Made by a program: the position numbers and the translations under genes
Source: Candidatus Danuiimicrobium aquiferis
GTDB lineage: Bacteria > Omnitrophota > Omnitrophia > Omnitrophales > Danuiimicrobiaceae
Direction of reading: 5' to 3'
Assembly (NCBI GenBank): GCA_001804285.1
Contig: MHFR01000068.1
Coordinates: 34,383-98,382, forward strand
Length of the DNA stretch: 64,000 bases
Notes under the pieces: model-generated
Database searches by the model: none
What the model was told of the DNA's origin: nothing
The model's input: only the letters and a program-made list of their open reading frames with translations
Shown: piece after piece, positions 1 to 64,000 of the stretch
How the letters are laid out: each line of letters begins with the position of its first letter
How positions within the stretch are numbered: the first letter of the stretch is position 1

Positions 1-2
1 AA

Positions 3-419
3 GAAGGAAGCCGTTCGAAGGAACGCTATTTTTCGCCGCGGGACAGATATAACGAGTGGAACATCGGCGATCAGCCGCCCGAGTTCTGGAACCAATTCAA
101 AACCGACTTTGCGCCGGGGACTCATCTTCGTATTCACCCGCTTCTGGATTGGACGGAATTAAATATTTGGGAATATATTGACCGTGAACATATTCCGATT
201 ACGTCGCTTTATTTTGATCAAGGGAAAGGCGTCCGTTACCGGTCTCTTGGCTGTTATCCATGCACGTGTCCTGTTCAATCGACGGCAAAAAATACAAAGG
301 AAATTATTGAAGAACTGAAAACCGGTAAATTTTCCAATATTGCGGAACGTGCCGGCCGTGCGCAAGACAAAGAAGATTCAGGCGGCCTGGAAACATTGCG
401 CCGCGAGGGGTATATGTAA
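3..419 (+). CDS. cysD: Sulfate adenylyltransferase subunit 2 (CysD), C-terminal part; the 5' end lies outside the window
   Basis: Frame-3 translation ...[29 protein letters not shown]...[11 protein letters not shown]...[12 protein letters not shown] matches the CysD C-terminus. The stop overlaps the next start as TAATG. Confidence 0.85.
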
Positions 420-2221
420 TGTCAAGAGAACAAATGAACATTGTCATTGTGGGGCATGTGGATCACGGAAAAAGTACCGTGATCGGCCGTTTGCTTTCGG
501 ACACAAACTCGCTTCCGGAAGGGAAATTGGAGCAGGTGAAGGCAACGTGTGCCCGCAATGCCAAGCCGTTTGAATACGCATTTTTACTGGATGCCTTGAA
601 AGATGAGCGTAGTCAGGGAATTACAATTGATATTGCGCGATGTTTTTTTAAAACAGCGAAACGTGATTATATCATTCTGGATGCGCCGGGGCATATTGAG
701 TTTCTGAAAAACATGGTGACCGGAGCTTCCCGCGCGGAAGCAGCCATCTTGGTCATTGATGCCAAGGAAGGGATCCGTGAAAATACGAAACGTCATGGCC
801 TTTTAATTTCCATGATTGGAATCAAACAGGTGATCGTGCTTGTGAACAAGATGGACCTTATGGAATATTCCCGGGATGTTTTCGAAAGCTTCGTACGGGA
901 TTACGGAAAATTTCTCTCGGAACTTAACGTCACACCGCTTTGTTATATTCCGGTTTCTGCGTTTTATGGCGATAATTTGGTTTCACGGTCTCCGCATATG
1001 CCTTGGTATGAGGGCCCGGACATGTTGAGTCAGTTGGACGTACTGACGAACAAAGAAATTCCCGTGAAACTTCCGTTCCGTTTTCCGGTTCAGGATATCT
1101 ATAAATTTACGGAGGAAGGCGATGACCGTAGAATTTTAGCGGGTACGGTTGAAACGGGTGAAATTCATGTCAATGATGAGGTGCTTTTTCTTCCATCAAG
1201 AAAGAAAAGCCGGATTCAATCAATAGAATTATTTAACGCACCGGTTTTCGAGCGCGCTCAGGCTGGTCAGGCCATAGGGTTTACGGTAACGACCCAGCTT
1301 TATATTCCGCCCGGCGAAATGATGGTTAAAGTTTCTGAGAACCGTTTGCCTAAAATAAGCTGCCGCTTCAAGGCGAATGTTTTCTGGGTCGGAAATACGC
1401 CAATGATCAAGGATAAGGTTTATAAACTTAAAGTTGCGACGGCACGGGTGCCCGTCAAATTAGCGGAAATTGTTCGCGTTGTGGATGCTGCCGACTTGAG
1501 CGCTATGGTGAGTCAGCAGGTGGTCAACCGGCACGATGTGGCAACCTGTATTTTTGAGACGCTCAAACCAATTGCCTACGATCTGGGTCAAGATATCGAA
1601 GGAACGAGCCGCTTTGTCATTGTGGATCATTATGAAATTGCAGGCGGTGGTGTCATTCTCGAAAGTTTGGAAGTTCAGGAAACGGATCTGGAGCGGCATG
1701 TGAAGGATCGTGAGTATCGTTGGGACCGTGGATATGTTTCCCGCGAAGAACGAAAAATCGCTTATTCGCATTGTGGAAAGTTTATTTTATTTACGGGACT
1801 CGACAAAGATGATCGTACGAAAGTACTGGCCAAAACGCTTGAAAGAAAACTGTTTGACAGTGGTTGCAAAGCCTATTACCTTGGTTTTGAAAATTTGGAA
1901 ACCGGCTTGGATGCGGACCAGAATTATGCCCAGGATAGCCGCGAGGAGAAGATCCGGCGGCTTGGCGAGTTAGGGAGAATTCTTACGGATTCGGGTCAAA
2001 TTTTTGTGACGACCATGCCCGATTTAGATGACTACGACATCGGAAATCTTAAAAAGTTGATCAGTCCGTATGAGGCGTTTGTGGTGAATGTGGGGACTTC
2101 GTCCTTTCAAGAATTTAAATCCGACTTAAATATTTCAAAAGCAGACGACCCGCGTGAGGCGATTAACCGGGTTTGCAAATTACTCAAAGAAAAAGAAATT
2201 ATCTTTGAGTATTCGATTTAA
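419..2221 (+). CDS. cysN: Sulfate adenylyltransferase subunit 1 (CysN GTPase) fused to a C-terminal APS-kinase-like domain with a degenerate P-loop
   Basis: N-terminal [10 protein letters not shown]1 motif and EF-Tu-like GTPase domain. The C-terminal ~160 aa resemble CysC ([10 protein letters not shown]), but the P-loop reads [11 protein letters not shown] instead of GLSGSGKST and the LDGD motif is LGFE. Confidence 0.85.
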
Positions 2222-2256
2222 GTAATAGTACATAAATCATTGTGCATTTGAATATC

Positions 2257-2285
2257 CTGTCATTCCCGAATGCTGGAATGCACAA
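2257..2285 (+). repeat. Short palindromic element (tgtcattcccgaatgctggaatgcaca) after cysNC, sharing the tgtcattcccg 5' end of the repeat family
   Basis: Hairpin cattcc-cgaatgct-ggaatg nested in gtgcatt...aatgcac. The 11-mer tgtcattcccg is identical to the 5' ends of the repeat elements elsewhere in the window. Confidence 0.4.
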
Positions 2286-2350
2286 ATACTTATGCACTAT
2301 TACGTAGAGGTTCATTGGGGGCGGCTGGTTTTTTTTGAGACAATACGGAT

Positions 2351-3064
2351 ATGCGAAAAAATAAAGGGAAGGTTTTTTTAGTGGGATTCGGCCCAGGAGC
2401 GCCGGACTTGATCACGCGCCGGGGCGAGGAAGCGCTGTCGCGCGCGGAGGTGATTTTTTATGATCATTGGGTGGATCGCCGTTATCTCAGAAAATTCCAG
2501 GCTGAAAAAATTTATGTCGGCAAGCAAAAAGGGAAACACGGAAGGCCCCAGGATGAGATAAATGAGCTCTTGTATCAAGCTGCCCGGGACGGGAAATGCA
2601 TTGTACGGTTAAAGGGAGGTGACCCCTTTATTTTTGGACGGGGCGGCGAAGAACAGGAATATCTGGAAGCGCGATCAATAAGGGTTGTCGTCATCCCGGG
2701 CGTGACTGCAGCGCTTGCGGCAGCGGCGTGTGCCGGGATTCCGTTAACGCATCGAGGGGTTTCTTCTTCTGTTGCCTTTTGTGCAGGGCATCCGACAGAT
2801 AAAATTCAGACACCATGCGTTGATACAATTGTTTATTATATGGCCGGATCCAACGCTATGGAAATTATGGACCGGTTGATTCGGAATGGATGGGATAAAG
2901 AAACGCCGGTGGCATTTATTAGCAATGCAACGCTTCCCATGGAGAAAATAAGGATAAGCACTTTGGAAAAAGAAATCGGAAAGCAAAAGAGAGTTCAGAC
3001 GCCGCTGATCATGATTGTGGGGAAAACCGTTGGCATGGCAAAAGAACCCGAAAAAGAGGAATGA
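2351..3064 (+). CDS. cobA: Uroporphyrinogen-III C-methyltransferase (SUMT) for siroheme synthesis
   Basis: FLVGFGPGAPDLIT, RLKGGDPFIFGRGGEE and VVIPGVTAALAAAACAGIPLTHRG are diagnostic SUMT motifs. Confidence 0.85.
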   Translation: MRKNKGKVFLVGFGPGAPDLITRRGEEALSRAEVIFYDHWVDRRYLRKFQAEKIYVGKQKGKHGRPQDEINELLYQAARDGKCIVRLKGGDPFIFGRGGEEQEYLEARSIRVVVIPGVTAALAAAACAGIPLTHRGVSSSVAFCAGHPTDKIQTPCVDTIVYYMAGSNAMEIMDRLIRNGWDKETPVAFISNATLPMEKIRISTLEKEIGKQKRVQTPLIMIVGKTVGMAKEPEKEE

Positions 3065-3068
3065 AAAT

Positions 3069-3542
3069 TTGAAATATTATCCTGTCTGTTTGAATTTGGT
3101 TCGTCAAAACGTATTGATTGCGGGTGCGGGGCAAGTAGCCGAACGCAAGATCAAGGCCCTTTTGAAATTTAAGCCTCGCCTTAAGGTGGTTTCGCCCTTG
3201 GCGGTACCGGCTATTATTCAATTGGCCCGGAATCGAAAATTAGATTGGTTAAAAAGGAAATATCAAACATCGGATCTTAATCAAGTTGTTTTGGTGGTAG
3301 CCGCGACTTCAGATCGGGCAACGAATGGGAAAATAAGTCGGGATGCAAAAAAGAAAAAAATTTTGGTGAATGTAGTTGACGAATCCCGGCTAAGCAATTT
3401 TATTTCGCCGGCTGTTTTTCAAAAAGGAAAAGTGATTGTTGCAGTATCCACCGATGGCCGCGAGCCAAAACTATCGAGGGATCTTAAAAATTTTATTAAG
3501 GAATATTGGGATGAATTTTTATCGTTTCGGCGTAGAGGATAG
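3069..3542 (+). CDS. sirC: Precorrin-2 dehydrogenase / sirohydrochlorin ferrochelatase (SirC/Met8-like Rossmann domain). The start codon is uncertain (TTG 3069 or TTG 3096).
   Basis: VLIAGAGQVAERKIKALLKF Rossmann motif typical of the CysG N-domain/SirC. The ORF-track M at 3015 overlaps cobA, and an AGAGGA RBS precedes TTG 3069. Confidence 0.6.
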   Translation: MKYYPVCLNLVRQNVLIAGAGQVAERKIKALLKFKPRLKVVSPLAVPAIIQLARNRKLDWLKRKYQTSDLNQVVLVVAATSDRATNGKISRDAKKKKILVNVVDESRLSNFISPAVFQKGKVIVAVSTDGREPKLSRDLKNFIKEYWDEFLSFRRRG

Positions 3543-3594
3543 GACTATATAATTATTAGTGTAATTATTAGTGTTGCACACGGAGGATTAAAAA

Positions 3595-3834
3595 ATGAAA
3601 ATTAAAGTGAACGGCAAAGATCAAGTCATCGATGCGGCATCGCTGACTGTGACGGAATTATTGAAGACAGTCAAGGTGGAATCTCCGGAAATGGTATCGG
3701 TTCAGCTGAACGGAGAATTCCTGAGCAAGGAACATTTTGCTAATAAATATGTGAAAGATGCGGACGAAGTTGATTTCTTGTATTTTATGGCCGGTGGAAT
3801 TGAGGAACTTCCCGTATCGGAATGGAGAAAATGA
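3595..3834 (+). CDS. ThiS/MoaD-family sulfur-carrier protein (HcyS/CysO-like) with an 11-aa extension after the Gly-Gly
   Basis: 79 aa with a beta-grasp-like sequence ...DEVDFLYFMAGG followed by IEELPVSEWRK. A GGAGG RBS precedes it. It is co-operonic with MetY, a ThiF-like E1 and a JAMM protease. Confidence 0.75.
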   Translation: MKIKVNGKDQVIDAASLTVTELLKTVKVESPEMVSVQLNGEFLSKEHFANKYVKDADEVDFLYFMAGGIEELPVSEWRK

Positions 3835-5069
3835 TGAAAGATTTACGTTTTATTACTAAAATTTTGCATACGAAATATTTAAGAGAAGATTCTCACGGAT
3901 CGTTGCATATGCCGGTCTATGACAATGTGACTTTTGAATTTAAAACCGCCGAAGATTTGGAACTTGCGTTTCAGGGGAAAAAGCCATCTCATATGTATTC
4001 GCGCATCAGCAACCCGACGATTGAACATTTTGAACAGAGGATTAAGTCGGTGACTGGTGCTGTTGGCGTGTTAGCCCTTTCTTCCGGTATGGCTGCTATT
4101 TCTAATACCTTTTTAACCATTGCGAAGGCACAGGATAATATCATTACGAGCAAGCATCTTTTTGGGAACACATATTCTTTATTTGAATATACGTTGAGAG
4201 ATTGGGGTTTGGAAACGCGGTATACGGATTTAACAAAGCCTGATCAAGTTGCTCGCCTAATCGATCATAAGACCAAAGCGATATTTTTGGAGACCATTAC
4301 GAATCCTCAGCTTGAAGTGGCGGATATCAAAGCTTTGTCTGAGATAGCGAAGGCTAAAAACATTTTGCTAATTGCGGATACAACCCTGACGCCGCCCTAT
4401 CTTTTTTCTGCGAGAGAATTTGGTGTAGATATTGAAACCCTCTCAAGTACCAAATGGATTTCCGGAGGGGCGACCAGCGTTGGTGGGTTAATCATCGATC
4501 ATGGTCTTTATGACTGGAAACAAAACGAAAAGTTGCGGCGGGACGTTAATAAATATGGTCCATTTACTTTCATGACCCGCCTCAGGCGCGAAGTTTACCG
4601 GAATATCGGAGCCTGTATGTCACCTCATAATGCGTATCTGCAGAGTTTGGGGCTTGAAACGCTGGCATTACGGCTCGATCAGGCTTGCGTGAACACACTC
4701 AAGATTGCCGGGTTTTTAAAAGAGTCTTCCCACGTATCATCGGTGAATTATCCTGGCCTCAGGGATTCTATTTATTATGAGATTGCGGGAAAACAATTTG
4801 GCGAAAAGTCGGGAGCACTTTTAACGTTTGATTTGACATCGAAAAATCAGTGTTTTAAATTCATGAATAAATTGCAGCTGATTAGAAGAGCCACAAACTT
4901 GCATGACAACAAGACGCTGATTATACATCCGGCATCAACAATTTTTTGTGAGTACGATGACAAGCTTAAACAGGAAATGGGTGTTCGGGATACGATGCTC
5001 AGGCTCGCGGTGGGAATTGAGGACAGCCGGGATTTAATTACTGATATTCAACAGGCGCTGGAGGGATGA
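3822..5069 (+). CDS. metY: O-acetylhomoserine sulfhydrylase (PLP-dependent Cys/Met-metabolism enzyme, MetY-like)
   Basis: SRISNPT, VLALSSGMAAI and the TLSSTKWISGG PLP-lysine region. Its start overlaps the carrier-protein stop. Confidence 0.8.
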   Translation: MEKMMKDLRFITKILHTKYLREDSHGSLHMPVYDNVTFEFKTAEDLELAFQGKKPSHMYSRISNPTIEHFEQRIKSVTGAVGVLALSSGMAAISNTFLTIAKAQDNIITSKHLFGNTYSLFEYTLRDWGLETRYTDLTKPDQVARLIDHKTKAIFLETITNPQLEVADIKALSEIAKAKNILLIADTTLTPPYLFSAREFGVDIETLSSTKWISGGATSVGGLIIDHGLYDWKQNEKLRRDVNKYGPFTFMTRLRREVYRNIGACMSPHNAYLQSLGLETLALRLDQACVNTLKIAGFLKESSHVSSVNYPGLRDSIYYEIAGKQFGEKSGALLTFDLTSKNQCFKFMNKLQLIRRATNLHDNKTLIIHPASTIFCEYDDKLKQEMGVRDTMLRLAVGIEDSRDLITDIQQALEG

Positions 5070-5890
5070 TCATGAATTTTAACGAGGAACAGATAGAAAG
5101 ATATAGCCGCCATATTATCTTGAAGGATGTCGGGGTTGAGGGACAGGAAAAAATGATGGCCGGGAAAGTTTTAATTATAGGAACCGGCGGGTTGGGAGCG
5201 CCGGCGGCATTATATTTAGCAGCGGCAGGAGTCGGTGTCATCGGTTTGGTTGATGCGGACAATGTCGAGTTGTCAAATTTACAGCGGCAGGTCATTCACT
5301 TCACCCCTGATGTGAATAAACCCAAGGTGATTTCCGCTAAGGAGAAGATTGAAGCGATCAATCCGGATGTGAAAGTGGTAACGTACCACACGAAAGTGTT
5401 TTCCGAAAATATTACCGGTATCATAAAAGATTATGATTTTGTCATTGACGGGACGGACAACTTTGCGGCCAAATTCCTGATTAACGATGCTTGCGTATTT
5501 GCAGCAAAACCTTTTTCGCACGGTGCAATTTTGCGTTTTAGCGGGCAAACGATTACATATGTGCCGGGCAGTACCTGTTATCGCTGTATTTTTCTAACGC
5601 CGCCGCCGACAGATGCGGTACCCAATTGTTCGCAGGCTGGCATTTTGGGCGCAGTCGCCGGGATGCTTGGAACGATACAGGCTACCGAAGCACTCAAGTT
5701 TCTGATAAAAAAGGGAGAACTTCTTCAAAATCGGCTTCTTACTTTTGATGCTTTGGATATGAAATTTCGAGAAGTTGCCGTTACACGGAATCCTCGCTGC
5801 CCGATTTGCGGGGAAAACCCTTCGATTAAAAAGTTGATTGACGAGGCTCAGCCCGTGTGTAGTTTGAAAAATAAAAATAAGAAAACGTAA
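5066..5890 (+). CDS. ThiF/MoeB/HcyF-family E1-like adenylyltransferase for the sulfur carrier protein
   Basis: RYSRHIIL..VGVEGQ, the VLIIGTGGLGAPAALYLAAAGVG nucleotide-binding loop, and C-terminal CxxC...CPIC zinc motifs. Confidence 0.8.
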   Translation: MIMNFNEEQIERYSRHIILKDVGVEGQEKMMAGKVLIIGTGGLGAPAALYLAAAGVGVIGLVDADNVELSNLQRQVIHFTPDVNKPKVISAKEKIEAINPDVKVVTYHTKVFSENITGIIKDYDFVIDGTDNFAAKFLINDACVFAAKPFSHGAILRFSGQTITYVPGSTCYRCIFLTPPPTDAVPNCSQAGILGAVAGMLGTIQATEALKFLIKKGELLQNRLLTFDALDMKFREVAVTRNPRCPICGENPSIKKLIDEAQPVCSLKNKNKKT

Positions 5891-5894
5891 TCCC

Positions 5895-6302
5895 ATGAAA
5901 ATAGAAAAACAGATTATCGAACAATTAATTGCTCATGCAAAAAAGGAAGCGCCGCTTGAAGCATGCGGGTACCTCGCTGGGCGTGACCATGTGATAACAG
6001 TTTCTTATGAATTAACCAATCAGGATCAGAGTAGTGAACATTTTTCCTTTGATCCGAAGGAACAATTTTCAGCGGTTAAAGATGCGAGGCAAAAAGGGTT
6101 TGAAATTTACGCAGTCTATCATAGTCATCCGGCCAGTCCCGCGCGTCCTTCTGCCGAAGATATCAAGTTAGCTTATGATCCGGACATACTGTATTTCATC
6201 GTTTCTTTGGCTTCAGGACGAGAAGATGTCCGCGCGTTTGAAATTAAAAACAAGCAAGTTGAATCGGTGAATTTGGAGGTTATTCATCATGAAGGGGTAT
6301 AG
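5895..6302 (+). CDS. JAMM/MPN+ metalloprotease (Mec+/HcyD-like) that trims the carrier-protein C-terminus
   Basis: EACGYL...HSHPASPARPSAED matches the JAMM motif E...HxHx7Sx2D. It is 135 aa and sits adjacent to the ThiF-like gene. Confidence 0.8.
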   Translation: MKIEKQIIEQLIAHAKKEAPLEACGYLAGRDHVITVSYELTNQDQSSEHFSFDPKEQFSAVKDARQKGFEIYAVYHSHPASPARPSAEDIKLAYDPDILYFIVSLASGREDVRAFEIKNKQVESVNLEVIHHEGV

Positions 6303-8664
6303 CATCCCGCCTCAATTAGACGGCGAAATTAACCAGCTTGAGAAACTGATTGAAAAATTCAAGCGCGGCGAAATCACGGCTGTGGAGGTGAAAGCCCATC
6401 GTGTGCCTTTCGGGGTATATGAGCAAAGGGAGTCAGACACGTATATGATGAGAATCCGCTGTGTCGCGGGAATGATCAGCCCTTTGCAATTGGAAAAAGT
6501 TGCCGGGATTGCGACACAATACGGCATCCGTGATATTCATATTACGACCCGGCAAGAACTTCAGATCCATTATGTCAAATTGGAATATCTTGTAGCCATG
6601 ATAAGACAGTTGAAAGAAATTGGCCTGGCCACTAGAGGCGGTGGCGGAAATACCGTGAGAAATATTGTTGCACAGGAGGATGCCGGCATTAATCCTTTGG
6701 AGGAATTTGATGTTTCGCCTTACGCTTTGGCATTGACGAGCCGGATGATTGCCGAGAGTGATTCGTGGAATCTTCCGCGGAAATTTAAAATCGCCTTTTC
6801 CGGCTCATCAGAAGACAAAGGATATGCGACGATTGCCGATGTTGGTTTTATTGCCAAAATAAAAGACGGTAAAAAAGGGTTCAAAGTTTATGCGGCGGGT
6901 GGGTTGGGCGCGAAATCCGAAGTGGGTAAACTTCTTTTGGAATTTATCGGGGCGGACGAAGTATTCGCAGTCACAAAGGCTTTGAAGAATGTTTTTTTCA
7001 AATACGGCAATCGTAAGAACAAACACGCGGCACGCCTTCGGTTTTTATGGCAGAGCCTTGGCGACGAGGAATTCAGAAAAAAATTCCAGGAAGAATATAA
7101 AAAAAACAAACAGGATGAGGTTTTGCCGTTAGTTATCGAGGAAATAGAAAGTGAAGGTGTTTCTGACAAGCTATTGCCAGAAGAACCTGAAAGCGTATCC
7201 GATTTTACATTGTGGAAGGGACGATATGTCAAGACACAGAAGCAGGCGGATTTCGTCTCGATAATGATTCCTGTGGAGTTGGGTTTCATTTCGTCCGACC
7301 AAGCAAGAAAATTAGGGCATTTTCTCGCTCCATTCGGCGATAACGTGCTACGAATGACGAAGAATCAGAATTTTCTGCTAAGAAATATCCCCAAGAAGTA
7401 TTTAGGCAATATATACAATTTTTTAAAAGATATTTTTCATGGAATCAGCCGTCCGACGATTTACGGAAAGATTTTATCTTGCGCCGGGGCAGCCACATGC
7501 CAGTTGGGGATTTGTTTGTCACGCCAGGCAGCCAAAGCCGTCATGAAAGATCTTGGAGAAAGCGGTCTCAATTTGGACGATGCGGGAGATATTAAGATTA
7601 ATATTTCCGGTTGCCCCAACTGTTGCGGACAGCATCTGGCGGCTGATCTTGGGTTTTCCGGGAAAGCCTTGCGGAAAGAAGGACGGTTATATGCTGCCTA
7701 TAATGTTTTTGCGGGAGCTGTTATTTATGATGGCCGGACGAAATTTGCTGAACACGTCGGAGAAATTGCTGCGAAACATATGCCGGCTTTTGTGAAAGAT
7801 TTTCTGAACATCTATTTATTCAAAACGAAACAATATAAAAACATTCAAGAATATCTCCTGCGAGAGGGGACGAAAGAATTAAAAAAGCTTTGCCTTCATT
7901 ATAAAGGAATACCCGGTTTTGAAGAAGACAAAAACTTTTATTTCGACTGGGATGCCGACAGCTTGTTTTCACTCGCCGAACGCCGGGCGGGTGAATGTTC
8001 TGCCGGTTTTTTTGACTTGATTCAAGTGGATTTGAATCATATTCATGAAACACGGAAGATACTTGCGGCCGAACAGACTGGTGAGACCGAGAAAAAGAAA
8101 CTTCTGTATGATCTTATATTTTATTCGTGCAGAATGCTCCTGATTACCCGTGGCATTGAGCCGAAAAATGAAAGCGAAGTTTTCGAAACATTTCAGAAAC
8201 ATTTTATCGATACGGGTTTTATCGCTGTGGCGTTTAAAGAGTTGATGACTTTAGCTCTACATAAGAATTACCAAACATTGCTGGATCGGGAAAACGATGT
8301 GTCCCGTTTTTCGAAAGACGTGGAAGCGCTATATGAGAATATGGATAATAGCTTCAATTTTAAAAGGCCTGCTCCTGAGTTTGTTACACATGAAAGTGAA
8401 AGAGTTGTTTCTTCAAAAGAAAAAGCTGCTGATCGTCCGGCGGTGCTGAAAGATTTACGAGGAGTTGTTTGTCCCTTAAATTTTGTGAAAACGAAAATTG
8501 AACTTTCTAAACTGAAACCGGGTGATATTCTGGAAATATGGCTTGATGACGGCGAGCCCATCGAAAATGTGCCCGGTTCTGTAAAAGCCGAAGGTCATGA
8601 GATTGTTGAGAGAAAGAAAATAGGCGATCATTGGTCAGTGATCATCGAGAAAAAGGTGACATAA
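6289..8664 (+). CDS. sir: Assimilatory (ferredoxin-type) sulfite reductase hemoprotein with an inserted middle domain and a C-terminal TusA-like sulfur-transfer domain
   Basis: Nitrite/sulfite reductase ferredoxin-like half-domains. Siroheme/4Fe-4S cysteines CAGAATCQLGIC...GCPNCCGQH. C-terminal 80 aa LRGVVCPLNFVKTKIELSKLKPGDILEIWLDDGEPIENVP resemble TusA (CPxP-type motif). Confidence 0.8.
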   Translation: MKGYSIPPQLDGEINQLEKLIEKFKRGEITAVEVKAHRVPFGVYEQRESDTYMMRIRCVAGMISPLQLEKVAGIATQYGIRDIHITTRQELQIHYVKLEYLVAMIRQLKEIGLATRGGGGNTVRNIVAQEDAGINPLEEFDVSPYALALTSRMIAESDSWNLPRKFKIAFSGSSEDKGYATIADVGFIAKIKDGKKGFKVYAAGGLGAKSEVGKLLLEFIGADEVFAVTKALKNVFFKYGNRKNKHAARLRFLWQSLGDEEFRKKFQEEYKKNKQDEVLPLVIEEIESEGVSDKLLPEEPESVSDFTLWKGRYVKTQKQADFVSIMIPVELGFISSDQARKLGHFLAPFGDNVLRMTKNQNFLLRNIPKKYLGNIYNFLKDIFHGISRPTIYGKILSCAGAATCQLGICLSRQAAKAVMKDLGESGLNLDDAGDIKINISGCPNCCGQHLAADLGFSGKALRKEGRLYAAYNVFAGAVIYDGRTKFAEHVGEIAAKHMPAFVKDFLNIYLFKTKQYKNIQEYLLREGTKELKKLCLHYKGIPGFEEDKNFYFDWDADSLFSLAERRAGECSAGFFDLIQVDLNHIHETRKILAAEQTGETEKKKLLYDLIFYSCRMLLITRGIEPKNESEVFETFQKHFIDTGFIAVAFKELMTLALHKNYQTLLDRENDVSRFSKDVEALYENMDNSFNFKRPAPEFVTHESERVVSSKEKAADRPAVLKDLRGVVCPLNFVKTKIELSKLKPGDILEIWLDDGEPIENVPGSVKAEGHEIVERKKIGDHWSVIIEKKVT

Positions 8665-8744
8665 AAAAAGGAAAAGTATATTTAATCAGCGCCGGGCCAT
8701 ATCTCAGCTTATTCGCAGAGAAAGATTAATGCGTGGATGGTCTG

Positions 8745-8933
8745 ATAAGGCCAACGCAGGAAAAATGTTGTGCGGCTGAAAAATGGTGATCCTTTTATTT
8801 TCAGCTGGATCTCTCAGGAAATGGAAGCCTTGCGGGAAAGTCATATCGGGTTTGAAGTCGTTCCGAGAATTACTGCAGTTCAAACAGCCGCGGTTTTTCC
8901 GGGCAGCTTTGACCAACACGCTTTATGCAGCTG
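8745..8933 (+). pseudogene. Remnant of a second SUMT (cobA/cysG-like) gene
   Basis: One frame reads KNVVRLKNGDPFIFSWISQEMEALRESHIGFEVVPRITAVQTAAVFPGSF, which matches the SUMT core (VRLKGGDPFIFGRGGEE...VVPGVTAA). It has no start, is frameshifted upstream and truncated downstream. Confidence 0.6.
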
Positions 8934-9416
8934 ATGAGGCCGGAAATTGACGATTCCGCGATAGAAACCTGAGGCGAACAAAATGGGTTCATCTATTGAG
9001 GAGTCTTTTTTTATTTCCGAGTGTGAGCTCGGTCGTTCTATCCCGGCGTATTTGTGTCGTTTCTGTGAAAGCAGGAATACGCGTAAAGGGCAGGAATGAC
9101 AAAAACGACAACAACTTAACGAATCCCAACCCGATTAATTCTTTACCAGCGATTTGTTTAAAAATTTCCAATAGGATTTTGGCAAGGCTGAAACTTTTTT
9201 TACGCCCGTCCCCTTGGGGGGGGGGAATATCATTGTAATTTGTGGTTTGAAAAAAACCGAGGACAGTTGTGAAGCATTTACTTGAAAAAAGATTAATTTC
9301 GTGTAATATCTCCGTTGTAAAATTTTCTCCTAATATTGTCATAAAATATTCGCTCAAGAGGCGAAAATTTTGGCACAAATTGGGCACAAGCGATTTTTGT
9401 TCTTTTCAATTTTTTT

Positions 9417-9451
9417 TGTCATTCCCACGCGCTCTTAGCGGGAATCCATGG
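9417..9451 (+). repeat. MITE-like repeat element, degenerate copy (5' hairpin only)
   Basis: tgtcattcccacgcgctcttagcgggaatccatgg matches the 5' module of the tgtcattcccgc...gcgggaatcc family. Confidence 0.5.
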
Positions 9452-9489
9452 TTACAGATTCCCGATAAAAGCACGGCGGAGCAGTGCAG

Positions 9490-9669
9490 TCCCTGAGCTT
9501 TCTATAAAGAATAGCTTATGAGTAATTAATGTAGCTCAGGGACAGCCATGATTTTCATTGAAATATACTTGGGATTATAAATAGGGAATCATGACAGACC
9601 TTGAGATTCCTATAAAAAATGACATATGGTAACTCAAGGACAGACGCACAGGTCTGTGCGTGTTTTTTT
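9490..9669 (+). ncRNA. Candidate small structured RNA (four consecutive hairpins ending in an intrinsic terminator) just upstream of tRNA-Leu
   Basis: Stems ccctgagct/agctcaggg, catgatt/aatcatg, cttgag/ctcaag, then acgcacag-gtc-tgtgcgt followed by TTTTTTT (9644-9669). No ORF is present. Confidence 0.35.
9644..9669 (+). terminator. Rho-independent terminator (GC stem plus T7)
   Basis: acgcacaggtctgtgcgt followed by ttttttt. Confidence 0.6.
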
Positions 9670-9711
9670 AGATTGGCGGATTTTTGATGAATTTATAAGG
9701 CTTTTTGATAT

Positions 9712-9798
9712 GCCGGGATGGCGAAATTGGCAGACGCACAGGACTTAAAATCCTGAGGGAATTAACATTCCCGTGCCGGTTCAAGTCCGGCTCCCGGC
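9712..9798 (+). tRNA. tRNA-Leu (anticodon UAA) with a long variable arm; no CCA is encoded
   Basis: Acceptor GCCGGGA/TCCCGGC, anticodon stem CAGGA/TCCTG with loop CTTAAAA (anticodon TAA), variable-arm stem GGGAAT/ATTCCC, and T-arm GCCGG-TTCAAGT-CCGGC. Confidence 0.85.
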
Positions 9799-10136
9799 AG
9801 TATTTATTGTTAGGTTCTTCGGCTCATCCCGGCTCATCCCCAATAACAGGGGCAATGGCTAATTTAAGTTCATGTTTAACCGCATAAGATTTTCACGAGC
9901 AGATCTCGCAGTCCAATTCTAAAGTTCGTCAACCTCTATGCAATTTTTGCCCGACGTTCTTGCGCGGAAAAGTGCGATGTCAGCGGCTTTGATTAAATCT
10001 TTTAAAATATCCGATGATAACGCAGCACATGCTCTCTGTTTCTGCCGAATTTTTTATTGTATAAATTTGGGAATAAGATAGAATACGAAACTTATTAACG
10101 GAGTTATTCACCCATCTTCATGACGTATAAAAAAAG

Positions 10137-12041
10137 ATGAATTTTATTGTTTTGATTAAACAAGTTCCGGACGTCTCAAACATTCCAGAAGAAGCTTGGG
10201 ATAGGGAAAAAGGGACGCTTCGACGGAATATGCTTGATAATGTCTTGAATCCCCTTGATTTTCACGCCATCACGTTTGCCTGCCAGCTCCGCGAGAAATT
10301 TGGAGATGAGAGCGGAAAAGTGATTTGTCTTACCATGGGACCGCCGATGGCCAAGGAAGTTCTTCTTGACGGGATTGCGCGCGGTGCAGACGAAGCGATT
10401 TTGCTGACCGACAGGGCTTTTAGCGGGGCAGATACGATTGCAACGGCTTATTCACTGGCTCAATGCATCCGGAAAGTCGAACGGGAAATTTTTAACGGAA
10501 ATCGTGAATACATCATTATTACCGGGATGCAGTCCGTCGACGGTGATACGGCGCAAGTCCCGCCCCAAGTCGCGGAAGTGCTTGGGATGGAACAGATTGC
10601 GTATGCGCAGTCGTTTGATTTCGATAAAAGATTGGTTGTGAAACGCATCGGCCCTCACGGAATGGAATCCATTGTTCCAAAGCGATATCCCGTTTTGATT
10701 ACCACGACCGCATGTACGGAACCGCTTTACCGGTCATTTCACGGGATGCGGGGCGCGCGCGAAAAAACATTTCACCAATGGTCTGCCGCTGATATCCAGG
10801 TCGACCAAGATAAAATCGGCTTGAAAGGTTCCCGGACGCAGGTGTACCGGATTTTTTCGCCAAGTGAGGAAAGAAAAAAGGAGTGTTGTTTTCCAAAAAG
10901 CGTTGATGAATTGATCGATTTGATTGAGCAAAAGTATAAACAGGGTCCGGTGGCAGTTCAGGGGAAAGTGGGACAGGTTTACGCGATCGGGGATAAAAAG
11001 CCGAGTTATCATGGAGAACTTTGGGTTTATATCGAACAATGGAAAGGGCATGTTGCGCCGGTTTCTTACGAACTTTTGGCAAAAGCGCGCGAACTCGCCG
11101 TGCCGCTTAAAGAAAAAGTCGGTGCGGTTCTAGTGGGACATCAAATTTCTGGGATAGCGAAAGAAATGATTGCCCGCGGCGCTGATAAAGTTTATGTTGT
11201 AGATGATCCGCAGCTTGAATATTTTCTTCCGATGCCATATAAAAAAGCCGTTTCCAGCCTTGTGATTCAACACAAGCCGCAAATCATGCTGTTCGGAGCC
11301 ACGCCGCTCGGACGGGAACTTGCACCACGCGTTGCGTCAAGTTCGAATGCCGGATTGACGGCAGATTGTACGAAACTCGAAATTGAGGATTTCATCAAAG
11401 GCAAAGTTGAAATGATCGCCATTTTGAAACAAACGCGGCCGGCTTTGGGCGGAAATATTATGGCGACGATTATGACAAAAGACTGCGATACGCAAATGGC
11501 TACCGTTCGCCCCGGTGTATTGAAAGCAAATGAACCGGATCCTGCCCGGACCGGCGAAATCATTCCATTTAACATTCAAATAACGGCTGATGATATCCGG
11601 ACCGAAGTGATTGCCCGGGAGTCTTTAGTCGAAAAAGCAAGTTTGGCGCATGCGGACATTATTATTTCTGGCGGACGCGGACTTGGAACCAAATCCAGTT
11701 ACGATAAATTTATTCGCCCGCTTGCGGCCGCATTCGGCGAGATGTTTCCGGGGAAAGTTGAAATCGGTGCGTCCCGGATGGCTGTAGAAGACGGGTTTGT
11801 TCCGCATGAACATCAAGTCGGACAAACCGGAACGACAGTTCAACCGAAGTTGTACATTGCATTCGGAATTTCCGGAGCGGTTCAGCATATTTCGGGGATG
11901 CAGCAGGCTGAAATTATTGTGGTGATCAATAAAGATCCGGATGCGCGAATGTTTAATTACGCTGATTTAGGGATGGTTTCTGATTTTCAAACCGTGATTC
12001 CCCAGATGATTGAAGCGGTGAAGAGGAGAAAGAAATCGTGA
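10137..12041 (+). CDS. etfBA: Electron transfer flavoprotein, beta and alpha subunits fused (EtfB-EtfA, FixA-FixB-like)
   Basis: N-terminus MNFIVLIKQVPD is EtfB-like. The C-terminal half carries EtfA FAD-binding motifs (IISGGRGLG, YIAFGISGAVQH). 634 aa is about the sum of both subunits. Confidence 0.8.
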   Translation: MNFIVLIKQVPDVSNIPEEAWDREKGTLRRNMLDNVLNPLDFHAITFACQLREKFGDESGKVICLTMGPPMAKEVLLDGIARGADEAILLTDRAFSGADTIATAYSLAQCIRKVEREIFNGNREYIIITGMQSVDGDTAQVPPQVAEVLGMEQIAYAQSFDFDKRLVVKRIGPHGMESIVPKRYPVLITTTACTEPLYRSFHGMRGAREKTFHQWSAADIQVDQDKIGLKGSRTQVYRIFSPSEERKKECCFPKSVDELIDLIEQKYKQGPVAVQGKVGQVYAIGDKKPSYHGELWVYIEQWKGHVAPVSYELLAKARELAVPLKEKVGAVLVGHQISGIAKEMIARGADKVYVVDDPQLEYFLPMPYKKAVSSLVIQHKPQIMLFGATPLGRELAPRVASSSNAGLTADCTKLEIEDFIKGKVEMIAILKQTRPALGGNIMATIMTKDCDTQMATVRPGVLKANEPDPARTGEIIPFNIQITADDIRTEVIARESLVEKASLAHADIIISGGRGLGTKSSYDKFIRPLAAAFGEMFPGKVEIGASRMAVEDGFVPHEHQVGQTGTTVQPKLYIAFGISGAVQHISGMQQAEIIVVINKDPDARMFNYADLGMVSDFQTVIPQMIEAVKRRKKS

Positions 12042-13621
12042 AAGAGATCGATGTCCTGATTATCGGTGCTGGACCCGCCGGCCTCGCGACTGCGATACGC
12101 CTCAAGCAAAGGTTGAATGCCGAGAAGAAAGACGCGTCTGTCGTTGTGATTGATAAAGAACCGAAACTCGGGTTTCATAATTTATCCGGCGGTGTTTTTG
12201 AAGCCGGCTGCCTTGATGAATTAGTTCCCGGTTGGCGCGAAGGTGAGGAATCTTTTTTTAAACAAACGGTTGAGATTCAAAACGACGAGCTTTATTTTTT
12301 GCTTCCCAAAGCGGCTTTTAAAATTCCTCATCTTGTGGTGCCGAAACTCATGAATCATATCGGAGATTACGCGGTTTCCGTCAGTCGAATGGCTATCTGG
12401 CTCGGAACGGTTGCGCAGAATTTGGGTGTTGAAATTTATTTGGGATTTTCCGCAAAAGAGCTTTTGATTGAAGATGGAAGGGTCAAAGGCGTAAAGCTGA
12501 TGGATTTGGGTCTTGACCGGGACGGAAAGAAGAAATCGAATTTTCTACAGGGTGAAACGGTTCATGCAAAAGTGACCGTTTTGTGCGATGGTTCTCACGG
12601 TGTACTTTCGGAACAACTTTCGAAATTATTGCCGCCGGCAAAAAATCCGCAAGTGTATTCGATTGGGGTGAAACAGCTGATTAAATTGCCGCCCGAAAGT
12701 GCATTTGGGAATAATCGCGCGATTCATACGCTTGGTTTTCCGAACCGTTTCGATGTTTTTGGTGGCGGTTTTATGTATAGCATGCCGGACAATATGATAG
12801 CGATCGGTCTCATTTTGGGGCTCGACTGGCCGTACGGCGATTTGAATGAGCAGCAGGAACTTGAGGTGTTCAAAACGCATCCTTTGATTGCGCGTTTTCT
12901 GAAAGATGGAAAAATTGTTGCGGCCGGAGCGAATACGATTCCCGAAGGCGGGTATTACTCGATTCCCAAATTGTTTACGAACGGCGCTTTGTTGGTAGGA
13001 GATTCAGCCGGTTTTGTGAATATGGAAAAAATCAAAGGAATTCATTATGCGATTCGGGGCGGAATGAGCGCTGCGGATGCAATTTTAGACGCGTTGACCG
13101 CGAATGATTTTACGGAAAAGATATTAGCAAAATATGAAATAAATTTGAAGGAGAGCGGTATTTTAAAAGAGCTTTATCACGCCCGGAATTTTCGGCAGGG
13201 TTTCAAGTACGGACTTCCTATCGGAATGCCGCTTTCTCAGATCCAAAGTTTTATTCCGTTCCCGATCAGTATCGAGGAAGATTATAAAGGCACGAAAAAG
13301 GGGAGACGGCTGAATCGAAAGAAACAAGACTCAATGGATCGCGCGCAGTTTGTTGCGTTGTCAGGTTCGTCGCATGATGAAAATCAACCGTCCCATGTCG
13401 CAATTCCCGATCCTGAGTTGTGTCAGCAATGCGGCAAGTTTTACGCTTACTCGTGTACGCATTTTTGTCCGGGGGAAGTCTACCGGCAAAAAGACGGAAA
13501 AATCGTATTGAGTCCTTCCAATTGTTTGCATTGTCAAACCTGTATAATCAAATGTCCTTTCCATAATATTACGTGGACACCCCCCGAAGGCGGCGAAGGC
13601 CCGAGATTTAAATATCTGTAA
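12038..13621 (+). CDS. Electron-transfer flavoprotein:quinone oxidoreductase (FixC-like FAD domain with a C-terminal FixX-like ferredoxin domain)
   Basis: VLIIGAGPAGLATA FAD-binding GxGxxG motif. C-terminal Cys cluster CQQCGKFYAYSCTHFCPGE...CLHCQTCIIKCP. Confidence 0.75.
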   Translation: MKEIDVLIIGAGPAGLATAIRLKQRLNAEKKDASVVVIDKEPKLGFHNLSGGVFEAGCLDELVPGWREGEESFFKQTVEIQNDELYFLLPKAAFKIPHLVVPKLMNHIGDYAVSVSRMAIWLGTVAQNLGVEIYLGFSAKELLIEDGRVKGVKLMDLGLDRDGKKKSNFLQGETVHAKVTVLCDGSHGVLSEQLSKLLPPAKNPQVYSIGVKQLIKLPPESAFGNNRAIHTLGFPNRFDVFGGGFMYSMPDNMIAIGLILGLDWPYGDLNEQQELEVFKTHPLIARFLKDGKIVAAGANTIPEGGYYSIPKLFTNGALLVGDSAGFVNMEKIKGIHYAIRGGMSAADAILDALTANDFTEKILAKYEINLKESGILKELYHARNFRQGFKYGLPIGMPLSQIQSFIPFPISIEEDYKGTKKGRRLNRKKQDSMDRAQFVALSGSSHDENQPSHVAIPDPELCQQCGKFYAYSCTHFCPGEVYRQKDGKIVLSPSNCLHCQTCIIKCPFHNITWTPPEGGEGPRFKYL

Positions 13622-13663
13622 GTGTGAATTTTTCCGGTGCACATTAATCAGGAAATTCTTTGG

Positions 13664-13760
13664 TGTCATCCCCGCGCAAGCGGGGATCCAGCAGTGCAAA
13701 AGAACTATCGGATAGATTCCCGCCCGCCTGCCGGCGAGGCAGGCTTTCGCGGGAATGACA
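13664..13760 (+). repeat. MITE-like repeat element (complete copy)
   Basis: tgtcatccccgcgcaagcggggatcc...attcccgcccgcctgccggcgaggcaggctttcgcgggaatgaca. It has terminal inverted repeats and internal hairpins. Confidence 0.7.
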
Positions 13761-13915
13761 AAGCGTGCAGAATTTTCACGGATAATAACTTCAAAACGTT
13801 AAACAAATACTGAAACTTGATAAACAAAAATAGATGCGTTGGGTGTATCTCGCGTATATAATGAATATCGGTATTATAATTTGAGGGGCAATCATTAATT
13901 GAAGGAGTTGAAGCT

Positions 13916-14770
13916 ATGAATACCTTTAAAACCATGTTGTTATTAACAGCGATGACGCTGCTTTTTATGTTTGTAGGCGGTGCGATCGGCGGGCGATCGG
14001 GGATGATGACGGCGTTCATGTTTGCCTGTATCATGAATTTAGGATCGTATTGGTTTAGCGATAAAATTGTGTTGGCGATGTATGGAGCAAAACCAATTTC
14101 TGAAGCCGAAGCCCCCGAAATTTATCGGATCGTGAATACCCTTTCTCAGAGGGCAAATGTTCCGATGCCAAAAGTCTACCGGATTCCGACGCATACGCCA
14201 AATGCGTTTGCAACAGGCCGGAATCCTCAGCATGCCGTTGTCGCCGTGACAGACGGGATTTTAGACATATTAAGCGAGGATGAGCTGGCAGGTGTCCTTG
14301 GGCATGAGCTTGGGCACGTGCAGCACCGTGATATTTTGATTGCATCACTTGCCGCAACAATTGCCGGCGCGATTAGCATGCTTGCTTCGATGGCGCGTTG
14401 GGCGTTTATGTTCGGTGGGATTGGAGGACGGGATCGCGAGAATAACGGTCATCCGATTGTTTTTTTGATTTCGGCGATTTTAGCGCCGATTGCGGCCATG
14501 ATGATCCAGTTAGCCATTTCGCGTTCTCGGGAATATGAAGCCGATAAAGCTGGTGCACAATTTTGCGGGAATCCGTTATTTTTGGCGAATGCGCTTCGGA
14601 AACTGGATGCCGGCGTAAAGCGGTTTCCAATGTCAAATGACAGTGCGACAACTGCGCACATGTTTATTGTCAATCCGCTTCGGGGCGGCGGTCTGATGAG
14701 TCTTTTCAGCACGCATCCCCCGATTGAAGAGCGGATTGCACGGCTTGAAAAAATGAGTTACGGCGGGTAG
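13916..14770 (+). CDS. htpX: Membrane zinc metalloprotease HtpX (M48 family)
   Basis: N-terminal TM helices, HELGH zinc motif, and a C-terminus typical of HtpX. Confidence 0.85.
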
Positions 14771-14775
14771 ACGAA

Positions 14776-15453
14776 ATGGCCAGCACTAAAGATTATTATA
14801 AAAGTTTAGGTGTTTCGGAATCGTCAACGGATGACGAAATTAAAAAAGCATATCGGAAACTCGCCGTTAAATATCATCCCGACAAAAATCCAAACAATAA
14901 GCAAGCAGAAGAAAAGTTTAAAGATATTTCCGAAGCTTATTATGTGTTGAGTGATGCCAAGCGGCGCAAAGAATATGACTTAATGAAGAAAGGCGGATTC
15001 CGTTCGGGTTCATTCCACGGCGCAGAAGGCTTTGATTTAAATGAATTTTTGAATGCGGTTCGCGGGCAACGCAGCGGCAGAAAAGGGTTTGGCAGTATTT
15101 TCGATGATTTATTTGGCGAGGATGTTTATTCCTCATCGCAAGGATTTCCGGGCGGGCAAGGCGGCTTCCGGGTTTATACAACGGGGAGTGATCAACCTTT
15201 TCACCAGACACAGGCTCAGAATGAAATGTTGGAAGAAATTGATACAGATATTGATTCGATCGTTTCCATTTCAAAAGATCGGGCATCGAAAGGCGGAAAA
15301 GTTGCGATCCGGAACCGGAGCGGCCAAACCATCAAAGTGGCGATTCCTAAAAACATAAAAGATGGTCAGAGGCTCAGAATTCAAGGTCAAGGGAATGTCT
15401 GCCCCTGTTGTAAAAAAAGGGGAGACTTGTATTTGGCAATTAAGATAAAATGA
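14776..15453 (+). CDS. J-domain (DnaJ-like) co-chaperone protein
   Basis: DYYKSLGV...[15 protein letters not shown] is a J domain with the HPD motif. Gly-rich middle region and a C-terminal CPCC motif. Confidence 0.75.
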
Positions 15454-15577
15454 AATGAGCGCTCAGCTTGCACCTGTCTGTAGACACAGGCGTAAGTTGA
15501 ATGCGCGAATTTTCCGCCACTAAAGCGTTAGAGGATCCGCCAACGTGGTGTGGGGATGACAATGAGTAGGCATATTA

Positions 15578-16150
15578 ATGACGAAAAGGTCTTTGTTGAT
15601 AAAAGTACTGTTAGTGTCGATCTTCATGATGGAAACGGTGTCTATCTCATTTGCAGCTCAACAAGGAAATATGGAGACACGTATGCATAAAATAATTGTG
15701 ACCAGCCCGGCGTTTAAAGATGGCGAAATGATGCCTGAAAAATACACCTGCGACGGCAAAAATATTTCTCCACCTCTTGAATGGATGGATTTACCCATAA
15801 ACACGGAAAGTATCGTTATTGTTGCCGATGACCCGGATGCGCCGATGGGAACATGGGTGCATTGGGTATTATATGATATTCCTCCTTCAGAAGTTTTTAT
15901 AGATGAAGATGTTCCGCCAGTGGGCGTTTTAAATAATGGGGCGACTCACGGAATGACGGATTTTAGAACGATGGGATATGGCGGTCCGTGTCCTCCGAGT
16001 GGCGTACACCGGTATTTTTTCAAGATATATGCTCTCGATGACTTCCTTCATTTGCCGCCCGGTGCGACAAAAGAGCAGATTGAAATGGAAATGGAAGGGC
16101 ATATTGTCGGATATGGCGAATTAATGGGGAAATATCAGAAGAAGCGGTAA
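15578..16150 (+). CDS. YbhB/YbcL-family phosphatidylethanolamine-binding protein (PEBP/Raf-kinase-inhibitor-like), secreted
   Basis: Signal peptide, then SPAFKDGEMMPEKYTCDG...PPLEW...DPDAP...WVHWVLYDIP...GYGGPCPP.GVHRYFFKIYALD is the PEBP signature. Confidence 0.75.
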   Translation: MTKRSLLIKVLLVSIFMMETVSISFAAQQGNMETRMHKIIVTSPAFKDGEMMPEKYTCDGKNISPPLEWMDLPINTESIVIVADDPDAPMGTWVHWVLYDIPPSEVFIDEDVPPVGVLNNGATHGMTDFRTMGYGGPCPPSGVHRYFFKIYALDDFLHLPPGATKEQIEMEMEGHIVGYGELMGKYQKKR

Positions 16151-16160
16151 AAAGTAAAAA

Positions 16161-19103
16161 GTGAAAAGGAAATCATTTCTTTTATCTACCATATTTATTT
16201 GTTTTGTTGGCGTTTATTCTTCCTGCCGGTCCAATTTCGATTTTCTTGTGAGTGATTACCGCTTTGTCCGCGAAGTGGGCGGTGTTCGCGAGTACGAACT
16301 TCAATCTAACGGCCTGCGTGTGCTGCTTGCCGAAGACCATTCCATTCCCGTTGCGACGGTGATGATGACATACCGTGTCGGCTCCCGAAATGAACCCGAA
16401 GGATTGCGCGGCGCGACGCATGTTTTCGAGCATGTGATGTTTAAGGGAACGGAAAAATATAATAAAACGCGAGGGACATCAATTCCGCAAGTTTTGGATC
16501 GTATCGGCGCTTTAATGAATGCGAGTACATGGTCCGACTATACATCCTATTATGAGATATTGTCGAGCGATGGACTTCCGCTCGTGCTCGATATCGAAGC
16601 GGACCGGATGCGTGGACTTCTTCTTGAAAAAAGCGGGTTGGATTCGGAGCGGCGCGTTGTCTTGAGCGAATTTGACCACCTTGAAAATTCTCCGTTGGTC
16701 ATTCTCGACCATGCGGTTCAAAAAGAAGCATTTTTGAAACATCCGTATCGCTTTCCGGTGATCGGCTTACGGACGGATATCGAAAATGTAACCGTTCGGG
16801 ATTTGCGAAATTTTTACGATACGTATTATTGGCCGAATAATGCGGTTCTTGCAGTGGCTGGTGATTTCAAAGAAGGGGATTTACTTCAGAAGATTATCAA
16901 TCTGTACGGCAAAATTCCGCATTCACCGAAAACTATTCCTGAGCCGCACATTCCTGAGCCTGAACAGCAGGGCCGCCGTTTTGTCAGGGTTGAAAAAGAA
17001 GATCGCATCAATGCGGTTTCGATGGTTTATAAATCACCGCGAGGGCAAGATCCTGATACGATTGTATTGGATTTGATCAGCGAAATTCTGAGCCGGGGAA
17101 AGGTGAGCCGTTTGTATCGCGCCTTGGTGGATGAAGGATTGGCCACGGAAGCCGGAGCCGAAGTAGCGAACCGTTACGATCCTGAATTTTTTGAAATCCA
17201 GGCCATTCTTTCCGAGAAAGCCGTGCATCAGGAAGTTGAAGAGCGCATTCTGAAGGTTCTTGATGATGTGAAAGCCGGCGGAGTGACGAAAGATGAACTT
17301 GAGTGGGCAAAAAACAATATCCGGGCACACGCGGCGTATGCACGGGACGGATCGTTTGCTTTTGTCCAGATGTTGAGCGAATTTATCGGTTCCGGTGAGT
17401 GGTCGTATTTTGAAGAGTATCTGAGCCGCATTCAAAATGTTTTGCTTGCAGACATTAAACGGGTAGCAAATCAATATTTTGTTTTCGAACGGCTGACAGC
17501 GGGTTATTTGGTTTCAAAGAAAACGGTCCCTCTTGTATCGATAATTAATTCAGATAACACTTTCTTTCCTCAAACGAATGGCATTGATGAACACATTAAA
17601 AAAAGTGCAGGAGAGAATGCTGTTATGGTTGTTGGTCAATCTGCCAGTGACTTGTCATTCCCGCGGAAGCGGGAATCCATGGATCCCCGCTTACAGCATG
17701 CGGGGATGACAGACGGTGGAACTGTGGACAATGCGAGTACTCTCAAAAATTCCGATCGTATAAGCTGCCGTTTGACGGACCGAATGAGAATAGAGTACAT
17801 CAATGGAATTAAAATCATCAGAGTTAAAACCGGTGTCCGGGATGTTGTGACGATTGCAGGATCCTTCGCCGGCGGAGGAACGGCCTATTCGGAAAATAAA
17901 ATGATTCCCACTCTTACCGTAGAAATGCTTGATAAGGGCACGCAAGGCCGTGATCAATTTGAAATCTCACGGCTTCTCACCAATGTGGGGGCGGAAATTT
18001 CATTTTATTACGATGAGGAACGGGCGGGGTTTAACGTCCGATGCTTAAAGAAAGATATTGCTCTCGTCATGGAGCTTTTGGCGGACGAGTTGCGGAATCC
18101 ATTGTTTGATGCGAAAGAATTTGAAAAACAAAAAGTGCGACGAGAGGTATCGATTCGTGAACAAATGAGTTCCGCTCCGGAGCAAGCGGCGATTTATTTC
18201 TCTCGAGCCGTTTATTCACCGGTCCACCCGCATTATAAAATTTCTTTGGAGGAGGAATTAAAGGAGCTGAGCAATATTTCTGTGAATGATGTGCGTAAAT
18301 TTTATAAAATGAATTATGGGTCGCAGAATATGGTATTTTCGGCCGTCGGAGATGTTGAATTTGGAGAATTTAAAAAAATAGCGGAAAAATATTTTGGCGA
18401 TTGGGAAATGAAAAATAATCCGGAGCAAACAGACGGTAAGGTGGCGGTGAACGGGGAGGGAATAAGAAAAGTGATCTCTATCCCGGACAAACCCAAGGTG
18501 GATGTGATCTTGGGCCACGGACTTCCTCTTGATCGAAAAAGCGAGGATTTCCTTCCTGTTTATCTTTCGAATTTGGTTTTGGGCGGCCCTTTCTCGTCGA
18601 GGCTTGTTTCAACGGTGAGGGATGAGAAAGGCTTGACTTATGCGATTCAATCCAAAATTTCAGGCGTCGAAAAAGGTATTCAAGGAGATTGGCGTATCCA
18701 TTTAATTTTAAATCCGGATAATTTAGAACAGGGAATTAATGAAACAAAAAAACAAATCGAGTTATTTCAGAAGAATGGCGTGACGCAAACAGAACTTGAT
18801 CAAATTAAGCAAACCGTAGCGGGTGAATTCAAAGTCAGCCTGTCCACGACAGGCGGTTTTTCGGCGCAAATATTGCGAAGCGAAGAACTGGGATTGGGCG
18901 TTGGATATCTCGATCAATTCCTTGATCTTATCAATCAAGTGACCTTGGATCAAGCGAATCAAGCGATCCGGAAATACCTTCATCCGGAAGCGCTTCATGT
19001 TGTGATTGCGGGAAGCGTGGAAGGGGAAATAAAAAGGGAAAAGATAAAACCCAATGTCCAAATCCCGATGACCAAGAAAAATTTCAATGTATCAAATCCG
19101 TAA
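16161..19103 (+). CDS. Tandem-M16 (pitrilysin-family) zinc peptidase, ~980 aa, with a repeat-encoded peptide in the inter-domain linker
   Basis: GTG start and signal peptide. The HVFEHVMFKGT inverted zinc motif (HxxEH) in the N-half. A second inactive M16 half. The repeat element at 17653-17711 is translated in frame (SFPRKRESMDPRLQHAGMT). Confidence 0.8.
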   Translation: MKRKSFLLSTIFICFVGVYSSCRSNFDFLVSDYRFVREVGGVREYELQSNGLRVLLAEDHSIPVATVMMTYRVGSRNEPEGLRGATHVFEHVMFKGTEKYNKTRGTSIPQVLDRIGALMNASTWSDYTSYYEILSSDGLPLVLDIEADRMRGLLLEKSGLDSERRVVLSEFDHLENSPLVILDHAVQKEAFLKHPYRFPVIGLRTDIENVTVRDLRNFYDTYYWPNNAVLAVAGDFKEGDLLQKIINLYGKIPHSPKTIPEPHIPEPEQQGRRFVRVEKEDRINAVSMVYKSPRGQDPDTIVLDLISEILSRGKVSRLYRALVDEGLATEAGAEVANRYDPEFFEIQAILSEKAVHQEVEERILKVLDDVKAGGVTKDELEWAKNNIRAHAAYARDGSFAFVQMLSEFIGSGEWSYFEEYLSRIQNVLLADIKRVANQYFVFERLTAGYLVSKKTVPLVSIINSDNTFFPQTNGIDEHIKKSAGENAVMVVGQSASDLSFPRKRESMDPRLQHAGMTDGGTVDNASTLKNSDRISCRLTDRMRIEYINGIKIIRVKTGVRDVVTIAGSFAGGGTAYSENKMIPTLTVEMLDKGTQGRDQFEISRLLTNVGAEISFYYDEERAGFNVRCLKKDIALVMELLADELRNPLFDAKEFEKQKVRREVSIREQMSSAPEQAAIYFSRAVYSPVHPHYKISLEEELKELSNISVNDVRKFYKMNYGSQNMVFSAVGDVEFGEFKKIAEKYFGDWEMKNNPEQTDGKVAVNGEGIRKVISIPDKPKVDVILGHGLPLDRKSEDFLPVYLSNLVLGGPFSSRLVSTVRDEKGLTYAIQSKISGVEKGIQGDWRIHLILNPDNLEQGINETKKQIELFQKNGVTQTELDQIKQTVAGEFKVSLSTTGGFSAQILRSEELGLGVGYLDQFLDLINQVTLDQANQAIRKYLHPEALHVVIAGSVEGEIKREKIKPNVQIPMTKKNFNVSNP
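17653..17711 (+). repeat. MITE-like repeat element inserted inside the M16 peptidase ORF without breaking the frame
   Basis: tgtcattcccgcggaagcgggaatccatggatccccgcttacagcatgcggggatgaca. No stop codon occurs in the host reading frame. Confidence 0.7.
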
Positions 19104-19176
19104 TTGGGTATTTATCTTTTTGGGATTTATTTGTGTCATTGAGATTTGGTCATTGCGCTTTTTAGAATCAACAAAA

Positions 19177-19228
19177 AAGGGGACAGGCATATGACTCAAA
19201 TTGAGCAATTGCCTGGCCCCTTTTTTTT
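19177..19228 (+). terminator. Rho-independent terminator downstream of the M16 peptidase gene
   Basis: aaggggacaggca...tgcctggcccc (10/11-bp stem) followed by tttttttt. Confidence 0.6.
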
Positions 19229-19374
19229 GTGACTAATGTCTAGTGACAAATTTTTCGTTTCACAAAAACTTTCCCCTTTACATTATTTTTTTAATTTCTA
19301 TAATAAACAGCAGTTACAAATTGATCTTTTAAACATTCGCCTTTATGGCGTAAGGTGCTTTGAGCAAATGCCCA

Positions 19375-19600
19375 AAGCTTAATAGGGAAGAGAGCCATGC
19401 GACGCTGATATCGATTTTTATTTGAAGCGTTGCAAGGACTCCACGGTGCCGCCGCTGTCGGCAAGAACGAAAGCGAAAAAACCACTGTTCTGACATTGTC
19501 GGAATGGGAAGGATCGCGAGTAGGTGAAGTGCTTGCCAGTCAGAAGACCTACCTTGATACATCAAAACATCTCCGAGCAGAGAACGAATAGTTGGGTTTT
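19375..19600 (+). promoter_or_regulatory. Candidate cobalamin (B12) riboswitch aptamer in the leader of the TonB-dependent receptor / btuFCD-like operon
   Basis: AATAGGGAAG...GGTGCCGCCGCTGTCGG...AACCACTG...GGGAAGG resemble the conserved AGGGAA / GGTGCC / GCCACTG (B12-box) / GGGAAGG elements. It lies in a 550-nt leader before a BtuB-like receptor. Confidence 0.5.
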
Positions 19601-19606
19601 ATTTTT

Positions 19607-19657
19607 CCCCTTTTGTTTTGTCTCTTGTCTGGAGATGAAACGAAAGGGGTTTTTTTA
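19607..19657 (+). terminator. Expression-platform hairpin plus T-run (terminator that sequesters the RBS) immediately before the receptor start codon
   Basis: ccccttt...aaagggg stem followed by ttttttt, then ATG at 19657. The SD-like aaagggg lies in the 3' half of the stem. Confidence 0.5.
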
Positions 19658-22014
19658 TGTCCAGGAACGAGCTATTCCTGAATAAATGTGATTCAGTATT
19701 CCGGTTTTTTCATCAAAGTTCAGCAGTTTTGTCATCCCCGCGGAAGCGGGGATCCGGCAATTTTAGATTCCCGCTTAAAGCATGCGGGAATGACACGATT
19801 CATGTTTTCAAAATTGTTTGTTTTTTCTTGTCTCTTTTTTTAAGCGTTTCTATTTTTGCCTTCGCAAAAACAGAAACACCCAAACCAACCGTCACTCAAA
19901 CAAACCAAAACGGTGACGTCAAAAAATCCGCACAAAAACCCGTCGCCGAAGTCACCGTGATTGCGTCGCGACTGCCGAGTTTTCAACAAAAACTCAACGA
20001 TATGCCGTCCAATATCACCTATAAAGATAAAACAGAACTGAATAAAACCCATCCCGCGACATTTCAAGATGCGGTTCGCGATACGGAAGGGGCCATTTTT
20101 TATGACCAAGTTGGAAACGGAGTTGATACGACATTCAGTTTGAGAGGATTTAATGAAGGAAATGCGGTGACTTTTATAGTGGATGGTGTTCGGGTGAACG
20201 AAGTAGATGGTGATGCTGTGAATTACCCTTTAGTTTCAATGAATGATATCGAGTCAATTCAAATTGAAAGAGGTTCCTCATCAGCCATTTATGGTAGTAA
20301 TGCGTTTGCGGGAGTTGTGAATATTACCACAAGAAAGCCAAGCGCTAAGAAGATTAGTGTTTTTGGTGGAGTTGAACTGTCCAGTTTTATGGGGATCAAA
20401 TTTAATCAAGGAATAAGCGGAAGCATTCCCGATAAAATAACACCGTTAAATGGTAAATGGACATACTATTTTAATGGCGGCCGCGATCTTAATCAGGGTT
20501 TTCGAGCTGATGGTGATTGGCGAATTACAAATTTTGACATAAAAACAGGATATGAATTAGCGGACAGTCAGGGCGGGGTTCGCGTTGGAGTCAAGCATGT
20601 TGTTGATGCTATTTCAAATCCCGGTTTTTTAACGATTCCCGAATATCATGCAGATTCAATGCAAACGAAAAATCCGCTCGATGGTCGGAAGTTTGATAAT
20701 ACAATTGTGCAAATCAGTGCAGATAAGAAATTTTTGGATGACCGGATTACTGCCAGCTTGATGAATAATTGGCGATATAATTTGATCAAGTTTTATACAA
20801 CAGCGCGCACAATGGCGGATGGAGCCTTTAATCCGGACACAGATTTGACGACTACGCGTTCTCGGGCAACGGATCTGGTCTGGCAATTAGGTTACAGTGA
20901 TCGTTGGGATTGGGTCGGGAATGATACGTTACTTGGAATGGAATTTCGGGATGCTGCACAATATGATCTTGAGCAAGATGCGTTTCAAGGGATAGTGGTT
21001 GATAATAGTCCGGCCGAGACCAATCGGAACGCAAAGCCTCGTTCCGGGGCACTGTTTTGGAGACAAAACGTATCATTTTTTGACCGGATTAATTTTCATT
21101 ATGGAATGAGGCATGATTATGTATGGCTGAAGAATCAAGATAAAGTAGCACCGGTAAATAATTTCTCTAAACGATGGAACGATTCTACACTATCGACAGG
21201 TGTTGCGCTGAAACCGTGGTCATTAGCTGATTTTTTCTGGAATTATTCACAAGGTTTTCGAGCACCTGCTATTAGTGATTTAGCGCCATGGTCGGAATGG
21301 GGGGGCTCGGGTGTTTCTTACAATCTTGCGCCTGAAAAATCGGATAGTTATGAAGCAGGTACTCGGCTGAGATTACATCCTCGGGCGAATGTAAAATTGA
21401 GTTATTTTCTCATCGATATGAAAAATGAAATTGCTTACTCGCTAGGAGTCGGTGAGAATATTAATATCGGACGAACCCGTCGTTATGGGACTGAATTCCG
21501 TTTGGATACAAATCCTATTGAAGAAATGATTTTTTACGGTGTGCATACTTGGACGAATGCGTATGTGCGTGAAATAGATGATAATTTTAATCAAACCGTG
21601 GATGGCAGAACGATTGGGATGATTCCTGAACAGCAGTTCGTGTTTGGCACAACAGCAAAACCGTTCAAGAGGTTAGGAGAATATTGGGATAAGTTTGAAA
21701 TCGGTATGAACGGTACATTGACAGGGAAGCAGCATCCAGTTGGATTTGAATCGTCCACCGAAGCGAGATTGGATAGTACAAGCCATTGGATTAAAGCATA
21801 TCAGATTTGGAATTTTATCTGTCAATATGAATTCCATGGAATCCAGACATATTTCAAAATTAATAACATTTTTGATCAACGATATTATAATCGTGCTATT
21901 GCGGCGTCGAACTCAGCGTTTTCCCCCTCTTCGCTTACGCCCCCAGGGACTCATTATTTTGTTACTCCTGGAGCGCCCAGGGAATTTGTCATTGGAACGA
22001 AGTGGGAGTTTTGA
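19657..22014 (+). CDS. TonB-dependent outer-membrane receptor (BtuB-like) whose N-terminal leader contains a translated repeat element
   Basis: TonB-box-like EVTVIA, plug domain (FSLRGF...VDGVRVNE...IEIERGSSSAIYGSNAFAGVVNI), beta-barrel, and C-terminal ...GTKWEF. The repeat at 19730-19795 is in frame before the hydrophobic signal segment. No in-frame ATG lies downstream of the repeat. Confidence 0.75.
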   Translation: MSRNELFLNKCDSVFRFFHQSSAVLSSPRKRGSGNFRFPLKACGNDTIHVFKIVCFFLSLFLSVSIFAFAKTETPKPTVTQTNQNGDVKKSAQKPVAEVTVIASRLPSFQQKLNDMPSNITYKDKTELNKTHPATFQDAVRDTEGAIFYDQVGNGVDTTFSLRGFNEGNAVTFIVDGVRVNEVDGDAVNYPLVSMNDIESIQIERGSSSAIYGSNAFAGVVNITTRKPSAKKISVFGGVELSSFMGIKFNQGISGSIPDKITPLNGKWTYYFNGGRDLNQGFRADGDWRITNFDIKTGYELADSQGGVRVGVKHVVDAISNPGFLTIPEYHADSMQTKNPLDGRKFDNTIVQISADKKFLDDRITASLMNNWRYNLIKFYTTARTMADGAFNPDTDLTTTRSRATDLVWQLGYSDRWDWVGNDTLLGMEFRDAAQYDLEQDAFQGIVVDNSPAETNRNAKPRSGALFWRQNVSFFDRINFHYGMRHDYVWLKNQDKVAPVNNFSKRWNDSTLSTGVALKPWSLADFFWNYSQGFRAPAISDLAPWSEWGGSGVSYNLAPEKSDSYEAGTRLRLHPRANVKLSYFLIDMKNEIAYSLGVGENINIGRTRRYGTEFRLDTNPIEEMIFYGVHTWTNAYVREIDDNFNQTVDGRTIGMIPEQQFVFGTTAKPFKRLGEYWDKFEIGMNGTLTGKQHPVGFESSTEARLDSTSHWIKAYQIWNFICQYEFHGIQTYFKINNIFDQRYYNRAIAASNSAFSPSSLTPPGTHYFVTPGAPREFVIGTKWEF
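19730..19795 (+). repeat. MITE-like repeat element inside the 5' coding region of the TonB-dependent receptor gene
   Basis: ttgtcatccccgcggaagcggggatccggcaattttagattcccgcttaaagcatgcgggaatgaca. Confidence 0.7.
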
Positions 22015-22601
22015 TGAGGAAGAATCAAATTGCTATTTTTGTGGTGATGCTTTTTGTGGCGGTATTTTTATTGGCCATGATGTTTATTCCTCTCATTTCA
22101 GCTCAGGAGGGAATTGTCGTGCCGGCGAGAATAGTTCCGGAACCGGTAGCCCAAAAAGGAAATACAGAGTTGGTGGCTGATGTCATTCCCGCAAGCCTTG
22201 GGCGGGAATCTCTGGATCTTGGATTCCCGACACCCAAGGAAAAATTGGGCCGGTCCGCCCTGTCCCGCGGGAAGACATTCGGGAATGACAGGAAAGATAG
22301 AGCTCAAACATCTTCCTTCACACTTCCTTACCTTGAATCCATCCCAAAACCGGTTCCGTACCCCCGATCGGCCATTCGCCATGAACTGGAAGGGAAAGTC
22401 GTGATGGCGCTTGAAATTCTGAAGGACGGATCAGTCGGCCGTTCGCATATGGCGAACTCTTCCGGTTTTGCCATATTGGATAAGGCGGCGATGAATGCTG
22501 TTAAAACGTGGGAATTTCATCCGGCGCTGAAAAGCGATAAACCAATTGTGGAATATATTGAAGTGCCTGTGAGTTTTGAACTGGAGGGGAATGGTTCTTA
22601 A
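22002..22601 (+). CDS. tonB: Energy transducer TonB (N-terminal TM anchor plus C-terminal TonB_C domain) with an in-frame repeat element
   Basis: TM helix IAIFVVMLFVAVFLLAMMFIPLI. C-terminal LEGKVVMALEILKDGSVGRSHMANSSGFAILDKAAMNAVKTWEFHP is the TonB_C fold pattern. The 110-bp repeat at 22181-22290 is translated in the linker. Confidence 0.7.
   Translation: MGVLMRKNQIAIFVVMLFVAVFLLAMMFIPLISAQEGIVVPARIVPEPVAQKGNTELVADVIPASLGRESLDLGFPTPKEKLGRSALSRGKTFGNDRKDRAQTSSFTLPYLESIPKPVPYPRSAIRHELEGKVVMALEILKDGSVGRSHMANSSGFAILDKAAMNAVKTWEFHPALKSDKPIVEYIEVPVSFELEGNGS
22181..22290 (+). repeat. MITE-like repeat element (110 bp) inside the tonB ORF without breaking the frame
   Basis: tgtcattcccgcaagccttgggcgggaatctctgg...gacattcgggaatgaca. 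It reads through as ...IPASLGRESLDLGFPTPKEKLGRSALSRGKTFGNDR... Confidence 0.7.
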
Positions 22602-22608
22602 ATTTAAT

Positions 22609-22679
22609 GGTCATTCCCGCCTCCCTGGAAATACAGGGCTGGCCCTCGTCTTACCGAGGGAAGATTTGCGGGAATGACA
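22609..22679 (+). repeat. MITE-like repeat element (intergenic)
   Basis: ggtcattcccgcctccctggaaatacagggctggccctcgtcttaccgagggaagatttgcgggaatgaca. The terminal inverted repeats enclose two internal hairpins. Confidence 0.7.
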
Positions 22680-22698
22680 GATAACCCATTATTCAAAT

Positions 22699-23625
22699 AT
22701 GCATTCAATCAAAGACATCATCACTCGAATCGTCAATCAAAATCCATACGACGGGATTCTTTTTTCCGGGGGATTGGATAGTTCCATTGTCGCGGCATTG
22801 AGCCCTACAGCAATCGGAATTACGGTCACTTTGGGGCGACACGCTGAAGATACGCCTTACGCTCATTTGCTCGCAAAAACAATCGGAATGAAACAGCATC
22901 GTCGGAGTGTGAGTATTGATGAAGCGATAGCGAATATTCCGAAGGTGATCAAAATTTTAAAATCATTTGACCCTGCGCTGCCGAACGATCTGGCGGCATA
23001 CTTCGGACTTGAGACGGCGAAGCAATTGGGTCTGCGTCGCGTGGCGACAGGCGATGGAAGCGATGAATTGTTTGGCGGATATTCGTTTATGGCTGAGATT
23101 AAAGATTTGAATGGCTATATCGCGCATGTCGCGAAGAAAATGCATTTCAGCTCGAATGATATCGGAAAATATTTTCATTTAAAAATTGTCCAGCCGTTTT
23201 TTGATCAGCGCGTGATCAATTGCGCATTAGCTATTCCCGCCAATCTGAAGATCAAAAAAGTTAAAGGCAAGAATTGGGGGAAATGGATTTTGCGGAAGCA
23301 ATTTTCTGATTTGTTACCGAAAAAGATTGCGTGGCAAAGCAAGCGGCCATTAGAAGTCGGATCGGGGATGACGAAGCTCCGCAATATCCTCTCGGCTCAA
23401 ATATCCGATCAGGAATTTGCTGCCAATCCTTATCCGGTAAAGTTTTTCAATAAAGAGCATTTTTATTATTACAAAGTTTATCGCAAAGTGATCGGTGAAA
23501 TTCCGAGGCCTCGATCGGGTGAAAAGAGTTGTCAGGGTTGCGGCGCAGGGATGGACAGAAACCATTTCCATTGCAAGGTGTGCGGACATGTGCTCCCGAT
23601 GTTGGAAAGGTACGGATTAAAATGA
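22699..23625 (+). CDS. Asparagine-synthetase-family PP-loop ATP pyrophosphatase (synthetase domain only) with a C-terminal zinc ribbon
   Basis: ILFSGGLDSS PP-loop, TGDGSDELFGGY (AsnB-type motif), and CQGCGAG...CKVCGH at the C-terminus. No glutaminase domain is present. Confidence 0.65.
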   Translation: MHSIKDIITRIVNQNPYDGILFSGGLDSSIVAALSPTAIGITVTLGRHAEDTPYAHLLAKTIGMKQHRRSVSIDEAIANIPKVIKILKSFDPALPNDLAAYFGLETAKQLGLRRVATGDGSDELFGGYSFMAEIKDLNGYIAHVAKKMHFSSNDIGKYFHLKIVQPFFDQRVINCALAIPANLKIKKVKGKNWGKWILRKQFSDLLPKKIAWQSKRPLEVGSGMTKLRNILSAQISDQEFAANPYPVKFFNKEHFYYYKVYRKVIGEIPRPRSGEKSCQGCGAGMDRNHFHCKVCGHVLPMLERYGLK

Positions 23626-24302
23626 AAGCATTTATTTCGTGGAGCGGGGGGAAAGATAGCGCGTTATCGTGTCATCGGGTGATGCAGAATTTAGGCATTC
23701 ACGTTACACATTTCTTAAATATGCTTACCGAAGATGGCACGCGGTCCCGCTCTCACGGCCTTGAACCGGCGTTGCTGCAATTGCAGGCAAAGGCCGCCGG
23801 AGTTGCACTTGTCCAGGGAAAAGCGGGATGGGATGATTACGAAAAAGAATTTAAAAAAGCCATTTTAGAATTAAAAAAGGAAGGCGTCGAGGCCGGTGTG
23901 TTTGGCGATATCGATCTCCAGCCGCATCGTGATTGGGTTGAAAGAGTTTGCAAAGAGACAGGAATTCGCGCGATTCTTCCGATTTGGAATGAAGGCCGGG
24001 AAAAATTGTTGGATGAATTTATCGATGCTGGATTTCGCGCGAAGATTGTTGTGGCGGATTCTAAATATTTGGATGATAGTTGGCTTGGGTGCGAGATTGA
24101 CCGCGAGTTTATCAAAAAAGCCAAAGCATACGGAAAGATCGATCTTTGCGGCGAAGGCGGCGAATATCATACGTTTGTGTGTGCCGGCCCGATTTTTGAA
24201 AAGCCAGTTGAGTTTACAGAAGAAAAAAAAGTTTTAATCGGCGGGACGCATTGGTGTTTGGCGCTTAAGGTTGGGAACGGTGCAAAAAATGGTAATTATT
24301 AG
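23622..24302 (+). CDS. MJ0570/Dph6-related PP-loop ATP pyrophosphatase (diphthine-ammonia-ligase-like domain)
   Basis: FISWSGGKDS PP-loop at the N-terminus and the GEGGEYHTFV motif. ATGA start/stop overlap with the upstream gene. Confidence 0.65.
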   Translation: MKAFISWSGGKDSALSCHRVMQNLGIHVTHFLNMLTEDGTRSRSHGLEPALLQLQAKAAGVALVQGKAGWDDYEKEFKKAILELKKEGVEAGVFGDIDLQPHRDWVERVCKETGIRAILPIWNEGREKLLDEFIDAGFRAKIVVADSKYLDDSWLGCEIDREFIKKAKAYGKIDLCGEGGEYHTFVCAGPIFEKPVEFTEEKKVLIGGTHWCLALKVGNGAKNGNY

Positions 24303-24322
24303 AACGGGTTTCATAAATCTCT

Positions 24323-24432
24323 GTCATTCCCGCAAGCTTTTGGCGGGAATCTATAAACGTCTTCGTCACAATGCATTGAGAGTCGGATCCGCCTCTGGCG
24401 GAGATTCCCGACTAAAGCTTTCGGGAATGACA
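24323..24432 (+). repeat. MITE-like repeat element (110 bp, intergenic)
   Basis: tgtcattcccgcaagcttttggcgggaatc...tcggatccgcctctggcggagattcccgactaaagctttcgggaatgaca. Confidence 0.7.
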
Positions 24433-24446
24433 TCTTTGGAGTTTGG

Positions 24447-25301
24447 ATGATCAGTTTTAAAAAGATACCTGTAATTACTCTTCTATTTATTGTTTCCTTC
24501 GTGCTCAGCAGGCAATTGTTCGCACAAGAAGCATATCCCAAACGCATCATTTCCCTCGGCCCTGCCATTACGGAATCACTTTATCTTCTAAATGCCGGCG
24601 ACCGGATTGTCGGGAACACGATTTATTGTGAAAGGCCGGAGGCGGCAAAGAAGAATGAAAAAATCGGAACGGTTGTCGAAATCAATTTGGAAAAAATCGT
24701 TTCGCTCGAGCCCGATTTGATTATCGCGACCTCTTTGACGAATTCTCAAGCGAAGGAAAAGTTAAAAATGCTTGGACTTCGTGTGGTTGAAATTTCACAA
24801 GCCCAAAGTTTTGGGGACCTTTGCGATAATTTTATTAGGCTTGGAGAAATTGTCGGGCAAAAACAATTAGCGGAGGAGATTACCGCCACCGCAAAGAACG
24901 AAGTGACTTCCTTGAAAGCGAAAACGGAAGCGTTGCCTAAGCCTACGGTTTTTCTACAACTTGGGATGAAACCATTGGTGACAGTGACCCAGGACTCCTT
25001 TATGAATGATTATATTGAATTTGCCGGAGGCGTGAACATTGCGAAAGGAATCGGGAGGCCGCTTTATTCAAAAGAAAAGGTGGCTGCCAGTAACCCAGAT
25101 GTGATTATTGTGGTAAGTATGGGAACCAATAATGCGGAAGAAGAGAAAAAAAACTGGGAAAGTTACCAGGAATTAAAAGCCGTTCAAAAAAAGCGTATTT
25201 ATATTATCGATTCGAATCCTCTTTGCAGTCCGACCCCCGTTAGTTTTGTGGCGGCTTTGCAAAATGTTATCCACCTTTTACATCCCGACGATGAACAATA
25301 A
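24447..25301 (+). CDS. ABC transporter periplasmic substrate-binding protein, class III (BtuF / Fe-siderophore type)
   Basis: Signal peptide, then KRIISLGPAITESLYLLNAGDRIVG and LEPDLIIA motifs typical of BtuF/FhuD-like binding proteins. Confidence 0.75.
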   Translation: MISFKKIPVITLLFIVSFVLSRQLFAQEAYPKRIISLGPAITESLYLLNAGDRIVGNTIYCERPEAAKKNEKIGTVVEINLEKIVSLEPDLIIATSLTNSQAKEKLKMLGLRVVEISQAQSFGDLCDNFIRLGEIVGQKQLAEEITATAKNEVTSLKAKTEALPKPTVFLQLGMKPLVTVTQDSFMNDYIEFAGGVNIAKGIGRPLYSKEKVAASNPDVIIVVSMGTNNAEEEKKNWESYQELKAVQKKRIYIIDSNPLCSPTPVSFVAALQNVIHLLHPDDEQ

Positions 25302-26292
25302 AATCACCAAATGGGTTTTTTGGGTGTTGTTCCTAACAAGCATCACGATCGGTGTGGTGATCTGGTCTTTGACGGTTGGCTCTTCCGGGATTCCCGCAGG
25401 GAAAGTTTTCACCGTTTTATTCCGGGGGACGGCCGGGCCCGAATATGACATTATTTTTAATATTCGTTTGCCGCGGATCATTTTAGGATTTGCGATTGGC
25501 GGCGCATTGAGTCTTGCGGGAATCCTTTTACAGGGAATGTTCCGGAATCCGTTGGTGGAACCGTACACGTTGGGAATTTCGGGCGGGGCCGGGCTTGGTG
25601 TTTCATTGAATATTCTTTTGGGTTTCTATCAAATAGGTGTTTTGACTTTGCCTTTTTCCGGCTTTTTAGGAGCGATTGTTGTCCTGGCGATCGTCTATGT
25701 TTTGAGTTTGCGAAGAGGATCCTCGCAGCTTCAGGGTTTGCTTCTGACAGGGGTGATGATGAGCTTCGTTTGTTCGTCCGTCATGATGTTAATCATGGCG
25801 ATTTCGCGGACAGAAGATCTTCACGGGATCATTTTCTGGGTGATGGGTTCCTTGGAAGAATCGAACTGGTTGATGATTAAAATCACGCTGATTGTATCGG
25901 TCTTCTTTTTGGTGATAGCTCATTTTTTTTGTCTCGACCTGAACGCCTTGTCTTTGGGGGAAGAAGAGGCGCAGCATCTTGGTATTCATGTTGAGAGGAC
26001 GAAACGCCTCCTTTTTATTATGACGTCGCTCTTGACGGGATTTTGTGTTTCCGTCGCGGGAATTATCGGATTTGTGGGCCTCGTAGTGCCGCATTTCATC
26101 CGGGTATTTATCGGAAACGATCACCGAGTATCGCTTGTCGCTGCATTTTTAGCCGGCGGTGCTTTTTTGATTTTTTGCGACACATTGGCAAGAACGATGA
26201 TTGCTCCGCTTGAATTACCGGTGGGTGTGATTACCGGAATCATCGGCGGCGGCCTTTTTATTTATATGTTAGCGAAACGCGGGAAACGGTAA
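25291..26292 (+). CDS. FecCD-family ABC permease (BtuC-like)
   Basis: Multi-TM protein with RLPRIILGFAIGGALSLAGILLQ and the C-terminal GxIGFVGLVVPH motif. The start was chosen at ATG 25291 (a further upstream ATG at 25246 is possible). Confidence 0.75.
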   Translation: MNNKITKWVFWVLFLTSITIGVVIWSLTVGSSGIPAGKVFTVLFRGTAGPEYDIIFNIRLPRIILGFAIGGALSLAGILLQGMFRNPLVEPYTLGISGGAGLGVSLNILLGFYQIGVLTLPFSGFLGAIVVLAIVYVLSLRRGSSQLQGLLLTGVMMSFVCSSVMMLIMAISRTEDLHGIIFWVMGSLEESNWLMIKITLIVSVFFLVIAHFFCLDLNALSLGEEEAQHLGIHVERTKRLLFIMTSLLTGFCVSVAGIIGFVGLVVPHFIRVFIGNDHRVSLVAAFLAGGAFLIFCDTLARTMIAPLELPVGVITGIIGGGLFIYMLAKRGKR

Positions 26293-26299
26293 GGGAATC

Positions 26300-27079
26300 A
26301 TGGTGCTGACGATCAATCATTTAACGTGCGGGTATGGCCGGAAAATTGTGCTTGATGATATTCATTTTTCTATTCAGAAGGGCGAATTCCTGGGAATTAT
26401 TGGGCCGAATGGCTCGGGAAAAACGACACTTCTACGATCGTTGACGAGAGTGGTTCAGCCGGTAAAAGGGGAAATTCTTTTTGAAGGGGAAGCGGTCGGG
26501 GCGATCCAACCGAAGCAGCTTGCTAAAAAAATCGCCGTGGCCTCGCAATCTTTATTTGAACCTCATATGCTTGTCGAGGATTTTGTCCTTTTAGGGAGAA
26601 TCCCGCATTATCAGAGTTTTCAATTATTAGAAACGAAAAAGGATTTTGAGGTTGCGGAAAGAGTGATGCGGTTAGCCGGCGTGAGCGATCTTCGAAATGC
26701 TTTTATGGACGAGATCAGCTCTGGAGAGAGGCAGTTAGTGGTGATTGCCCGCGCTCTCGCGCAGGAACCCAGCCTGCTTCTATTGGATGAGCCGACAGCG
26801 CATTTGGATATTACGCATCAGGTTCAAATCATGGATTTAATCAAGCGATTGAATCAAACGCTGGGCCTGACCGTGATTGTCGTTTTGCACGACCTTAATT
26901 TAGCAAGTGAGTATTGCCGCCGGCTTCTTTTAATTAAGAGCGGCCGGGTTCATAAACTCGGTGAGCCCCGGGACGTATTGAACGCTCAGACCATTGAAGA
27001 AGTTTATCGAACACGGGTGCATGTAGAAAAAAATCCGCTTTCTTCTAAACCCTATATATTGTTGACGAGCGAAGAATAA
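26300..27079 (+). CDS. ABC transporter ATP-binding protein (BtuD/FecE-like)
   Basis: Walker A GPNGSGKTT, signature SGGERQ, and Walker B LLLLDEP. Confidence 0.8.
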   Translation: MVLTINHLTCGYGRKIVLDDIHFSIQKGEFLGIIGPNGSGKTTLLRSLTRVVQPVKGEILFEGEAVGAIQPKQLAKKIAVASQSLFEPHMLVEDFVLLGRIPHYQSFQLLETKKDFEVAERVMRLAGVSDLRNAFMDEISSGERQLVVIARALAQEPSLLLLDEPTAHLDITHQVQIMDLIKRLNQTLGLTVIVVLHDLNLASEYCRRLLLIKSGRVHKLGEPRDVLNAQTIEEVYRTRVHVEKNPLSSKPYILLTSEE

Positions 27080-27124
27080 AATTGGGGTACCTATTATAGC
27101 GTTCTGAAGGTGACTATCGCCCTC

Positions 27125-27200
27125 ACTCTTCCGCCAAACAGCGCGTCGGATCCGCCTCTGGCGGAAACCCTCTCCCAGAGGGAGAGGGCAGGGGTGAGGG
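27125..27200 (+). repeat. Partial repeat-family fragment plus a perfect 9-bp hairpin
   Basis: tcggatccgcctctggcgga is identical to the internal segment of the element at 24323-24432. It is followed by ccctctccc-aga-gggagaggg. Confidence 0.45.
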
Positions 27201-27294
27201 TGATTTGTTAGCCCTGATTTCTCATCGTTAATAAGAAATTCCGCTCGTAAGAGTTGCGGTGCAAAGATGTTTGCGTCTTTGCGTCGCAGGGCTT

Positions 27295-27395
27295 ATCTTT
27301 TGCGCCCTGATTTAATAAGGGCGCAAAACTTTGGGCGTAACTTATTGCGCCCAAAGCGACTTTCTCGTCGATTCACAAAATCGATGAGAAAGTCG
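27295..27395 (+). promoter_or_regulatory. Cluster of mutually exclusive overlapping hairpins (attenuator-like) in a 550-bp intergenic leader
   Basis: gcgccc-tgatttaataa-gggcgc, gggcgcaa...ttgcgccc and tttgggcg...cgcccaaa share halves. Then a 13-bp stem ctttctcgtcgat/atcgatgagaaag. Confidence 0.35.
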
Positions 27396-27564
27396 GGTTA
27401 GTTAGTTCAAAATACTCATATAGATACATAGTTGTTTGTGGCTTTTTCGTCCATGGATTAAAATATGCCCTCACTATTGCAATTCCTGGTTTCAGCGGGT
27501 AAACTTTGGATTGTAGAGCGAAATCGAGAGAAGATTCTTTAACGAAAGTTAAGAATCTTTATTT

Positions 27565-27605
27565 TTTGAACGTTGATTGAAATTGTTGATAATCGTTGAT
27601 AAAAA
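27565..27605 (+). promoter_or_regulatory. Three direct repeats of (G)TTGAT(AA) at ~10-11-bp spacing upstream of the HTH gene / secretion operon
   Basis: acgTTGATtgaaatTGTTGATAAtcGTTGATAAaaacg, 30-70 nt upstream of the start at 27632. Confidence 0.35.
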
Positions 27606-27631
27606 CGCAGTAACAACCTTACTTCGCTGAT

Positions 27632-27841
27632 ATGATCAAAGACGAAATTCTGACCCTCAAACAAGTCGCGATATTTTTAAAAGTAAGCCCTCTGACGATT
27701 CACCGTCTTACCAAAAAAGGAATCCTTCCCGGCGTGAAGATCGGAAATCAATGGCGCTATTGGCGTAAAAATATCGAGGTGATTTTGAAAAATCCGGAAA
27801 CATTGTCACAAGCCATGATGAAAAAACGAAAGGTTGCATGA
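27632..27841 (+). CDS. Excisionase/AlpA-family helix-turn-helix DNA-binding protein
   Basis: 69 aa. LTLKQVAIFLKVSPLTIHRLTKKGILPGVKIGNQWRY is an HTH_17-type motif. Confidence 0.65.
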   Translation: MIKDEILTLKQVAIFLKVSPLTIHRLTKKGILPGVKIGNQWRYWRKNIEVILKNPETLSQAMMKKRKVA

Positions 27842-28311
27842 TAATGAGGAATTGGGAATCGCTTTTAGGTACTCTTATTTATATTCTCGCCGCACTCATT
27901 GCGGCGCTTGCTGTGGTACAGCTTGTTGTGACGCCATTCAGGTTAGGCAGCCAAAAGTCAAGCGGCCATGCGTTAAGTTCGATTGATTCATTCCGGATGA
28001 CGAAATTGAAACCGTTGGAAGCATATAAGAGTGATTTTGCGAGCCATGCTCTTTTTTCAAAACTCAGAGTTGCCGTTGTTCCGAAAGGTCCGACGATAGA
28101 TGATTTACTCAAGCAATATTCGATTAACGGAATTATTCAAGGAGCGGTTCCGGATGTTTTGATTATGAATAATAGAACAAGACAAACGCAGATTTTGAGC
28201 GCCGGGCAAAGTTTCGATCAATTTAAAATCATACAAATTAAACAGCATTCCATCATGGTTGAATATCAAGGGCAACAAAAAGAACTATTTATTGCGGAGG
28301 GGCAACAATGA
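27838..28311 (+). CDS. Membrane-anchored protein, possibly a PilP/GspC-like secretin-associated component
   Basis: N-terminal TM helix LIYILAALIAALAVVQLVV. It lies immediately upstream of, and overlaps, the secretin gene. No strong motif was found. Confidence 0.4.
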   Translation: MIMRNWESLLGTLIYILAALIAALAVVQLVVTPFRLGSQKSSGHALSSIDSFRMTKLKPLEAYKSDFASHALFSKLRVAVVPKGPTIDDLLKQYSINGIIQGAVPDVLIMNNRTRQTQILSAGQSFDQFKIIQIKQHSIMVEYQGQQKELFIAEGQQ

Positions 28312-30548
28312 AAACGGTAACGGAAAAAATAACTGCAATGCTGATTGCTTTCGTATTGATTTGGATGGCGCCGGTTCCTCTCTACGCACAGGGATTTGAT
28401 CCGCCGCAACAGAACTCGAACAGTGATCAATCCGGTAGTAATGCGGATCCCACAACTCAATTTGGTAGTAATGTGGATCCCACAGCGTTGCAGATGGATG
28501 TTTCCATACCGGATGCAACCGGAATGGGTCAACTGCCGGTGATGAATATGGAGCCCGGTTCGGACAGCCAGCGGATTACACTGGAACTCAAAGGAGTGGA
28601 TGTCCTGGATGTCCTTAAAATCCTTTCAAGCCGGTCCGGTCTTAATATTGTTGCCGGGAAGAATGTGCGGGGGCAGGTAACCATTTATCTGAAAGATGTT
28701 TTGATTCAGGAAGCCCTTGATACGATCGTTGCCGCCCTTGGCCTTGCCTATGAGGAGGAACAGGGAATTATCAAGGTCATGACGGATAAGGAATATGAAG
28801 CTATGTACGGCCGGATTTTCCGTGACCGTCGCGTGACAAAGACATTTAAGATTAAATATGCCGAACCGACGACGATTCAACAGGTGCTTCAGCAGCTCAA
28901 AGGGCCGCAGGGGAAAATTATTCTGGATGAACGGACGAATACATTAATTATACAGGACCTTCCTGAAATTATTGATGAAATTGAAAACGCGATTTCCGAG
29001 TTAGATCAGAAATTAGTGACAAAAGTATACAAACTGCAATATGCGCCGGTTGAGGATTTGGAAGAAAAGCTTTCGACTTTTTTAACGCCGGAAACGGGTG
29101 TCATTAAAATTGATCCGCGCACGAATATGGTGACGGTGACAGATCGCGAGGAAAAGATCCAGATGATCGATGAAATCGTAAAAGCGTTTGATAAAAGACC
29201 CAAGCAGGTATTAATCGAAGCACAAATAATCGAAGTTCAGCTTTACGATGCGTACAGATTTGGAATCGATTGGGATTATGTGAGAAGCCAAATGGGACAG
29301 CTGAAGGATGTTAACATCCAGCCAGGGTATGGAGTTCCTGTTGTTCCGGGATCTACTGGAGGTGGAGGGACACTGACGTCAATTACTGTTGGAGAAACTG
29401 GGATGGCCGGGCTCAGTAATATGGTAATTCGTATTTTGCAGAACGTCGGCAAAACAAATACATTGGCATCTCCGCGTTTGTCCGTTCTCAATAATGAAGA
29501 AGCAAAATTGGCTGTAACGACGAAGGAACCATATATCGTGTCGGACACGACGTATGCGACTTCCGGGTCATCTTCAGTGCCTTATGTAGCAGAAAAACCG
29601 GAATTTGTGGATGTCGGAGTAGCGCTATCGGTTGTCCCGACCATTTCTGATGATAATACGATTATTTTGAAGATTAAACCTGAAGTGAGCAATACGAATG
29701 CTCCCGACTTTGAATACGATACAGCGGCAGGTACTGTGGATACGGCCATATCAAGATCTATTCCGGTTGTAGCTTCTCAAACACTTGAAACAACGGTTAT
29801 CGTTAAATCCGGTGAAACTATTATTCTTGGTGGATTGATTAATGATTCAGAATCTAAAACAAGGGAGAAAGTGCCTGTTTTGGGTGATATTCCGGTTATC
29901 GGGGCTTTGTTTAGAAAAACATCAGATACATTTACGAAAGATGAATTAGTTATTTTTCTTACGCCGCATATTATTTCTGGAGATGCTAGTTCCAGTGAGC
30001 AGGCGAAGTATCTTGATAATAACGGTCGCTTAATCAATTTTGATAAAGCGGGAGGTTATGACTTTGGGTTGGCCCAAAAACATTCACAAGGGGCGGCAAG
30101 GATTGATAACCGGCCGTATTGGAAAATCGATAAGCCAAAATGGCCGCAATATGCAATTCCACCGGATGTTTATACGCGATCAAAACCGTATGCGGATCGT
30201 ATGAATGAATTTGAAGGAGGAAAGGAAGGGAAAGTTATTCCGCCGAAGGAGACACTCATCGATGAATACCAGCAGCAAGTCGGGGCGCAGGTGTCTGCGA
30301 GTCTGGAAGCTGTTGAGGAAATTCAAAGTTTGGAAGGCAATATGGATTTGGCTTTGACCATCCGGAGAGACGGCGTGCTTGAAGAGGTTTCCTTTATCGA
30401 TGTCGGGCCGGTCAAAAAACGGGACGTGCGATACAAGATTTTGGATGCGATTAAAGGAGCCGGACAATTTCCGGCATTTCCGAAGGGGTTGGATTCGGCG
30501 AAAGAAACTTTGGATTTGAGGTTTGAGTTGGAGAGTGAAAAGATATAA
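28308..30548 (+). CDS. Secretin (GspD/PilQ family) with a ~190-aa C-terminal extension resembling a TonB_C domain
   Basis: Secretin N-domains (LELKGVDVLDVLKILSSRSGLNIVAG...) and the C-terminal secretin core VPVLGDIPVIGALFRKTSDTFTKDELVIFLTPHII. The extension ...LTIRRDGVLEEVSFIDVGPV...ILDAIKGAGQFPAFPKG...LDLRFELE has the TonB_C-like pattern. Confidence 0.8.
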   Translation: MKTVTEKITAMLIAFVLIWMAPVPLYAQGFDPPQQNSNSDQSGSNADPTTQFGSNVDPTALQMDVSIPDATGMGQLPVMNMEPGSDSQRITLELKGVDVLDVLKILSSRSGLNIVAGKNVRGQVTIYLKDVLIQEALDTIVAALGLAYEEEQGIIKVMTDKEYEAMYGRIFRDRRVTKTFKIKYAEPTTIQQVLQQLKGPQGKIILDERTNTLIIQDLPEIIDEIENAISELDQKLVTKVYKLQYAPVEDLEEKLSTFLTPETGVIKIDPRTNMVTVTDREEKIQMIDEIVKAFDKRPKQVLIEAQIIEVQLYDAYRFGIDWDYVRSQMGQLKDVNIQPGYGVPVVPGSTGGGGTLTSITVGETGMAGLSNMVIRILQNVGKTNTLASPRLSVLNNEEAKLAVTTKEPYIVSDTTYATSGSSSVPYVAEKPEFVDVGVALSVVPTISDDNTIILKIKPEVSNTNAPDFEYDTAAGTVDTAISRSIPVVASQTLETTVIVKSGETIILGGLINDSESKTREKVPVLGDIPVIGALFRKTSDTFTKDELVIFLTPHIISGDASSSEQAKYLDNNGRLINFDKAGGYDFGLAQKHSQGAARIDNRPYWKIDKPKWPQYAIPPDVYTRSKPYADRMNEFEGGKEGKVIPPKETLIDEYQQQVGAQVSASLEAVEEIQSLEGNMDLALTIRRDGVLEEVSFIDVGPVKKRDVRYKILDAIKGAGQFPAFPKGLDSAKETLDLRFELESEKI

Positions 30549-30603
30549 GGCGTATCTATTTAGCGTTTTGAAGTAATTATTTGTAAAAGGTTTTCAACTT
30601 TTT

Positions 30604-30801
30604 TGTCATTCCCGCGAAAGCGGGAATCCAGACGCCGCTTTGGGCTCCCCGGACTTGTCCGGGGGGGAATGGCGCCCGAAGGGCGAGCCGAGCAGGGAAA
30701 GAGAAAATTCCCAGCGAGGCCAGATGTTGAAAGGTGCCCCGGGCTTGCCCGGGGGGAAACCACAAGCCATGGATGCCCGCTTAAAACATGCGAGCATGAC
30801 A
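30604..30801 (+). repeat. Long (~200 bp) member of the MITE-like repeat family with extra GC-rich internal hairpins
   Basis: tgtcattcccgcgaaagcgggaatcc...ccccggacttgtccggggggg...ccccgggcttgcccgggggg...cccgcttaaaacatgcgagcatgaca. Confidence 0.65.
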
Positions 30802-30849
30802 CAAGTTGACGTATTTGCTACTTCAAAGCGCTAAAAAGATACGTGTAAG

Positions 30850-32052
30850 GTGTCAGGCATAAGGATCAATATGGAGATTAAAAATAAAAGCATTATTTCA
30901 CCGGCTAAAATTAAAATCATTAAGAAGCCGGCGATGCGGAATATCGAGTCAACGGAAACTCCGGATGCTGAAAAAAAACAACCGCGGGCCCGGTTCCAAT
31001 TTTCGTTTGCTCAAAAATCGGTTTCTGCTCAAACGATTTCTGATTTTTTTGATCAACTTTCCACATTGCTGGCATCCGGCATTTCTTTGCTCCGCGCGCT
31101 TGAATTTACACGCGGCGGAATCCGGAACGCGAAATTAAATGAAGCGATCGGCCACTTGATCGAAAAAATCAGTTCGGGTTCACAGCTTTCGGAGTCGCTC
31201 GCGGATTATCCGGAAATTTTTGACCGCGTGGTACTCGGAATGATCAAAGCCGCGGAAGCAAGCGGACGTTTGGAACAGTTGTGCGCCGAGCTTTCTAAGT
31301 CGTTTGCGGCAAGGGCGGAAATGAAGAACCGGATTATCCAGGCCCTTTCGTATCCCTTTCTGGTGGCCTCGGTCGGTGTGATCACTGTGTGTGTGTTGCT
31401 GGTTTTTGTGGTTCCGAAATTAACTACCGTTTTTGATTTATGGGAAACGAAACTTCCGCTCGTGACACGAATCCTTTTGGGAACGGCGAGTTTTATGAGC
31501 CACGGCGGAATTCTGGTTCCCGTTGCTTTGGGTGTGATCGGTTTTATTGTATATAACATGTTATCTCACGAAAGAAAGAAGCAAGTGATGCATGAAACCG
31601 TCGGCCATATGCCCTATATCAACCGGATTATATTTCTGACAGATTTTGTCCGCTTAACCCGGACATGGGGGATGTTGATCCGGAGCGGGGTTCCCTTGAT
31701 AGAGGCGATTCAATCGAGCAAGGAAGTTCTCTGGGATCCCAAAATGCGAAAGGATCTTGACGATGTTCGGGAAAAAACGATTCGTGGCACGTCGCTTCAA
31801 GAGTCGGTCAAGGAAGTGGCGTGGTTCCCGGAACTTGCGCATAATTTTCTTGCGGTCGGTGAAGAGACCAGCACGCTGGATGAATCATTCGAGAAAATCG
31901 CGAATTTTTATGAACGGGAACTGGATCGAAAAGTGAAAGTGATGGGGACGTATCTTGAGCCCATATTAATTTTGAGCATTGGATTGGTTGTCGGATTTTT
32001 GGTGATCGCATTGTTATTACCTATTTTTGAAATGAGCTTAGTTGTGAAATGA
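30850..32052 (+). CDS. Type II secretion / type IV pilus platform protein (GspF/PilC family)
   Basis: Two T2SF-type repeats (SGISLLRALEFT...; SGVPLIEAIQSS...) and three TM segments. An alternative start lies at 30871. Confidence 0.8.
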   Translation: MSGIRINMEIKNKSIISPAKIKIIKKPAMRNIESTETPDAEKKQPRARFQFSFAQKSVSAQTISDFFDQLSTLLASGISLLRALEFTRGGIRNAKLNEAIGHLIEKISSGSQLSESLADYPEIFDRVVLGMIKAAEASGRLEQLCAELSKSFAARAEMKNRIIQALSYPFLVASVGVITVCVLLVFVVPKLTTVFDLWETKLPLVTRILLGTASFMSHGGILVPVALGVIGFIVYNMLSHERKKQVMHETVGHMPYINRIIFLTDFVRLTRTWGMLIRSGVPLIEAIQSSKEVLWDPKMRKDLDDVREKTIRGTSLQESVKEVAWFPELAHNFLAVGEETSTLDESFEKIANFYERELDRKVKVMGTYLEPILILSIGLVVGFLVIALLLPIFEMSLVVK

Positions 32053-32846
32053 GAAGGATGACCCCCATGATGCTTGCGCTGATTTTAACTTATGTTTTAC
32101 AAATTCCATTTAATGGAGCTGAAGTGGCCAAAGACTGGGCAAATCTGAAAGGAGACCATTTTGTCATTTATCACCAGGCGGCTAACAGTGCGTTTTCCCG
32201 GGAGACCTTGCGGCGCGCCGAACAGTATTACGACAAAATTGCGAAAGAATTGGGTTATTCAAGACGCGATAATTTTTGGCTTTGGGAAAACCGGTGCGCG
32301 ATTTATTTATTTGAAAGCAAAGAAGCGTTTTCCAAGGTGACTCAACAAGCGGTTTGGTCGAGCGGATTTGCGATTCCCGATAAACGGGCAATTATTTCTT
32401 ATGAGGGAGCTACCGATTTTTTGGAATCTATTTTGTCGCATGAACTTGCGCATTTAATTTTCCGTGATTTTGTCGGGCTTGGGAACCAGACGATCCCGCT
32501 TTGGATGGATGAAGGCGTTGCGATGTCTCAGGAAGAATCCCGGCGCCCGTTTTTTGATCATTTGGTCAAGCAGATGATTTCCCAGAACAAATGGGTAGCG
32601 ATTCCGGATCTGACGCAAATCCAGTCACTTCAGGGAATTACCGTTAATGAAGCGGCCGTGTTTTATGCGGAATCGCAAAGTTTAGCGCGATATCTTTTAG
32701 CGGCTGATCATCCCGAAAGGTTTATACAAATGTGCCGTGATTTGAGGGACGGGAAATCAATCGATCAATCATTGAGCAAAAACTACCCCAAAAAATTTCC
32801 GTCTGTTTCAGATCTCGAACAAAATTGGGTTGAAAACAGTGGCTAA
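32049..32846 (+). CDS. Secreted zinc metalloprotease (HExxH, peptidase-MA-like) inside the secretion cluster
   Basis: Signal peptide, then the LSHELAHLIF HExxH motif and a downstream WMDEG (third ligand Glu). Confidence 0.6.
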   Translation: MRRMTPMMLALILTYVLQIPFNGAEVAKDWANLKGDHFVIYHQAANSAFSRETLRRAEQYYDKIAKELGYSRRDNFWLWENRCAIYLFESKEAFSKVTQQAVWSSGFAIPDKRAIISYEGATDFLESILSHELAHLIFRDFVGLGNQTIPLWMDEGVAMSQEESRRPFFDHLVKQMISQNKWVAIPDLTQIQSLQGITVNEAAVFYAESQSLARYLLAADHPERFIQMCRDLRDGKSIDQSLSKNYPKKFPSVSDLEQNWVENSG

Positions 32847-33345
32847 GCTACGCGGTTTTACCTTAATTGAATTGCTGGTGGTTTTGGCTCTGGTGGTGAT
32901 TGTGACCGGGCTCGTTACGGTGCGGTTTGTCGGCAGTGTTCAGGAACGAAGTTTGGAGCAGTATGTGCGCGAGATGTCGGCGTATTTACGCTTTCTTCAA
33001 TTCAAAGCGATTGAAGATGGCAATGTCCTTAAAATATTTTTTAATGAAGAGACCAAAGAGGTTGAAAGCATGAAGCTCGAGAAAGAGAGCCAGAGGGAAG
33101 ACGGGAGGAAAAACAAGAAAAAGGAATTCGTTCCCATGAAGACACCGTTTTCTCAGAAGGCAAATGGGAATAAGGATTTTGGAATCCGGCTCAAAAGCGG
33201 AGATGAAATTTATTTTTTTCCTGACGGCAGCGTGACGAAAAATACCGTTATTATTTCCGATCAGGTTGATGAGCGCGCAACAATCGAAATTAAAAACCGG
33301 TTGGGTTTATTCAAAGTCAATTTCAATGAAAAAACGCCGTATTAG
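32830..33345 (+). CDS. Type IV pilin-like pseudopilin (prepilin N-terminus)
   Basis: KLRGFTLIELLVVLALVVIV is the class III signal peptide (G|FTLIE with Glu at +5). Confidence 0.75.
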   Translation: MKTVAKLRGFTLIELLVVLALVVIVTGLVTVRFVGSVQERSLEQYVREMSAYLRFLQFKAIEDGNVLKIFFNEETKEVESMKLEKESQREDGRKNKKKEFVPMKTPFSQKANGNKDFGIRLKSGDEIYFFPDGSVTKNTVIISDQVDERATIEIKNRLGLFKVNFNEKTPY

Positions 33346-33841
33346 AGGGGCTTTACTCTTTGAAACGTTTATAGCGCTGATGATCCTTTCAATAGGTATC
33401 GTGAGTGTTTTGCGGATTTTTGGAGAATCGCTATTTGTCGGGCGCCAAAACGAAGAACGAAGAGAACTGAAAACAGGGATCGATAAGGCATTGTTTGAGT
33501 GGTTTGCATACCCGCAGGGCGTTTCGCTCTCGGAAGAAGGGTATCTGATGATGCCCCTTGAAACCGAAAGGAAAGGTTCCGATTTGTATTTTGAGATAAA
33601 AGGAGAAAAGATGATTCCGATCGGGCAGGAGCCAAAAGACGAGCAGGCGGAAAACGGTGCGCAAACGCAGCCGGTGAGTCAATTCGGTATTACGCCAAAT
33701 TTAAACATGAATGAATATATCAAAGTCAAAGGCAATATCATGCGCGGCCGGCACACGCCTATTTACGATATGGATACAGTCATTTTAAAAATAAAGAAAC
33801 CGGAGAATATGCAGCAGCAAACGAACCGAGGTTTTTCGTGA
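33326..33841 (+). CDS. Minor pseudopilin (GspI-like)
   Basis: MKKRRIRGALLFETFIALMILSIGIV has the cleavage motif G|ALLFE (Glu at +5). It overlaps the upstream gene by 20 nt. Confidence 0.6.
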   Translation: MKKRRIRGALLFETFIALMILSIGIVSVLRIFGESLFVGRQNEERRELKTGIDKALFEWFAYPQGVSLSEEGYLMMPLETERKGSDLYFEIKGEKMIPIGQEPKDEQAENGAQTQPVSQFGITPNLNMNEYIKVKGNIMRGRHTPIYDMDTVILKIKKPENMQQQTNRGFS

Positions 33842-34485
33842 GCGATAAGAGAAATTTGACTGAAACTGCTTCCAATTATGCGGGTTTTACCTTGGTCGAA
33901 CTCTTGGTTGTTCTGGCCATTATTTCGGTGACATTGACCGTCCTTTACACGAGTTTTCGCACGGGGTTGCTCGCCTATCAAAAGATGGAAGAAAATTTGA
34001 TGGACCGGCGCGAAGCGGAAATTTTCATGATGCAATTCGAGCATGAATTAAAAAATGCAATCCCTTACTATAATAAAGATTCCGAGCAATTCTTTGTCGG
34101 AGATGAACGTGATTTAAAATTTCCCGCGAAACTTGTTCGCTATTCGCAGAAAGGAATGGAGGAAGGTCTGTTTATGGTTGAATATCAGGTCAGAGGTCAA
34201 TCGTTAGTCCGGAAAGAAAAAAAGATGGTCAAAAAATTTAAAGACCGTTCTTCATCGCGGGAAGTGAAAGAAACGTTGTTTAATAAATTAAAAAAATGCC
34301 GGTTTGAATATTTGTTTGTTGACGATTCGGATAAATTGTTTTGGGACAAGGAATGGACGAATAGTCCGTATCTGGGAGTTCCGAGAGGTGTTCGATTGAT
34401 CATGAGGGGGGATTCGTTCGGAATCCAAGAAAAAAGTTATGAAATTTTAATTCCACACGGGATTTTATTACAAAAAAATGCGTAA
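33838..34485 (+). CDS. Minor pseudopilin (GspJ/PilW-like)
   Basis: GTG start. AGFTLVELLVVLAIISV prepilin motif. Confidence 0.65.
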   Translation: MSDKRNLTETASNYAGFTLVELLVVLAIISVTLTVLYTSFRTGLLAYQKMEENLMDRREAEIFMMQFEHELKNAIPYYNKDSEQFFVGDERDLKFPAKLVRYSQKGMEEGLFMVEYQVRGQSLVRKEKKMVKKFKDRSSSREVKETLFNKLKKCRFEYLFVDDSDKLFWDKEWTNSPYLGVPRGVRLIMRGDSFGIQEKSYEILIPHGILLQKNA

Positions 34486-35593
34486 ATATCAATATCATCA
34501 AGGAAGTGTATTGATTTTATTTTTATGGGTGATGATCCTCTTGTCGCTTTTTGCGGTAAGTATTGCGCTCAGGACGCGCCTTGCTACCAAAATTGAAGGT
34601 TACGAAATGAACCAGTTTGAGTTAAGTTACGATTATTTGACAGCTGTTAATTTAGCACGGTATTTTATCGATTCGGATCAGGATTCTAATGTTGATCATC
34701 CGGGAGACGTTTGGTGCGGCGCACCGCGCGGGTTCAAGGAAATGGAGTTTTCGAAACGGTTTGGGCTGGAAATTACCGACGAAGAAAGCAAAATTAATAT
34801 CAATATTGCCTCGGAACCGTTTTTAATTAATTTCTTTGATTTACTCAAAACGAAAAAATATTCGCTTAAAACAAATTCTAAAAAAATAGCTGGAAGTATC
34901 ATTGCGTGGCGGGGTGGTTCTGTTGCGCAAGGGCCTTCTACTCTGGGGACAAAGCAAAAAATGGGGCCGTTTGAGAGTCTTGATGAGCTTTTATTGATTC
35001 AATCGATTGATTCCGAAGATGCTGAAAAATTAAAGCCTTTTCTGACGGTTTATGGAATGGCCTATGGCGCAATGAAAGTCAATCTCAATACCGTTCATCG
35101 GTATGTTTTAGAAGCTTTGATTTCATCCCTGAGCGGAGATGCCTCCGATAAAAAGAGGCTCTTTGAAAGTATTGAGGAGTATCGGACATTAACCGCGAAT
35201 TCGCAAAACACGGCGGCTCAAGATGAAAATGCCACAGAAAATTCGACTTCAAATATAAAACAATTTTTTAACCGGGACGATATGGCAAATATAGCTCAAT
35301 TTATGGTGAAGGTAGGGTTGCCGGTTCAGCTGCAGGGGCCCTATGGCCAGATGGGAAGTGTGCCGAATTTAATCCGGCAGCTTTTTTACTATGTGAAAGT
35401 GAACTCTGATTATTTTCATGTCGAAGTCCGTTCAAGACTTCCGGGAAAAGAGTCGTTTGTATTAGAAACTGTTTTGGGGGCCAGAGTGATTCCGAGATTT
35501 CGCGTGACTCCGATAGGTGTTTCGTTTGGCCAGACAGGAAAGATGGTTGCGATTCCTCTTGAAATTCTTTCATGGCAAGAAAGGGTGTTCTGA
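34478..35593 (+). CDS. GspK-like minor pseudopilin (type II secretion system protein K family)
   Basis: N-terminal GSVLILFLWVMILLSL hydrophobic segment, ~370 aa, and the KININIASE..L motif typical of GspK. Confidence 0.6.
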   Translation: MRKYQYHQGSVLILFLWVMILLSLFAVSIALRTRLATKIEGYEMNQFELSYDYLTAVNLARYFIDSDQDSNVDHPGDVWCGAPRGFKEMEFSKRFGLEITDEESKININIASEPFLINFFDLLKTKKYSLKTNSKKIAGSIIAWRGGSVAQGPSTLGTKQKMGPFESLDELLLIQSIDSEDAEKLKPFLTVYGMAYGAMKVNLNTVHRYVLEALISSLSGDASDKKRLFESIEEYRTLTANSQNTAAQDENATENSTSNIKQFFNRDDMANIAQFMVKVGLPVQLQGPYGQMGSVPNLIRQLFYYVKVNSDYFHVEVRSRLPGKESFVLETVLGARVIPRFRVTPIGVSFGQTGKMVAIPLEILSWQERVF

Positions 35594-36999
35594 TGTTGAT
35601 AGGGAAAAAAGGTTCAATCTTCGGTATCAGCTATTTTCATGGCGATGAGCTTCATGTTGTGTTCATTGACCATGCCCATGGGCAGACCCGGGTGATCGGA
35701 AAGGAAACTATTTCCGTGCGGAGCAGTGAGAATCTTTCCGCCGCCGATCATACCCTGGTTGAATTCAGAAAACGGATTTTGTCTTATCGGGCGCGGATAC
35801 AGTCATGGGTGCATCTTGTGTTTAGAAATGTTTCGATCGTCAAAGTTTTTCCGGTGCCGCAAGTCCCTGAGACGGAATTGGATCAAGCGATTACCAACAG
35901 GGTCCATGCCGAAATTCCGTATCTTTCCGAAGAAGTAATTTTGCATCAGGTGCTTCAGGAAGCGCAACAAGGAAAAGAATCACAGGTGCTTCTGTTCGGG
36001 GTTTCTAAAGGCGTTCTGGGAGAACAATTAAAAAGGCTTGAAGCGTTTGGAGTTATTCCCGATCGAGTGGTCCTTTCAACAGAAGCTCTGGGGTGGTTAT
36101 ATCGCACCAAAGTTTTTCCGGAAGAAAATCCGAAAGATCTGGTATTAATGGTTTATTTTTTTAATGGACATGTCGAATTGCTCTTTTTTGAAGATCATGT
36201 GTTACTTCAGAGCAGGTGGCTGTCGCAAGAAGCTAATCAGGGCGTTGGCATGCAAGAATCTATCCGAGCGACCATCGCGGCCTTTCAGCGGGAGTGGCAC
36301 CGGAAACCGGAACAAATCTATGTGGCCGGATTGAGTTCATCAAATGCCGAGGCGATGAGCAGTGACCCGTCCTATTCTGTTAAAGTGATGATGGAAGATT
36401 CAAATCAAGAGGGGCATCCTCCGGCGCTTTTTAATGCGGTGATAGAATCTATTTCGTCGGATGAAATTTTTGATTATACGCTCTCTTCCTATAAAGAAGT
36501 TCGTGATCAGAAAAGTCGTGTTGTTGGGCGGTCAAAGATAGCTTCTTCTGTTTTTTGTCTAACGGCGGCTCTTCTATTATTGGCACTTGTTCAGGTTGGG
36601 ATTGTGTTCGGGCAAATCAGCTGGTTCCAATTTCGAACCGGAACATTCTCAGCTGACGTTAAAGAAATTAAAAAAATGCATCAGGAAGCAGTCGCGATCG
36701 TGGATTTTTATGAAAAAAAAGCACTTCCGATCGAGACGGTCGCTTCACTCCGCGAAGCGATTTCAACGGAGATGCTCTTGCGTGAAGTCGAGTATGACTT
36801 TGACAAGCGGACGATTTCGGTTCGGGGGATTGCGCCCGATCAGGCTTTGGTTGATCAATTTATTGCCAAATTGGAACAGGGTGGTTTTTATGAAAAGCTG
36901 AAATTAGAACGTATTCAGGCGGAGCAAAGTGATCAGGCGAAAACGGTTTTTGATTTTTCTTTTGAAGGGCATATAAAGGTAACCAGTGAATCAAATTAA
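35593..36999 (+). CDS. GspL-like assembly protein (cytoplasmic PilM/actin-like domain, TM, periplasmic PilN-like domain)
   Basis: ~470 aa. N-terminal domain, a single TM at ~aa 315-340 (IASSVFCLTAALLLLALVQVGIVF), and a periplasmic coiled region. TGATG start overlap with the upstream gene. Confidence 0.55.
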   Translation: MLIGKKGSIFGISYFHGDELHVVFIDHAHGQTRVIGKETISVRSSENLSAADHTLVEFRKRILSYRARIQSWVHLVFRNVSIVKVFPVPQVPETELDQAITNRVHAEIPYLSEEVILHQVLQEAQQGKESQVLLFGVSKGVLGEQLKRLEAFGVIPDRVVLSTEALGWLYRTKVFPEENPKDLVLMVYFFNGHVELLFFEDHVLLQSRWLSQEANQGVGMQESIRATIAAFQREWHRKPEQIYVAGLSSSNAEAMSSDPSYSVKVMMEDSNQEGHPPALFNAVIESISSDEIFDYTLSSYKEVRDQKSRVVGRSKIASSVFCLTAALLLLALVQVGIVFGQISWFQFRTGTFSADVKEIKKMHQEAVAIVDFYEKKALPIETVASLREAISTEMLLREVEYDFDKRTISVRGIAPDQALVDQFIAKLEQGGFYEKLKLERIQAEQSDQAKTVFDFSFEGHIKVTSESN

Positions 37000-37492
37000 A
37001 ATCTTTTTTTCGAATCAAAAAAACTTATGGATAAGCGCAGGCGTATGCCTCGCGCTCGCTATGCTGTTGATCTATTGCCGGGATGGACTATCGAAAATAT
37101 TGCGAGATAAAGAGAAAGAATATCAAACGGATGTTGCGTTATCGAAAGAAAGTAAAATGCGCCGGCAAATTTATGAAACGGTTTTGAATACCGCAAAACT
37201 TCCCGAGAGGAAGCAGGTCAGTTCAAATACGTGGGTCCAAGAAACGCAGGTACTTGTAACCGGTCAGAAATTATCGCTTCAAGAGTTGAAGCCGGATGAG
37301 CGAGGATCCGGTAAGGGCGAAAGTAAACCGAGCCTGTATTTGGTGGTTGAAGGGAATATGGCGGATCTTTTAAGCTTTTTTTATCGGATATCCGAAAATC
37401 AGAATTTTGTTTATGTTAAGAATTTTATGGTGACGCGGCCCAGCGATAATTCTGATGGGGTGAGTGCGGAAGTTACCCTTTCCCAAATGTAA
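36986..37492 (+). CDS. GspM/PilO-like inner-membrane assembly protein
   Basis: 168 aa with an N-terminal TM (LWISAGVCLALAMLLIY). It sits between the GspL-like and GspE genes. Confidence 0.5.
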   Translation: MNQIKIFFSNQKNLWISAGVCLALAMLLIYCRDGLSKILRDKEKEYQTDVALSKESKMRRQIYETVLNTAKLPERKQVSSNTWVQETQVLVTGQKLSLQELKPDERGSGKGESKPSLYLVVEGNMADLLSFFYRISENQNFVYVKNFMVTRPSDNSDGVSAEVTLSQM

Positions 37493-37514
37493 AAACGATG
37501 AAAGGTGCATTTGC

Positions 37515-39158
37515 ATGATTAGAAAAAAGAAGACTTATTTTATCGGCGAAGAATTAATCCGGAAAAATCTTGTGACGCTTGAGCAGATCGGACAGGCGCT
37601 TGAAGTTCAGGAACAAACCGGAGAATTTTTAGGAAGGATTTTGGTCCGTTTCGGTTTTATTCCCGAATCAAAACTAATTGAGGTTTTAGCCGACCAATTT
37701 GAATTACGGCTTGTCAGGCCCGACGAAATGGAGATTTCGAAAGAGGTGCTCCAAAGAGTGCCGCCAAAAGTTGCTCATCACTATCATATTTTCCCGGTTG
37801 AAATAAAAGGGAATCATTTATTGATTGCGATGAATGAACCACCTGAGTTTGACGTCATTCAGGAACTAAATGCGATTTTGGGGATTGAAATTCAAGTATT
37901 GTTAGCTGAACGTTCACGGATTGATGAAGCGATTCAGAAACATTATGGAATCGGAGCGTCTATCGTCGATCAATTGACGAAAACGAAAAAGAAACAATCT
38001 AAAGCGCAGGTTGAAGCCCAGATGGGTTCGACTGAAGAAATGGAAGCAACTGCCGGCGAATCTTCGGTGCGTGAACTGGTCAACCAGTTACTCATGGATG
38101 CCCAGAAAAAACGGGCGAGTGATATTCATATTGAACCTTTTTCAGACCGTTTGAGTGTCCGGTATCGCATCGACGGTATCTTGCAGGAAGCAAAGGTACC
38201 GGACGAAATCCGGCAATTCCATTCAAGCATTATTTCGCGCATTAAAATTATGGCCAATTTAGATATCTCAGAGCGCCGTCTTCCGCAAGACGGCCGGATT
38301 AAAATCAGCATTCAAAATGAAGAATTGGATTTGCGCGTGTCGCTGCTTCCCACTGCTTATGGCGAGTCGCTTGTGATTCGAATTCTGTCGCCGGCAAGGT
38401 TATTGAGATTGGATGGCATCGGGCTGGCACAAGATTATCTTGCTCGATTTCGCCAAATTTTGCAGAAACCGTACGGCGTTATTTTGCTGACCGGTCCCAC
38501 GGGAAGCGGCAAAACAACAACTCTGTATGGTGCGCTCAGTTCCTTGAATGATGTGGGGCGGAAAATTATTACGGTAGAGGATCCGGTTGAATATCAGCTT
38601 GATGGAATTATTCAGATGCAGGTGCATCCGAAAATTGATCTGACATTTTCAATCGGGTTGCGTCACATGTTGCGGCATGACCCGGATGTGCTGATGGTCG
38701 GAGAAATCCGGGATGCCGAAACGGCGGAAATTGCGATCCGTTCGTCACTGACCGGCCATTTGGTGTTTTCCACTTTGCATACCAATGATGCGGTGGGTGC
38801 AATTGCTCGGCTTCTTGATCTCGGAATGCAACCGTATCTGGTATCTTCCAGCCTTGAATGTGTGATTGCCCAGCGATTAGTCCGGTTGATTTGTGAGAAA
38901 TGTAAGACGAAAAAAGACGGAGAATATATCGGGCAAGGATGCGAACAATGCAACGATACCGGATTCTATGGGCGGACTGCCATTCATGAATTTCTCGTGT
39001 TGGATGATGAGTTGAGGGACATGGTTGCAAGGGGAATGAGCGCCCTTGAAATCAGGGAGGCTTCTGTGAAAAAGGGGATGCGGCTCCTCAAAGATGATGG
39101 CCTCTCGAAAGTTCGTGCCGGGTTAACCACTACAGCTGAAGTATTGCGGGTAACATGA
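37515..39158 (+). CDS. Type II secretion / type IV pilus assembly ATPase (GspE/PilB family)
   Basis: N-terminal GSPII domain, Walker A LLTGPTGSGKTTTL, Asp/His boxes, and a tetracysteine motif CEKCKT...CEQCNDTGFYGR. Confidence 0.85.
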   Translation: MIRKKKTYFIGEELIRKNLVTLEQIGQALEVQEQTGEFLGRILVRFGFIPESKLIEVLADQFELRLVRPDEMEISKEVLQRVPPKVAHHYHIFPVEIKGNHLLIAMNEPPEFDVIQELNAILGIEIQVLLAERSRIDEAIQKHYGIGASIVDQLTKTKKKQSKAQVEAQMGSTEEMEATAGESSVRELVNQLLMDAQKKRASDIHIEPFSDRLSVRYRIDGILQEAKVPDEIRQFHSSIISRIKIMANLDISERRLPQDGRIKISIQNEELDLRVSLLPTAYGESLVIRILSPARLLRLDGIGLAQDYLARFRQILQKPYGVILLTGPTGSGKTTTLYGALSSLNDVGRKIITVEDPVEYQLDGIIQMQVHPKIDLTFSIGLRHMLRHDPDVLMVGEIRDAETAEIAIRSSLTGHLVFSTLHTNDAVGAIARLLDLGMQPYLVSSSLECVIAQRLVRLICEKCKTKKDGEYIGQGCEQCNDTGFYGRTAIHEFLVLDDELRDMVARGMSALEIREASVKKGMRLLKDDGLSKVRAGLTTTAEVLRVT

Positions 39159-39312
39159 GGTCTCGAAAATCCGAATTTTGTTTCCTATGAAATATTTAAA
39201 ACAGCTTAAAAGAGCTTGATTTGCGATTGAAGGTTCGTTAATCTATGCCCGCCTTACCGTTGGATGAGGCTCAATTTTTTTAATTTAAAGATTAACTGAA
39301 AGTGAAAATTTT

Positions 39313-41136
39313 ATGCAGGTGGTTACTATGAAAAATGAACGAACTAATCATGCAGAGCTTTTAAATTGGGTCAAAGCGATGGCTGAACTTTGCACGCCTG
39401 ACAGAATCGTTTGGTGCGATGGTTCGGAATCCGAAAAAAAACGTTTGGAACAGGAAGCGGTGGGAACGGGCGAGCTTGTCGAACTCAATCAGGAGAAAAT
39501 GCCGGGGTGTTTCTATCATCGTACGGCAGTGAATGACGTCGCGCGGACGGAACATTTAACTTATATTTGCACGTCGAAACAAGAAGACGCGGGACCTACT
39601 AATAATTGGATGGCGCCCGAAGAAGCATACGAAAAAGCGAGGCAGCTTTTTAAAGGTGCGATGAAGGGCCGAACCATGTATGTCATTCCGTTTAGCATGG
39701 GCCCGATTGGTTCCGTATTCAGCAAAATCGGTGTTGAGCTGACGGATAGTATTTATGTGGTTCTCAATATGCGCATCATGACGCGAATGGGAACGGCGGT
39801 TTTAGAGGCGCTCGGTTCCAAAGGCGAATTTACAAAATGTCTTCACAGCAAAGCTGATCTTGATATCTATCGCCGTCTCATTCTCCATTTTCCGGAAGAT
39901 AATACGATTTGGAGTGTCGGTTCCGGTTACGGCGGAAATGTGCTTCTCGGGAAAAAATGTTTGGCGCTTAGAATTGCAAGTTATCTCGGTATGAAAGAAG
40001 GCTGGATGGCTGAGCATATGCTTATTCTCGGGATTGAAAAGCCGAACGGAGAGATTCAATATGTCGCCGGTGCATTTCCGAGTGCTTGCGGGAAAACCAA
40101 TTTGGCGATGTTGGTTCCGCCTGAAGGGTTGAAACATAAAGGATACCGGATTTGGACGGTTGGCGATGATATTGCGTGGATGCGGATCGGAAAAGACGGA
40201 AGGTTGTGGGCGATTAATCCCGAAAACGGATTTTTCGGCGTATTGCCCGGAACAGGGCCCGCGACTAATCCGCTTGCGATGGAAACAATCAAGGAAAATA
40301 CGATTTTTACCAATGTCGCGTTGTGTCCGGACGGGACGGTTTGGTGGGAAGGAAAAGATGATAACCCGCCGGCTGAAGCGATTGATTGGAAAGGCGATAA
40401 ATGGCAGCCGGGGATGAAAGATAAGGACGGAAAACCCGTGTTAGCAGCGCATCCCAATAGCCGTTTTACAGCGCCGATATCGCAATGTCCCAGTTTTAAT
40501 CCAAAGATACATGAATCGACAGAAGGGGTTCCCATCTCTGCCATTATTTTTGGTGGCCGAAGAGCCGGACTCGTTCCGCTCGTTTACGAAAGTTTTAATT
40601 GGCGGCATGGTGTTTTTGTCGGTTCCCAAATTGCATCAGAGAGAACTGCGGCACAATTCGGAAAGCAGGGGGAAGTTCGGCTGGATCCGATGGCGATGCT
40701 TCCTTTTTGTGGATACAATATGGGCGATTATTTTAAACATTGGCTTGAAATGGGGAAACGGATGAAGTCTCAGCCAAAAGTTTTCCGTGTCAATTGGTTT
40801 CGTCGTGATCAAAACGGCAAGTTCCTCTGGCCGGGGTTCGGCGATAATTTAAGGGTTCTTGAATGGATTTTGGACCGTTCGAACGGGAAAGTGGATGCGG
40901 TAGAAACACCGATCGGCTATATTCCAAAGCCGAATAGTTTGGATTTGACGGGACTGAATTTAAATCCTGAAACGCTCAAAGAATTATTTGATATCGATCC
41001 GGGCGAATGGATGCCGACTTTTCTCGCGGAAGAAGAATTTTTGGCTCAGTTTGGTTCTAAACTTCCTCAAGAGCTTAGAGAAGACTTAGAAGATCGGGAA
41101 AAACGGTTTCAAGCGGTTTTGAAAAACAAACATTAA
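39313..41136 (+). CDS. pckG: Phosphoenolpyruvate carboxykinase (GTP)
   Basis: FPSACGKTNLAM kinase-1a motif, GDDIAWM, and overall GTP-PEPCK architecture (~600 aa). Confidence 0.85.
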   Translation: MQVVTMKNERTNHAELLNWVKAMAELCTPDRIVWCDGSESEKKRLEQEAVGTGELVELNQEKMPGCFYHRTAVNDVARTEHLTYICTSKQEDAGPTNNWMAPEEAYEKARQLFKGAMKGRTMYVIPFSMGPIGSVFSKIGVELTDSIYVVLNMRIMTRMGTAVLEALGSKGEFTKCLHSKADLDIYRRLILHFPEDNTIWSVGSGYGGNVLLGKKCLALRIASYLGMKEGWMAEHMLILGIEKPNGEIQYVAGAFPSACGKTNLAMLVPPEGLKHKGYRIWTVGDDIAWMRIGKDGRLWAINPENGFFGVLPGTGPATNPLAMETIKENTIFTNVALCPDGTVWWEGKDDNPPAEAIDWKGDKWQPGMKDKDGKPVLAAHPNSRFTAPISQCPSFNPKIHESTEGVPISAIIFGGRRAGLVPLVYESFNWRHGVFVGSQIASERTAAQFGKQGEVRLDPMAMLPFCGYNMGDYFKHWLEMGKRMKSQPKVFRVNWFRRDQNGKFLWPGFGDNLRVLEWILDRSNGKVDAVETPIGYIPKPNSLDLTGLNLNPETLKELFDIDPGEWMPTFLAEEEFLAQFGSKLPQELREDLEDREKRFQAVLKNKH

Positions 41137-41209
41137 TAAAGATAGTCAATCTGTGTGATGGTGGACGGATTTGGATTTGCTATCACAAGATCATAGAAGG
41201 CGTCATCAT

Positions 41210-41572
41210 ATGCCGACAAAATTGCTTGTGGTGGATGATGAAAACGGAATTCTCGAAGAAGTAAAAACATTTTTCGAGGAAGAAGGATTCCGGGTTTTTG
41301 TGGCTGAGAGCGGTGAAGAAGGCATTGAGATTCTCAAACGTGAAAAACCTGAAGTGATGCTGCTGGATATGAAGTTACCGGATATGTCAGGACTGTTGGT
41401 TTTAAAGATTTGCAAGGAATCAAGCCCTCTTACCAAAGTCATTGTTAATACGGGGTATGTAGATCAACTCTTAATTGATCAAGCTGAAGAATTAGGGCGG
41501 GATATTTTTCTTCAGAAACCGTTTGATTTGCAAGTACTTAAGGGGGAAGTGGATCGTTTGTTGGGCATCTAG
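41210..41572 (+). CDS. Stand-alone response regulator receiver (CheY-like)
   Basis: KLLVVDDE...MLLDMKLPDMSG...(T)...K pattern. No output domain is present. Confidence 0.7.
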   Translation: MPTKLLVVDDENGILEEVKTFFEEEGFRVFVAESGEEGIEILKREKPEVMLLDMKLPDMSGLLVLKICKESSPLTKVIVNTGYVDQLLIDQAEELGRDIFLQKPFDLQVLKGEVDRLLGI

Positions 41573-41591
41573 TCTATGCGGAGAGTGAACA

Positions 41592-42320
41592 GTGTCTAAA
41601 TTGAAAATTTGCGTTGGTACGGAAAATAAAAAAGCAATAGAATTTTTCTCTGATTATTTTGGTGAGACGCAATCGGTTCCGTCTATCATTCGCTCCAAAG
41701 CGGACGTTGGCGCTATTTTTACGGGAACACCCGATATGATTTTTATTGAAGGAGGGTGGGTGGACAATCGTCTGGTCGAAAGTTTGACCGACATGAAACA
41801 TAAAAATAGAGACCTTAAATGTTTTCAACTCGGTTACGTTTCTTCTCCCGAATCATTCCAGTTTCTGGGAAAGGTGGAGCTTCCCATTGATGAGAAGGCT
41901 TTCCATAAAGTGGTTCTTCCTCACATGCAGTACCCCGAACGAATTAAAGTCCTTGTCGTGGATGATGAGCGGGAAGTGTGCGAGATGATTAAAGAATATT
42001 TCGAGTTCCGGATTAAGCCGGCTTTCCATGTGCGTTCGGCACAAAATGGGCTCGAGGGATTCAAACTGATCGAACAAGAAACTCCGGATTGTCTTATTCT
42101 TGATATTAAAATGCCTGTTAAAACAGGCGTTGAACTTTATCGTGACCTTATTCGGAGCGGAAGGAAGATATTAACAATTATCTTTATCGATTCGACGTCT
42201 TCAGAAGACATTCTTGAAATCCGAAAATGGGGATCTCCGATTTTTGTGGAAAAAGGCGGCCATTACAGCTCGATGTCGGAAATGATCTCGCTCATTAAAA
42301 AGTTAATCGCATTTTCTTAA
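41592..42320 (+). CDS. Response-regulator protein with an N-terminal degenerate receiver-like domain and a C-terminal canonical receiver
   Basis: GTG start. C-half IKVLVVDDE...CLILDIKMPVKTG. Confidence 0.6.
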   Translation: MSKLKICVGTENKKAIEFFSDYFGETQSVPSIIRSKADVGAIFTGTPDMIFIEGGWVDNRLVESLTDMKHKNRDLKCFQLGYVSSPESFQFLGKVELPIDEKAFHKVVLPHMQYPERIKVLVVDDEREVCEMIKEYFEFRIKPAFHVRSAQNGLEGFKLIEQETPDCLILDIKMPVKTGVELYRDLIRSGRKILTIIFIDSTSSEDILEIRKWGSPIFVEKGGHYSSMSEMISLIKKLIAFS

Positions 42321-42333
42321 CGTTAATTTAGCG

Positions 42334-42708
42334 TTATTCTTTCCCGAGAGCGTCACTTACCGCGCGCTGAATTTTTTCCAGGCTGACCGGTTTTGGAATG
42401 ATGCTGTAATCCGCGTGAGACGAACTTGAAAGTTGAGGACGGGTTCCTTGCGCGAGAGCCGTCAGGAAAATAATAGGTGTTTTTGTGTGATTTGGCATTT
42501 CCCGGATTTTCTCATAAACCACCACACCATCGATATCCGGAAGATGGATATCCAGCATGATTAAATCAAACTTTACTTGTTTAGCTTGATTGAGCGCATC
42601 TATTCCGTTTTGTGCGGTGACCACATCCAATCCGAGATCATTCAAACATTCGGAAATGAGATTGCAGATATCGGATTCGTCATCAACGATAAGCACTTGT
42701 TTTGGCAT
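42334..42708 (-). CDS. Stand-alone response regulator receiver (CheY-like)
   Basis: MPKQVLIVDDESDI...LIMLDIHLPDIDG...PIIFLTA...IPKP. Confidence 0.7.
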   Translation of the reverse strand: MPKQVLIVDDESDICNLISECLNDLGLDVVTAQNGIDALNQAKQVKFDLIMLDIHLPDIDGVVVYEKIREMPNHTKTPIIFLTALAQGTRPQLSSSSHADYSIIPKPVSLEKIQRAVSDALGKE

Positions 42709-42868
42709 GATTTTTCTCCCTTCAACTAACATCGGCGAATGAATTTCTAAACTTAAACATAGTATAGCCTAAATGATCGGAAAAGCAAAGCATCAGATAT
42801 CATCGCAATCGTTTTTGGGGAGACAGGAGAAATCTTTCCATGACATTTTGCAGTTCCATGATTTATAA

Positions 42869-43780
42869 TTGCATGATATGAAACGGCCTAACTTTTTTAT
42901 TCTTGGCGCTCCGAGGTGCGGCACGACTTCACTTTGCGATTATCTGCGAAAGCATCCCCGCGTTTTTGTGTGCTATCCGAAAGAGATTCATTTTTTTGCA
43001 GAAGACTTCCCAAGTTGCCGTGTGTCTAAAATATTGGATGATTATTTGCGGTTTTTTTCGGGCGCGACAGAAAAACACCTTGCGGTCGGCGAGGGTGCTG
43101 TTTTGTACCTTTATTCAAAGGTTGCTGTAAAAAAAATATGGGAATATGATCCGAAATCAAAACTGATTGTTTTCATTCGGAATCATGTTGATTTTCTTCA
43201 GTCATGGCATGCTCATCAGGTTTTTATTGGTTTGGAGAAAATCACGGAATTGAAGAAAGCCTGGAACGCCGAGAATGAAAGAAGGAGGATGACAAATAGG
43301 ACATATCTGCGTAAAGATCCTAAATTCTTTTATTATTCGGATATCGGAAAATTGGGAGAACAATTGGAACGTGTTTATTCTATTTTTCCTCGAGAGCAGG
43401 TTAAAGTGATTTTAAATGAAGATTTTGCGTTATCGCCCCGGCGGGTGTACCAAGACATTTTAGGGTTTTTAAATGTTCCGGATGATCAACGAGAGATATT
43501 TCCGCGCTACAACAGGAATAAGGTGAGCCAATATCCGCGATTGATTTCATTTCTCACGGATCCACCTGTGTTCATCGGATGGTTGACTGATACGATCAAG
43601 AAAGTCTTACACATTAAGCGGTTTGGGATTACAAGGTTTTTCCTCCGTGCCGGCCGGAAATATACTGAAAGAGTTCCACTGGATCCGTCATTTCGAAAGG
43701 AATTGATTGATTATTTCCGCGACGATAGAGAAAAATTATCGAGACTCATTAACAGAGATTTAACCCATTGGGAAAATTGA
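42869..43780 (+). CDS. Sulfotransferase-family protein (PAPS-dependent)
   Basis: FFILGAPRCGTTSL resembles the 5'-PSB loop of sulfotransferases. ~300 aa. Confidence 0.6.
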   Translation: MHDMKRPNFFILGAPRCGTTSLCDYLRKHPRVFVCYPKEIHFFAEDFPSCRVSKILDDYLRFFSGATEKHLAVGEGAVLYLYSKVAVKKIWEYDPKSKLIVFIRNHVDFLQSWHAHQVFIGLEKITELKKAWNAENERRRMTNRTYLRKDPKFFYYSDIGKLGEQLERVYSIFPREQVKVILNEDFALSPRRVYQDILGFLNVPDDQREIFPRYNRNKVSQYPRLISFLTDPPVFIGWLTDTIKKVLHIKRFGITRFFLRAGRKYTERVPLDPSFRKELIDYFRDDREKLSRLINRDLTHWEN

Positions 43781-43824
43781 TCACGGACTCTATTGGTAAA
43801 ATTAAATAGGAGGCGTATTTTTAT

Positions 43825-44058
43825 ATGAACATTGAAAATGAAGAGCCGAAGGATTGGGAAGTTCGGGATGAAGAGGTCCCTGATAAATTAGAAAAAAAGT
43901 GGACTACAGATGAAAATCAGGCGAGACAATCTACTTTTTGTCCGAAGTGTAAGCAAATTCTCCCGGGGAACACATACCGCTGTCATTCTTGTGGTGCGCA
44001 GATTGATTATGATTCGGGGTTGCTTGGGAAAATCTTGAAATGGTTAAAAGGCGGGTAA
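43825..44058 (+). CDS. Small zinc-ribbon protein
   Basis: CPKCKQ...CHSCGA four-Cys ribbon. 77 aa. Confidence 0.45.
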   Translation: MNIENEEPKDWEVRDEEVPDKLEKKWTTDENQARQSTFCPKCKQILPGNTYRCHSCGAQIDYDSGLLGKILKWLKGG

Positions 44059-44067
44059 AACGATGCG

Positions 44068-44790
44068 CTACTCAGCCGATGGTTGTAGGGTGTAGTCTTT
44101 AAAATGGGCGTCACCCATGGTTTTCATCATCCATTCCATCCAGCGTTTTTCCACTTCTTCTGCGGGAACATCTTTGAGGATGGTTTCTCGGATTTTTCGC
44201 GCACAAATATATTTTCGAATCGCCTCTTCAAATTCCCGCGGTCTTCCGCGGTATTGATTCTTCACCCACATTTGATAAAAAGCAGGACTGAACCCGCCGC
44301 TTTCCGAAGAAAAAAGCTTCAAAATTTCTCGAGAGACTTCATCGTTAGAAACTTCCATTTTCATCCGCTTTGCTTCTTCACTAAATATGATTGATTGCCA
44401 CGCCAGGCTGCGGACTTCTTCGTAAGTCGGCGGCTCCGGTTTTTCGGATGATTTCGGATCTTCAGTTAGCGGTTCCGGCTCTTTGTATCTTTTCGCATTT
44501 TCCGCAATTTCTTTGGTTTCGGCAGAAGGTGGGGTGGGTGTGGATTGAGTTTCCGGCTTTTTTTCTTCGGTTTTTCGCTGAAGCGCAATAATCCCGGACC
44601 GCGTCATAATATCATAAAAGCGCAACATAGATTGGAACTCCGTGATGGATATATTTTTCCCGAACGCACTTCCTGCGTAGGAAGAACTCGAGCTCCGTGA
44701 GGCGACAAAGCTTCCGGCCCCCCAAATCACAAAGGAAAGGACAATAATCCAAATAATGAATTTGATATTTTTCCGGAAAAATGGCAGCAT
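44068..44790 (-). CDS. Membrane-anchored hypothetical protein, possibly a SurA/PpiD N-domain-like chaperone
   Basis: N-terminal TM, Pro/Glu/Lys-rich linker, and a C-terminal helical domain. The call rests on weak resemblance only. Confidence 0.4.
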   Translation of the reverse strand: MLPFFRKNIKFIIWIIVLSFVIWGAGSFVASRSSSSSYAGSAFGKNISITEFQSMLRFYDIMTRSGIIALQRKTEEKKPETQSTPTPPSAETKEIAENAKRYKEPEPLTEDPKSSEKPEPPTYEEVRSLAWQSIIFSEEAKRMKMEVSNDEVSREILKLFSSESGGFSPAFYQMWVKNQYRGRPREFEEAIRKYICARKIRETILKDVPAEEVEKRWMEWMMKTMGDAHFKDYTLQPSAE

Positions 44791-44915
44791 AAACTATCTT
44801 TCTATTTAGTCGATGATGTAAAGGTGATTTTAATTAATTGATTTTGCGCTTTATCCTTGTTTTTTATAATGAGTTATGTTAGCATTTTTCAACAATTTAA
44901 CCAAATAAAAATATC

Positions 44916-46493
44916 GTGAAATTCTTAAAATTTTCAATTATCATTTTATTTCTGCTAAGTCTCCTATCAGCGGGAGTCACCTCCTATGTATCTGCGCTTC
45001 GTGAGAATGAAAAATCAAAGCGAATTGAGTTAGAGGCTAAGATCAAAGACTTAAAGGCCAAGATCGAAGGGTTAAATGAAGAAAAAAAGGGTTTGGAGGA
45101 TGAACTCACCCAGAACGAGGCTCAAATCAACGATTTAAATGCCAAAATTGAAGCCGAAAGATCCGCACGGTTAAAAGCAACACAAATAGCGAGCGATCAG
45201 GAGAAGCAAGCTAATTCTGTTCGGGAAGAGTTGCGGGAATCTGAAAAATCGTTCGACAATGCACAGCGGCGAAACCGGGAGTTGGAAAAAATTTTAAATG
45301 AACTTCAGAAAAGATTGAAGGAAGCGGAAGATCGTGCTGAAAAAGCAATGAATCAGGTTGCTGAGCTGAATGCCATCGTCAGTAATAATCCTCCTGTGGC
45401 GGGCTCGGTACTTCCAATAAACCCAACCTTTTCTTCTGATCAAGGTGAAGCAAAGCCACGTTTTTTCTTGCATAAAATCGTAACTCGGGGAACAAAAGAG
45501 AAAAAAGAAGAAGGGCTATTGCCCGTGAAGAAGGAAGTGCAGGGCGAGAAAGAACCGGTAAAAACCGGATCTCGTATGGTTCAAGATTTGAAGGGAGGAA
45601 TCCAACCGGCGAAAGTGATTGAGCCGGTCTCAAAACCGTCTCCAGCGATTTTATCTCAACCAAGCTTGGTTTCTAAGACAATTCCCGTGATTCCCAAAGC
45701 AAATATTCTTTCAACCGCGCAATCCAAGGAACCGGCAAAAGAAGTTGTTCACAAAAAAGAAATAACCCAGACGAAATCGGAAAAGAGTGAGGGGAAGAAG
45801 GCAGGGGCTATTCGTCGGGTATTTTCAAAAATATTCGGGCGTTCAGAAAAGAAAGAAGAGGAAAAAAATTATACAGAAAAAAAAGTGACGGATGTGGTGG
45901 CGAATTCTCAGGAATTGAATGGAAAATTTGGTGATGTGGTATCAGCGGCAGCAAAAAAGGAGCCAAGTCTCGAACCATCAAAAGGGAATGTCCCAGCTTT
46001 CCCAAGGTCCGGAATGGTGGGGGCTATTCCTCGCTCAGAGCCTGTTCAGCGGCACGTTCTTCCCTCTATCCCTGGTTTTGGCAGAGGAGTCAAAAAAGAA
46101 TCATCGGATCAAACAGAAGCTCTTGCCCAACCGAAATCTGTAGCGTCGGGGAAACAAACGGCCACTATCCCTCAAACGTCAGCGGAATACAAGCCAAAGG
46201 GGATTGAACAAGAATCTAAAAAAACTGAGAGTCTATATCCGTCTCAAACTTCACAAATCGATTCAAAAAACGGCCGTGTGTTGTTGGTGAACCGTCAGTT
46301 TAACTTTATCGTGAACAATTTGGGTTCCAAACACGGTGTTGGCTTAAATGATGTGTTAAGCGTGATGAGGCGTGGGGGCGAAATTGCAAAAGTTCGCGTT
46401 GAAAAAATCTATGACGATTATTCCGCAGCGTATATTACAGAAGAACAAGATGGGATTGAAATCGGAGAGGGCGATGAAGTCTCGCGAATTTAA
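44916..46493 (+). CDS. Secreted coiled-coil protein with a C-terminal globular domain
   Basis: GTG start, signal peptide, and ~150 aa of heptad-rich sequence (KIKDLKAKIEGLNEEKKGLEDEL...). A low-complexity middle and a conserved-looking C-terminal ~70 aa. Confidence 0.5.
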   Translation: MKFLKFSIIILFLLSLLSAGVTSYVSALRENEKSKRIELEAKIKDLKAKIEGLNEEKKGLEDELTQNEAQINDLNAKIEAERSARLKATQIASDQEKQANSVREELRESEKSFDNAQRRNRELEKILNELQKRLKEAEDRAEKAMNQVAELNAIVSNNPPVAGSVLPINPTFSSDQGEAKPRFFLHKIVTRGTKEKKEEGLLPVKKEVQGEKEPVKTGSRMVQDLKGGIQPAKVIEPVSKPSPAILSQPSLVSKTIPVIPKANILSTAQSKEPAKEVVHKKEITQTKSEKSEGKKAGAIRRVFSKIFGRSEKKEEEKNYTEKKVTDVVANSQELNGKFGDVVSAAAKKEPSLEPSKGNVPAFPRSGMVGAIPRSEPVQRHVLPSIPGFGRGVKKESSDQTEALAQPKSVASGKQTATIPQTSAEYKPKGIEQESKKTESLYPSQTSQIDSKNGRVLLVNRQFNFIVNNLGSKHGVGLNDVLSVMRRGGEIAKVRVEKIYDDYSAAYITEEQDGIEIGEGDEVSRI

Positions 46494-46610
46494 GCCGAGC
46501 ATCCGCGGATCTGTTTTTTTTAATTTCATTTCAATTATTGCAATCCTCTGTGTGTTGATCGTTTTACTTATTCAAACAAGCGAGTTGATGAAGTATATCG
46601 GAACTCAAGG

Positions 46611-46874
46611 TTGAACGGTTGTAAACGGAAAAAGGAAATGATGTTCCAGCAATCGAAATGGAAATACGTATTTTTCTTTTTGCTTCTGAGCGGAATTGCC
46701 ACGACTGTTTTGGCGGCAGATGATTCGGAATGTAAAAAAGCCAATTTGGAATTGGATAGTGTGATTACTCAGGTTGACGGATTGATTGCGCAGCAAAAGG
46801 AAATGATGGCGAAACAGGAAAATCTGTTAAAGGAAATTGAAAGTCTGAAAATTTGGGTGAATAAACGAAGATGA
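46611..46874 (+). CDS. Small secreted coiled-coil protein, paralog 1
   Basis: Signal peptide. C-terminal motif L.IW.N.RR shared with the next ORF. Confidence 0.5.
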   Translation: MNGCKRKKEMMFQQSKWKYVFFFLLLSGIATTVLAADDSECKKANLELDSVITQVDGLIAQQKEMMAKQENLLKEIESLKIWVNKRR

Positions 46875-47086
46875 AAATTTGTCATGTTTTTATTTTGGCG
46901 GTCGTATTAAGTATATGGGTTTGTCGTTCCGTTGCTTTCGCGGCGGTTGGTGCGGATTCGAAGATAGAGAAGCTAAAGAATAAATTGATAGAATTGAAAA
47001 CCTCACAAGCTGCGATGATAGGGAAACAATCCGCGATAGAAAAAGCAATCTCTGATCTTCGGATTTGGATTAATCTTCGAAGGTAG
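46871..47086 (+). CDS. Small secreted coiled-coil protein, paralog 2
   Basis: Signal peptide. Ends DLRIWINLRR, compared with SLKIWVNKRR in paralog 1. ATGA overlap with paralog 1. Confidence 0.5.
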   Translation: MKICHVFILAVVLSIWVCRSVAFAAVGADSKIEKLKNKLIELKTSQAAMIGKQSAIEKAISDLRIWINLRR

Positions 47087-47162
47087 TATATCCTTTCTTG
47101 TATTAAGCGGTGTTATCCAAGGGCGAGTTTAAATTTCAGAATGACGACGAATTTGGAGTTTC

Positions 47163-48458
47163 TTGATGGGTGAAATGATTGCAAAGCCTGCTTCAAAAGT
47201 TAGCGGCGAATATCTCCCGCCCGGAGACAAGTCTATTTCTCACCGGTTAGTGATGCTTGGTTCTCTTGCTGAAGGGACGAGTGTTTTTACGCATTTTCTT
47301 GAGGCGGACGATTGCCTGCGAACCATTAAAGCTTTCGAAGCGATGGGTGTCAGTTTCAAAAAAAGTGAAGGCAAATTATTTGTAAACGGAATTGGTGTGC
47401 GGAAATTAAATCCTCCCAAAAGCCCATTAGATCTGGGGAATTCGGGTACGACGATGCGCCTTTTGCTTGGCATTTTAGCCGGTCAAAATTTTGAAGTAAC
47501 TTTGACGGGAGATGCTTCTCTCACGAAAAGGCCAATGAGGCGAGTGACGGAGCCTCTCCGACAAATGGGAGCACAGATTACCGGGACGGAAGACGGGAAT
47601 TTTGCGCCTTTGACGATTAAAGGCGGAAAATTGACCGGAATTCATTGGGTGAATCAAATTGCAAGTGCGCAGGTTAAAAGCGCGATTCTTTTGGCGGGGT
47701 TAAACGCGGATGGCGAAACCTCCGTGGAGGAATCTATCCCATCGCGCGATCATACGGAAAGATTGCTGACGCGATTTGGGGTTCCGGTCGAGCGTCATGA
47801 CCGGAAGATTACCGTCCGGAAAGCGGAGGCCTTGAAGCCGTTTCAATTCCAAGTGCCGGGAGACATTTCATCTGCGGCATTTTTTATGGTGGCGGCCGCG
47901 ATTACGCCGGGATCCGACGTTGTCATTAAAAATGTTGGGTTAAATCCATCGAGATCGGGAATCATTGATATTCTAAAGGCAATGGGTGCAGATATTTCGG
48001 TTGAAATGACGCAGGATCGGGGAGAGCCGATGGGGGATATACACATGAGGGGTTTGGACAAGCGGTTGCAAGCTGTGATCATTAATAAGGAGTGGATTCC
48101 GAACCTGATTGATGAATTGCCCATCTTAATGATTGCTTGTGCGCTTGCGGAAGGCAGGAGTGTCATAAGGGGTGCCAAGGAGCTTCGCGTGAAAGAAACC
48201 GACCGTATTAACTCAATGGCACAGGGGTTAAAAGCGATTGGCGGAAAGGTTCAGCCGACCGAAGACGGGTGTATTATTAACGGAGTCAGCCGTTTTCAGG
48301 GAGGGGCGATTTCCAGCTTTGGAGACCATCGGACGGCAATGAGTTTTGCGATTGCGGCCCTCCAATCGGAGAAAGAAATTCTTATTCAAGATACGGATTG
48401 CATTATGACCTCTTACCCTGGGTTTGAAGCTGATCTGGCTAAGCTTGTAAAGGCATAG
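47163..48458 (+). CDS. aroA: 3-phosphoshikimate 1-carboxyvinyltransferase (EPSP synthase)
   Basis: LPGDKSISHR, LDLGNSGTTMRLL, and RPM.RV are EPSP synthase motifs. Confidence 0.85.
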   Translation: MMGEMIAKPASKVSGEYLPPGDKSISHRLVMLGSLAEGTSVFTHFLEADDCLRTIKAFEAMGVSFKKSEGKLFVNGIGVRKLNPPKSPLDLGNSGTTMRLLLGILAGQNFEVTLTGDASLTKRPMRRVTEPLRQMGAQITGTEDGNFAPLTIKGGKLTGIHWVNQIASAQVKSAILLAGLNADGETSVEESIPSRDHTERLLTRFGVPVERHDRKITVRKAEALKPFQFQVPGDISSAAFFMVAAAITPGSDVVIKNVGLNPSRSGIIDILKAMGADISVEMTQDRGEPMGDIHMRGLDKRLQAVIINKEWIPNLIDELPILMIACALAEGRSVIRGAKELRVKETDRINSMAQGLKAIGGKVQPTEDGCIINGVSRFQGGAISSFGDHRTAMSFAIAALQSEKEILIQDTDCIMTSYPGFEADLAKLVKA

Positions 48459-48590
48459 TTCCCGCAAATAATTGTTCGCCAACGATTTATCAAGGGATTG
48501 TGCTTGACACTTAAAAAAACCGCTTGATATAATAACCCCACTTTAAAAAATAATTCCGTCTGGTATCCCCTTTAACAAAGAAGGTTTTCA

Positions 48591-49646
48591 ATGCAACTAA
48601 TAGATCAAGTTTTAGGCGTTTTTTCTAATGACATTGGAATCGATCTGGGCACGGCAACAACTTTAGTTTACGTAAGAGGACAAGGCGTTGTTTTGTGTGA
48701 GCCTTCCGTTGTTGCGATTGATAAATTCACCCATCAAATTCTTGCTGTCGGTGAAGAGGCTAAAAGAATGTTGGGCCGCACTCCGGGAAATATTCTTGCC
48801 ATCCGTCCGATGAAAGACGGTGTCATTGCTGATTTCGATATTACCGAAGCGATGCTGCGTTATTTTATCCGAAAAGTTCATCGTCATCGACCGTGGGTAG
48901 CGCCCCGTGTGGTCGTTGCCGTCCCGAGCGGTATTACCGAAGTTGAAAAGCGCGCTGTAAAAGATTCCGCGGAACGTGCAGGAGCGAGAAGCCCCGTTTA
49001 CTTGGTGGAAGAGCCGATTGCAGCCGCTGTGGGTGTGGGCCTTCCGATTCAGGAACCCTCAGGGAATATGATTGTTGATATCGGAGGTGGAACGACAGAA
49101 ATTGCCGTGATTTCATTAGCAGGAATTGTTTTTGCTAAAAGTATTCGAATCGGCGGTGATGAATGTGACGATGCGATTATTAATCATTTAAAACGAACAT
49201 ATAATTTGATGATCGGTGAAAGAACGGCTGAGGAAGTGAAAATCAGAATTGGTTCTGCGTATCCGCTTCCGGAAGAAACAACCATTGAAGTGAAGGGGCG
49301 GGATATTTTAGCCGGCCTTCCGAAAACGATTACGGTTTCAAGCGAAGAAATCCGGGAAGCACTTTCGGAAGCTACGGCTGCGATTTTGGAAGCCATTCGA
49401 ATTACGCTCGAACGGACGCCACCTGAGCTTTCGGCAGATTTGATCACAAAAGGAATTGTGCTTGCAGGTGGAGGGGCGTTATTACGGGGGCTTGACAAAT
49501 TGATTAGTGAGGAAACAGGATTGCCGGTCCATATTGCTGATGATCCGCTAACTGCGGTGGCGTTAGGCACAGGCCGGTATCTGAGCGATATTAACCTTTT
49601 GAAAAGGCTCTCTGTAAATACCAATCATAGGCAGTATGACATGTAA
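48591..49646 (+). CDS. mreB: Rod shape-determining protein MreB
   Basis: [14 protein letters not shown], and the actin-like ATPase motifs DIGGGTTE and GIVLAGGGA. Confidence 0.9.
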
Positions 49647-49781
49647 TTCAATTTCGGATTGAATTATTGCCCATCCGACAGATCTATCGGCTTTTGATAG
49701 AATATCGAGTAAATTCTCGTAATGGTTAGATAAGTCATCCGGTCTTCATCGAGTAGATGTATTCATTTTGGGGAAAATGCG

Positions 49782-50579
49782 GTGCGGTTTAAATACAACA
49801 TCTTCTTTGTGATTGTGTTTTTATTGCCAATCTGTTTAGGGATTTTAGGAGTAACATTTCCTAAAGCGATTGATGAAGTTCGGATTTTTTCCACCCAAAT
49901 TACTCTCCCCATCTTCAAAACACAAGCAACCGTGATCCGTTGGTTTCGTGATCAGGGGCAGCATCTTCTCGAATGGGCCCATCTTAGCCAGGAGAACGAT
50001 CAACTCAAGCGAAAAGTTCAGGAACTCGAAAACGAACTAAATTCAGTATCCATGCTGAAAAAAGAAAATGAACGGTTAACGGCTCTGCTTGATTTAAAAA
50101 GCCGGAATACGGGCCCGTCGATACCGGCACTTGTTGTGGGACGTGATCCTTCGAACTGGTCTAATTTTATTGTGATCGATAAAGGCAAAAAGGATAAGAT
50201 TTATGTGAATACAGTTCTTGTTCATCCCGAAGGATTGGTGGGAAAAGTGATTTCAGCCGGCAAAAATTCTGCTCGCGCTATTTTGTTGACGGATAGCCAA
50301 TCGCGAGTGAGCGCTTTAGATGAAAGGACCCGGGATGTCGGGCTTGTCGAGGGTGAGGGCTCGGCTATGTTAAAAATGACGTTTCTTGATTATAATTCAC
50401 AAATCCAGGTCGGGGATCTGATCGTTTCTGCCGGTTTGGGCGGAGTATACCCAAAGGGGATTCCGATAGGACGTGTGACCATGGTGAGTGAAGAGAAAAA
50501 TCGGTTGATGTTATATGCGTATGTGAAGCCGTTTGTTTCGTTTTCGAAGTTGGAAGAAGTGTTGTGTGTGAATAAATAA
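49782..50579 (+). CDS. mreC: Rod shape-determining protein MreC
   Basis: GTG start, N-terminal TM, coiled coil (ENDQLKRKVQELENEL), and beta-rich C-domain. It sits directly downstream of mreB. Confidence 0.75.
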   Translation: MRFKYNIFFVIVFLLPICLGILGVTFPKAIDEVRIFSTQITLPIFKTQATVIRWFRDQGQHLLEWAHLSQENDQLKRKVQELENELNSVSMLKKENERLTALLDLKSRNTGPSIPALVVGRDPSNWSNFIVIDKGKKDKIYVNTVLVHPEGLVGKVISAGKNSARAILLTDSQSRVSALDERTRDVGLVEGEGSAMLKMTFLDYNSQIQVGDLIVSAGLGGVYPKGIPIGRVTMVSEEKNRLMLYAYVKPFVSFSKLEEVLCVNK

Positions 50580-50597
50580 TATTTTAGGAGGAAACCG

Positions 50598-51116
50598 TTG
50601 CCGTCTCCACTATTGAAAGAAAGATTCGTTTGGTTTTTCGTGTTTCTGATTTGGCTTGAACTGTCTTTTTTGCCGTTAATTTCCGTTGAATGGTTGAAGC
50701 CCGATCTTTTTGCTATTTTTTTAACCTTTTATGCATTTCAAATCGACCGGAAGCATTTACTCATTCTTGCACTGATTCTGGGGCTTGCTAAGGATTTACT
50801 ATCCAATGCTTTTTTTGGCTTGGAAACTATCTGTTACATTAGCGGGACTGTGTTCCTTCAAATTATTTCCGATCAGTTTGACCGCGATAAACGATGGATT
50901 CAAATTGTCAGCGTTTTTTTATTCACTTTTTTTACGCTCACGATGTTTTCCAGTTTAATGTTGCTCGTACAGCCGCGGTACGGAATAACATTTTCGGGGT
51001 TTATCAAAATTTGTTTTGTCGCTATTTATACAATGGCGGTTAGTTTTGTGGGATTTCCGGTTTTGCAAAAGTGGGTCAGTCCGGTTTTCCGTCAGAAACA
51101 GTATGAACTATTTTAA
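50598..51116 (+). CDS. mreD: Rod shape-determining protein MreD
   Basis: TTG start. Small polytopic membrane protein between mreC and the PBP2 gene. Confidence 0.65.
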   Translation: MPSPLLKERFVWFFVFLIWLELSFLPLISVEWLKPDLFAIFLTFYAFQIDRKHLLILALILGLAKDLLSNAFFGLETICYISGTVFLQIISDQFDRDKRWIQIVSVFLFTFFTLTMFSSLMLLVQPRYGITFSGFIKICFVAIYTMAVSFVGFPVLQKWVSPVFRQKQYELF

Positions 51117-51122
51117 GATGCC

Positions 51123-52853
51123 ATGAATTTAATGAAAAGTACGACTCGATTTAATTTTCTTTTATACGGAATGTACCTCTGTTTATTAATTGTGTCTGCC
51201 GGTTTATTTCGCACCCAAGTGATTAACGGTAGTGATTATCGTGAAGCGAGCGAGCGAAATCGGATCCGGCTGATTCGCCGTGAAGCGCCGCGAGGAAATA
51301 TTTACGACCGAAACGGTTTGCCGGTTGCGACCAATCGACCGGCGTTATATGCTTATATTATTCCGGAGGATTTCGATCCGAAGGATATTCCAGAATTGTC
51401 CCCTCTTCTAGGACTTACCGAATGGGACATCCGCCAGAGAATCAGCAAAGCGAGAGGTGCATCTTTTACTCCTGTGTTGCTCAAATCGGATCTTTCTTTA
51501 GATACGGCCATGCAAATAGAAGAGAAACGGCCAAAATTTTCCGGCGTCTTTATTCAGGTGAAGGCCATTCGGTTTTATCCTCAGCATGAAACCGCCGCCC
51601 ATGTAGTTGGGTATATAGGAAAAATGACGAAGGAAGAATATGAAAAATTAGATCACAGTGTTTATGGCTATGATTCATGGATCGGACGGAGTGGAATCGA
51701 GAGGCTTTATGATCAAATGCTTCGCGGGGAAGACGGTGGAGTGCAACTTGAAGTCAATGCGAGAGGTGTTCCGATTAACGTGTTAAGTGAAAAAGATGTA
51801 ACAGTAGGCCATGATTTGTATATTTCGATCGATGCCAATTTTGAATCTAAAGTGCGGCCGCTTCTTGCAGGGCAGAAAGGCGCTATTTTGGTGGGAGATA
51901 TTAAAACCGGAGGCCTTTTGACGGCGATTAGCACTCCCGGGTTTGATCCGAATGTATTTGTCACACCCGAACAAAAAAAAGAACGATTGGATGTTATTGG
52001 TTCAAAAGAAAAACCCCTGCTGAACCGGGGCTTTAACGGGCTTTATCCGCCGGGTTCCGTTTTTAAATTGTTAACAGCCATTGCGGGATTAGAAACGGGT
52101 GTGATCACGCCGCACACGACATTTACATGCCGTGGATTTTTCAAATTGAACCGTAAATCGCGACCATATAAATGTTGGTATAAAGGGGGGCACGGTCGAG
52201 TTGATTTTTATCGAGCACTCGAACGTTCATGCAATGTTTATTTTTATAACGTTGGCCGTTTACTTGGTGAAAAGCGGCTTGCTGAATATGCACGAAAATT
52301 TGGTTTCGGTTCGCCGGTTGACCTTTCTTTTCCGAATGTAAGCGGTGTCGTGCCTGATCAGGAATGGAAGAAAAAGGCTGTCCACGATCAATGGTATACT
52401 GGCGATACGATTTCATTTGCAATTGGGCAAGGATATTTGCTCGTAAGCCCATTACAAATTCTTCAAATGGTCACCACGATTGCGACGGACGGTCGCGTTT
52501 CAAAACCCTTGCTTATTTTTGATAAAAACGAGCCGTCAAAAACTGAACTTGGGATTCATCCGGAAACCTTTAAGGCGTTAAAACAGGGAATGTTGCAAGT
52601 GGTTCAATCTGATTACGGAACGGGGCAACTTGCCCGTGTTGATTTTGAAAAGTTGGCCGGAAAGACAGGAACTGCACAGGCGCCGCCGGGTCTTCCGCAC
52701 GCATGGATGGGAGCGTTTTTTCCCTATGAAGATCCTAAAATTGCAATTGTTGTTTTTGTAGAACGTGGAAAATCCGGCGGAATTGCAGCCGCAAATATGG
52801 TTAAAGAAGTTGTCCGAATATGGAATGAGGCTTATGGTACCGCGGTTATTTAA
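51123..52853 (+). CDS. mrdA: Penicillin-binding protein 2 (elongasome transpeptidase)
   Basis: Transpeptidase motifs SVFK, SCN and KTGTA, plus the N-terminal dimerisation domain. Confidence 0.85.
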   Translation: MNLMKSTTRFNFLLYGMYLCLLIVSAGLFRTQVINGSDYREASERNRIRLIRREAPRGNIYDRNGLPVATNRPALYAYIIPEDFDPKDIPELSPLLGLTEWDIRQRISKARGASFTPVLLKSDLSLDTAMQIEEKRPKFSGVFIQVKAIRFYPQHETAAHVVGYIGKMTKEEYEKLDHSVYGYDSWIGRSGIERLYDQMLRGEDGGVQLEVNARGVPINVLSEKDVTVGHDLYISIDANFESKVRPLLAGQKGAILVGDIKTGGLLTAISTPGFDPNVFVTPEQKKERLDVIGSKEKPLLNRGFNGLYPPGSVFKLLTAIAGLETGVITPHTTFTCRGFFKLNRKSRPYKCWYKGGHGRVDFYRALERSCNVYFYNVGRLLGEKRLAEYARKFGFGSPVDLSFPNVSGVVPDQEWKKKAVHDQWYTGDTISFAIGQGYLLVSPLQILQMVTTIATDGRVSKPLLIFDKNEPSKTELGIHPETFKALKQGMLQVVQSDYGTGQLARVDFEKLAGKTGTAQAPPGLPHAWMGAFFPYEDPKIAIVVFVERGKSGGIAAANMVKEVVRIWNEAYGTAVI

Positions 52854-53916
52854 AGAAATTCACTGGCCCATGTTTTTTGTTATTCTGATTCTGACCGGAA
52901 TCGGTATTGCCTCAATTTATAGTGCGACATTCCGGATGCAGGAAAATTATGCCGTGAAACAGTTGGGTTGGGCCGGTATTGCTGTATTCGTTTTTTTTGT
53001 GACAGTTTGGGTCGGATATCGGCCCTTTTTTAATATGTCCTATCTTCTCTATGGGATATCGATTGTTCTTCTGATTTTAGTATTGATCATGGGTGAAGTG
53101 CGATCGGGTGCAAGCCGATGGATTGATGTCGGGCCGTTTGCATTACAGCCATCCGAATTGGCCAAGATTTCAACGATCATTGTGCTTGCCGACTTATTTG
53201 CGGGCCGCCCGATTTTTTTTGGGCAAAAACGGATTCTATTACTCGCGAGTATTTTAGTGTTGATACCCTGTGTGCTGGTTTTGAAACAACCGGATCTTGG
53301 TTCTGCGCTTGTTTTTATTCCGATGTTTCTTGCGATTATATTTTTGTGGGGAGTAAGAATCCGTTACCTTGTTATTTTTTTTATAGGTGTTATTGCAAGC
53401 ATGCCTTTTGCATGGCATTTCTTGAAACCGTATCAACAGAAAAGAATTCTTGTATTTTTGGATCCATCAATTGATCCAATCGGCGTCAGCTATACAGCGA
53501 TTCAGTCGAAAATAGCTGTCGGTTCCGGGCAGATTTGGGGGAAAGGATGGCTTCAGGGAACCCAAACGCATCTTGATTTTGTTCCCGAACATCATACCGA
53601 TTTCATTTTTAGTGTCATAGGTGAAGAGTTCGGTTTTCTGGGGTGTTTGCTTTTGGTTCTTTTATTTGCATTATTGATTACCTATGCGTTTCAAATTATG
53701 CAAAATACAACTGATTTGCGCGCGCGTTTGCTTGCGACCGGAATTTCAGTGATTTTGTTTTTTCAAGTGGCCGTCAATATTGGTATGACCATCGGTTTAG
53801 CGCCGATTACCGGAATCCCGTTACCGTTGGTAAGTTACGGGGGGTCCTCGCTCGTGATGACCTTTTTCGGATTGGGATTGCTTGAAAGTATTTATAAGGA
53901 ACGTTCTATTTTTTAA
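52834..53916 (+). CDS. rodA: Rod shape-determining protein RodA (SEDS family)
   Basis: FtsW/RodA/SpoVE-type polytopic protein (GSGQIWGKG...[11 protein letters not shown]). The start choice is 52825 or 52834. Confidence 0.8.
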
Positions 53917-53930
53917 ATTGGAGGGTTATC

Positions 53931-54212
53931 ATGAAACAGATCGATAATCGTCAGAAACAACAAATTCAAATGCGTGCGCAAAAAAATCAAATTGATAAAA
54001 ACCGAATGATTTCTATTCAAAAAGAAAAGCAGGACGCGTTTTCGGTCCACGAAAAAGCAGTATCGAAAAGTGAAACCGAAAAAAAAGAAGAAATCAAAAA
54101 GCCGGAACCGGTTCATGTTGAACATAAGGCCGGGAGGAACGACCCTTGTCCTTGCGGTAGCGGGAAAAAGTATAAAAAATGTTGTTTAACAAAAGAATCA
54201 ATGGCGTCGTAA
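53931..54212 (+). CDS. SEC-C-motif (SecA C-terminal-type zinc-binding) small protein
   Basis: C-terminal [15 protein letters not shown]. Confidence 0.6.
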
Positions 54213-54229
54213 AGAGGGGGAGAATTTAA

Positions 54230-55000
54230 ATGCCAAATCAAGATAAGAAAATTTTAGTTCTCGATGATGATCCTGATGTGATATCGCTACTCAAACTTCG
54301 CCTCGATAAAGAAGGTTATCAAGTGTTTACAGGGACGGATGGTCTTCAAGGATTGATGAAAGTTAGGGGGCAGATGCCGGATCTTATCATTATGGATGTC
54401 ATGATGCCGAATTTGAACGGGCGTGAATTTTATAAAAAAATGAAAGACAATGAGGAAACAGCGATGATCCCGATTATTGTGATGACGGGACACCCCTTTT
54501 TGCGGGCAGAATTCGAGAAAATGCGATGTGACTATTTTGCCGTGAAGCCCATTCACCCAGGTGAAATAATGCCAGTGATTAGAAATCTGCTGAAGCAAAA
54601 AGTTTTGATTGTGGGAGAGTATAAGGATTTTCAACATTATATTCAATCTGAGTTATCGGAAGATTACTACGAATCAAAGATTGTTGAGCAGCAGGGGCAG
54701 ATGTTCGAAGAACTTGCGGCGAAGCGGTATGATGTTGCTGTTGTCCGGTTGGCACAAGTCGAGGATTCAGCGGAAGAATTTATATCTATGGTTGAACGGC
54801 ATTCTTTAAATAAACGTGTGCTCGTTGTGATTTATAGTGATGCGTATGTGAAAGGGACTGAAGAGGGTGACGCGAAAGTGATTATAGATAATGCGATTAA
54901 GTGGGTGATGGCCGGGCGGGTTCTCTTTTTCGATCCGAGGACGTGCGGGCCGTCATTATTTGAATTTATGAAAGACCATCTTGGGAAAAGCGGTATTTAA
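54230..55000 (+). CDS. Response-regulator receiver protein with a C-terminal domain of unknown function
   Basis: KILVLDDDPD...LIIMDVMMPNLNG...IIVMTG receiver, then ~130 aa with no recognisable motif. Confidence 0.65.
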   Translation: MPNQDKKILVLDDDPDVISLLKLRLDKEGYQVFTGTDGLQGLMKVRGQMPDLIIMDVMMPNLNGREFYKKMKDNEETAMIPIIVMTGHPFLRAEFEKMRCDYFAVKPIHPGEIMPVIRNLLKQKVLIVGEYKDFQHYIQSELSEDYYESKIVEQQGQMFEELAAKRYDVAVVRLAQVEDSAEEFISMVERHSLNKRVLVVIYSDAYVKGTEEGDAKVIIDNAIKWVMAGRVLFFDPRTCGPSLFEFMKDHLGKSGI

Positions 55001-55036
55001 TAATTAAATGACTGAGCAATCGGTTTAGAATTTCAT

Positions 55037-56503
55037 ATGAAAGAAAATAGCGACCCTAAAATCCGGTATCAAGACCTTCCGAGCTTTATTGAATTGTTGC
55101 GTTCCGAGGGTGAAATAAAAGAAATTCGAACGGAAGTTGACCCGGTGCTTGAAATTACTGAAATTTGTGACCGGGTTGTAAAACAAGAAGGACCGGCGTT
55201 ATTCTTTCATAAAGTCAAAGGTTCGTCATGGCCGCTTGTGACAAATCTTTTTGGCTCGCGAAAGAGAATCAATTTGCTTTTTGGCGTGAGCGATGTTAAT
55301 GATGTTGCTTTGCGTATTCAGCAGTTTTTGGATATGAAGCCGCCTCAAGGGATTCTTGAAAAACTCATGTTTCTCCCCAAAGTTCGGTCTCTTGAAGCTT
55401 TGAGTGCAAGAATGGTATCTTCCGGTGAATCGCAGGCGATTATTAAACAAGAAGGTTCTATGATTGATCTTTTACCTGTTCAGAAATGCTGGCCCGAAGA
55501 TGGCGGTAGATTTATCACCTTTCCGATGGTGATTACCCATGACCCGGAAACAGGGAAACGCAATGTCGGGCTTTATCGGATGCATGTTTATGACAATCAG
55601 ACGACCGGTATGCACTGGCAAATTCATAAAGACGGAGCGGAACATTACCGCCGTCTGAAGCAGAGTACACGTTTAGAAGTTGCGGTGGTGCTGGGGGCCG
55701 ATCCTCTTCAGCTTTTTTCCGCGGCATGCCCGCTTCCGTATGGAGTTGACGAGTTGTCTCTTGCCGGTTTTTTGCGGGGTGAACCCGTCAAACTTGTTCG
55801 TTGTAAAACAATCAGCTTGGATGTCCCGGCCAATGCGCAGTGTATTCTTGAAGGCTATGTGGAAAAAGGCGAGATGCGGCTGGAAGGACCGTTCGGCGAC
55901 CATACGGGGTTTTATTCGCGAGCGAAAGATTTTCCGGTTTTTCATGTGACGGCCATGACGCATGCCCGAAATCCCGTTTATTTATCAACAATTGTCGGGC
56001 GGCCTCCCATGGAGGATTGTTATATCGGTCAGGCGATTGAGCGAATTTTTCTTCCGATCATCCAAAAACAGCTTCCCGAAATTGTGGATATTCATCTTCC
56101 GTGGGAAGGTTGTTTTCATAACTGTGTCATCGTATCGATCCGAAAAAGCTATCCCGATCAGGCTAAAAAAGTGATTCATGCGATTTGGGGTCTTGGCCAG
56201 ATGATGTTCTCAAAAAGTGTTTTGGTGTTTGATGATGATTGCCGCATCCAAGATTTGAGGGAAGTGGCATGGCGGGCTTTTAATAATATAGATCCCAAAC
56301 GTGATATGTTTTTTGCCGAGGGTCCGGTTGATGAATTGGATCATTCCGCGGATCACGATTTTGTCGGGTCAAAAGTCGGGATTGATTGCACGCGAAAAAC
56401 GGAAGCTGAAGGAATGAAACGTCCATGGCCGAAGGATGTTGTTATGTCGGATGAAATCAAGAAACTTGTGGGCGAACGTTGGCGGGAGTATGGTTTTAAT
56501 TGA
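55037..56503 (+). CDS. UbiD-family (prenylated-FMN-dependent) decarboxylase, likely the menaquinone late-step enzyme MqnM-like
   Basis: UbiD family architecture, ~490 aa, adjacent to UbiA-like and UbiX genes. Confidence 0.75.
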   Translation: MKENSDPKIRYQDLPSFIELLRSEGEIKEIRTEVDPVLEITEICDRVVKQEGPALFFHKVKGSSWPLVTNLFGSRKRINLLFGVSDVNDVALRIQQFLDMKPPQGILEKLMFLPKVRSLEALSARMVSSGESQAIIKQEGSMIDLLPVQKCWPEDGGRFITFPMVITHDPETGKRNVGLYRMHVYDNQTTGMHWQIHKDGAEHYRRLKQSTRLEVAVVLGADPLQLFSAACPLPYGVDELSLAGFLRGEPVKLVRCKTISLDVPANAQCILEGYVEKGEMRLEGPFGDHTGFYSRAKDFPVFHVTAMTHARNPVYLSTIVGRPPMEDCYIGQAIERIFLPIIQKQLPEIVDIHLPWEGCFHNCVIVSIRKSYPDQAKKVIHAIWGLGQMMFSKSVLVFDDDCRIQDLREVAWRAFNNIDPKRDMFFAEGPVDELDHSADHDFVGSKVGIDCTRKTEAEGMKRPWPKDVVMSDEIKKLVGERWREYGFN

Positions 56504-57347
56504 CTCACTGCGTTCTTTTTTCAAGTTAATTAAATTTGAGCACTCCTTATTTGCCCTTCCGTTTGCCTATCTGGGTTTGTTTATTGCAGAAGACGGATTT
56601 CCGGATCTCCGGATTTTTTTCTGGGTGACGATTGCGATGGTTAGTCTTCGAACAAGCGCCATGTGTTTCAATCGTTTGATTGATGAAAAAATTGATTACG
56701 AAAATCCACGAACAAAAGACAGGCTAAAATGGATAGCCGCCATTTCCAAGGGGAAAGTTTTTCAGATTGCGATTGTTTGTATTGCTATTTTCATATTTTC
56801 AGCTTTTCAATTAAACACGATCTGCTTTTTTTTGTCACCCCTTCCGGTTTTTTTGATTTGGATTTATCCTTATCTGAAGCGAATTACATGGAGTTCTCAT
56901 TTTGTTTTGGGTATCATATTAGGAATCGCGCCGATGGGCGGATGGCTTGCGAGTCGTCCTGAATGGTCATTAGAGCCTGTTTTGTTGGTATTAGCAGTCT
57001 GGATGTGGGTGAGCGGGTTTGACTTGATTTATGCTCTCCAGGATGTCGAATTTGACAGAGCTCATGAATTAAAGTCATTTCCGGTTCGGTTTGGGATTGA
57101 TAAAACCATTTGGTTTGCGAGAAATTTGCACATCGGGACCTTATTGATATTAGTTATTTTTGGGATCGTAAGTTTTTTTGGGATTTGGTATTGGATCGGC
57201 ATGAGTACTATTTCTGTTTTGATTGCACGTGAACATTATTTAGTAAAAAAATTCGGCCTTTTGAAAATTAACGAAGCTTTTTTTAATATGAATGTGTTTG
57301 TAAGCGTCATTATTTTTTTTGCTACAATGATTGAAGTCATGAGATAA
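56490..57347 (+). CDS. UbiA-family aromatic prenyltransferase (MqnP-like)
   Basis: Polytopic protein with Asp-rich NRLIDEKID and a second D-rich motif. Confidence 0.7.
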   Translation: MVLIDSLRSFFKLIKFEHSLFALPFAYLGLFIAEDGFPDLRIFFWVTIAMVSLRTSAMCFNRLIDEKIDYENPRTKDRLKWIAAISKGKVFQIAIVCIAIFIFSAFQLNTICFFLSPLPVFLIWIYPYLKRITWSSHFVLGIILGIAPMGGWLASRPEWSLEPVLLVLAVWMWVSGFDLIYALQDVEFDRAHELKSFPVRFGIDKTIWFARNLHIGTLLILVIFGIVSFFGIWYWIGMSTISVLIAREHYLVKKFGLLKINEAFFNMNVFVSVIIFFATMIEVMR

Positions 57348-57357
57348 GGACCTGTCG

Positions 57358-57996
57358 ATGAAACAAAAGCCATTTGTGATTGCGATGACGGGAGCCAGTG
57401 GATCCGTTTATGGGGTAAGGCTGGTCCGGGTTCTTGCCGAACGTAATTACCGGATGATGCTCACTATTTCTGAAGCGGCAAAAACGGTTATTGGCGAAGA
57501 ATTGGGTGTTGAGATCTGCGATCTCAAGAATCCGGAATTTCTTGTTGCGCTTTTTGGTGCTCAAGCGGTTTCCCAGTTAGAATATTTTTATTGCCACGAT
57601 TTAAAAGCGCCGATCGCCAGCGGATCGTTTCCAACCCAAGGCATGATCATCGTTCCTGCTTCCACCGCTTGTTTCTCAAGGGTTGCGAATGGAATATCAA
57701 ATAGTTTGATTGAACGAGCTGCCGAGTGTACAATAAAAGAAAGTCATAAGCTTGTGATTGTTCCGAGAGAAACGCCTTTGAGTGAGATCCATCTGGAGAA
57801 CTTGCTTAAATTAGTGCGGGTGGGCGTTCGAGTGGTTCCCGCGATGCCGGCGTTTTATTCCGGTTGTCATTCGGTTGAAGAGATGGTGGATTTTGTGGTT
57901 GGGAAGGTTCTGGATCAATTTGAAATTGAACACATGTTGTATCCCCGCTGGACAGGCTCTCAAACGCCGGATCGATTTCAAGAGAAAGGATTTTAA
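57358..57996 (+). CDS. ubiX: Flavin prenyltransferase UbiX (MqnL-like)
   Basis: ~210 aa flavoprotein. N-terminus MTGASGSVYGVRL typical of UbiX/Pad1. Confidence 0.75.
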   Translation: MKQKPFVIAMTGASGSVYGVRLVRVLAERNYRMMLTISEAAKTVIGEELGVEICDLKNPEFLVALFGAQAVSQLEYFYCHDLKAPIASGSFPTQGMIIVPASTACFSRVANGISNSLIERAAECTIKESHKLVIVPRETPLSEIHLENLLKLVRVGVRVVPAMPAFYSGCHSVEEMVDFVVGKVLDQFEIEHMLYPRWTGSQTPDRFQEKGF

Positions 57997-58844
57997 TGGA
58001 AGATAAAGTCGCCTTAAAGTCACTTCGAATTGGTATGATTAGCTTTATTAATACGATACCGTTTTATCATCAGCTGTTTGACAAACGCGATAGCGTGTTG
58101 CTTAAAGAAGGAGTCCCTGCCCAAATTAATCAATGGATGCAATCCGGCGAGGTTGATTTTGCCCCGATTTCCTCTATGGAATATGCTCTTCATCCCGATC
58201 AATATGTTCTTTTACCGGATTTATGCATTGGATCGAGAGATTTTTCACGCAGTGTTTTATTGCTGAGTCATGAAAAGATTGAGGGGTTGAACGAAGAAAC
58301 AATCGTTTTAACAAGTAAGAGTTTGAGTTCTCGGGCACTGCTCAAAATTTTACTCAAAGTCAAATATCGCTTTGATAATTTTTTTGTTGAGTCTGATGAC
58401 ACGCCTGAAAAGATGCTTCAAAAAGGAAAAGCGGCACTTGTGATCGGTGATGAAGCGCTTTTCTATAAATCGCGAGAGTTTGTTTATAAATATGATTTAA
58501 GCGAACTTTGGTGGAATTGGCACCAGCTCCCGTTTTGTTTTTCGCTATGGGCGGTGCGCAAAGAATTTTTTCTACGTCAACCGCAAGTGGTGATGGAGTT
58601 TTATAAAAAATTAAAAGCAAATACCGAACATAATTTGCTGGATCTCGAATCCTTGATCCGGGATTCGTTGGGGTATACGCTTGCGGATGATTATTTTTCA
58701 GCCGTGTTTGGGTATCTTTTTAATTTAAATTATTATATAGACGAGCCTATGTTAAAAGGTTTGAATATTTTTTACGAATATGCCCAACGGATCGGGCTCG
58801 TTCCGAAGGTTGCGCAGCTTAAATTTCTTGAAAGTCCTAGATGA
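57996..58844 (+). CDS. mqnA: Chorismate dehydratase MqnA (futalosine pathway)
   Basis: LRIGMISFINTIPFY...NQWMQSGEVDFAPISS is the MqnA (DUF178) signature. ATGA overlap with ubiX. Confidence 0.65.
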   Translation: MEDKVALKSLRIGMISFINTIPFYHQLFDKRDSVLLKEGVPAQINQWMQSGEVDFAPISSMEYALHPDQYVLLPDLCIGSRDFSRSVLLLSHEKIEGLNEETIVLTSKSLSSRALLKILLKVKYRFDNFFVESDDTPEKMLQKGKAALVIGDEALFYKSREFVYKYDLSELWWNWHQLPFCFSLWAVRKEFFLRQPQVVMEFYKKLKANTEHNLLDLESLIRDSLGYTLADDYFSAVFGYLFNLNYYIDEPMLKGLNIFYEYAQRIGLVPKVAQLKFLESPR

Positions 58845-59935
58845 CGTTTGGGGTTCATTTAGACTGCCCGCCAGAAACCTTTTTAGAAAATGTAATCAGA
58901 GGGGAAAGATTAACGGCCGAAAAGGCTCTTCAATTGTTTTCCGTAGACCTTTCTATTCTGGGAAAAGCAGCAGCGGCTGTTTGCAGGAAATTTCATCCCG
59001 ATCCTGTAGCTACGTTTGTCATTGACCGAAACATTAGTTGCACAAACGTATGTGTGGCTGAATGTGATTTCTGCGCGTTTCATTGTGCGCCGGACCATCC
59101 CAAAGCTTATGTTTTGAAGGAAGATGAAATTCTAAGCAAAGTCAGGGAGCTTGTTGATTCCGGCGGAACGCAAGTTTTAATCCAAGGAGGGCTTAATCCC
59201 GATCTTCCGTTCGACTATTATTTGAATATGGTCAAGCGGATCCATCAAGAATTTCCACAAGTTCATATCCATTCTTTTTCTGCCGTTGAAATCGATTTTC
59301 TATCAAGAAAAGCAAAGAAATCAATCGAAGAAATTTTGAATGAACTGAAAAACGCCGGTTTAAATTCACTTCCGGGAGGCGGTGCGGAAATTTTAGTTGA
59401 CCGGGTCCGTCAAAAGATTAGTCCCCGAAAAATTTCAGCCGATGGATGGATACAGTGCATGAGAACGGTTCACCGTCTTGGTTTGAAATCGACGGCAACG
59501 ATGGTTTTTGGACATATTGAAACATTGGAAGAACGAATTCAGCATTTAAACCGGATTCGAGAACTGCAGGATAAAACACACGGTTTCCGTGCGTTTATTC
59601 CATGGTCACTTTCGCCGTGCGGAACGCCACGGATGAGCGAGATTCCTCCTGCCGGCGGAATTGATTATTTGAAGATGGTTGCGATTTCGAGACTCTTTCT
59701 CGACAATATCCCCAATATCCAGGCGGGTTGGCTCACGGAAGGGGTGAAATTAGCTCAGGTGGCACTTGCTTTCGGCGCCAATGACATGGGCGGAATATTA
59801 TTTGAAGATAAGGTTTTAGAGCCTACGGGAATTCAGGTCAAAACGAAAGTCCAAGATATGGTTCGTTTTATTCGCGAAGCGGGTTTGGTCCCGGCTCAGC
59901 GCGACACAAATTATCAAATTCTTAAAACATTTTAA
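58841..59935 (+). CDS. Radical-SAM futalosine-pathway enzyme (MqnC/MqnE family)
   Basis: CTNVCVAECDFCAF radical-SAM Cys motif. ~360 aa CofH/MqnC-like protein adjacent to mqnA. Confidence 0.65.
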   Translation: MTFGVHLDCPPETFLENVIRGERLTAEKALQLFSVDLSILGKAAAAVCRKFHPDPVATFVIDRNISCTNVCVAECDFCAFHCAPDHPKAYVLKEDEILSKVRELVDSGGTQVLIQGGLNPDLPFDYYLNMVKRIHQEFPQVHIHSFSAVEIDFLSRKAKKSIEEILNELKNAGLNSLPGGGAEILVDRVRQKISPRKISADGWIQCMRTVHRLGLKSTATMVFGHIETLEERIQHLNRIRELQDKTHGFRAFIPWSLSPCGTPRMSEIPPAGGIDYLKMVAISRLFLDNIPNIQAGWLTEGVKLAQVALAFGANDMGGILFEDKVLEPTGIQVKTKVQDMVRFIREAGLVPAQRDTNYQILKTF

Positions 59936-59951
59936 TCAATCCGGCCCAGCG

Positions 59952-60662
59952 GTGAAGCGAATGAAAAAACGTGTTGATCGAAAAAACATTCAGATTTTAT
60001 TCAATCGAATTGCGGGGCACTATGATTTTCTGAATACATTCCTGAGTTTTGGTTTTGAGAAACGATGGCGAATTCAGTTTGCTGAAATGAGTGTCAATGG
60101 TTCTGAACGGGCAATTCTGGATGTTGGGGTAGGCACCGGAAAGACGTTAAATGCTTTAAGGGAAAAGAATCCCGAAGCGGTTATTGTCGGATGTGATTTT
60201 TCGGAAAAGATGCTCGGGAAGGCGCAGAAGAAATTTTCCACCGCCGGATTTTTTGTTACCGGTGATTTTCACGAACTTCCATTTGCGCCGAATAGTTTCG
60301 ATCTCGTGACGGGCAGCTTTGTTTTGAGAAGTGTGGAGAATATGTCTCGATTTTTATCTGAAATCAAACGTATTTTAAGGCCGGGCGGACGAGTGGCTTT
60401 TTTGGAATTGACGCGCCCTCGAAATTTTTTATTTTTTAAATTGATTTACCAACCCTATTTGCGGTTTTATTTACCGGCAATCGGCGGCCTTGTGTCCGGG
60501 CGTAGAGAATCGTATCAATTTCTTTCGGATTCAATTCGAGGATTTGACGACCCGATTGATTTTAAAATTCTGATGGAGAAAAACGGATTCGATTCTGTTA
60601 TAATCCACCCTTTAATGAATGGAATTGTAACCATAATTTATGGAGAAAATAGGCCGGAATGA
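59952..60662 (+). CDS. menG: Demethylmenaquinone methyltransferase (UbiE/MenG family)
   Basis: SAM motif ILDVGVGTGKT, with UbiE-type N- and C-terminal regions. Confidence 0.7.
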   Translation: MKRMKKRVDRKNIQILFNRIAGHYDFLNTFLSFGFEKRWRIQFAEMSVNGSERAILDVGVGTGKTLNALREKNPEAVIVGCDFSEKMLGKAQKKFSTAGFFVTGDFHELPFAPNSFDLVTGSFVLRSVENMSRFLSEIKRILRPGGRVAFLELTRPRNFLFFKLIYQPYLRFYLPAIGGLVSGRRESYQFLSDSIRGFDDPIDFKILMEKNGFDSVIIHPLMNGIVTIIYGENRPE

Positions 60663-61540
60663 AAAATATTTTAAAAGCAGTTTTTGTCGTTTTAATTGTG
60701 ACAAGTATTTTATTGGCGAGTGCATTACTGACTCCGCTCATTTTTCGTATTCTTCCGTTTTTTAAATTTGAACGGATCTTCCGCCGATTAGTAACCATTT
60801 TCGTGGTGGGTTTGGCTATTTTTGTGGTCAGCCGTGAAAAGTGGAGCTGGAAAAGATATGGTTTTGATTTTTCGGTTTCATGGCTGAGCTTGTTTTTATA
60901 TGGGCTGATCGGTGGCGCGATCACATTGGGTATCATGACTTTGGCAGAAACTGTTTGGGGACCGTATTTTGTGCGGGATAATATATCTATCGGTCGTACC
61001 ATCGAATGGTTTTTTAAAGGGCTTGTTTCCGGGATATCTATCGGGTTTCTCGAGGAATTTTTCTTTAGAGGGTTTGTGTATAAACAGTTGGAATCAAGAG
61101 TGAAAGTAGTGGCGGCACTCATTCTGACAAATATTTTTTATGCGGCAGTTCATTTCTGGGACAGCCGGGGAATTTTTGTTCAGAATCCGCCTACGTTTCA
61201 TGATGGTATTCATTTGTTAAAGGTCCATTTGAGCCCGTTTTTAAATACCCCGATGGAAACCCTTCCTCAATTTATGGGTTTGTTTATTTTTGGATTGGTT
61301 TTAAACTTTGCTTTTCTTCGGACGCGAACTTTATTTCTATCTATAGGGATTCATGCAGGTGTTGTTTTCTTGATTAAATTTCAAAAAGCCATTGTTTTAA
61401 AAGAAACTGAGGGGCATCATTGGCTCTGGAGACATTTATCTTTATATGATGCGCCAGTCGAGTGGGTGATTGTTAGCGGTTTACTTTTAATCCTTGTTTT
61501 CTTTTTGGTTCCGAAAAAATTGATTAAGGACTCAAAATAG
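60659..61540 (+). CDS. CPBP-family intramembrane metalloprotease (CAAX protease / Abi-like)
   Basis: EEFFFRGF and AAVHF motifs. Polytopic. Confidence 0.7.
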   Translation: MKNILKAVFVVLIVTSILLASALLTPLIFRILPFFKFERIFRRLVTIFVVGLAIFVVSREKWSWKRYGFDFSVSWLSLFLYGLIGGAITLGIMTLAETVWGPYFVRDNISIGRTIEWFFKGLVSGISIGFLEEFFFRGFVYKQLESRVKVVAALILTNIFYAAVHFWDSRGIFVQNPPTFHDGIHLLKVHLSPFLNTPMETLPQFMGLFIFGLVLNFAFLRTRTLFLSIGIHAGVVFLIKFQKAIVLKETEGHHWLWRHLSLYDAPVEWVIVSGLLLILVFFLVPKKLIKDSK

Positions 61541-61613
61541 CCATCGTTTTTAAATCTAAATATTCCGGCGGCATTGTCGATTTTTAAATAAGAAACTGTA
61601 GAAGGAGTCGGGC

Positions 61614-62411
61614 GTGGAAAAGACGGCGCAGGGGATAGTTCGAACCGTTAAAAGTTTTTCTTATCCGAAAATATGCAAGTTTATTTCTATTTTCTTCATT
61701 TTTTTTATTTTTCATCAAAACTGTATTTTCGCTCAACAGGATGATAAAGGAATAGACGGCCCAAAGCTCATATCGAAAAGATTTGTTCCGTTGCCGCAAT
61801 TACAGACACCAACTCCTGTTGAGGAGATAAAATCGGTTCCTCAAGAGCAAGAAGTTGAAGAGAAAAAAGAAATAAGTGAATCGGAAGAAGTTCCCCCCGG
61901 AGAAGAGCCCGATGTTGAAGAAAAGTGCCAAGATGGGGTGATGGATGTTTCGGGTGCACCGGGCTGCTCGGCTCATTATACAAAGTGTATGCCTTCTGGA
62001 CGTTGCACAATGGGGGCGATAGAGGGAACCGTGCAGCAACAGAAGACCGAACGGCATTCCATTTCCGTCGCTGGGGGCTGTATTCAGCTATCGGTTTCAC
62101 AGCAAGTGACGTGCGGTTGTGATGGAAAAGTGCAATCGGCAGTTGCATCCGTTGAAAGCTGTTCAGTTGAAAAAATTTGTATGCCGGATGAAATTAAAGA
62201 AGTATTTAGTACCGGTGAGTGCTCTCCTGACATGAGTACCAAGGTGCTTCCTTCAGCTTGTGGCGGCGGTGGAGCGAGCATCAGTGAAACTGGAGGGCAA
62301 ATCAATTGGGAAAATGGTTGCAATGAATGGCGTTCTCAATCATTTTCTATTCCCAAAGCGACTTGCCAAGCAGTGGTGGCTCCTTCTAACTGTCCGAGCG
62401 ATCATATTTAA
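61614..62411 (+). CDS. Secreted cysteine-rich protein (hypothetical)
   Basis: GTG start, signal-like hydrophobic segment, acidic Pro/Glu linker, then ~20 Cys in ~150 aa. Confidence 0.45.
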   Translation: MEKTAQGIVRTVKSFSYPKICKFISIFFIFFIFHQNCIFAQQDDKGIDGPKLISKRFVPLPQLQTPTPVEEIKSVPQEQEVEEKKEISESEEVPPGEEPDVEEKCQDGVMDVSGAPGCSAHYTKCMPSGRCTMGAIEGTVQQQKTERHSISVAGGCIQLSVSQQVTCGCDGKVQSAVASVESCSVEKICMPDEIKEVFSTGECSPDMSTKVLPSACGGGGASISETGGQINWENGCNEWRSQSFSIPKATCQAVVAPSNCPSDHI

Positions 62412-63775
62412 CGTTTGCAGATAAAAACGCTTCCGCGGATTTCCTTGGCTTTATGTTTCATCTCAACCAGGCGGTTTGTGATTTCGGCGTAACTTGCAAA
62501 ATCCAGATTCTCATTCGATATTCCGGCAAGTGATATTGACATAAGCGGAATTCTGGTGAGTGGAGTCCCTTCCGATTCCCCGGATGCCCGTCGCTCATGA
62601 CCCATGATATATCCGTTTTGCCGGTCTTTTTCGTTGTAAAGAAGTTTGATTTTTTCGTCAAATTCTTTGATGATATAGTTTGTGATCGATTCAGCATTTT
62701 TTGGTGTCGTTACGACAACGAAATCATCTCCTCCTTCATGTCCAAGAAAATCGGTTTGCGTTCCTTTTGCTTCTAAGGCGTCTTTGAGAATTTGAGCTGT
62801 CAGTTTGATGGCTTGGTCGCCTTTTTCAATACCGTAGGCATCGTTGAAGGCTTTAAAATTATCTAAGTCCGAATGGATGACAACGAATTTAGCTCCGAAT
62901 TTGATTCTCCGGCTGATATCGGATTCGATCGCGATATTTCCGGGGAGGTGAGTGAGCGGATTCGCATTTTGGGCAATCATTTTCATTTCCGCAATTTTTT
63001 CCGCCATATGATTAAATGTATTAGCAAGGATTTCAATTTCATCGCCGGTATTGACATCAACACGTTTTGAAAAATTTTCCGCCATAATTTCTTGAGAAGC
63101 TTCATTCAGTTTAAGTAATGGGCTGACCAAATGTTTTGCAAGACTTCTTGTCAGGTAGAAGACGATGCTGAGGATGACCAAAGCCGTTAACCAGATGGAT
63201 ATATAGCTGCGCTTAATGGCTTCACTGATTTTTCCGAGAGAAAAACTTGTTTTGTAAACCAGAACCATTTCATTATTTTGCATAATCGGCAGATAAACAT
63301 CAATTTTTCGCTGTTTTCGATTTGCATAGGAGTATAGCCACTGATGATCTAATTTAGCGGAAACTTCGAGCTCTCGGATCTTGTCTGTGTCATATGGATC
63401 TACATTGATTGATGCGGGTAATGAGCGATCTATCTTTCCATCCGGCTGGAAGATAATCATGTAATTTAGGAGGCCATTTGTTATTAATGGTTTAGAAATT
63501 TCTTCAATTTTGTTAGCTAAAATACTGGGGGAAAGGCCGGATTTTTGAAGGTCTGTCAGTTTTTCGTGGAGAATATATGATGCGAATTGTGCTCGGCTTG
63601 TGCTTTCTTGTTGGATGGTTCTGGTTTCAGCGCCCAGCTGGATGACAATAAAGGCAATCATCAGAAGTGTCGATGGTATAATAACTAACGAAAAAACCCG
63701 TACATAAAGACTTTTTTTCGGTTTCGTGTTTGAATTCATCAAATTGATAACGATTTTCTTTGGACTTACATTCAA
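62408..63775 (-). CDS. Membrane sensor protein with HAMP and GGDEF domains (diguanylate-cyclase family, GGDDF variant)
   Basis: N-terminal TM, periplasmic domain, second TM, HAMP (EIEILANTFNHMAEKIAEMK), then a GGDEF domain with DLDNFKAFND and GHEGGDDFVVV. Confidence 0.75.
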   Translation of the reverse strand: MNVSPKKIVINLMNSNTKPKKSLYVRVFSLVIIPSTLLMIAFIVIQLGAETRTIQQESTSRAQFASYILHEKLTDLQKSGLSPSILANKIEEISKPLITNGLLNYMIIFQPDGKIDRSLPASINVDPYDTDKIRELEVSAKLDHQWLYSYANRKQRKIDVYLPIMQNNEMVLVYKTSFSLGKISEAIKRSYISIWLTALVILSIVFYLTRSLAKHLVSPLLKLNEASQEIMAENFSKRVDVNTGDEIEILANTFNHMAEKIAEMKMIAQNANPLTHLPGNIAIESDISRRIKFGAKFVVIHSDLDNFKAFNDAYGIEKGDQAIKLTAQILKDALEAKGTQTDFLGHEGGDDFVVVTTPKNAESITNYIIKEFDEKIKLLYNEKDRQNGYIMGHERRASGESEGTPLTRIPLMSISLAGISNENLDFASYAEITNRLVEMKHKAKEIRGSVFICKR

Positions 63776-63869
63776 GTCGCTATAGTTTATTAGTTCAAGT
63801 TATATCCATATATCGGACTGATGAGGATATGTATTTACTCTCTTTTAAACAACAATCAAGAGACAAGAA

Positions 63870-64000
63870 ATGTTAAATAAAAAAGTTTTTGGTGTCGAGT
63901 TTCTTGTCGCATCGGTCGTTGTCATTTTCTTAATTGTTTATAACTTTTTTTTAATTGATGTTTCTCTCCAAGAAGTCAGATTTGCGTTGGGGCAAGTGAA
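63870..64000 (+). CDS. Start of a membrane protein gene that continues beyond the window
   Basis: ATG followed by MLNKKVFGVEFLVASVVVIFLIVYNFFLI (TM helix). The ORF is open to the window edge. Confidence 0.3.
   Translation, partial: MLNKKVFGVEFLVASVVVIFLIVYNFFLIDVSLQEVRFALGQV

Follow-up and report, generated by a model that had tools for sequence, protein, structure and literature searches.

Genes and features of the locus

The window, by which we mean the whole stretch of DNA analysed, is 64,000 nucleotides long and comes from Candidatus Danuiimicrobium aquiferis (MHFR01000068.1:34383-98382). It contains a cobalamin riboswitch followed by genes for a TonB-dependent receptor (TBDR), a TonB-family protein, two PP-loop proteins (AsnBl and a DUF71 protein), a binding protein, a permease and an ATPase, which is the gene content described by the first-pass annotation. 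The genes are probably co-transcribed as one operon. The features, with positions counted from the first letter of the window, are:

19277-19304, plus strand: promoter-like site TTTACA-16-TATAAT (11 of 12 consensus positions; consensus match only)
19336-19570, plus strand: cobalamin riboswitch aptamer, full length (Rfam RF00174, 71.7 bits)
19607-19656, plus strand: predicted expression platform, 19-bp hairpin and U7 (folding energy, terminator-like scan, conservation)
19657-22014, plus strand: TBDR with Plug and beta-barrel domains, 785 aa (PF07715, PF00593, public gene call)
19731-19795, no strand: REP/MITE-like hairpin GTCATCCCCGC...GCGGGAATGAC at the 5' end of the receptor ORF (z -4.3)
22014-22601, plus strand: TonB-family protein with TonB_C domain, 195 aa (PF03544, 1.1e-17; public call)
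22181-22290, no strand: REP/MITE-like element, in frame in the variable tonB linker (inverted repeat, alignment)
22610-22679, no strand: REP/MITE-like hairpin without T-run, tonB-asnBl intergenic (-38.1 kcal/mol, z -5.1)
22699-23625, plus strand: AsnBl, stand-alone AsnB-synthetase-type PP-loop adenylating domain, 308 aa (PF00733, 1.3e-35)
23622-24302, plus strand: DUF71-B12-type PP-loop ATP pyrophosphatase (PF01902, 6.1e-48)
24322-24432, no strand: REP/MITE-like hairpin without T-run, DUF71-btuF intergenic (-54.3 kcal/mol, z -6.3)
24447-25301, plus strand: Peripla_BP_2 periplasmic binding protein with signal peptide, BtuF-like (PF01497, 7e-34)
~25264-26292, plus strand: FecCD-family permease, BtuC-like (PF01032, 1.4e-90)
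26300-27079, plus strand: ABC ATPase, BtuD/FecE-like (Pfam PF00005, NCBIfam)
27254-27289, plus strand: terminator-like hairpin downstream of the ATPase gene, with a 16-bp stem and a weak T tail (terminator-like scan)

A riboswitch before the receptor gene had been proposed from the sequence, and the covariance search bears this out: the RF00174 match (E 1e-15; gathering score 31.5 bits) spans positions 1-189 of the 189 of the model. All four conserved blocks quoted earlier are present in the leader, namely AATAGGGAAG (~19381), GGTGCC (~19446), AACCACTG (~19479) and GGGAAGG (~19506), and the B12 box AGTCAGAAGACCTACC lies at ~19538. The aptamer includes the peripheral CCACUG...GGGAAGG extension, which suggests AdoCbl as the ligand. 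The intergenic space before the receptor measures 553 nt, in agreement with the leader of 550 nt given earlier, but it includes the terminator-like inverted repeat of the upstream gene (19173-19226) and, 3' of this, the promoter-like site, so that the true leader is only about 350 nt long.

The platform hairpin (19607-19649; -34.3 kcal/mol, z -3.59) is the top terminator-like match; it is followed by TTTTTTT and then by the ATG at 19657, for which its 3' arm, GAAAGGGG, is an SD-like sequence. It is predicted to act both as an intrinsic terminator and, as the first-pass annotation had suggested, by sequestering the SD of the receptor gene. Two orthologous leaders, those of L001 and L002, share the layout of hairpin, T-run and (A or G)TG. 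A search of the window leader for an antiterminator alternative identified none. Inside the operon there is no convincing terminator or promoter, promoter-like and terminator-like matches being at the level of shuffled sequences, and the hairpin at 27254-27289 is the probable operon end.

Transport genes

The receptor scores below the BtuB equivalog cut-offs (77.8 against 599.7 bits for TIGR01779, 56.8 against 836 bits for NF007926), and of the BtuB characteristics it has only the Plug and barrel Pfam domains. The other transport proteins match Pfam families PF01497, PF01032 and PF00005 and also fall below the NCBIfam cut-offs: 115 against 234 bits for the BtuF model, 254 against 461 and 234 against 334 bits for the BtuC models, which are nevertheless the best NCBIfam matches of the permease, and 221 against 537 bits for the corrinoid ATPase model. 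The earlier description as a Btu-like import operon therefore holds for the families (TBDR, TonB and BtuFCD-type proteins) and not at the equivalog level, and the "Btu" naming rests on context. Riboswitch control and operon context likewise argue for corrinoid specificity of the receptor.

Two gene starts call for comment. The permease may start at 25246, 25264 or 25291. In the receptor, N-terminal comparison places about 50 aa before the signal-peptide-like segment; a later start, after the REP-like element, was considered and rejected, as there is no in-frame ATG, GTG or TTG before that segment. The start at 19657 was retained, with a caveat, since three genomes share the (A/G)TG that follows the T-run.

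The arrangement resembles the uptake system of Escherichia coli and Salmonella, in which a cobalamin riboswitch represses btuB, the gene of an outer-membrane TonB-dependent receptor, and in which TonB works with a type II ABC importer and a periplasmic binding protein. It differs from it in having all components, including tonB, in one operon, in the lower similarity of the receptor and the BtuF/C/D-like proteins to the equivalog models, in a predicted platform that would combine a terminator with a hidden SD, and in the two cytoplasmic enzymes embedded among the transport genes.

The two PP-loop proteins

AsnBl was earlier described as an AsnB-synthetase-domain protein with a Zn ribbon, and the sequence agrees with this: besides the PF00733 match it has the PP-loop SGGLD and a C-terminal CxxC...HCxxC Zn ribbon, of which residues C278/C281/H291/C292/C295 are invariant. 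It aligns to residues ~209-504 only of E. coli AsnB, no GATase Pfam match was found in it, and it thus has no GAT (glutaminase) domain. Its scores are below the AsnB cut-offs (99.7 against 267 for TIGR01536, 126.7 against 499 for NF006949). The AsnBl family keeps SGGLD and the equivalents of AsnB D351/E352, K429 and K449 without variation, whereas the T322/R325 and D384/R387 regions are unconserved. Of the residues E348, D384 and R387, which we take to be those that recognise aspartate in AsnB, E348 is matched throughout by Asp and D384 by Ser, and R387 lies in a segment absent from the family.

The AF2 model of AsnBl (pLDDT 90) has as best fold matches 1CT9 (Foldseek E 1e-14), human ASNS, beta-lactam synthetase and CarA, and it also matches carbapenam synthetase and TsnB9; the query-normalised TM-score to AsnB and human ASNS is 0.70-0.74. 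In the reactions of AsnB, beta-lactam synthetase, carbapenam synthetase and TsnB9 a carboxylate is adenylated before a C-N bond is made. Sharing the fold, the PP-loop and the D351/E352, K429 and K449 equivalents with the synthetase domain of AsnB and its relatives, AsnBl would be expected to do the same, as would lasso-peptide cyclases. Unlike AsnB and its relatives, it lacks any N-terminal glutaminase or Ntn domain and is restricted to B12 salvage operons, and compared with AsnB it has gained the Zn ribbon and the Asp in place of E348.

The start of the DUF71 gene (23622) overlaps the asnBl stop (23625) in an ATGA, as noted before. The first-pass annotation called its product an MJ0570/Dph6-like PP-loop protein, which is supported by the PF01902 match, by the PP-loop SGGKDS (the sequence reads MKAFISWSGGKDS) and by homology to the diphthine-ammonia ligase PF0828 (E 6e-24). 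The protein nevertheless scores 128.2 bits against a Dph6 cut-off of 197.3 (TIGR03679) and does not carry the catalytic motif EGG[ED]xE; it reads GEGGEYHTF where PF0828 (3RJZ) reads GEGGEFETF, with a His in place of Dph6 Glu188. The ExGE[YF]H motif is present in 120 of the 120 closest DUF71 homologs. The same replacement of Glu188, within the signature ENGE[FY]H, defines the "DUF71-B12" subgroup (PMC3541065). With PF01902 and SGGKDS, the His motif and its clustering with B12 genes, here a btuF-like gene starting 144 nt downstream, the protein of the window is a member of this subgroup, whose genes adjoin those of btuFCD-type transporters or salvage proteins. It departs from the published description in reading EGGEYH and not ENGE[FY]H, and in having a GAT-less AsnB-type partner, both in the window and in 65 or more related loci.

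Conservation of the pair across genomes

The comparative set, drawn from GTDB species genomes, comprises 80 AsnBl loci. In 76 of them, under many phylum-level labels, there are further B12 genes or a riboswitch core, so that the linkage to corrinoid genes on which the earlier proposal depended is conserved. Of the 73 loci with enough sequence, 65 have a DUF71 gene following AsnBl at a distance of at most 3.3 kb, and where its start could be placed the two genes overlap or are no more than 60 nt apart in 31 of 41. BtuC was found in 50 of the 80 loci, CobT in 47, CbiB and CobD in 44 each, CobU in 43, CobS in 41 and CobA in 35; the commonest order is CobC-CobU-CobT-CobS-CbiB-CobD-AsnBl-DUF71, and in roughly every second locus the pair comes right after cbiB-cobD. 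In L001, L002 and L019, the closest relatives of the window, it stands with transport genes only. In the window itself, HMMs of the neighbour clusters (cobT/S/U/C/D, cbiB, cobA, cbiZ, cbpB) run across all 64 kb matched only tonB, and genes of nucleotide-loop assembly are thus absent from it.

Rfam cobalamin riboswitches were found in 12 of the 16 related loci tested; there was none at the gathering score in L002, L019, L085 and L036, of which L085 begins inside the operon. The strict core motif occurs in at least 35 of the 80 loci and in no shuffled sequence. In L030 AsnBl is immediately preceded by the riboswitch (Rfam, 123.7 bits), and in L035 and L069 by the strict motif. A covariance model of our own (MAFFT, eight riboswitch matches) was dropped because its 5' half aligned poorly, and the strict motif and Rfam were used instead.

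Each gene also occurs without the other, AsnBl followed directly by BtuF in about eight loci and DUF71 alone in Thermodesulfovibrio and L090, and the two proteins are therefore not an obligate complex. CbiP adjoins DUF71 only where AsnBl is absent (Thermodesulfovibrio; a small sample), and among the 80 AsnBl loci there is a single partial CbiP-like match; this is a hint, from just two Thermodesulfovibrio genomes, that AsnBl may replace CbiP. CbiZ is present in six of the 80 loci. It adjoins DUF71 in L009, L021, L029 and L031, where cluster 15 matches the CbiS N-terminal adenosylcobinamide-hydrolase model (with PF01955 also verified in L009), and in L086, for which the public gene table lists PF01955.

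Natural fusions tie the pair together and suggest a link to corrinoids. An AsnBl::DUF71 fusion (P0255), with a Zn ribbon and no GAT domain, occurs on five contigs in the same context, a cobCUTS-cbiB-cobD-btuFC operon. P0241 (L036) combines DUF71 with a corrinoid-binding BtuF-like domain that has no signal peptide, which suggests a corrinoid as ligand, and the same signal-peptide-less BtuF-like paralog is found free beside DUF71 in L029, L031, L047 and L063. A further candidate, the DUF71::BtuF protein P0242 of Elusimicrobiota, was discarded as a probable read-through, since the BtuF signal peptide is kept in the middle of the protein.

Proposed function and alternatives

We propose that the locus is a corrinoid-repressed uptake operon from a member of the Omnitrophota in which the PP-loop pair forms a salvage module, most likely adenylating and amidating corrinoid carboxylates, a proposal that we regard as evenly balanced between right and wrong. 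With a corrinoid bound to the riboswitch the downstream hairpin would form, ending transcription at U7 and hiding the SD of the first gene; when corrinoids are scarce, receptor, tonB, asnBl, duf71 and btuFCD would all be expressed. Corrinoids would pass through the receptor, aided by TonB, and next through the BtuFCD-like ABC system into the cytoplasm, where AsnBl and DUF71-B12 would act as a conserved and functionally coupled salvage module. Each enzyme would adenylate a carboxylate on the corrinoid taken up, splitting ATP into AMP and PPi, and the adenylate would be converted to an amide with free ammonia, the probable nitrogen donor because neither enzyme has a glutaminase domain. Restoring or completing the amide side chains in this way would make deamidated or incompletely amidated corrinoids usable as cobyric-acid-type or cobamide-type molecules. 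Fold, context and fusions point to a corrinoid as the substrate of the pair and to amidation as its chemistry; folds and fusions are compatible with re-amidation and would also allow other reactions.

If this is right, the pair would resemble CbiA/CobB and CbiP/CobQ in the ATP-dependent amidation of acetate or propionate side chains of the corrin. The MinD/ParA-like ATPases CbiA and CbiP depend on glutamine and proceed via acyl-phosphates to ADP and Pi, whereas the pair, unrelated in fold and mechanism, would use acyl-adenylates (AMP and PPi), probably with free NH3. More broadly, AsnBl and DUF71-B12 may constitute an ammonia-dependent acyl-adenylate system of corrinoid amidation, non-homologous to CbiA/CbiP, for scavenging anaerobes, which we put forward tentatively and with some doubt.

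The position of the pair after cbiB-cobD would suit a role at the f-side chain just as well. In that case one PP-loop enzyme, or both, would turn the f-propionate of adenosylcobyric acid into an acyl-adenylate, the amine attached by CbiB/CobD would be aminopropanol phosphate (AP-P) instead of ammonia, and the pair would be accessory to cobinamide-phosphate synthesis. To our knowledge no nucleotide-binding fold can be recognised in CbiB, a membrane protein, and AsnBl is immediately downstream of cbiB-cobD in most loci that have these genes. Moreover, 18 of 102 DUF71-B12 genes adjoin cbiB (PMC3541065). The window and the three relatives with transport genes only speak against such a role, there being no cbiB or cobD within the 64-kb window, and one carboxylate does not require two different PP-loop enzymes. 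We know of no well-studied CbiB system, that of Salmonella included, that requires a PP-loop partner, and we consider an f-propionate role unlikely. A role in place of bacterial CbiZ, as hypothesised in 2012, seems to us quite unlikely: DUF71-B12 and its partner would take pseudo-B12 or cobinamide to adenosylcobyric acid by cleavage or remodelling, or reach the same product by another route. In the bacterial genomes of 2012 DUF71-B12 and CbiZ were strictly anti-correlated, and DUF71-B12 co-occurred with CbiB (PMC3541065); operons with cbiB and cobD need an intermediate at the level of cobyric acid, yet few of our loci have CbiZ. The anti-correlation is not strict, however, since CbiZ is directly beside DUF71 in five loci, and both folds are those of ATP-dependent ligases whereas amide hydrolysis requires no ATP, an objection raised by a reviewer of the 2012 paper (PMC3541065).

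In 13 of the 80 loci the pair is separated by cbpA, encoding a small basic peptide (~35 aa, ...RKKCKAxGTGLSHYxLLDKK), and cbpB, encoding a radical SAM/SPASM protein (TIGR04163, 679 bits). The pair and CbpB might therefore modify CbpA, as in a RiPP-like cassette, into a corrinoid-handling factor; a fusion of the CbpB C-terminus to DUF71 (P0251) agrees with this, as does the fact that AsnB-type domains also serve as lasso-peptide cyclases, to NCBIfam models of which there are weak matches. Such a cassette is very improbable, as the pair is far more widespread than cbpAB, cbpB is missing from the surrounding 10 kb in 67 of the 80 loci, the window among them, and the fusion to a BtuF-like domain suggests a corrinoid as ligand; the TIGR04164/TIGR04163 system is absent from the window, where a search for a CbpA-like peptide ORF also found none. 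That the PP-loop genes are unrelated passengers of ordinary asparagine or diphthamide-type metabolism, as the public annotations "asparagine synthase" and "diphthine--ammonia ligase" would have it, is hardly credible and is already contradicted by the comparative data. Both proteins fall below the curated cut-offs of these families, AsnBl has neither a glutaminase domain nor the D384/R387 region of AsnB, B12 genes or riboswitches accompany the pair in nearly all loci, and we know of no diphthamide in bacteria.

Relation to earlier work and significance

DUF71/COG2102 genes beside btuCDF were described in 2012 as the "DUF71-B12" subgroup, with their function left open (PMC3541065), and the function was still listed as unknown in 2016 (PMC5041015). 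To call the salvage step unrecognised, as the first-pass annotation did, was thus an overstatement with regard to the transport link. Text searches of PMC3541065 gave no mention of the AsnB-like partner, and the searchable literature yielded no published report of such a partner in B12 operons and nothing relevant on CbpA/CbpB or in later DUF71-B12 work; the partner, the fusions and the CbiZ adjacency appear to be unreported. Fusions of AsnB to DUF71 in archaea (Methanohalophilus and others) have been discussed in the context of diphthamide, which is absent from bacteria (PMC3541065). Like them, P0255 joins an asparagine-synthetase-type PP-loop domain to DUF71; unlike them, it lacks the GAT-II glutaminase that they keep, has a Zn ribbon and belongs to a B12 operon.

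B12 made by others supports most microbes, so salvage routes shape microbial communities, and bacterial DUF71-B12 has been a named orphan of B12 salvage since 2012. Three constraints can now be placed on it: a conserved second PP-loop partner, fused to it in at least one lineage; its fusion to a cytoplasmic BtuF-like corrinoid-binding domain; and its adjacency to CbiZ, which goes against the only published functional proposal. Together they sharpen what was a loose association into a specific biochemical hypothesis in which proteins and substrates are named. For these bacterial proteins the labels "asparagine synthase (glutamine-hydrolysing)" and "diphthine--ammonia ligase" are incorrect, and thousands of public annotations mislead. 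Re-amidation, if true, would add to B12 metabolism a new branch, of salvage or repair, for deamidated cobamides or incompletely amidated environmental corrinoids, and more than 1,000 annotations as "asparagine synthase-related", together with thousands of bacterial ones as "diphthine-ammonia ligase", would gain a function.

Repeat elements

The operon also contains four REP/MITE-like hairpin elements, two of them within ORFs. The position of the element in the receptor ORF is conserved in L001 and L002, and the segment in the tonB linker aligns to a gap in the TonB of L001.

Riboswitch and organization of the operon

The leader of the operon contains a full-length cobalamin riboswitch aptamer, which matches the Rfam model with 71.7 bits against a gathering score of 31.5 (E 1e-15), far beyond chance. 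The SD-like GAAAGGGG is the 3' arm of the hairpin that follows, and the order hairpin, T-run and (A or G)TG is also found in L001 and L002, the two closest orthologous leaders. The Rfam match, the hairpin and this shared layout confirm the riboswitch proposed in the first-pass annotation, although the leader has about 350 nt and not 550. Corrinoid binding would favour the terminator, making the element a putative OFF switch.

Features of the operon and its upstream flank (window coordinates)
16161-19103: M16 peptidase gene, upstream neighbour of the operon
19173-19226: terminator-like inverted repeat, 3' of the M16 peptidase gene
19277-19304: promoter-like site TTTACA-16-TATAAT
19336-19570: cobalamin riboswitch aptamer, full length (Rfam RF00174)
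19607-19649: 19-bp hairpin, then U7, then ATG at 19657
19731-19795, 22181-22290, 22610-22679 and 24322-24432: REP/MITE-like elements

The ORFs and domain matches agree with the gene content first described: TonB-dependent receptor, TonB, an AsnB-like protein (AsnBl, 308 aa), a DUF71/PF01902 protein (226 aa), Peripla_BP_2, FecCD permease and ABC ATPase, with the DUF71 start and the AsnBl stop overlapping by ATGA. The receptor and the BtuFCD-like proteins score below the B12-specific NCBIfam equivalog cut-offs, and context is therefore the basis for assigning them corrinoid specificity. As an account of regulation and transport, the reading of the operon is correct. We infer that the seven genes are transcribed as a single unit, because a convincing internal terminator is absent and the REP-like hairpins have no T-runs.

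The four REP/MITE-like elements within the operon belong to a family with inverted ends TGTCATTCCCGC...GCGGGAATGACA and form strong hairpins (z -4 to -6). Seventeen half-sites occur in the 64 kb against 1.4 by chance, among them those at ~2259, 6466, 9090, 9418, 13665-13759, 17654-17710 and 30605. Two of the copies form in-frame parts of ORFs, one at the receptor N-terminus and one in the tonB linker; the former, in the receptor 5' region, is also kept in L001 and L002. The receptor ORF starts about 50 codons ahead of a signal-peptide-like segment (…IVCFFLSLFLSVSIFAFA; 19657-19830), and this N-terminal extension is partly REP-like-element sequence. All three orthologs keep its frame open and share the (A/G)TG behind the T-run, which is GTG in L001 and L002. 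Judged from these sequences, the signal peptide may be extended, or the start may have been mis-set.

Identity of the two PP-loop proteins

AsnBl is the synthetase half of AsnB only: its 308 aa align to positions ~209-504 of E. coli AsnB and include no glutaminase domain. AsnBl retains the SGGLD PP-loop as well as the counterparts of AsnB D351/E352, K429 and K449, and an invariant Asp replaces AsnB E348 across the family. The T322/R325 and D384/R387 regions of AsnB, the latter aspartate-binding in AsnB, are not conserved, and the C-terminal CxxC...HCxxC Zn ribbon is invariant. The AlphaFold model is confident (pLDDT 90.2, pTM 0.89), with AsnB, human ASNS, beta-lactam synthetase, carbapenam synthetase and TsnB9 as best structural matches, all of them enzymes known to activate a carboxylate as its adenylate before C-N bond formation.

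The diphthine-ammonia ligase PF0828 is a homolog of the DUF71 protein (E 6e-24), which has GEGGEYH where Dph6 has GEGGEFE. In the NCBIfam comparison neither the curated AsnB threshold for AsnBl nor the curated Dph6 threshold for the DUF71 protein was reached; "asparagine synthase" and "diphthine--ammonia ligase", as the two are called in public annotation, are thus misannotations. The His of the C-terminal motif, common to 120/120 closest homologs, is the hallmark of the "DUF71-B12" subgroup (PMC3541065). B12 transporter genes stand beside 75/102 bacterial and extra archaeal DUF71 genes, and cbiB beside 18/102, in the study by De Crecy-Lagard et al. (2012), which named this subgroup (PMC3541065). 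AsnB appears in that paper only as GAT-containing fusions in a few archaea (PMC3541065). In 2016 the subgroup was still listed without a known function (PMC5041015), and the searchable literature yielded neither a later characterisation nor a report of an AsnB-like partner. The proposed link between PP-loop enzymes and B12 salvage is strongly supported, but part of it had already appeared in 2012. What these data add is a conserved AsnB-like partner, two fusions and co-occurrence with CbiZ, and a 14-year-old orphan function is now directly testable.

Conservation and genomic context of the pair

A search of GTDB species genomes with a profile of AsnBl homologs gave 80 loci, labelled Omnitrophota, Nitrospirota/Thermodesulfovibrionales, Desulfobacterota-type, Aerophobetes, Elusimicrobia, Firestonebacteria, Hydrogenedentota and others. 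ORFs were called in the neighbourhoods and compared with the window proteins by phmmer; the rest were clustered and the clusters named by NCBIfam. In 65 of the 73 loci with enough sequence, AsnBl is followed by DUF71 at a distance of at most 3.3 kb, and in 31 of 41 with a placeable DUF71 start the two genes overlap or are at most 60 nt apart. In 76/80 loci there are additional B12 genes or a riboswitch core; the order seen most often is CobC-CobU-CobT-CobS-CbiB-CobD-AsnBl-DUF71-BtuF-BtuC-BtuD-CobA, with or without receptor and ExbBD/TonB. Rfam identified cobalamin riboswitches heading related operons in 12 of 16 loci tested, including one directly upstream of AsnBl (L030, 123.7 bits), and a strict core motif occurs in 35/80 loci and in none of the shuffled sequence. 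The suggested linkage of the pair to corrinoid genes and B12 riboswitches thus holds elsewhere, clearly favouring a B12 role.

Riboswitches also occur as doublets, in tandem upstream of a receptor gene in L086 and as regular-expression matches in L044, L048 and L052. B12 salvage operons repeatedly carry a gene for a small radical SAM protein (~240 aa) between DUF71 and BtuF, and in some cases two such genes. L087 has tandem c-di-GMP-I-type aptamers just downstream of the B12 salvage operon, and L004 a 6S RNA gene (87 bits) directly 3' of DUF71.

Features of related loci (coordinates within each locus)
L086 4293-4509 and 4734-4969: tandem cobalamin riboswitches
L015 9434-10168 and 11 other loci; L085 145-852; L086 10383-12010: small radical SAM protein
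L087 16059-16148 and 16248-16332: c-di-GMP-I-type aptamers
L004 11923-12107: 6S RNA gene
L036 4962-6398: DUF71::BtuF-like fusion
L029 12321-13106, L031 7931-8689, L047 13846-14631, L063 10597-11379: Cys-rich BtuF-like (Peripla_BP_2) paralog
L005, L008, L013, L015, L018, L021, L023, L036, L037, L039 and others: cbpA/cbpB (example, L018 10951-11058 and 11153-12526)

Two fusions were identified. P0255, a natural AsnBl::DUF71 protein of 526 aa, is encoded on five contigs, which come from more than one assembly; its operon, with a riboswitch at the head, reads cobCUTS-cbiB-cobD-[fusion]-btuFC. In P0241 (L036), DUF71 is joined to a BtuF-like domain without signal peptide, a paralog that stands free beside DUF71 in L029, L031, L047 and L063 and, lacking that signal, is presumably cytoplasmic. 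The fusions argue that the two enzymes act jointly or sequentially and that the DUF71 ligand is a corrinoid. A third candidate, P0242, retains a signal peptide mid-protein and was rejected as a probable read-through.

Possible reaction of the pair

We favour a reaction in which the pair would adenylate carboxylates of the imported corrinoid and then amidate them with free ammonia, because this is the chemistry of all characterised relatives, glutaminase domains are lacking and there are two distinct enzymes. AsnBl and DUF71 are reminiscent of the division between CbiA (a, c side chains) and CbiP (b, d, e, g). DUF71 occurs with CbiP and without AsnBl in two Thermodesulfovibrio genomes, a weak hint, and a single partial CbiP-like match was found among the 80 AsnBl loci.

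The frequent cbiB-cobD-asnBl order would also suit activation of the f side chain for CbiB, which we consider unlikely. A CbiZ-like role in pseudo-B12 salvage was cautiously proposed in 2012 on the strict anti-correlation of DUF71-B12 and CbiZ in bacteria (PMC3541065). However, CbiZ is encoded directly beside DUF71 in L009, L021, L029, L031 and L086, and both proteins have a ligase fold; these observations weaken the idea of CbiZ replacement, and such a remodelling role now seems quite improbable. The pair could instead work with CbpA (TIGR04164), a small basic peptide of ~35 aa (...RKKCKAxGTGLSHYxLLDKK), and the radical SAM/SPASM enzyme CbpB (TIGR04163), whose genes lie between AsnBl and DUF71 in 13/80 loci; P0251 resembles a CbpB-C-terminus::DUF71 fusion. 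Literature searches returned nothing on CbpA/CbpB function, and since both are absent from the window we regard this partnership as very doubtful. Adenylation followed by ammonia-dependent amidation remains the favoured, still putative reading.

The complete or near-complete Thermodesulfovibrio genomes of L081 and L084 carry riboswitch-TBDR-DUF71-CobT-CobS-CbiP-CbiB-CobD-CobU-BtuF, without AsnBl, and this lineage, which includes cultured isolates, may be tractable for the genetics of DUF71-B12.

Other features of the window

Type II secretion/pilus genes (GspC-like, secretin, T2SS F protein) occupy 27838-30548 and beyond, 3' of the operon, where the closest relatives L001 and L002 have other genes. 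An 88-nt tRNA with a long variable arm (9712-9799) is probably tRNA-Leu(UAA), since its anticodon loop is CUUAAAA.

Follow-up and report, generated by a model that had tools for sequence, protein, structure and literature searches.

To our knowledge, type II secretion systems (T2SSs) have been defined almost entirely from Proteobacteria. Known cargo sets vary widely, even from species to species, and cargo genes may sit close to the machine that exports them: SslE/YghJ, an M60-like zinc metalloprotease, is a cargo of the E. coli T2SS-beta, pulA lies beside pul in Klebsiella, and the Hxc system of P. aeruginosa is accompanied by lapA. Such cargo genes (sslE, pulA, lapA) are found at the operon edge; they are either large or confined to certain lineages, and lack conservation across phyla. 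Machine operons also encode periplasmic accessories needed to pass peptidoglycan (GspA/GspB–ExeAB, BfpH, VirB1, EtgA, FlgJ), which are lytic transglycosylases, muramidases, or peptidoglycan-binding ATPase complexes, while the periplasmic M48 zinc proteases BepA, YcaL, and LoiP, often with TPR repeats, help outer-membrane machines to assemble or control the quality of that process. T2SSs are without a retraction ATPase, and a disassembly step otherwise seems to be missing from them.

For the Omnitrophota, the accessible portions of two reports describe T2SS-like loci near giant genes, with conserved gspD, gspE, and gspF and genes bearing class III signal peptides, and mention rcpC and a peptidyl-prolyl isomerase (West-Roberts et al, bioRxiv 10.1101/2023.11.21.568195; bioRxiv 10.64898/2026.06.07.730766). 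The locus described here comes from the same phylum and contains an embedded MA-family protease with a counterpart in the dcw (cell-division/wall-synthesis) operon, neither of which is mentioned in those portions. In the literature we found neither T2SS nor dcw operons described as containing this protease, and met the term Peptidase_MA_2 only in an unrelated context.

A type II secretion-type gene cluster in Omnitrophota

The window (the whole stretch of 64,000 nucleotides that was analyzed) carries, in its Omnitrophota form, a type II secretion-type machine of the type IV filament kind, encoded at positions 27632–39158 on the + strand, as are all of the genes given below. The cluster runs from a gene for an HTH protein through those for a GspC-like protein, secretin, GspF, an HExxH protease, H/I/J/K-like pseudopilins (which form the pseudopilus tip), a PilM–PilN fusion, and a PilO/GspM-like protein to GspE, and both the open reading frames and the HMM matches agree with the original prediction on this order. 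As in the Gsp T2SSs (Klebsiella Pul, Vibrio Eps, Pseudomonas Xcp), homologs of C, D, E, F, and H–M are encoded on one strand, the pseudopilins have standard prepilin leaders, a retraction ATPase is absent, and the platform is GspL-like (the equivalent of fused PilM and PilN). In contrast to those systems, the operon is without gspG, gspO, and gspN, places gspE at its 3′ end with an MshE-type c-di-GMP motif, encodes a secretin with a long C-terminal extension and has a small HTH gene at its head, and carries the gene for a periplasmic gluzincin between gspF and the pseudopilins. T4aP models fit the D, E, and F proteins about equally well, and all three stay under the NCBIfam equivalog cut-offs.

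The cluster opens with the gene for a small DNA-binding protein (27632–27841; Pfam HTH_17, E = 4.8e-10), which is MerR/excisionase-like and probably regulates the cluster; a homolog with 56% identity occupies the equivalent position in one relative (L090), and a sigma-70-like promoter match lies ahead of the gene at 27566–27593. This match is the sole plausible item from a promoter/terminator scan whose counts were at or below shuffle expectation and hence uninformative. A bitopic GspC/PilP-like protein follows (157 aa, 27838–28311), with an N-terminal TM segment, weak HMM matches (NF041616 GspC, 3.3e-4; TIGR01713, 2.7e-3), and homologs in five relatives (L007, L008, L009, L088, and L090); its gene precedes that of the secretin (GspD/PilQ family, 746 aa, 28308–30548; PF00263, 9.5e-46; Secretin_N, 1.3e-28; TIGR02517 GspD, 3.2e-81, at 273.6 bits under the 351-bit equivalog cut-off). 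The C-terminal extension of the secretin spans ~190 aa and has weak matches to TonB_2 (0.016) and the AgmX/PglI C-terminal region (0.022). GspF, the inner-membrane platform (30850–32052, likely start ATG at 30871), matches T2SSF in two repeats (1.6e-52) and TIGR02120 (2.9e-82; 277 bits, cut-off 424).

Downstream of the pseudopilins, the GspL-like protein (35572–36999) joins a PilM-like cytoplasmic domain to a PilN-like periplasmic one (PilN, 5.9e-6; TIGR01175 pilM, 3.8e-5; TIGR01709 gspL, 5.3e-4), and its homolog in L005 has PilM_2 plus PilN domains. The GspM/PilO-like bitopic protein (36986–37492) is assigned from a weak PilO match (2.2e-3), its position, and homologs in relatives; for GspL, GspM, and GspC alike, the HMM matches are weak, and architecture and position are consistent with the assignments. 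The GspE-type assembly ATPase (37464–39158, likely start 37515; T2SSE, 8.6e-132; MshEN, 1.8e-17) reaches 564 bits against TIGR02533 GspE (cut-off 630) versus 547 bits against PilB. An MshE-type c-di-GMP-binding motif at its N-terminus (NF053729, 51.4 bits versus a 38-bit cut-off) suggests that the ATPase is probably responsive to c-di-GMP. The flanking genes are unrelated to the cluster (an ABC transporter upstream, PEPCK downstream); aroA-mreBCD-pbp2-rodA lies directly upstream of the cluster in three relatives of the same gene order, and ~8 kb downstream of it in the window.

Pseudopilins without a neighboring gspG or prepilin peptidase

The prediction of four pseudopilins, one of them GspK-like, is borne out. 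The GspH-like minor pseudopilin (171 aa, 32830–33345) matches TIGR01708 GspH (5.6e-14) and N_methyl (5.1e-6) and has the leader …KLRG/FTLIELLVV (slash, cleavage site). The GspI-like protein (33326–33841; mechanical ORF from 33266) has no significant HMM match, and is assigned through its leader and Glu5 motif (MKKRRIRG/ALLFE), its location between H and J, and homologs in relatives of the same gene order. GspJ-like (33838–34485; N_methyl, 3.3e-8; T2SSJ, 2.8e-5; leader …NYAG/FTLVELLVV) and GspK-like (371 aa, 34478–35593; NF037980 GspK, 1.2e-20; T2SSK_1st, 1.4e-5) pseudopilins complete the block.

The major pseudopilin GspG is usually absent from the operon in this lineage, and prepilin peptidase is absent from it; HMM, motif, and tblastn searches here uphold the earlier description of a compact T2SS-like cluster without gspG or gspO. 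A six-frame search of the 64-kb window for prepilin motifs yields the H- and J-like genes only, and tblastn with two Omnitrophota GspG proteins finds no match in it. We considered whether the GspH-like protein is a disguised GspG and rejected this, given that GspG models fit only its N-terminal 44 residues and the Omnitrophota GspG proteins do not match it. Among relatives, gspG lies upstream of gspC in L007. For the prepilin peptidase, tblastn with PilD gave no match at E ≤ 1 in the 64-kb window or in 86 related loci, a weak negative since the query was a single, distant, approximate P. aeruginosa PilD; no A24 peptidase lies within 10 kb of any of these 86 loci, and the 7-TM ORFs of fitting size in the window are UbiA and Rce1-like only. 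The possibility raised at the outset, that gspG and gspO stand immediately beyond the operon, is not borne out: with unrelated genes on both flanks, neither gene is to be found directly next to it. Given the ordinary prepilin leaders on the four pseudopilins, we infer that GspG and the peptidase must be encoded elsewhere in the genome. No PilT-type ATPase is found within the cluster.

The embedded protease is a predicted exported gluzincin

The gene between gspF and the first pseudopilin, where the open reading frames place it as originally claimed, encodes a predicted Sec-exported gluzincin of the Peptidase_MA_2 family (PF13485; 265 aa, 32049–32846; 60.3 bits versus a 32.4-bit cut-off). Its start overlaps the gspF stop (ATGA); the gene is translationally coupled to gspF and directly ahead of the first pseudopilin gene, a fixed member of the pseudopilus module. 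PF13485 is present in 42 of 42 first-round homologs. Residues 131–135 form the motif HELAH, in which H131 and H135 are the predicted zinc ligands and E132 the predicted catalytic residue, with E155 as candidate third ligand by alignment to the M1 aminopeptidase motif; all four are invariant in 24 sequences, and we regard the protein as a putative zinc-dependent peptidase.

Predicting the structure, as had been proposed, gave a confident AF2 model (pLDDT 89.4), which Foldseek matches to M9, M1, and M30 catalytic domains (probability 1.0, E down to 6.8e-6), the best PDB fold matches being M9 collagenase peptidase domains, M1 aminopeptidases, and lugdulysin. The model shows a minimal gluzincin with a thermolysin-like fold, whose nearest counterparts are the catalytic domains of M9 collagenases and M1 aminopeptidases. 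It shares the HExxH and downstream Glu with Peptidase_MA_2/clan MA (TM ~0.53–0.63, query-normalized), but is a minimal single domain of ~240 mature residues without activator, N- or C-terminal accessory domains, is missing the GxMEN exopeptidase motif of M1 aminopeptidases, and is just 10–18% identical to any solved structure. Searching PDB sequences with the family profile returned marginal matches to M1 aminopeptidase active sites only; the top match, Crov588, was discarded as a repeat artefact.

The signal peptide claimed for the protease is supported by a heuristic reading of n/h/c regions: in the window, the N-terminus comprises MRR, an h-region, and NGA/EV, and in 73 of 81 members of the family there is likewise a hydrophobic h-region at the N-terminus, with small residues before a conserved Trp and no lipobox. 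The N-terminal segment is the sole hydrophobic one, the remainder being soluble and confidently folded; a predicted cleavable Sec signal and a mature part without TM segments would place the active site in the periplasm.

The protease is conserved in secretion loci

The gene order of the window (C-D-F-PROT-H-I-J-K-L-M-E, hereafter class A, PROT denoting the protease) recurs in L007, L008, and L009, and also in L088 and L090, which were picked up independently through GspF. The protease is present in all six class A clusters found (the window included), so the suggestion that it might be absent from orthologous clusters does not hold; since the metagenome scan with the GspF alignment returned six loci, this reciprocal test for protease-less orthologs rests on few cases. 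L091 and L092, probably from other phyla, are distant E-F clusters without protease.

Beyond class A, gspF lies upstream of the protease in 54 of 82 non-duplicate loci (including 80 species-representative genomes; the set comprises the best 80, and 147 weaker matches stand outside the counts), and in ~50 gspG lies directly downstream, giving the class B order E-F-PROT-G-x-J-K-L-M. Median gaps are ~54 bp from F to protease and ~35 bp from protease to G. Response-regulator genes intervene between F and protease in some loci, where the protease remains beside G; in every case the first pseudopilin gene comes directly after it, gspH in class A and gspG in class B. This placement is kept in more than 50 species, including MAGs labeled Lentisphaerota and Verrucomicrobiota. 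Homologs labeled Omnitrophica/Omnitrophota speak for an Omnitrophota origin of the window. That the two classes supply complementary parts of a single machine is a reading we did not adopt, since class A and class B loci each come with E, F, J, K, L, and M genes.

In loci chosen through GspF, identity to the window is 41–50% for the protease, 40–56% for F, 32–45% for J/K, and 23–38% for L/M; mean pairwise identity over 37 class B loci is 0.49 for the protease, 0.49 for F, and 0.41 for K. Judged by these identities, the protease evolves at a rate as low as that of GspF and below that of the pseudopilins. Its divergence tracks that of E, F, G, and K (Spearman 0.56–0.64; G–K, 0.56), and its presence in the cluster is no accidental insertion.

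A protease clade in the dcw operon

The same family is encoded at 22 loci in a dcw context (mraY-murD-ftsW-murG-PROT-murC-murB-ddl-ftsQ-ftsA), an order confirmed with Pfam on L038, where start and stop codons overlap. Its homes are chiefly envelope-machine or wall-synthesis operons (54 T2SS and 22 dcw loci); a few members occur in other contexts, for example beside an M48 peptidase in L003. Class A, class B, and dcw contexts correspond to three clades in an NJ tree (which carries no support values). Thirty-eight residues are conserved in all three, including H131, E132, H135, E155, and the W103-S104-x-G106 strand, and the class B and dcw clades are separated by only three fixed differences, all conservative. 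Among the best 80 (with 147 weaker matches outside), no assembly has two protease loci. Occurrence of the family in the dcw operon of other Omnitrophota makes it look more like a cell-envelope helper than a secreted cargo.

Candidate roles of the protease

We favor the reading that the protease is a periplasmic accessory endopeptidase of envelope-spanning machines and not cargo, at a probability of about 0.5. The enzyme would be exported by Sec, lose its signal peptide, and remain soluble in the periplasm, acting there as an HExxH+E endopeptidase. Because it is essentially unchanged between murG and murC of other Omnitrophota, its substrate would most likely be something common to both envelope-spanning machines (T2SS and dcw); we favor either the stem peptides of peptidoglycan or the periplasmic portions of machine subunits that are bitopic or pilin-like, cleavage of which would let the machine insert through the wall or be turned over. 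A role in getting the machine past the peptidoglycan is proposed by analogy with GspAB, BfpH, VirB1, EtgA, and FlgJ, likewise periplasmic accessories from inside machine operons; unlike these, the window protein is an HExxH+E gluzincin, and its wall activity is putative. Against a wall role, its closest folds degrade proteins or peptides and many are secreted, no wall-hydrolase family is found among its Pfam, NCBIfam, or PDB matches, and the wall peptidases known to us have other folds (M15, M23, M74, NlpC/P60). With no recognized wall-hydrolase fold, our claim is that the protease works like wall-remodeling enzymes, not that it is a member of them. It resembles BepA, YcaL, and LoiP in being a soluble or peripheral periplasmic zinc protease, but is not of the M48 family; the homolog in L003 adjoins an M48 gene.

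The dedicated cargo envisaged in the original prediction, a protease that first reaches the periplasm and is then driven by this T2SS through the secretin (one use being to attack surface proteins of prey or host), is an alternative that we take seriously but consider unlikely. The gene lies inside a T2SS operon, the Sec signal peptide is conserved in the family, a signal peptide with a hydrolase fold is also typical of T2SS substrates, and the closest folds are secreted collagenases and lugdulysin; in this it is like SslE, PulA, and LapA, signal-peptide-bearing hydrolases (a zinc metalloprotease for SslE) encoded in or beside a T2SS operon. Omnitrophota are moreover thought to be host-dependent or predatory, with T2SS-like loci near giant surface proteins, in the accessible portions of earlier accounts (PMC10066038; bioRxiv 10.1101/2023.11.21.568195). 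Unlike those cargo genes, the window protease is small, internal, translationally coupled, conserved like GspF, and has a dcw equivalent. The slot that it occupies after gspF and ahead of the pseudopilins, with overlapping codons, has been kept across those >50 species and into other labeled phyla, its rate is that of GspF, and the near-identical dcw clade counts against cargo, as a T2SS cargo has no reason to sit in a dcw operon. What stands of the original argument from placement is that this is a conserved operon member that does not look like a housekeeping gene; its GspF-like conservation, its co-inheritance with the machine in dozens of species, and its dcw clade tell against the dedicated cargo.

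A general periplasmic housekeeping protease of Omnitrophota, one carried along in strongly expressed envelope operons without a secretion-specific role, would fit a single copy per genome (no second locus among the best 80), a location that varies by lineage (T2SS, dcw, occasionally elsewhere), and the lack of clade-specific divergence. We find it rather improbable, given that adjacency to gspF/gspG is kept over deep divergence and through local rearrangements, and that all three recurrent contexts are envelope-spanning machines and not random operons. The protease may act on pseudopilins in the periplasm, and a disassembly step, in which it cuts pseudopilin globular domains or stalled pseudopili, would suit both a gene that stays by G when F is separated and a cluster without a PilT-type ATPase; as sole function this turnover is more doubtful again, leaving the dcw clade, with active site and substrate strand unchanged, unexplained. 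Removal of leader peptides, the pseudopilin processing that had also been proposed, in place of the missing GspO/PilD, could be argued from adjacency to the pseudopilin genes and the lack of an A24 peptidase in the window and near the 86 related loci, but is highly improbable. Cleavage of class III leaders is the work of polytopic aspartyl proteases at the cytoplasmic face, whereas the enzyme here is Sec-exported, soluble, and periplasmic, with no TM segment in its mature part; the pseudopilins themselves bear canonical class III leaders (Gly before the cleavage site, Phe or Ala after it, and Glu5), and the dcw clade is again unaccounted for.

A more far-reaching reading, that the protease is an unrecognized core periplasmic component common to the T2SS pseudopilus module of PVC/Omnitrophota and the divisome/wall operon, is tentative, and we think it unlikely. 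In one form the enzyme could be the first clan-MA peptidase on peptidoglycan stem peptides, opening the wall for trans-envelope machines; in another, it could dismantle pseudopili or bitopic platform proteins, giving the T2SS a "retraction" step. The pseudopilus module has a fixed extra enzyme gene across an uncultured phylum, and apparently in some PVC relatives, whose genomic position is interchangeable between a T2SS and a cell-division/wall-synthesis operon. Activity on the wall or on machine subunits would make the enzyme a new class of accessory factor for type IV filament machines, and would offer a way into the questions of how a pseudopilus passes the wall and how, with no retraction ATPase, it is taken apart. 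Should the protease turn out to be cargo, it would rank as a T2SS substrate of unusual age and conservation, from bacteria with a suspected predatory or host-dependent lifestyle. Being small and soluble, the protease could be expressed and assayed without culturing the organism, whichever reading holds.

An insertion between the secretin gene and gspF

The cluster had been described as tightly overlapping throughout, which fails at one junction: a 301-bp MITE-like palindromic insertion (30549–30849, no strand assigned) parts the secretin gene from gspF. The D and F genes abut in relatives, where the element is absent. An Rfam scan of 26000–40000 (E ≤ 0.1) gave no match, so the intergenic elements are not known RNAs. 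The insert is predicted to fold strongly as RNA (−135.5 kcal/mol, z = −7.1), its ends pairing as terminal inverted repeats, and its core GTCATTCCCGCGAAAGCGGGAATCCAG is found again at 13665 and 17654 (chance expectation, 0 copies).

A T2SS-type operon without gspG or gspO

Twelve ORFs occupy the + strand of the window from 27632 to 39158, and ORF calls together with profile searches bear out the T2SS-like gene content of the original prediction. They encode, in order, an HTH_17 protein (69 aa), a GspC-like bitopic protein (a weak profile match), a secretin (746 aa), GspF, a Peptidase_MA_2 protein with the motif HELAH (265 aa, 32049–32846, referred to hereafter as the protease), GspH-like (leader G↓FTLIE), GspI-like (leader MKKRRIRG↓ALLFE, assigned by leader and position with no HMM match), GspJ-like and GspK-like pseudopilins, a GspL equivalent with a PilM-like and a PilN-like half (475 aa), a PilO/GspM-like protein and a GspE-type ATPase (564 bits on the GspE model versus 547 on PilB). 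Most adjacent genes overlap by 4–20 bases, with gspF ending and the protease gene beginning in a common ATGA; the tight overlap predicted for the operon holds for these genes and fails between the secretin gene and gspF, which are separated by 301 bp (30549–30849).

Neither gspG nor gspO was found, as had been predicted. A six-frame search of the whole 64 kb for the class III leader motif returned the H-like and J-like genes only, two Omnitrophota GspG proteins had no tblastn match in the window, and a PilD probe for a prepilin peptidase likewise had none; the only multi-TM window ORFs of fitting size encode a UbiA prenyltransferase and an Rce1-like protease. Since the flanking genes are unrelated (an iron-type ABC transporter upstream, PEP carboxykinase downstream), G and O are not merely cut off at the window edge. 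The cluster encodes an Omnitrophota machine of T2SS type, and its operon holds neither gene. Among relatives sharing its order (C-D-F-PROT-H-I-J-K-L-M-E, where PROT is the protease; class A), absence of gspG is the normal state: five class A loci extend upstream of the cluster, of which one carries the gene (L007, ahead of gspC) and four (L009, L088, L090 and the window) lack it at the cluster.

A conserved metalloprotease with a predicted export signal

N-termini of the protease family are positively charged and include a hydrophobic stretch, with small residues located a few positions ahead of an invariant Trp, and none has a lipobox; the window protease starts MRR-MTPMMLALILTYVLQIPF-NGA↓EV. 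This pattern, read heuristically, agrees with the signal peptide originally predicted and indicates Sec export with SPase I cleavage, giving a predicted mature protein of about residues 25–265. The AF2 model (pLDDT 89.4) forms one thermolysin-like domain, whose best PDB matches are M9 collagenase peptidase domains (clostridial and Vibrio), M1 aminopeptidase catalytic domains and lugdulysin, at sequence identities of only 10–18%. The M1 exopeptidase motif is absent from the protease, which suggests that it is an endopeptidase.

Homologues of the protease fall into 844 clusters at E <= 1e-10, nearly all from Omnitrophota MAGs, with ‘peptidase MA family metallohydrolase’ as their best annotation. 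A survey covered 82 non-duplicate loci, among them those of the best 80 species-representative genomes picked by protease similarity; gspF lies upstream of the protease in 54 of the 82, gspG lies directly downstream in about 50 (order E-F-PROT-G-x-J-K-L-M; class B), and the class A order recurs in L007, L008 and L009. A reciprocal metagenome scan starting from GspF yielded two more class A clusters (L088 and L090), each with the protease directly after gspF. Comparison of the operon in relatives, the check proposed alongside the original prediction, thus finds the protease kept in all six class A clusters seen. A homologue of the HTH gene heads the L090 cluster, as in the window. Median gaps are about 54 bp from F to the protease and about 35 bp from the protease to G. 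Where response-regulator genes follow gspF, the protease keeps with gspG, and is therefore a member of the pseudopilus module; these insertions comprise one to three receiver genes between gspF and the protease in a class B sublineage (L036, L049, L051, L052, L056 and L066). As an operon member the protease is conserved and translationally coupled; its zinc site is intact and it bears an export signal.

In the GspF-selected class A loci, identity to the window is 58–65% for E, 40–56% for F, 41–50% for the protease and 43–49% for D, with 30–47% for H–K and 23–38% for L/M. Across 37 class B loci, a comparison to be read with the caveat that protease-first loci were selected through protease similarity, mean pairwise identities are 0.59 (E), 0.49 (F), 0.49 (protease), 0.41 (K) and 0.71 (G), and protease distances correlate with those of other parts at a Spearman coefficient of 0.56–0.64, on par with G versus K. 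Because its identities match those of F and its distances track the other parts, the protease behaves in its evolution like a core component, unlike a fast-changing secreted effector.

Several loci depart from the common arrangement. L020 has two tandem protease copies after gspF in one MAG (9217–9972 and 10001–10786), the upstream one highly divergent and without the conserved N-terminal motif. In L003, a class-B-like homologue has moved out of the secretion cluster (9238–11633) and is flanked by genes for a CBM_11-like protein and an M48 peptidase, with a 2067-aa GH94 enzyme upstream. L001 (Omnitrophica RIFCSPLOWO2_12_FULL_50_11) carries a DUF559/MTES_1575 gene inserted directly after the protease (10915–11280) and, after gspE, a protein of >1267 aa with Peptidase_S8, FG-GAP and beta-propeller domains (17770–20831), a plausible candidate for real cargo.

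The protease family in the dcw operon

gspF is absent from 28 loci, and in 22 of these the protease lies in one strictly conserved context, the division/cell-wall (dcw) operon, which reads by Pfam mraY-murD-ftsW-murG-PROT-murC-murB-ddl-ftsQ-ftsA with overlapping start and stop codons (L027, L035, L038 at 10001–10783, L040–L042, L045, L046, L059, L060, L065, L069, L072, L073, L075, L076, L078–L080 and L084–L086). The family is thus embedded between murG and murC in 22 other Omnitrophota species, a position at which we know of no described gene. In a neighbour-joining tree (without support values) the sequences separate by context, with one clade for each of the three. Thirty-eight residues are kept in all three clades, including H131, E132, H135, E155 and the W103-S104-x-G106 strand beside the active site, and class B and dcw clades show only three fixed differences, all conservative; at function-bearing positions the clades have diverged very little. 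No assembly among the best 80 has two loci (147 weaker matches lie beyond those), which fits, and does not prove, one protease copy per genome at a location varying by lineage.

In three class A relatives (L009, 7–5955; L088, 387–7047; L090, 6–6773) the secretion cluster directly follows an aroA-mreB-mreC-mreD-pbp2-rodA block, which in the window lies ~8 kb downstream of gspE (47163–53916); the cluster has therefore shifted relative to the elongasome genes.

Possible roles of the protease

We favour, at a probability of about one half, an accessory role in which the protease helps envelope-spanning machines to be inserted or turned over. The enzyme would work in the periplasm and, being unchanged across T2SS and dcw contexts, would act on something common to both, either the wall or bitopic or pilin-like subunits in their periplasmic portions; it is this putative common target that argues for the accessory role.

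The signal peptide and collagenase-like fold would also suit a cargo of the secretion system, a reading we consider unlikely given the deep conservation of the protease, its slow evolution and the existence of the dcw clade. That it is a housekeeping protease hitch-hiking in the operon seems to us distinctly improbable, and we give less credence again to periplasmic turnover of pseudopilins, which would explain the constant position ahead of the pseudopilin genes and leaves the dcw clade unaccounted for. Replacement of the prepilin peptidase by the protease is topologically implausible and scarcely credible: the leaders are canonical and their cleavage takes place at the cytoplasmic face; a PilD/GspO is therefore to be expected elsewhere in the genome.

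Relation to known systems

By gene content the window system resembles a Gsp T2SS and would work like one, although by strict membership it lacks GspG and GspO within the window, and its D, E and F fall under the NCBIfam equivalog cut-offs with nearly equal scores on T4aP models. The closest precedents are of two kinds: cargo metalloproteases such as SslE/YghJ, encoded in T2SS operons, and the wall-remodelling factors dedicated to particular machines (ExeAB, BfpH, VirB1, FlgJ); the protease differs from all of these in family and position. The secretion system itself is ordinary in outline; what is undescribed, and open to experiment, is a conserved protease that has an alternative home in the dcw operon. 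T2SS-like loci of Omnitrophota have been noted close to giant genes (bioRxiv 10.1101/2023.11.21.568195; bioRxiv 10.64898/2026.06.07.730766), and we found no mention of an embedded MA-family protease or its dcw counterpart in the parts of these two preprints available to us; the main survey of the phylum does not discuss T2SS (PMC10066038).

Other features of the locus

The 301-bp insert between the secretin gene and gspF folds far better than shuffled sequence (z = -7.1), its two ends pair together and further copies of its core hairpin occur in the window. Relatives lack it and their D and F genes abut; we read it as a MITE-like insertion. It is one copy of a dispersed GC-rich palindromic repeat with the core GTCATTCCCGCGAAAGCGGGAATCCAG, which has related cores at 13665–13691 and 17654–17680 (the latter within an M16 peptidase ORF) and a further copy aligned within 19560–19850. 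One copy falls around the predicted start of a TonB-dependent receptor ORF (19657), which may for this reason be miscalled. The 550 bp 5′ of the HTH gene (27080–27631) are also dense in inverted repeats, with several other palindromes and a 16-pair terminator-like hairpin (27254–27289), and have no Rfam match.

An MshE-type c-di-GMP-binding motif is present at the N-terminus of the window GspE (37515–37700; NF053729, 51.4 bits versus a curated cut-off of 38), a HAMP-GGDEF protein is encoded at the window end (62408–63775, - strand), and the class B GspE of L005 bears a C-terminal PilZ domain in place of the motif; secretion by the window cluster may therefore be under c-di-GMP control. The secretin extends ~190 aa past its secretin domain (29980–30548, residues about 557–746), and this extension has two independent weak TonB C-terminal-like matches (Pfam TonB_2, 0.016, full model length; NCBIfam AgmX/PglI C-terminal, 0.022), which if real would be unusual on a secretin.
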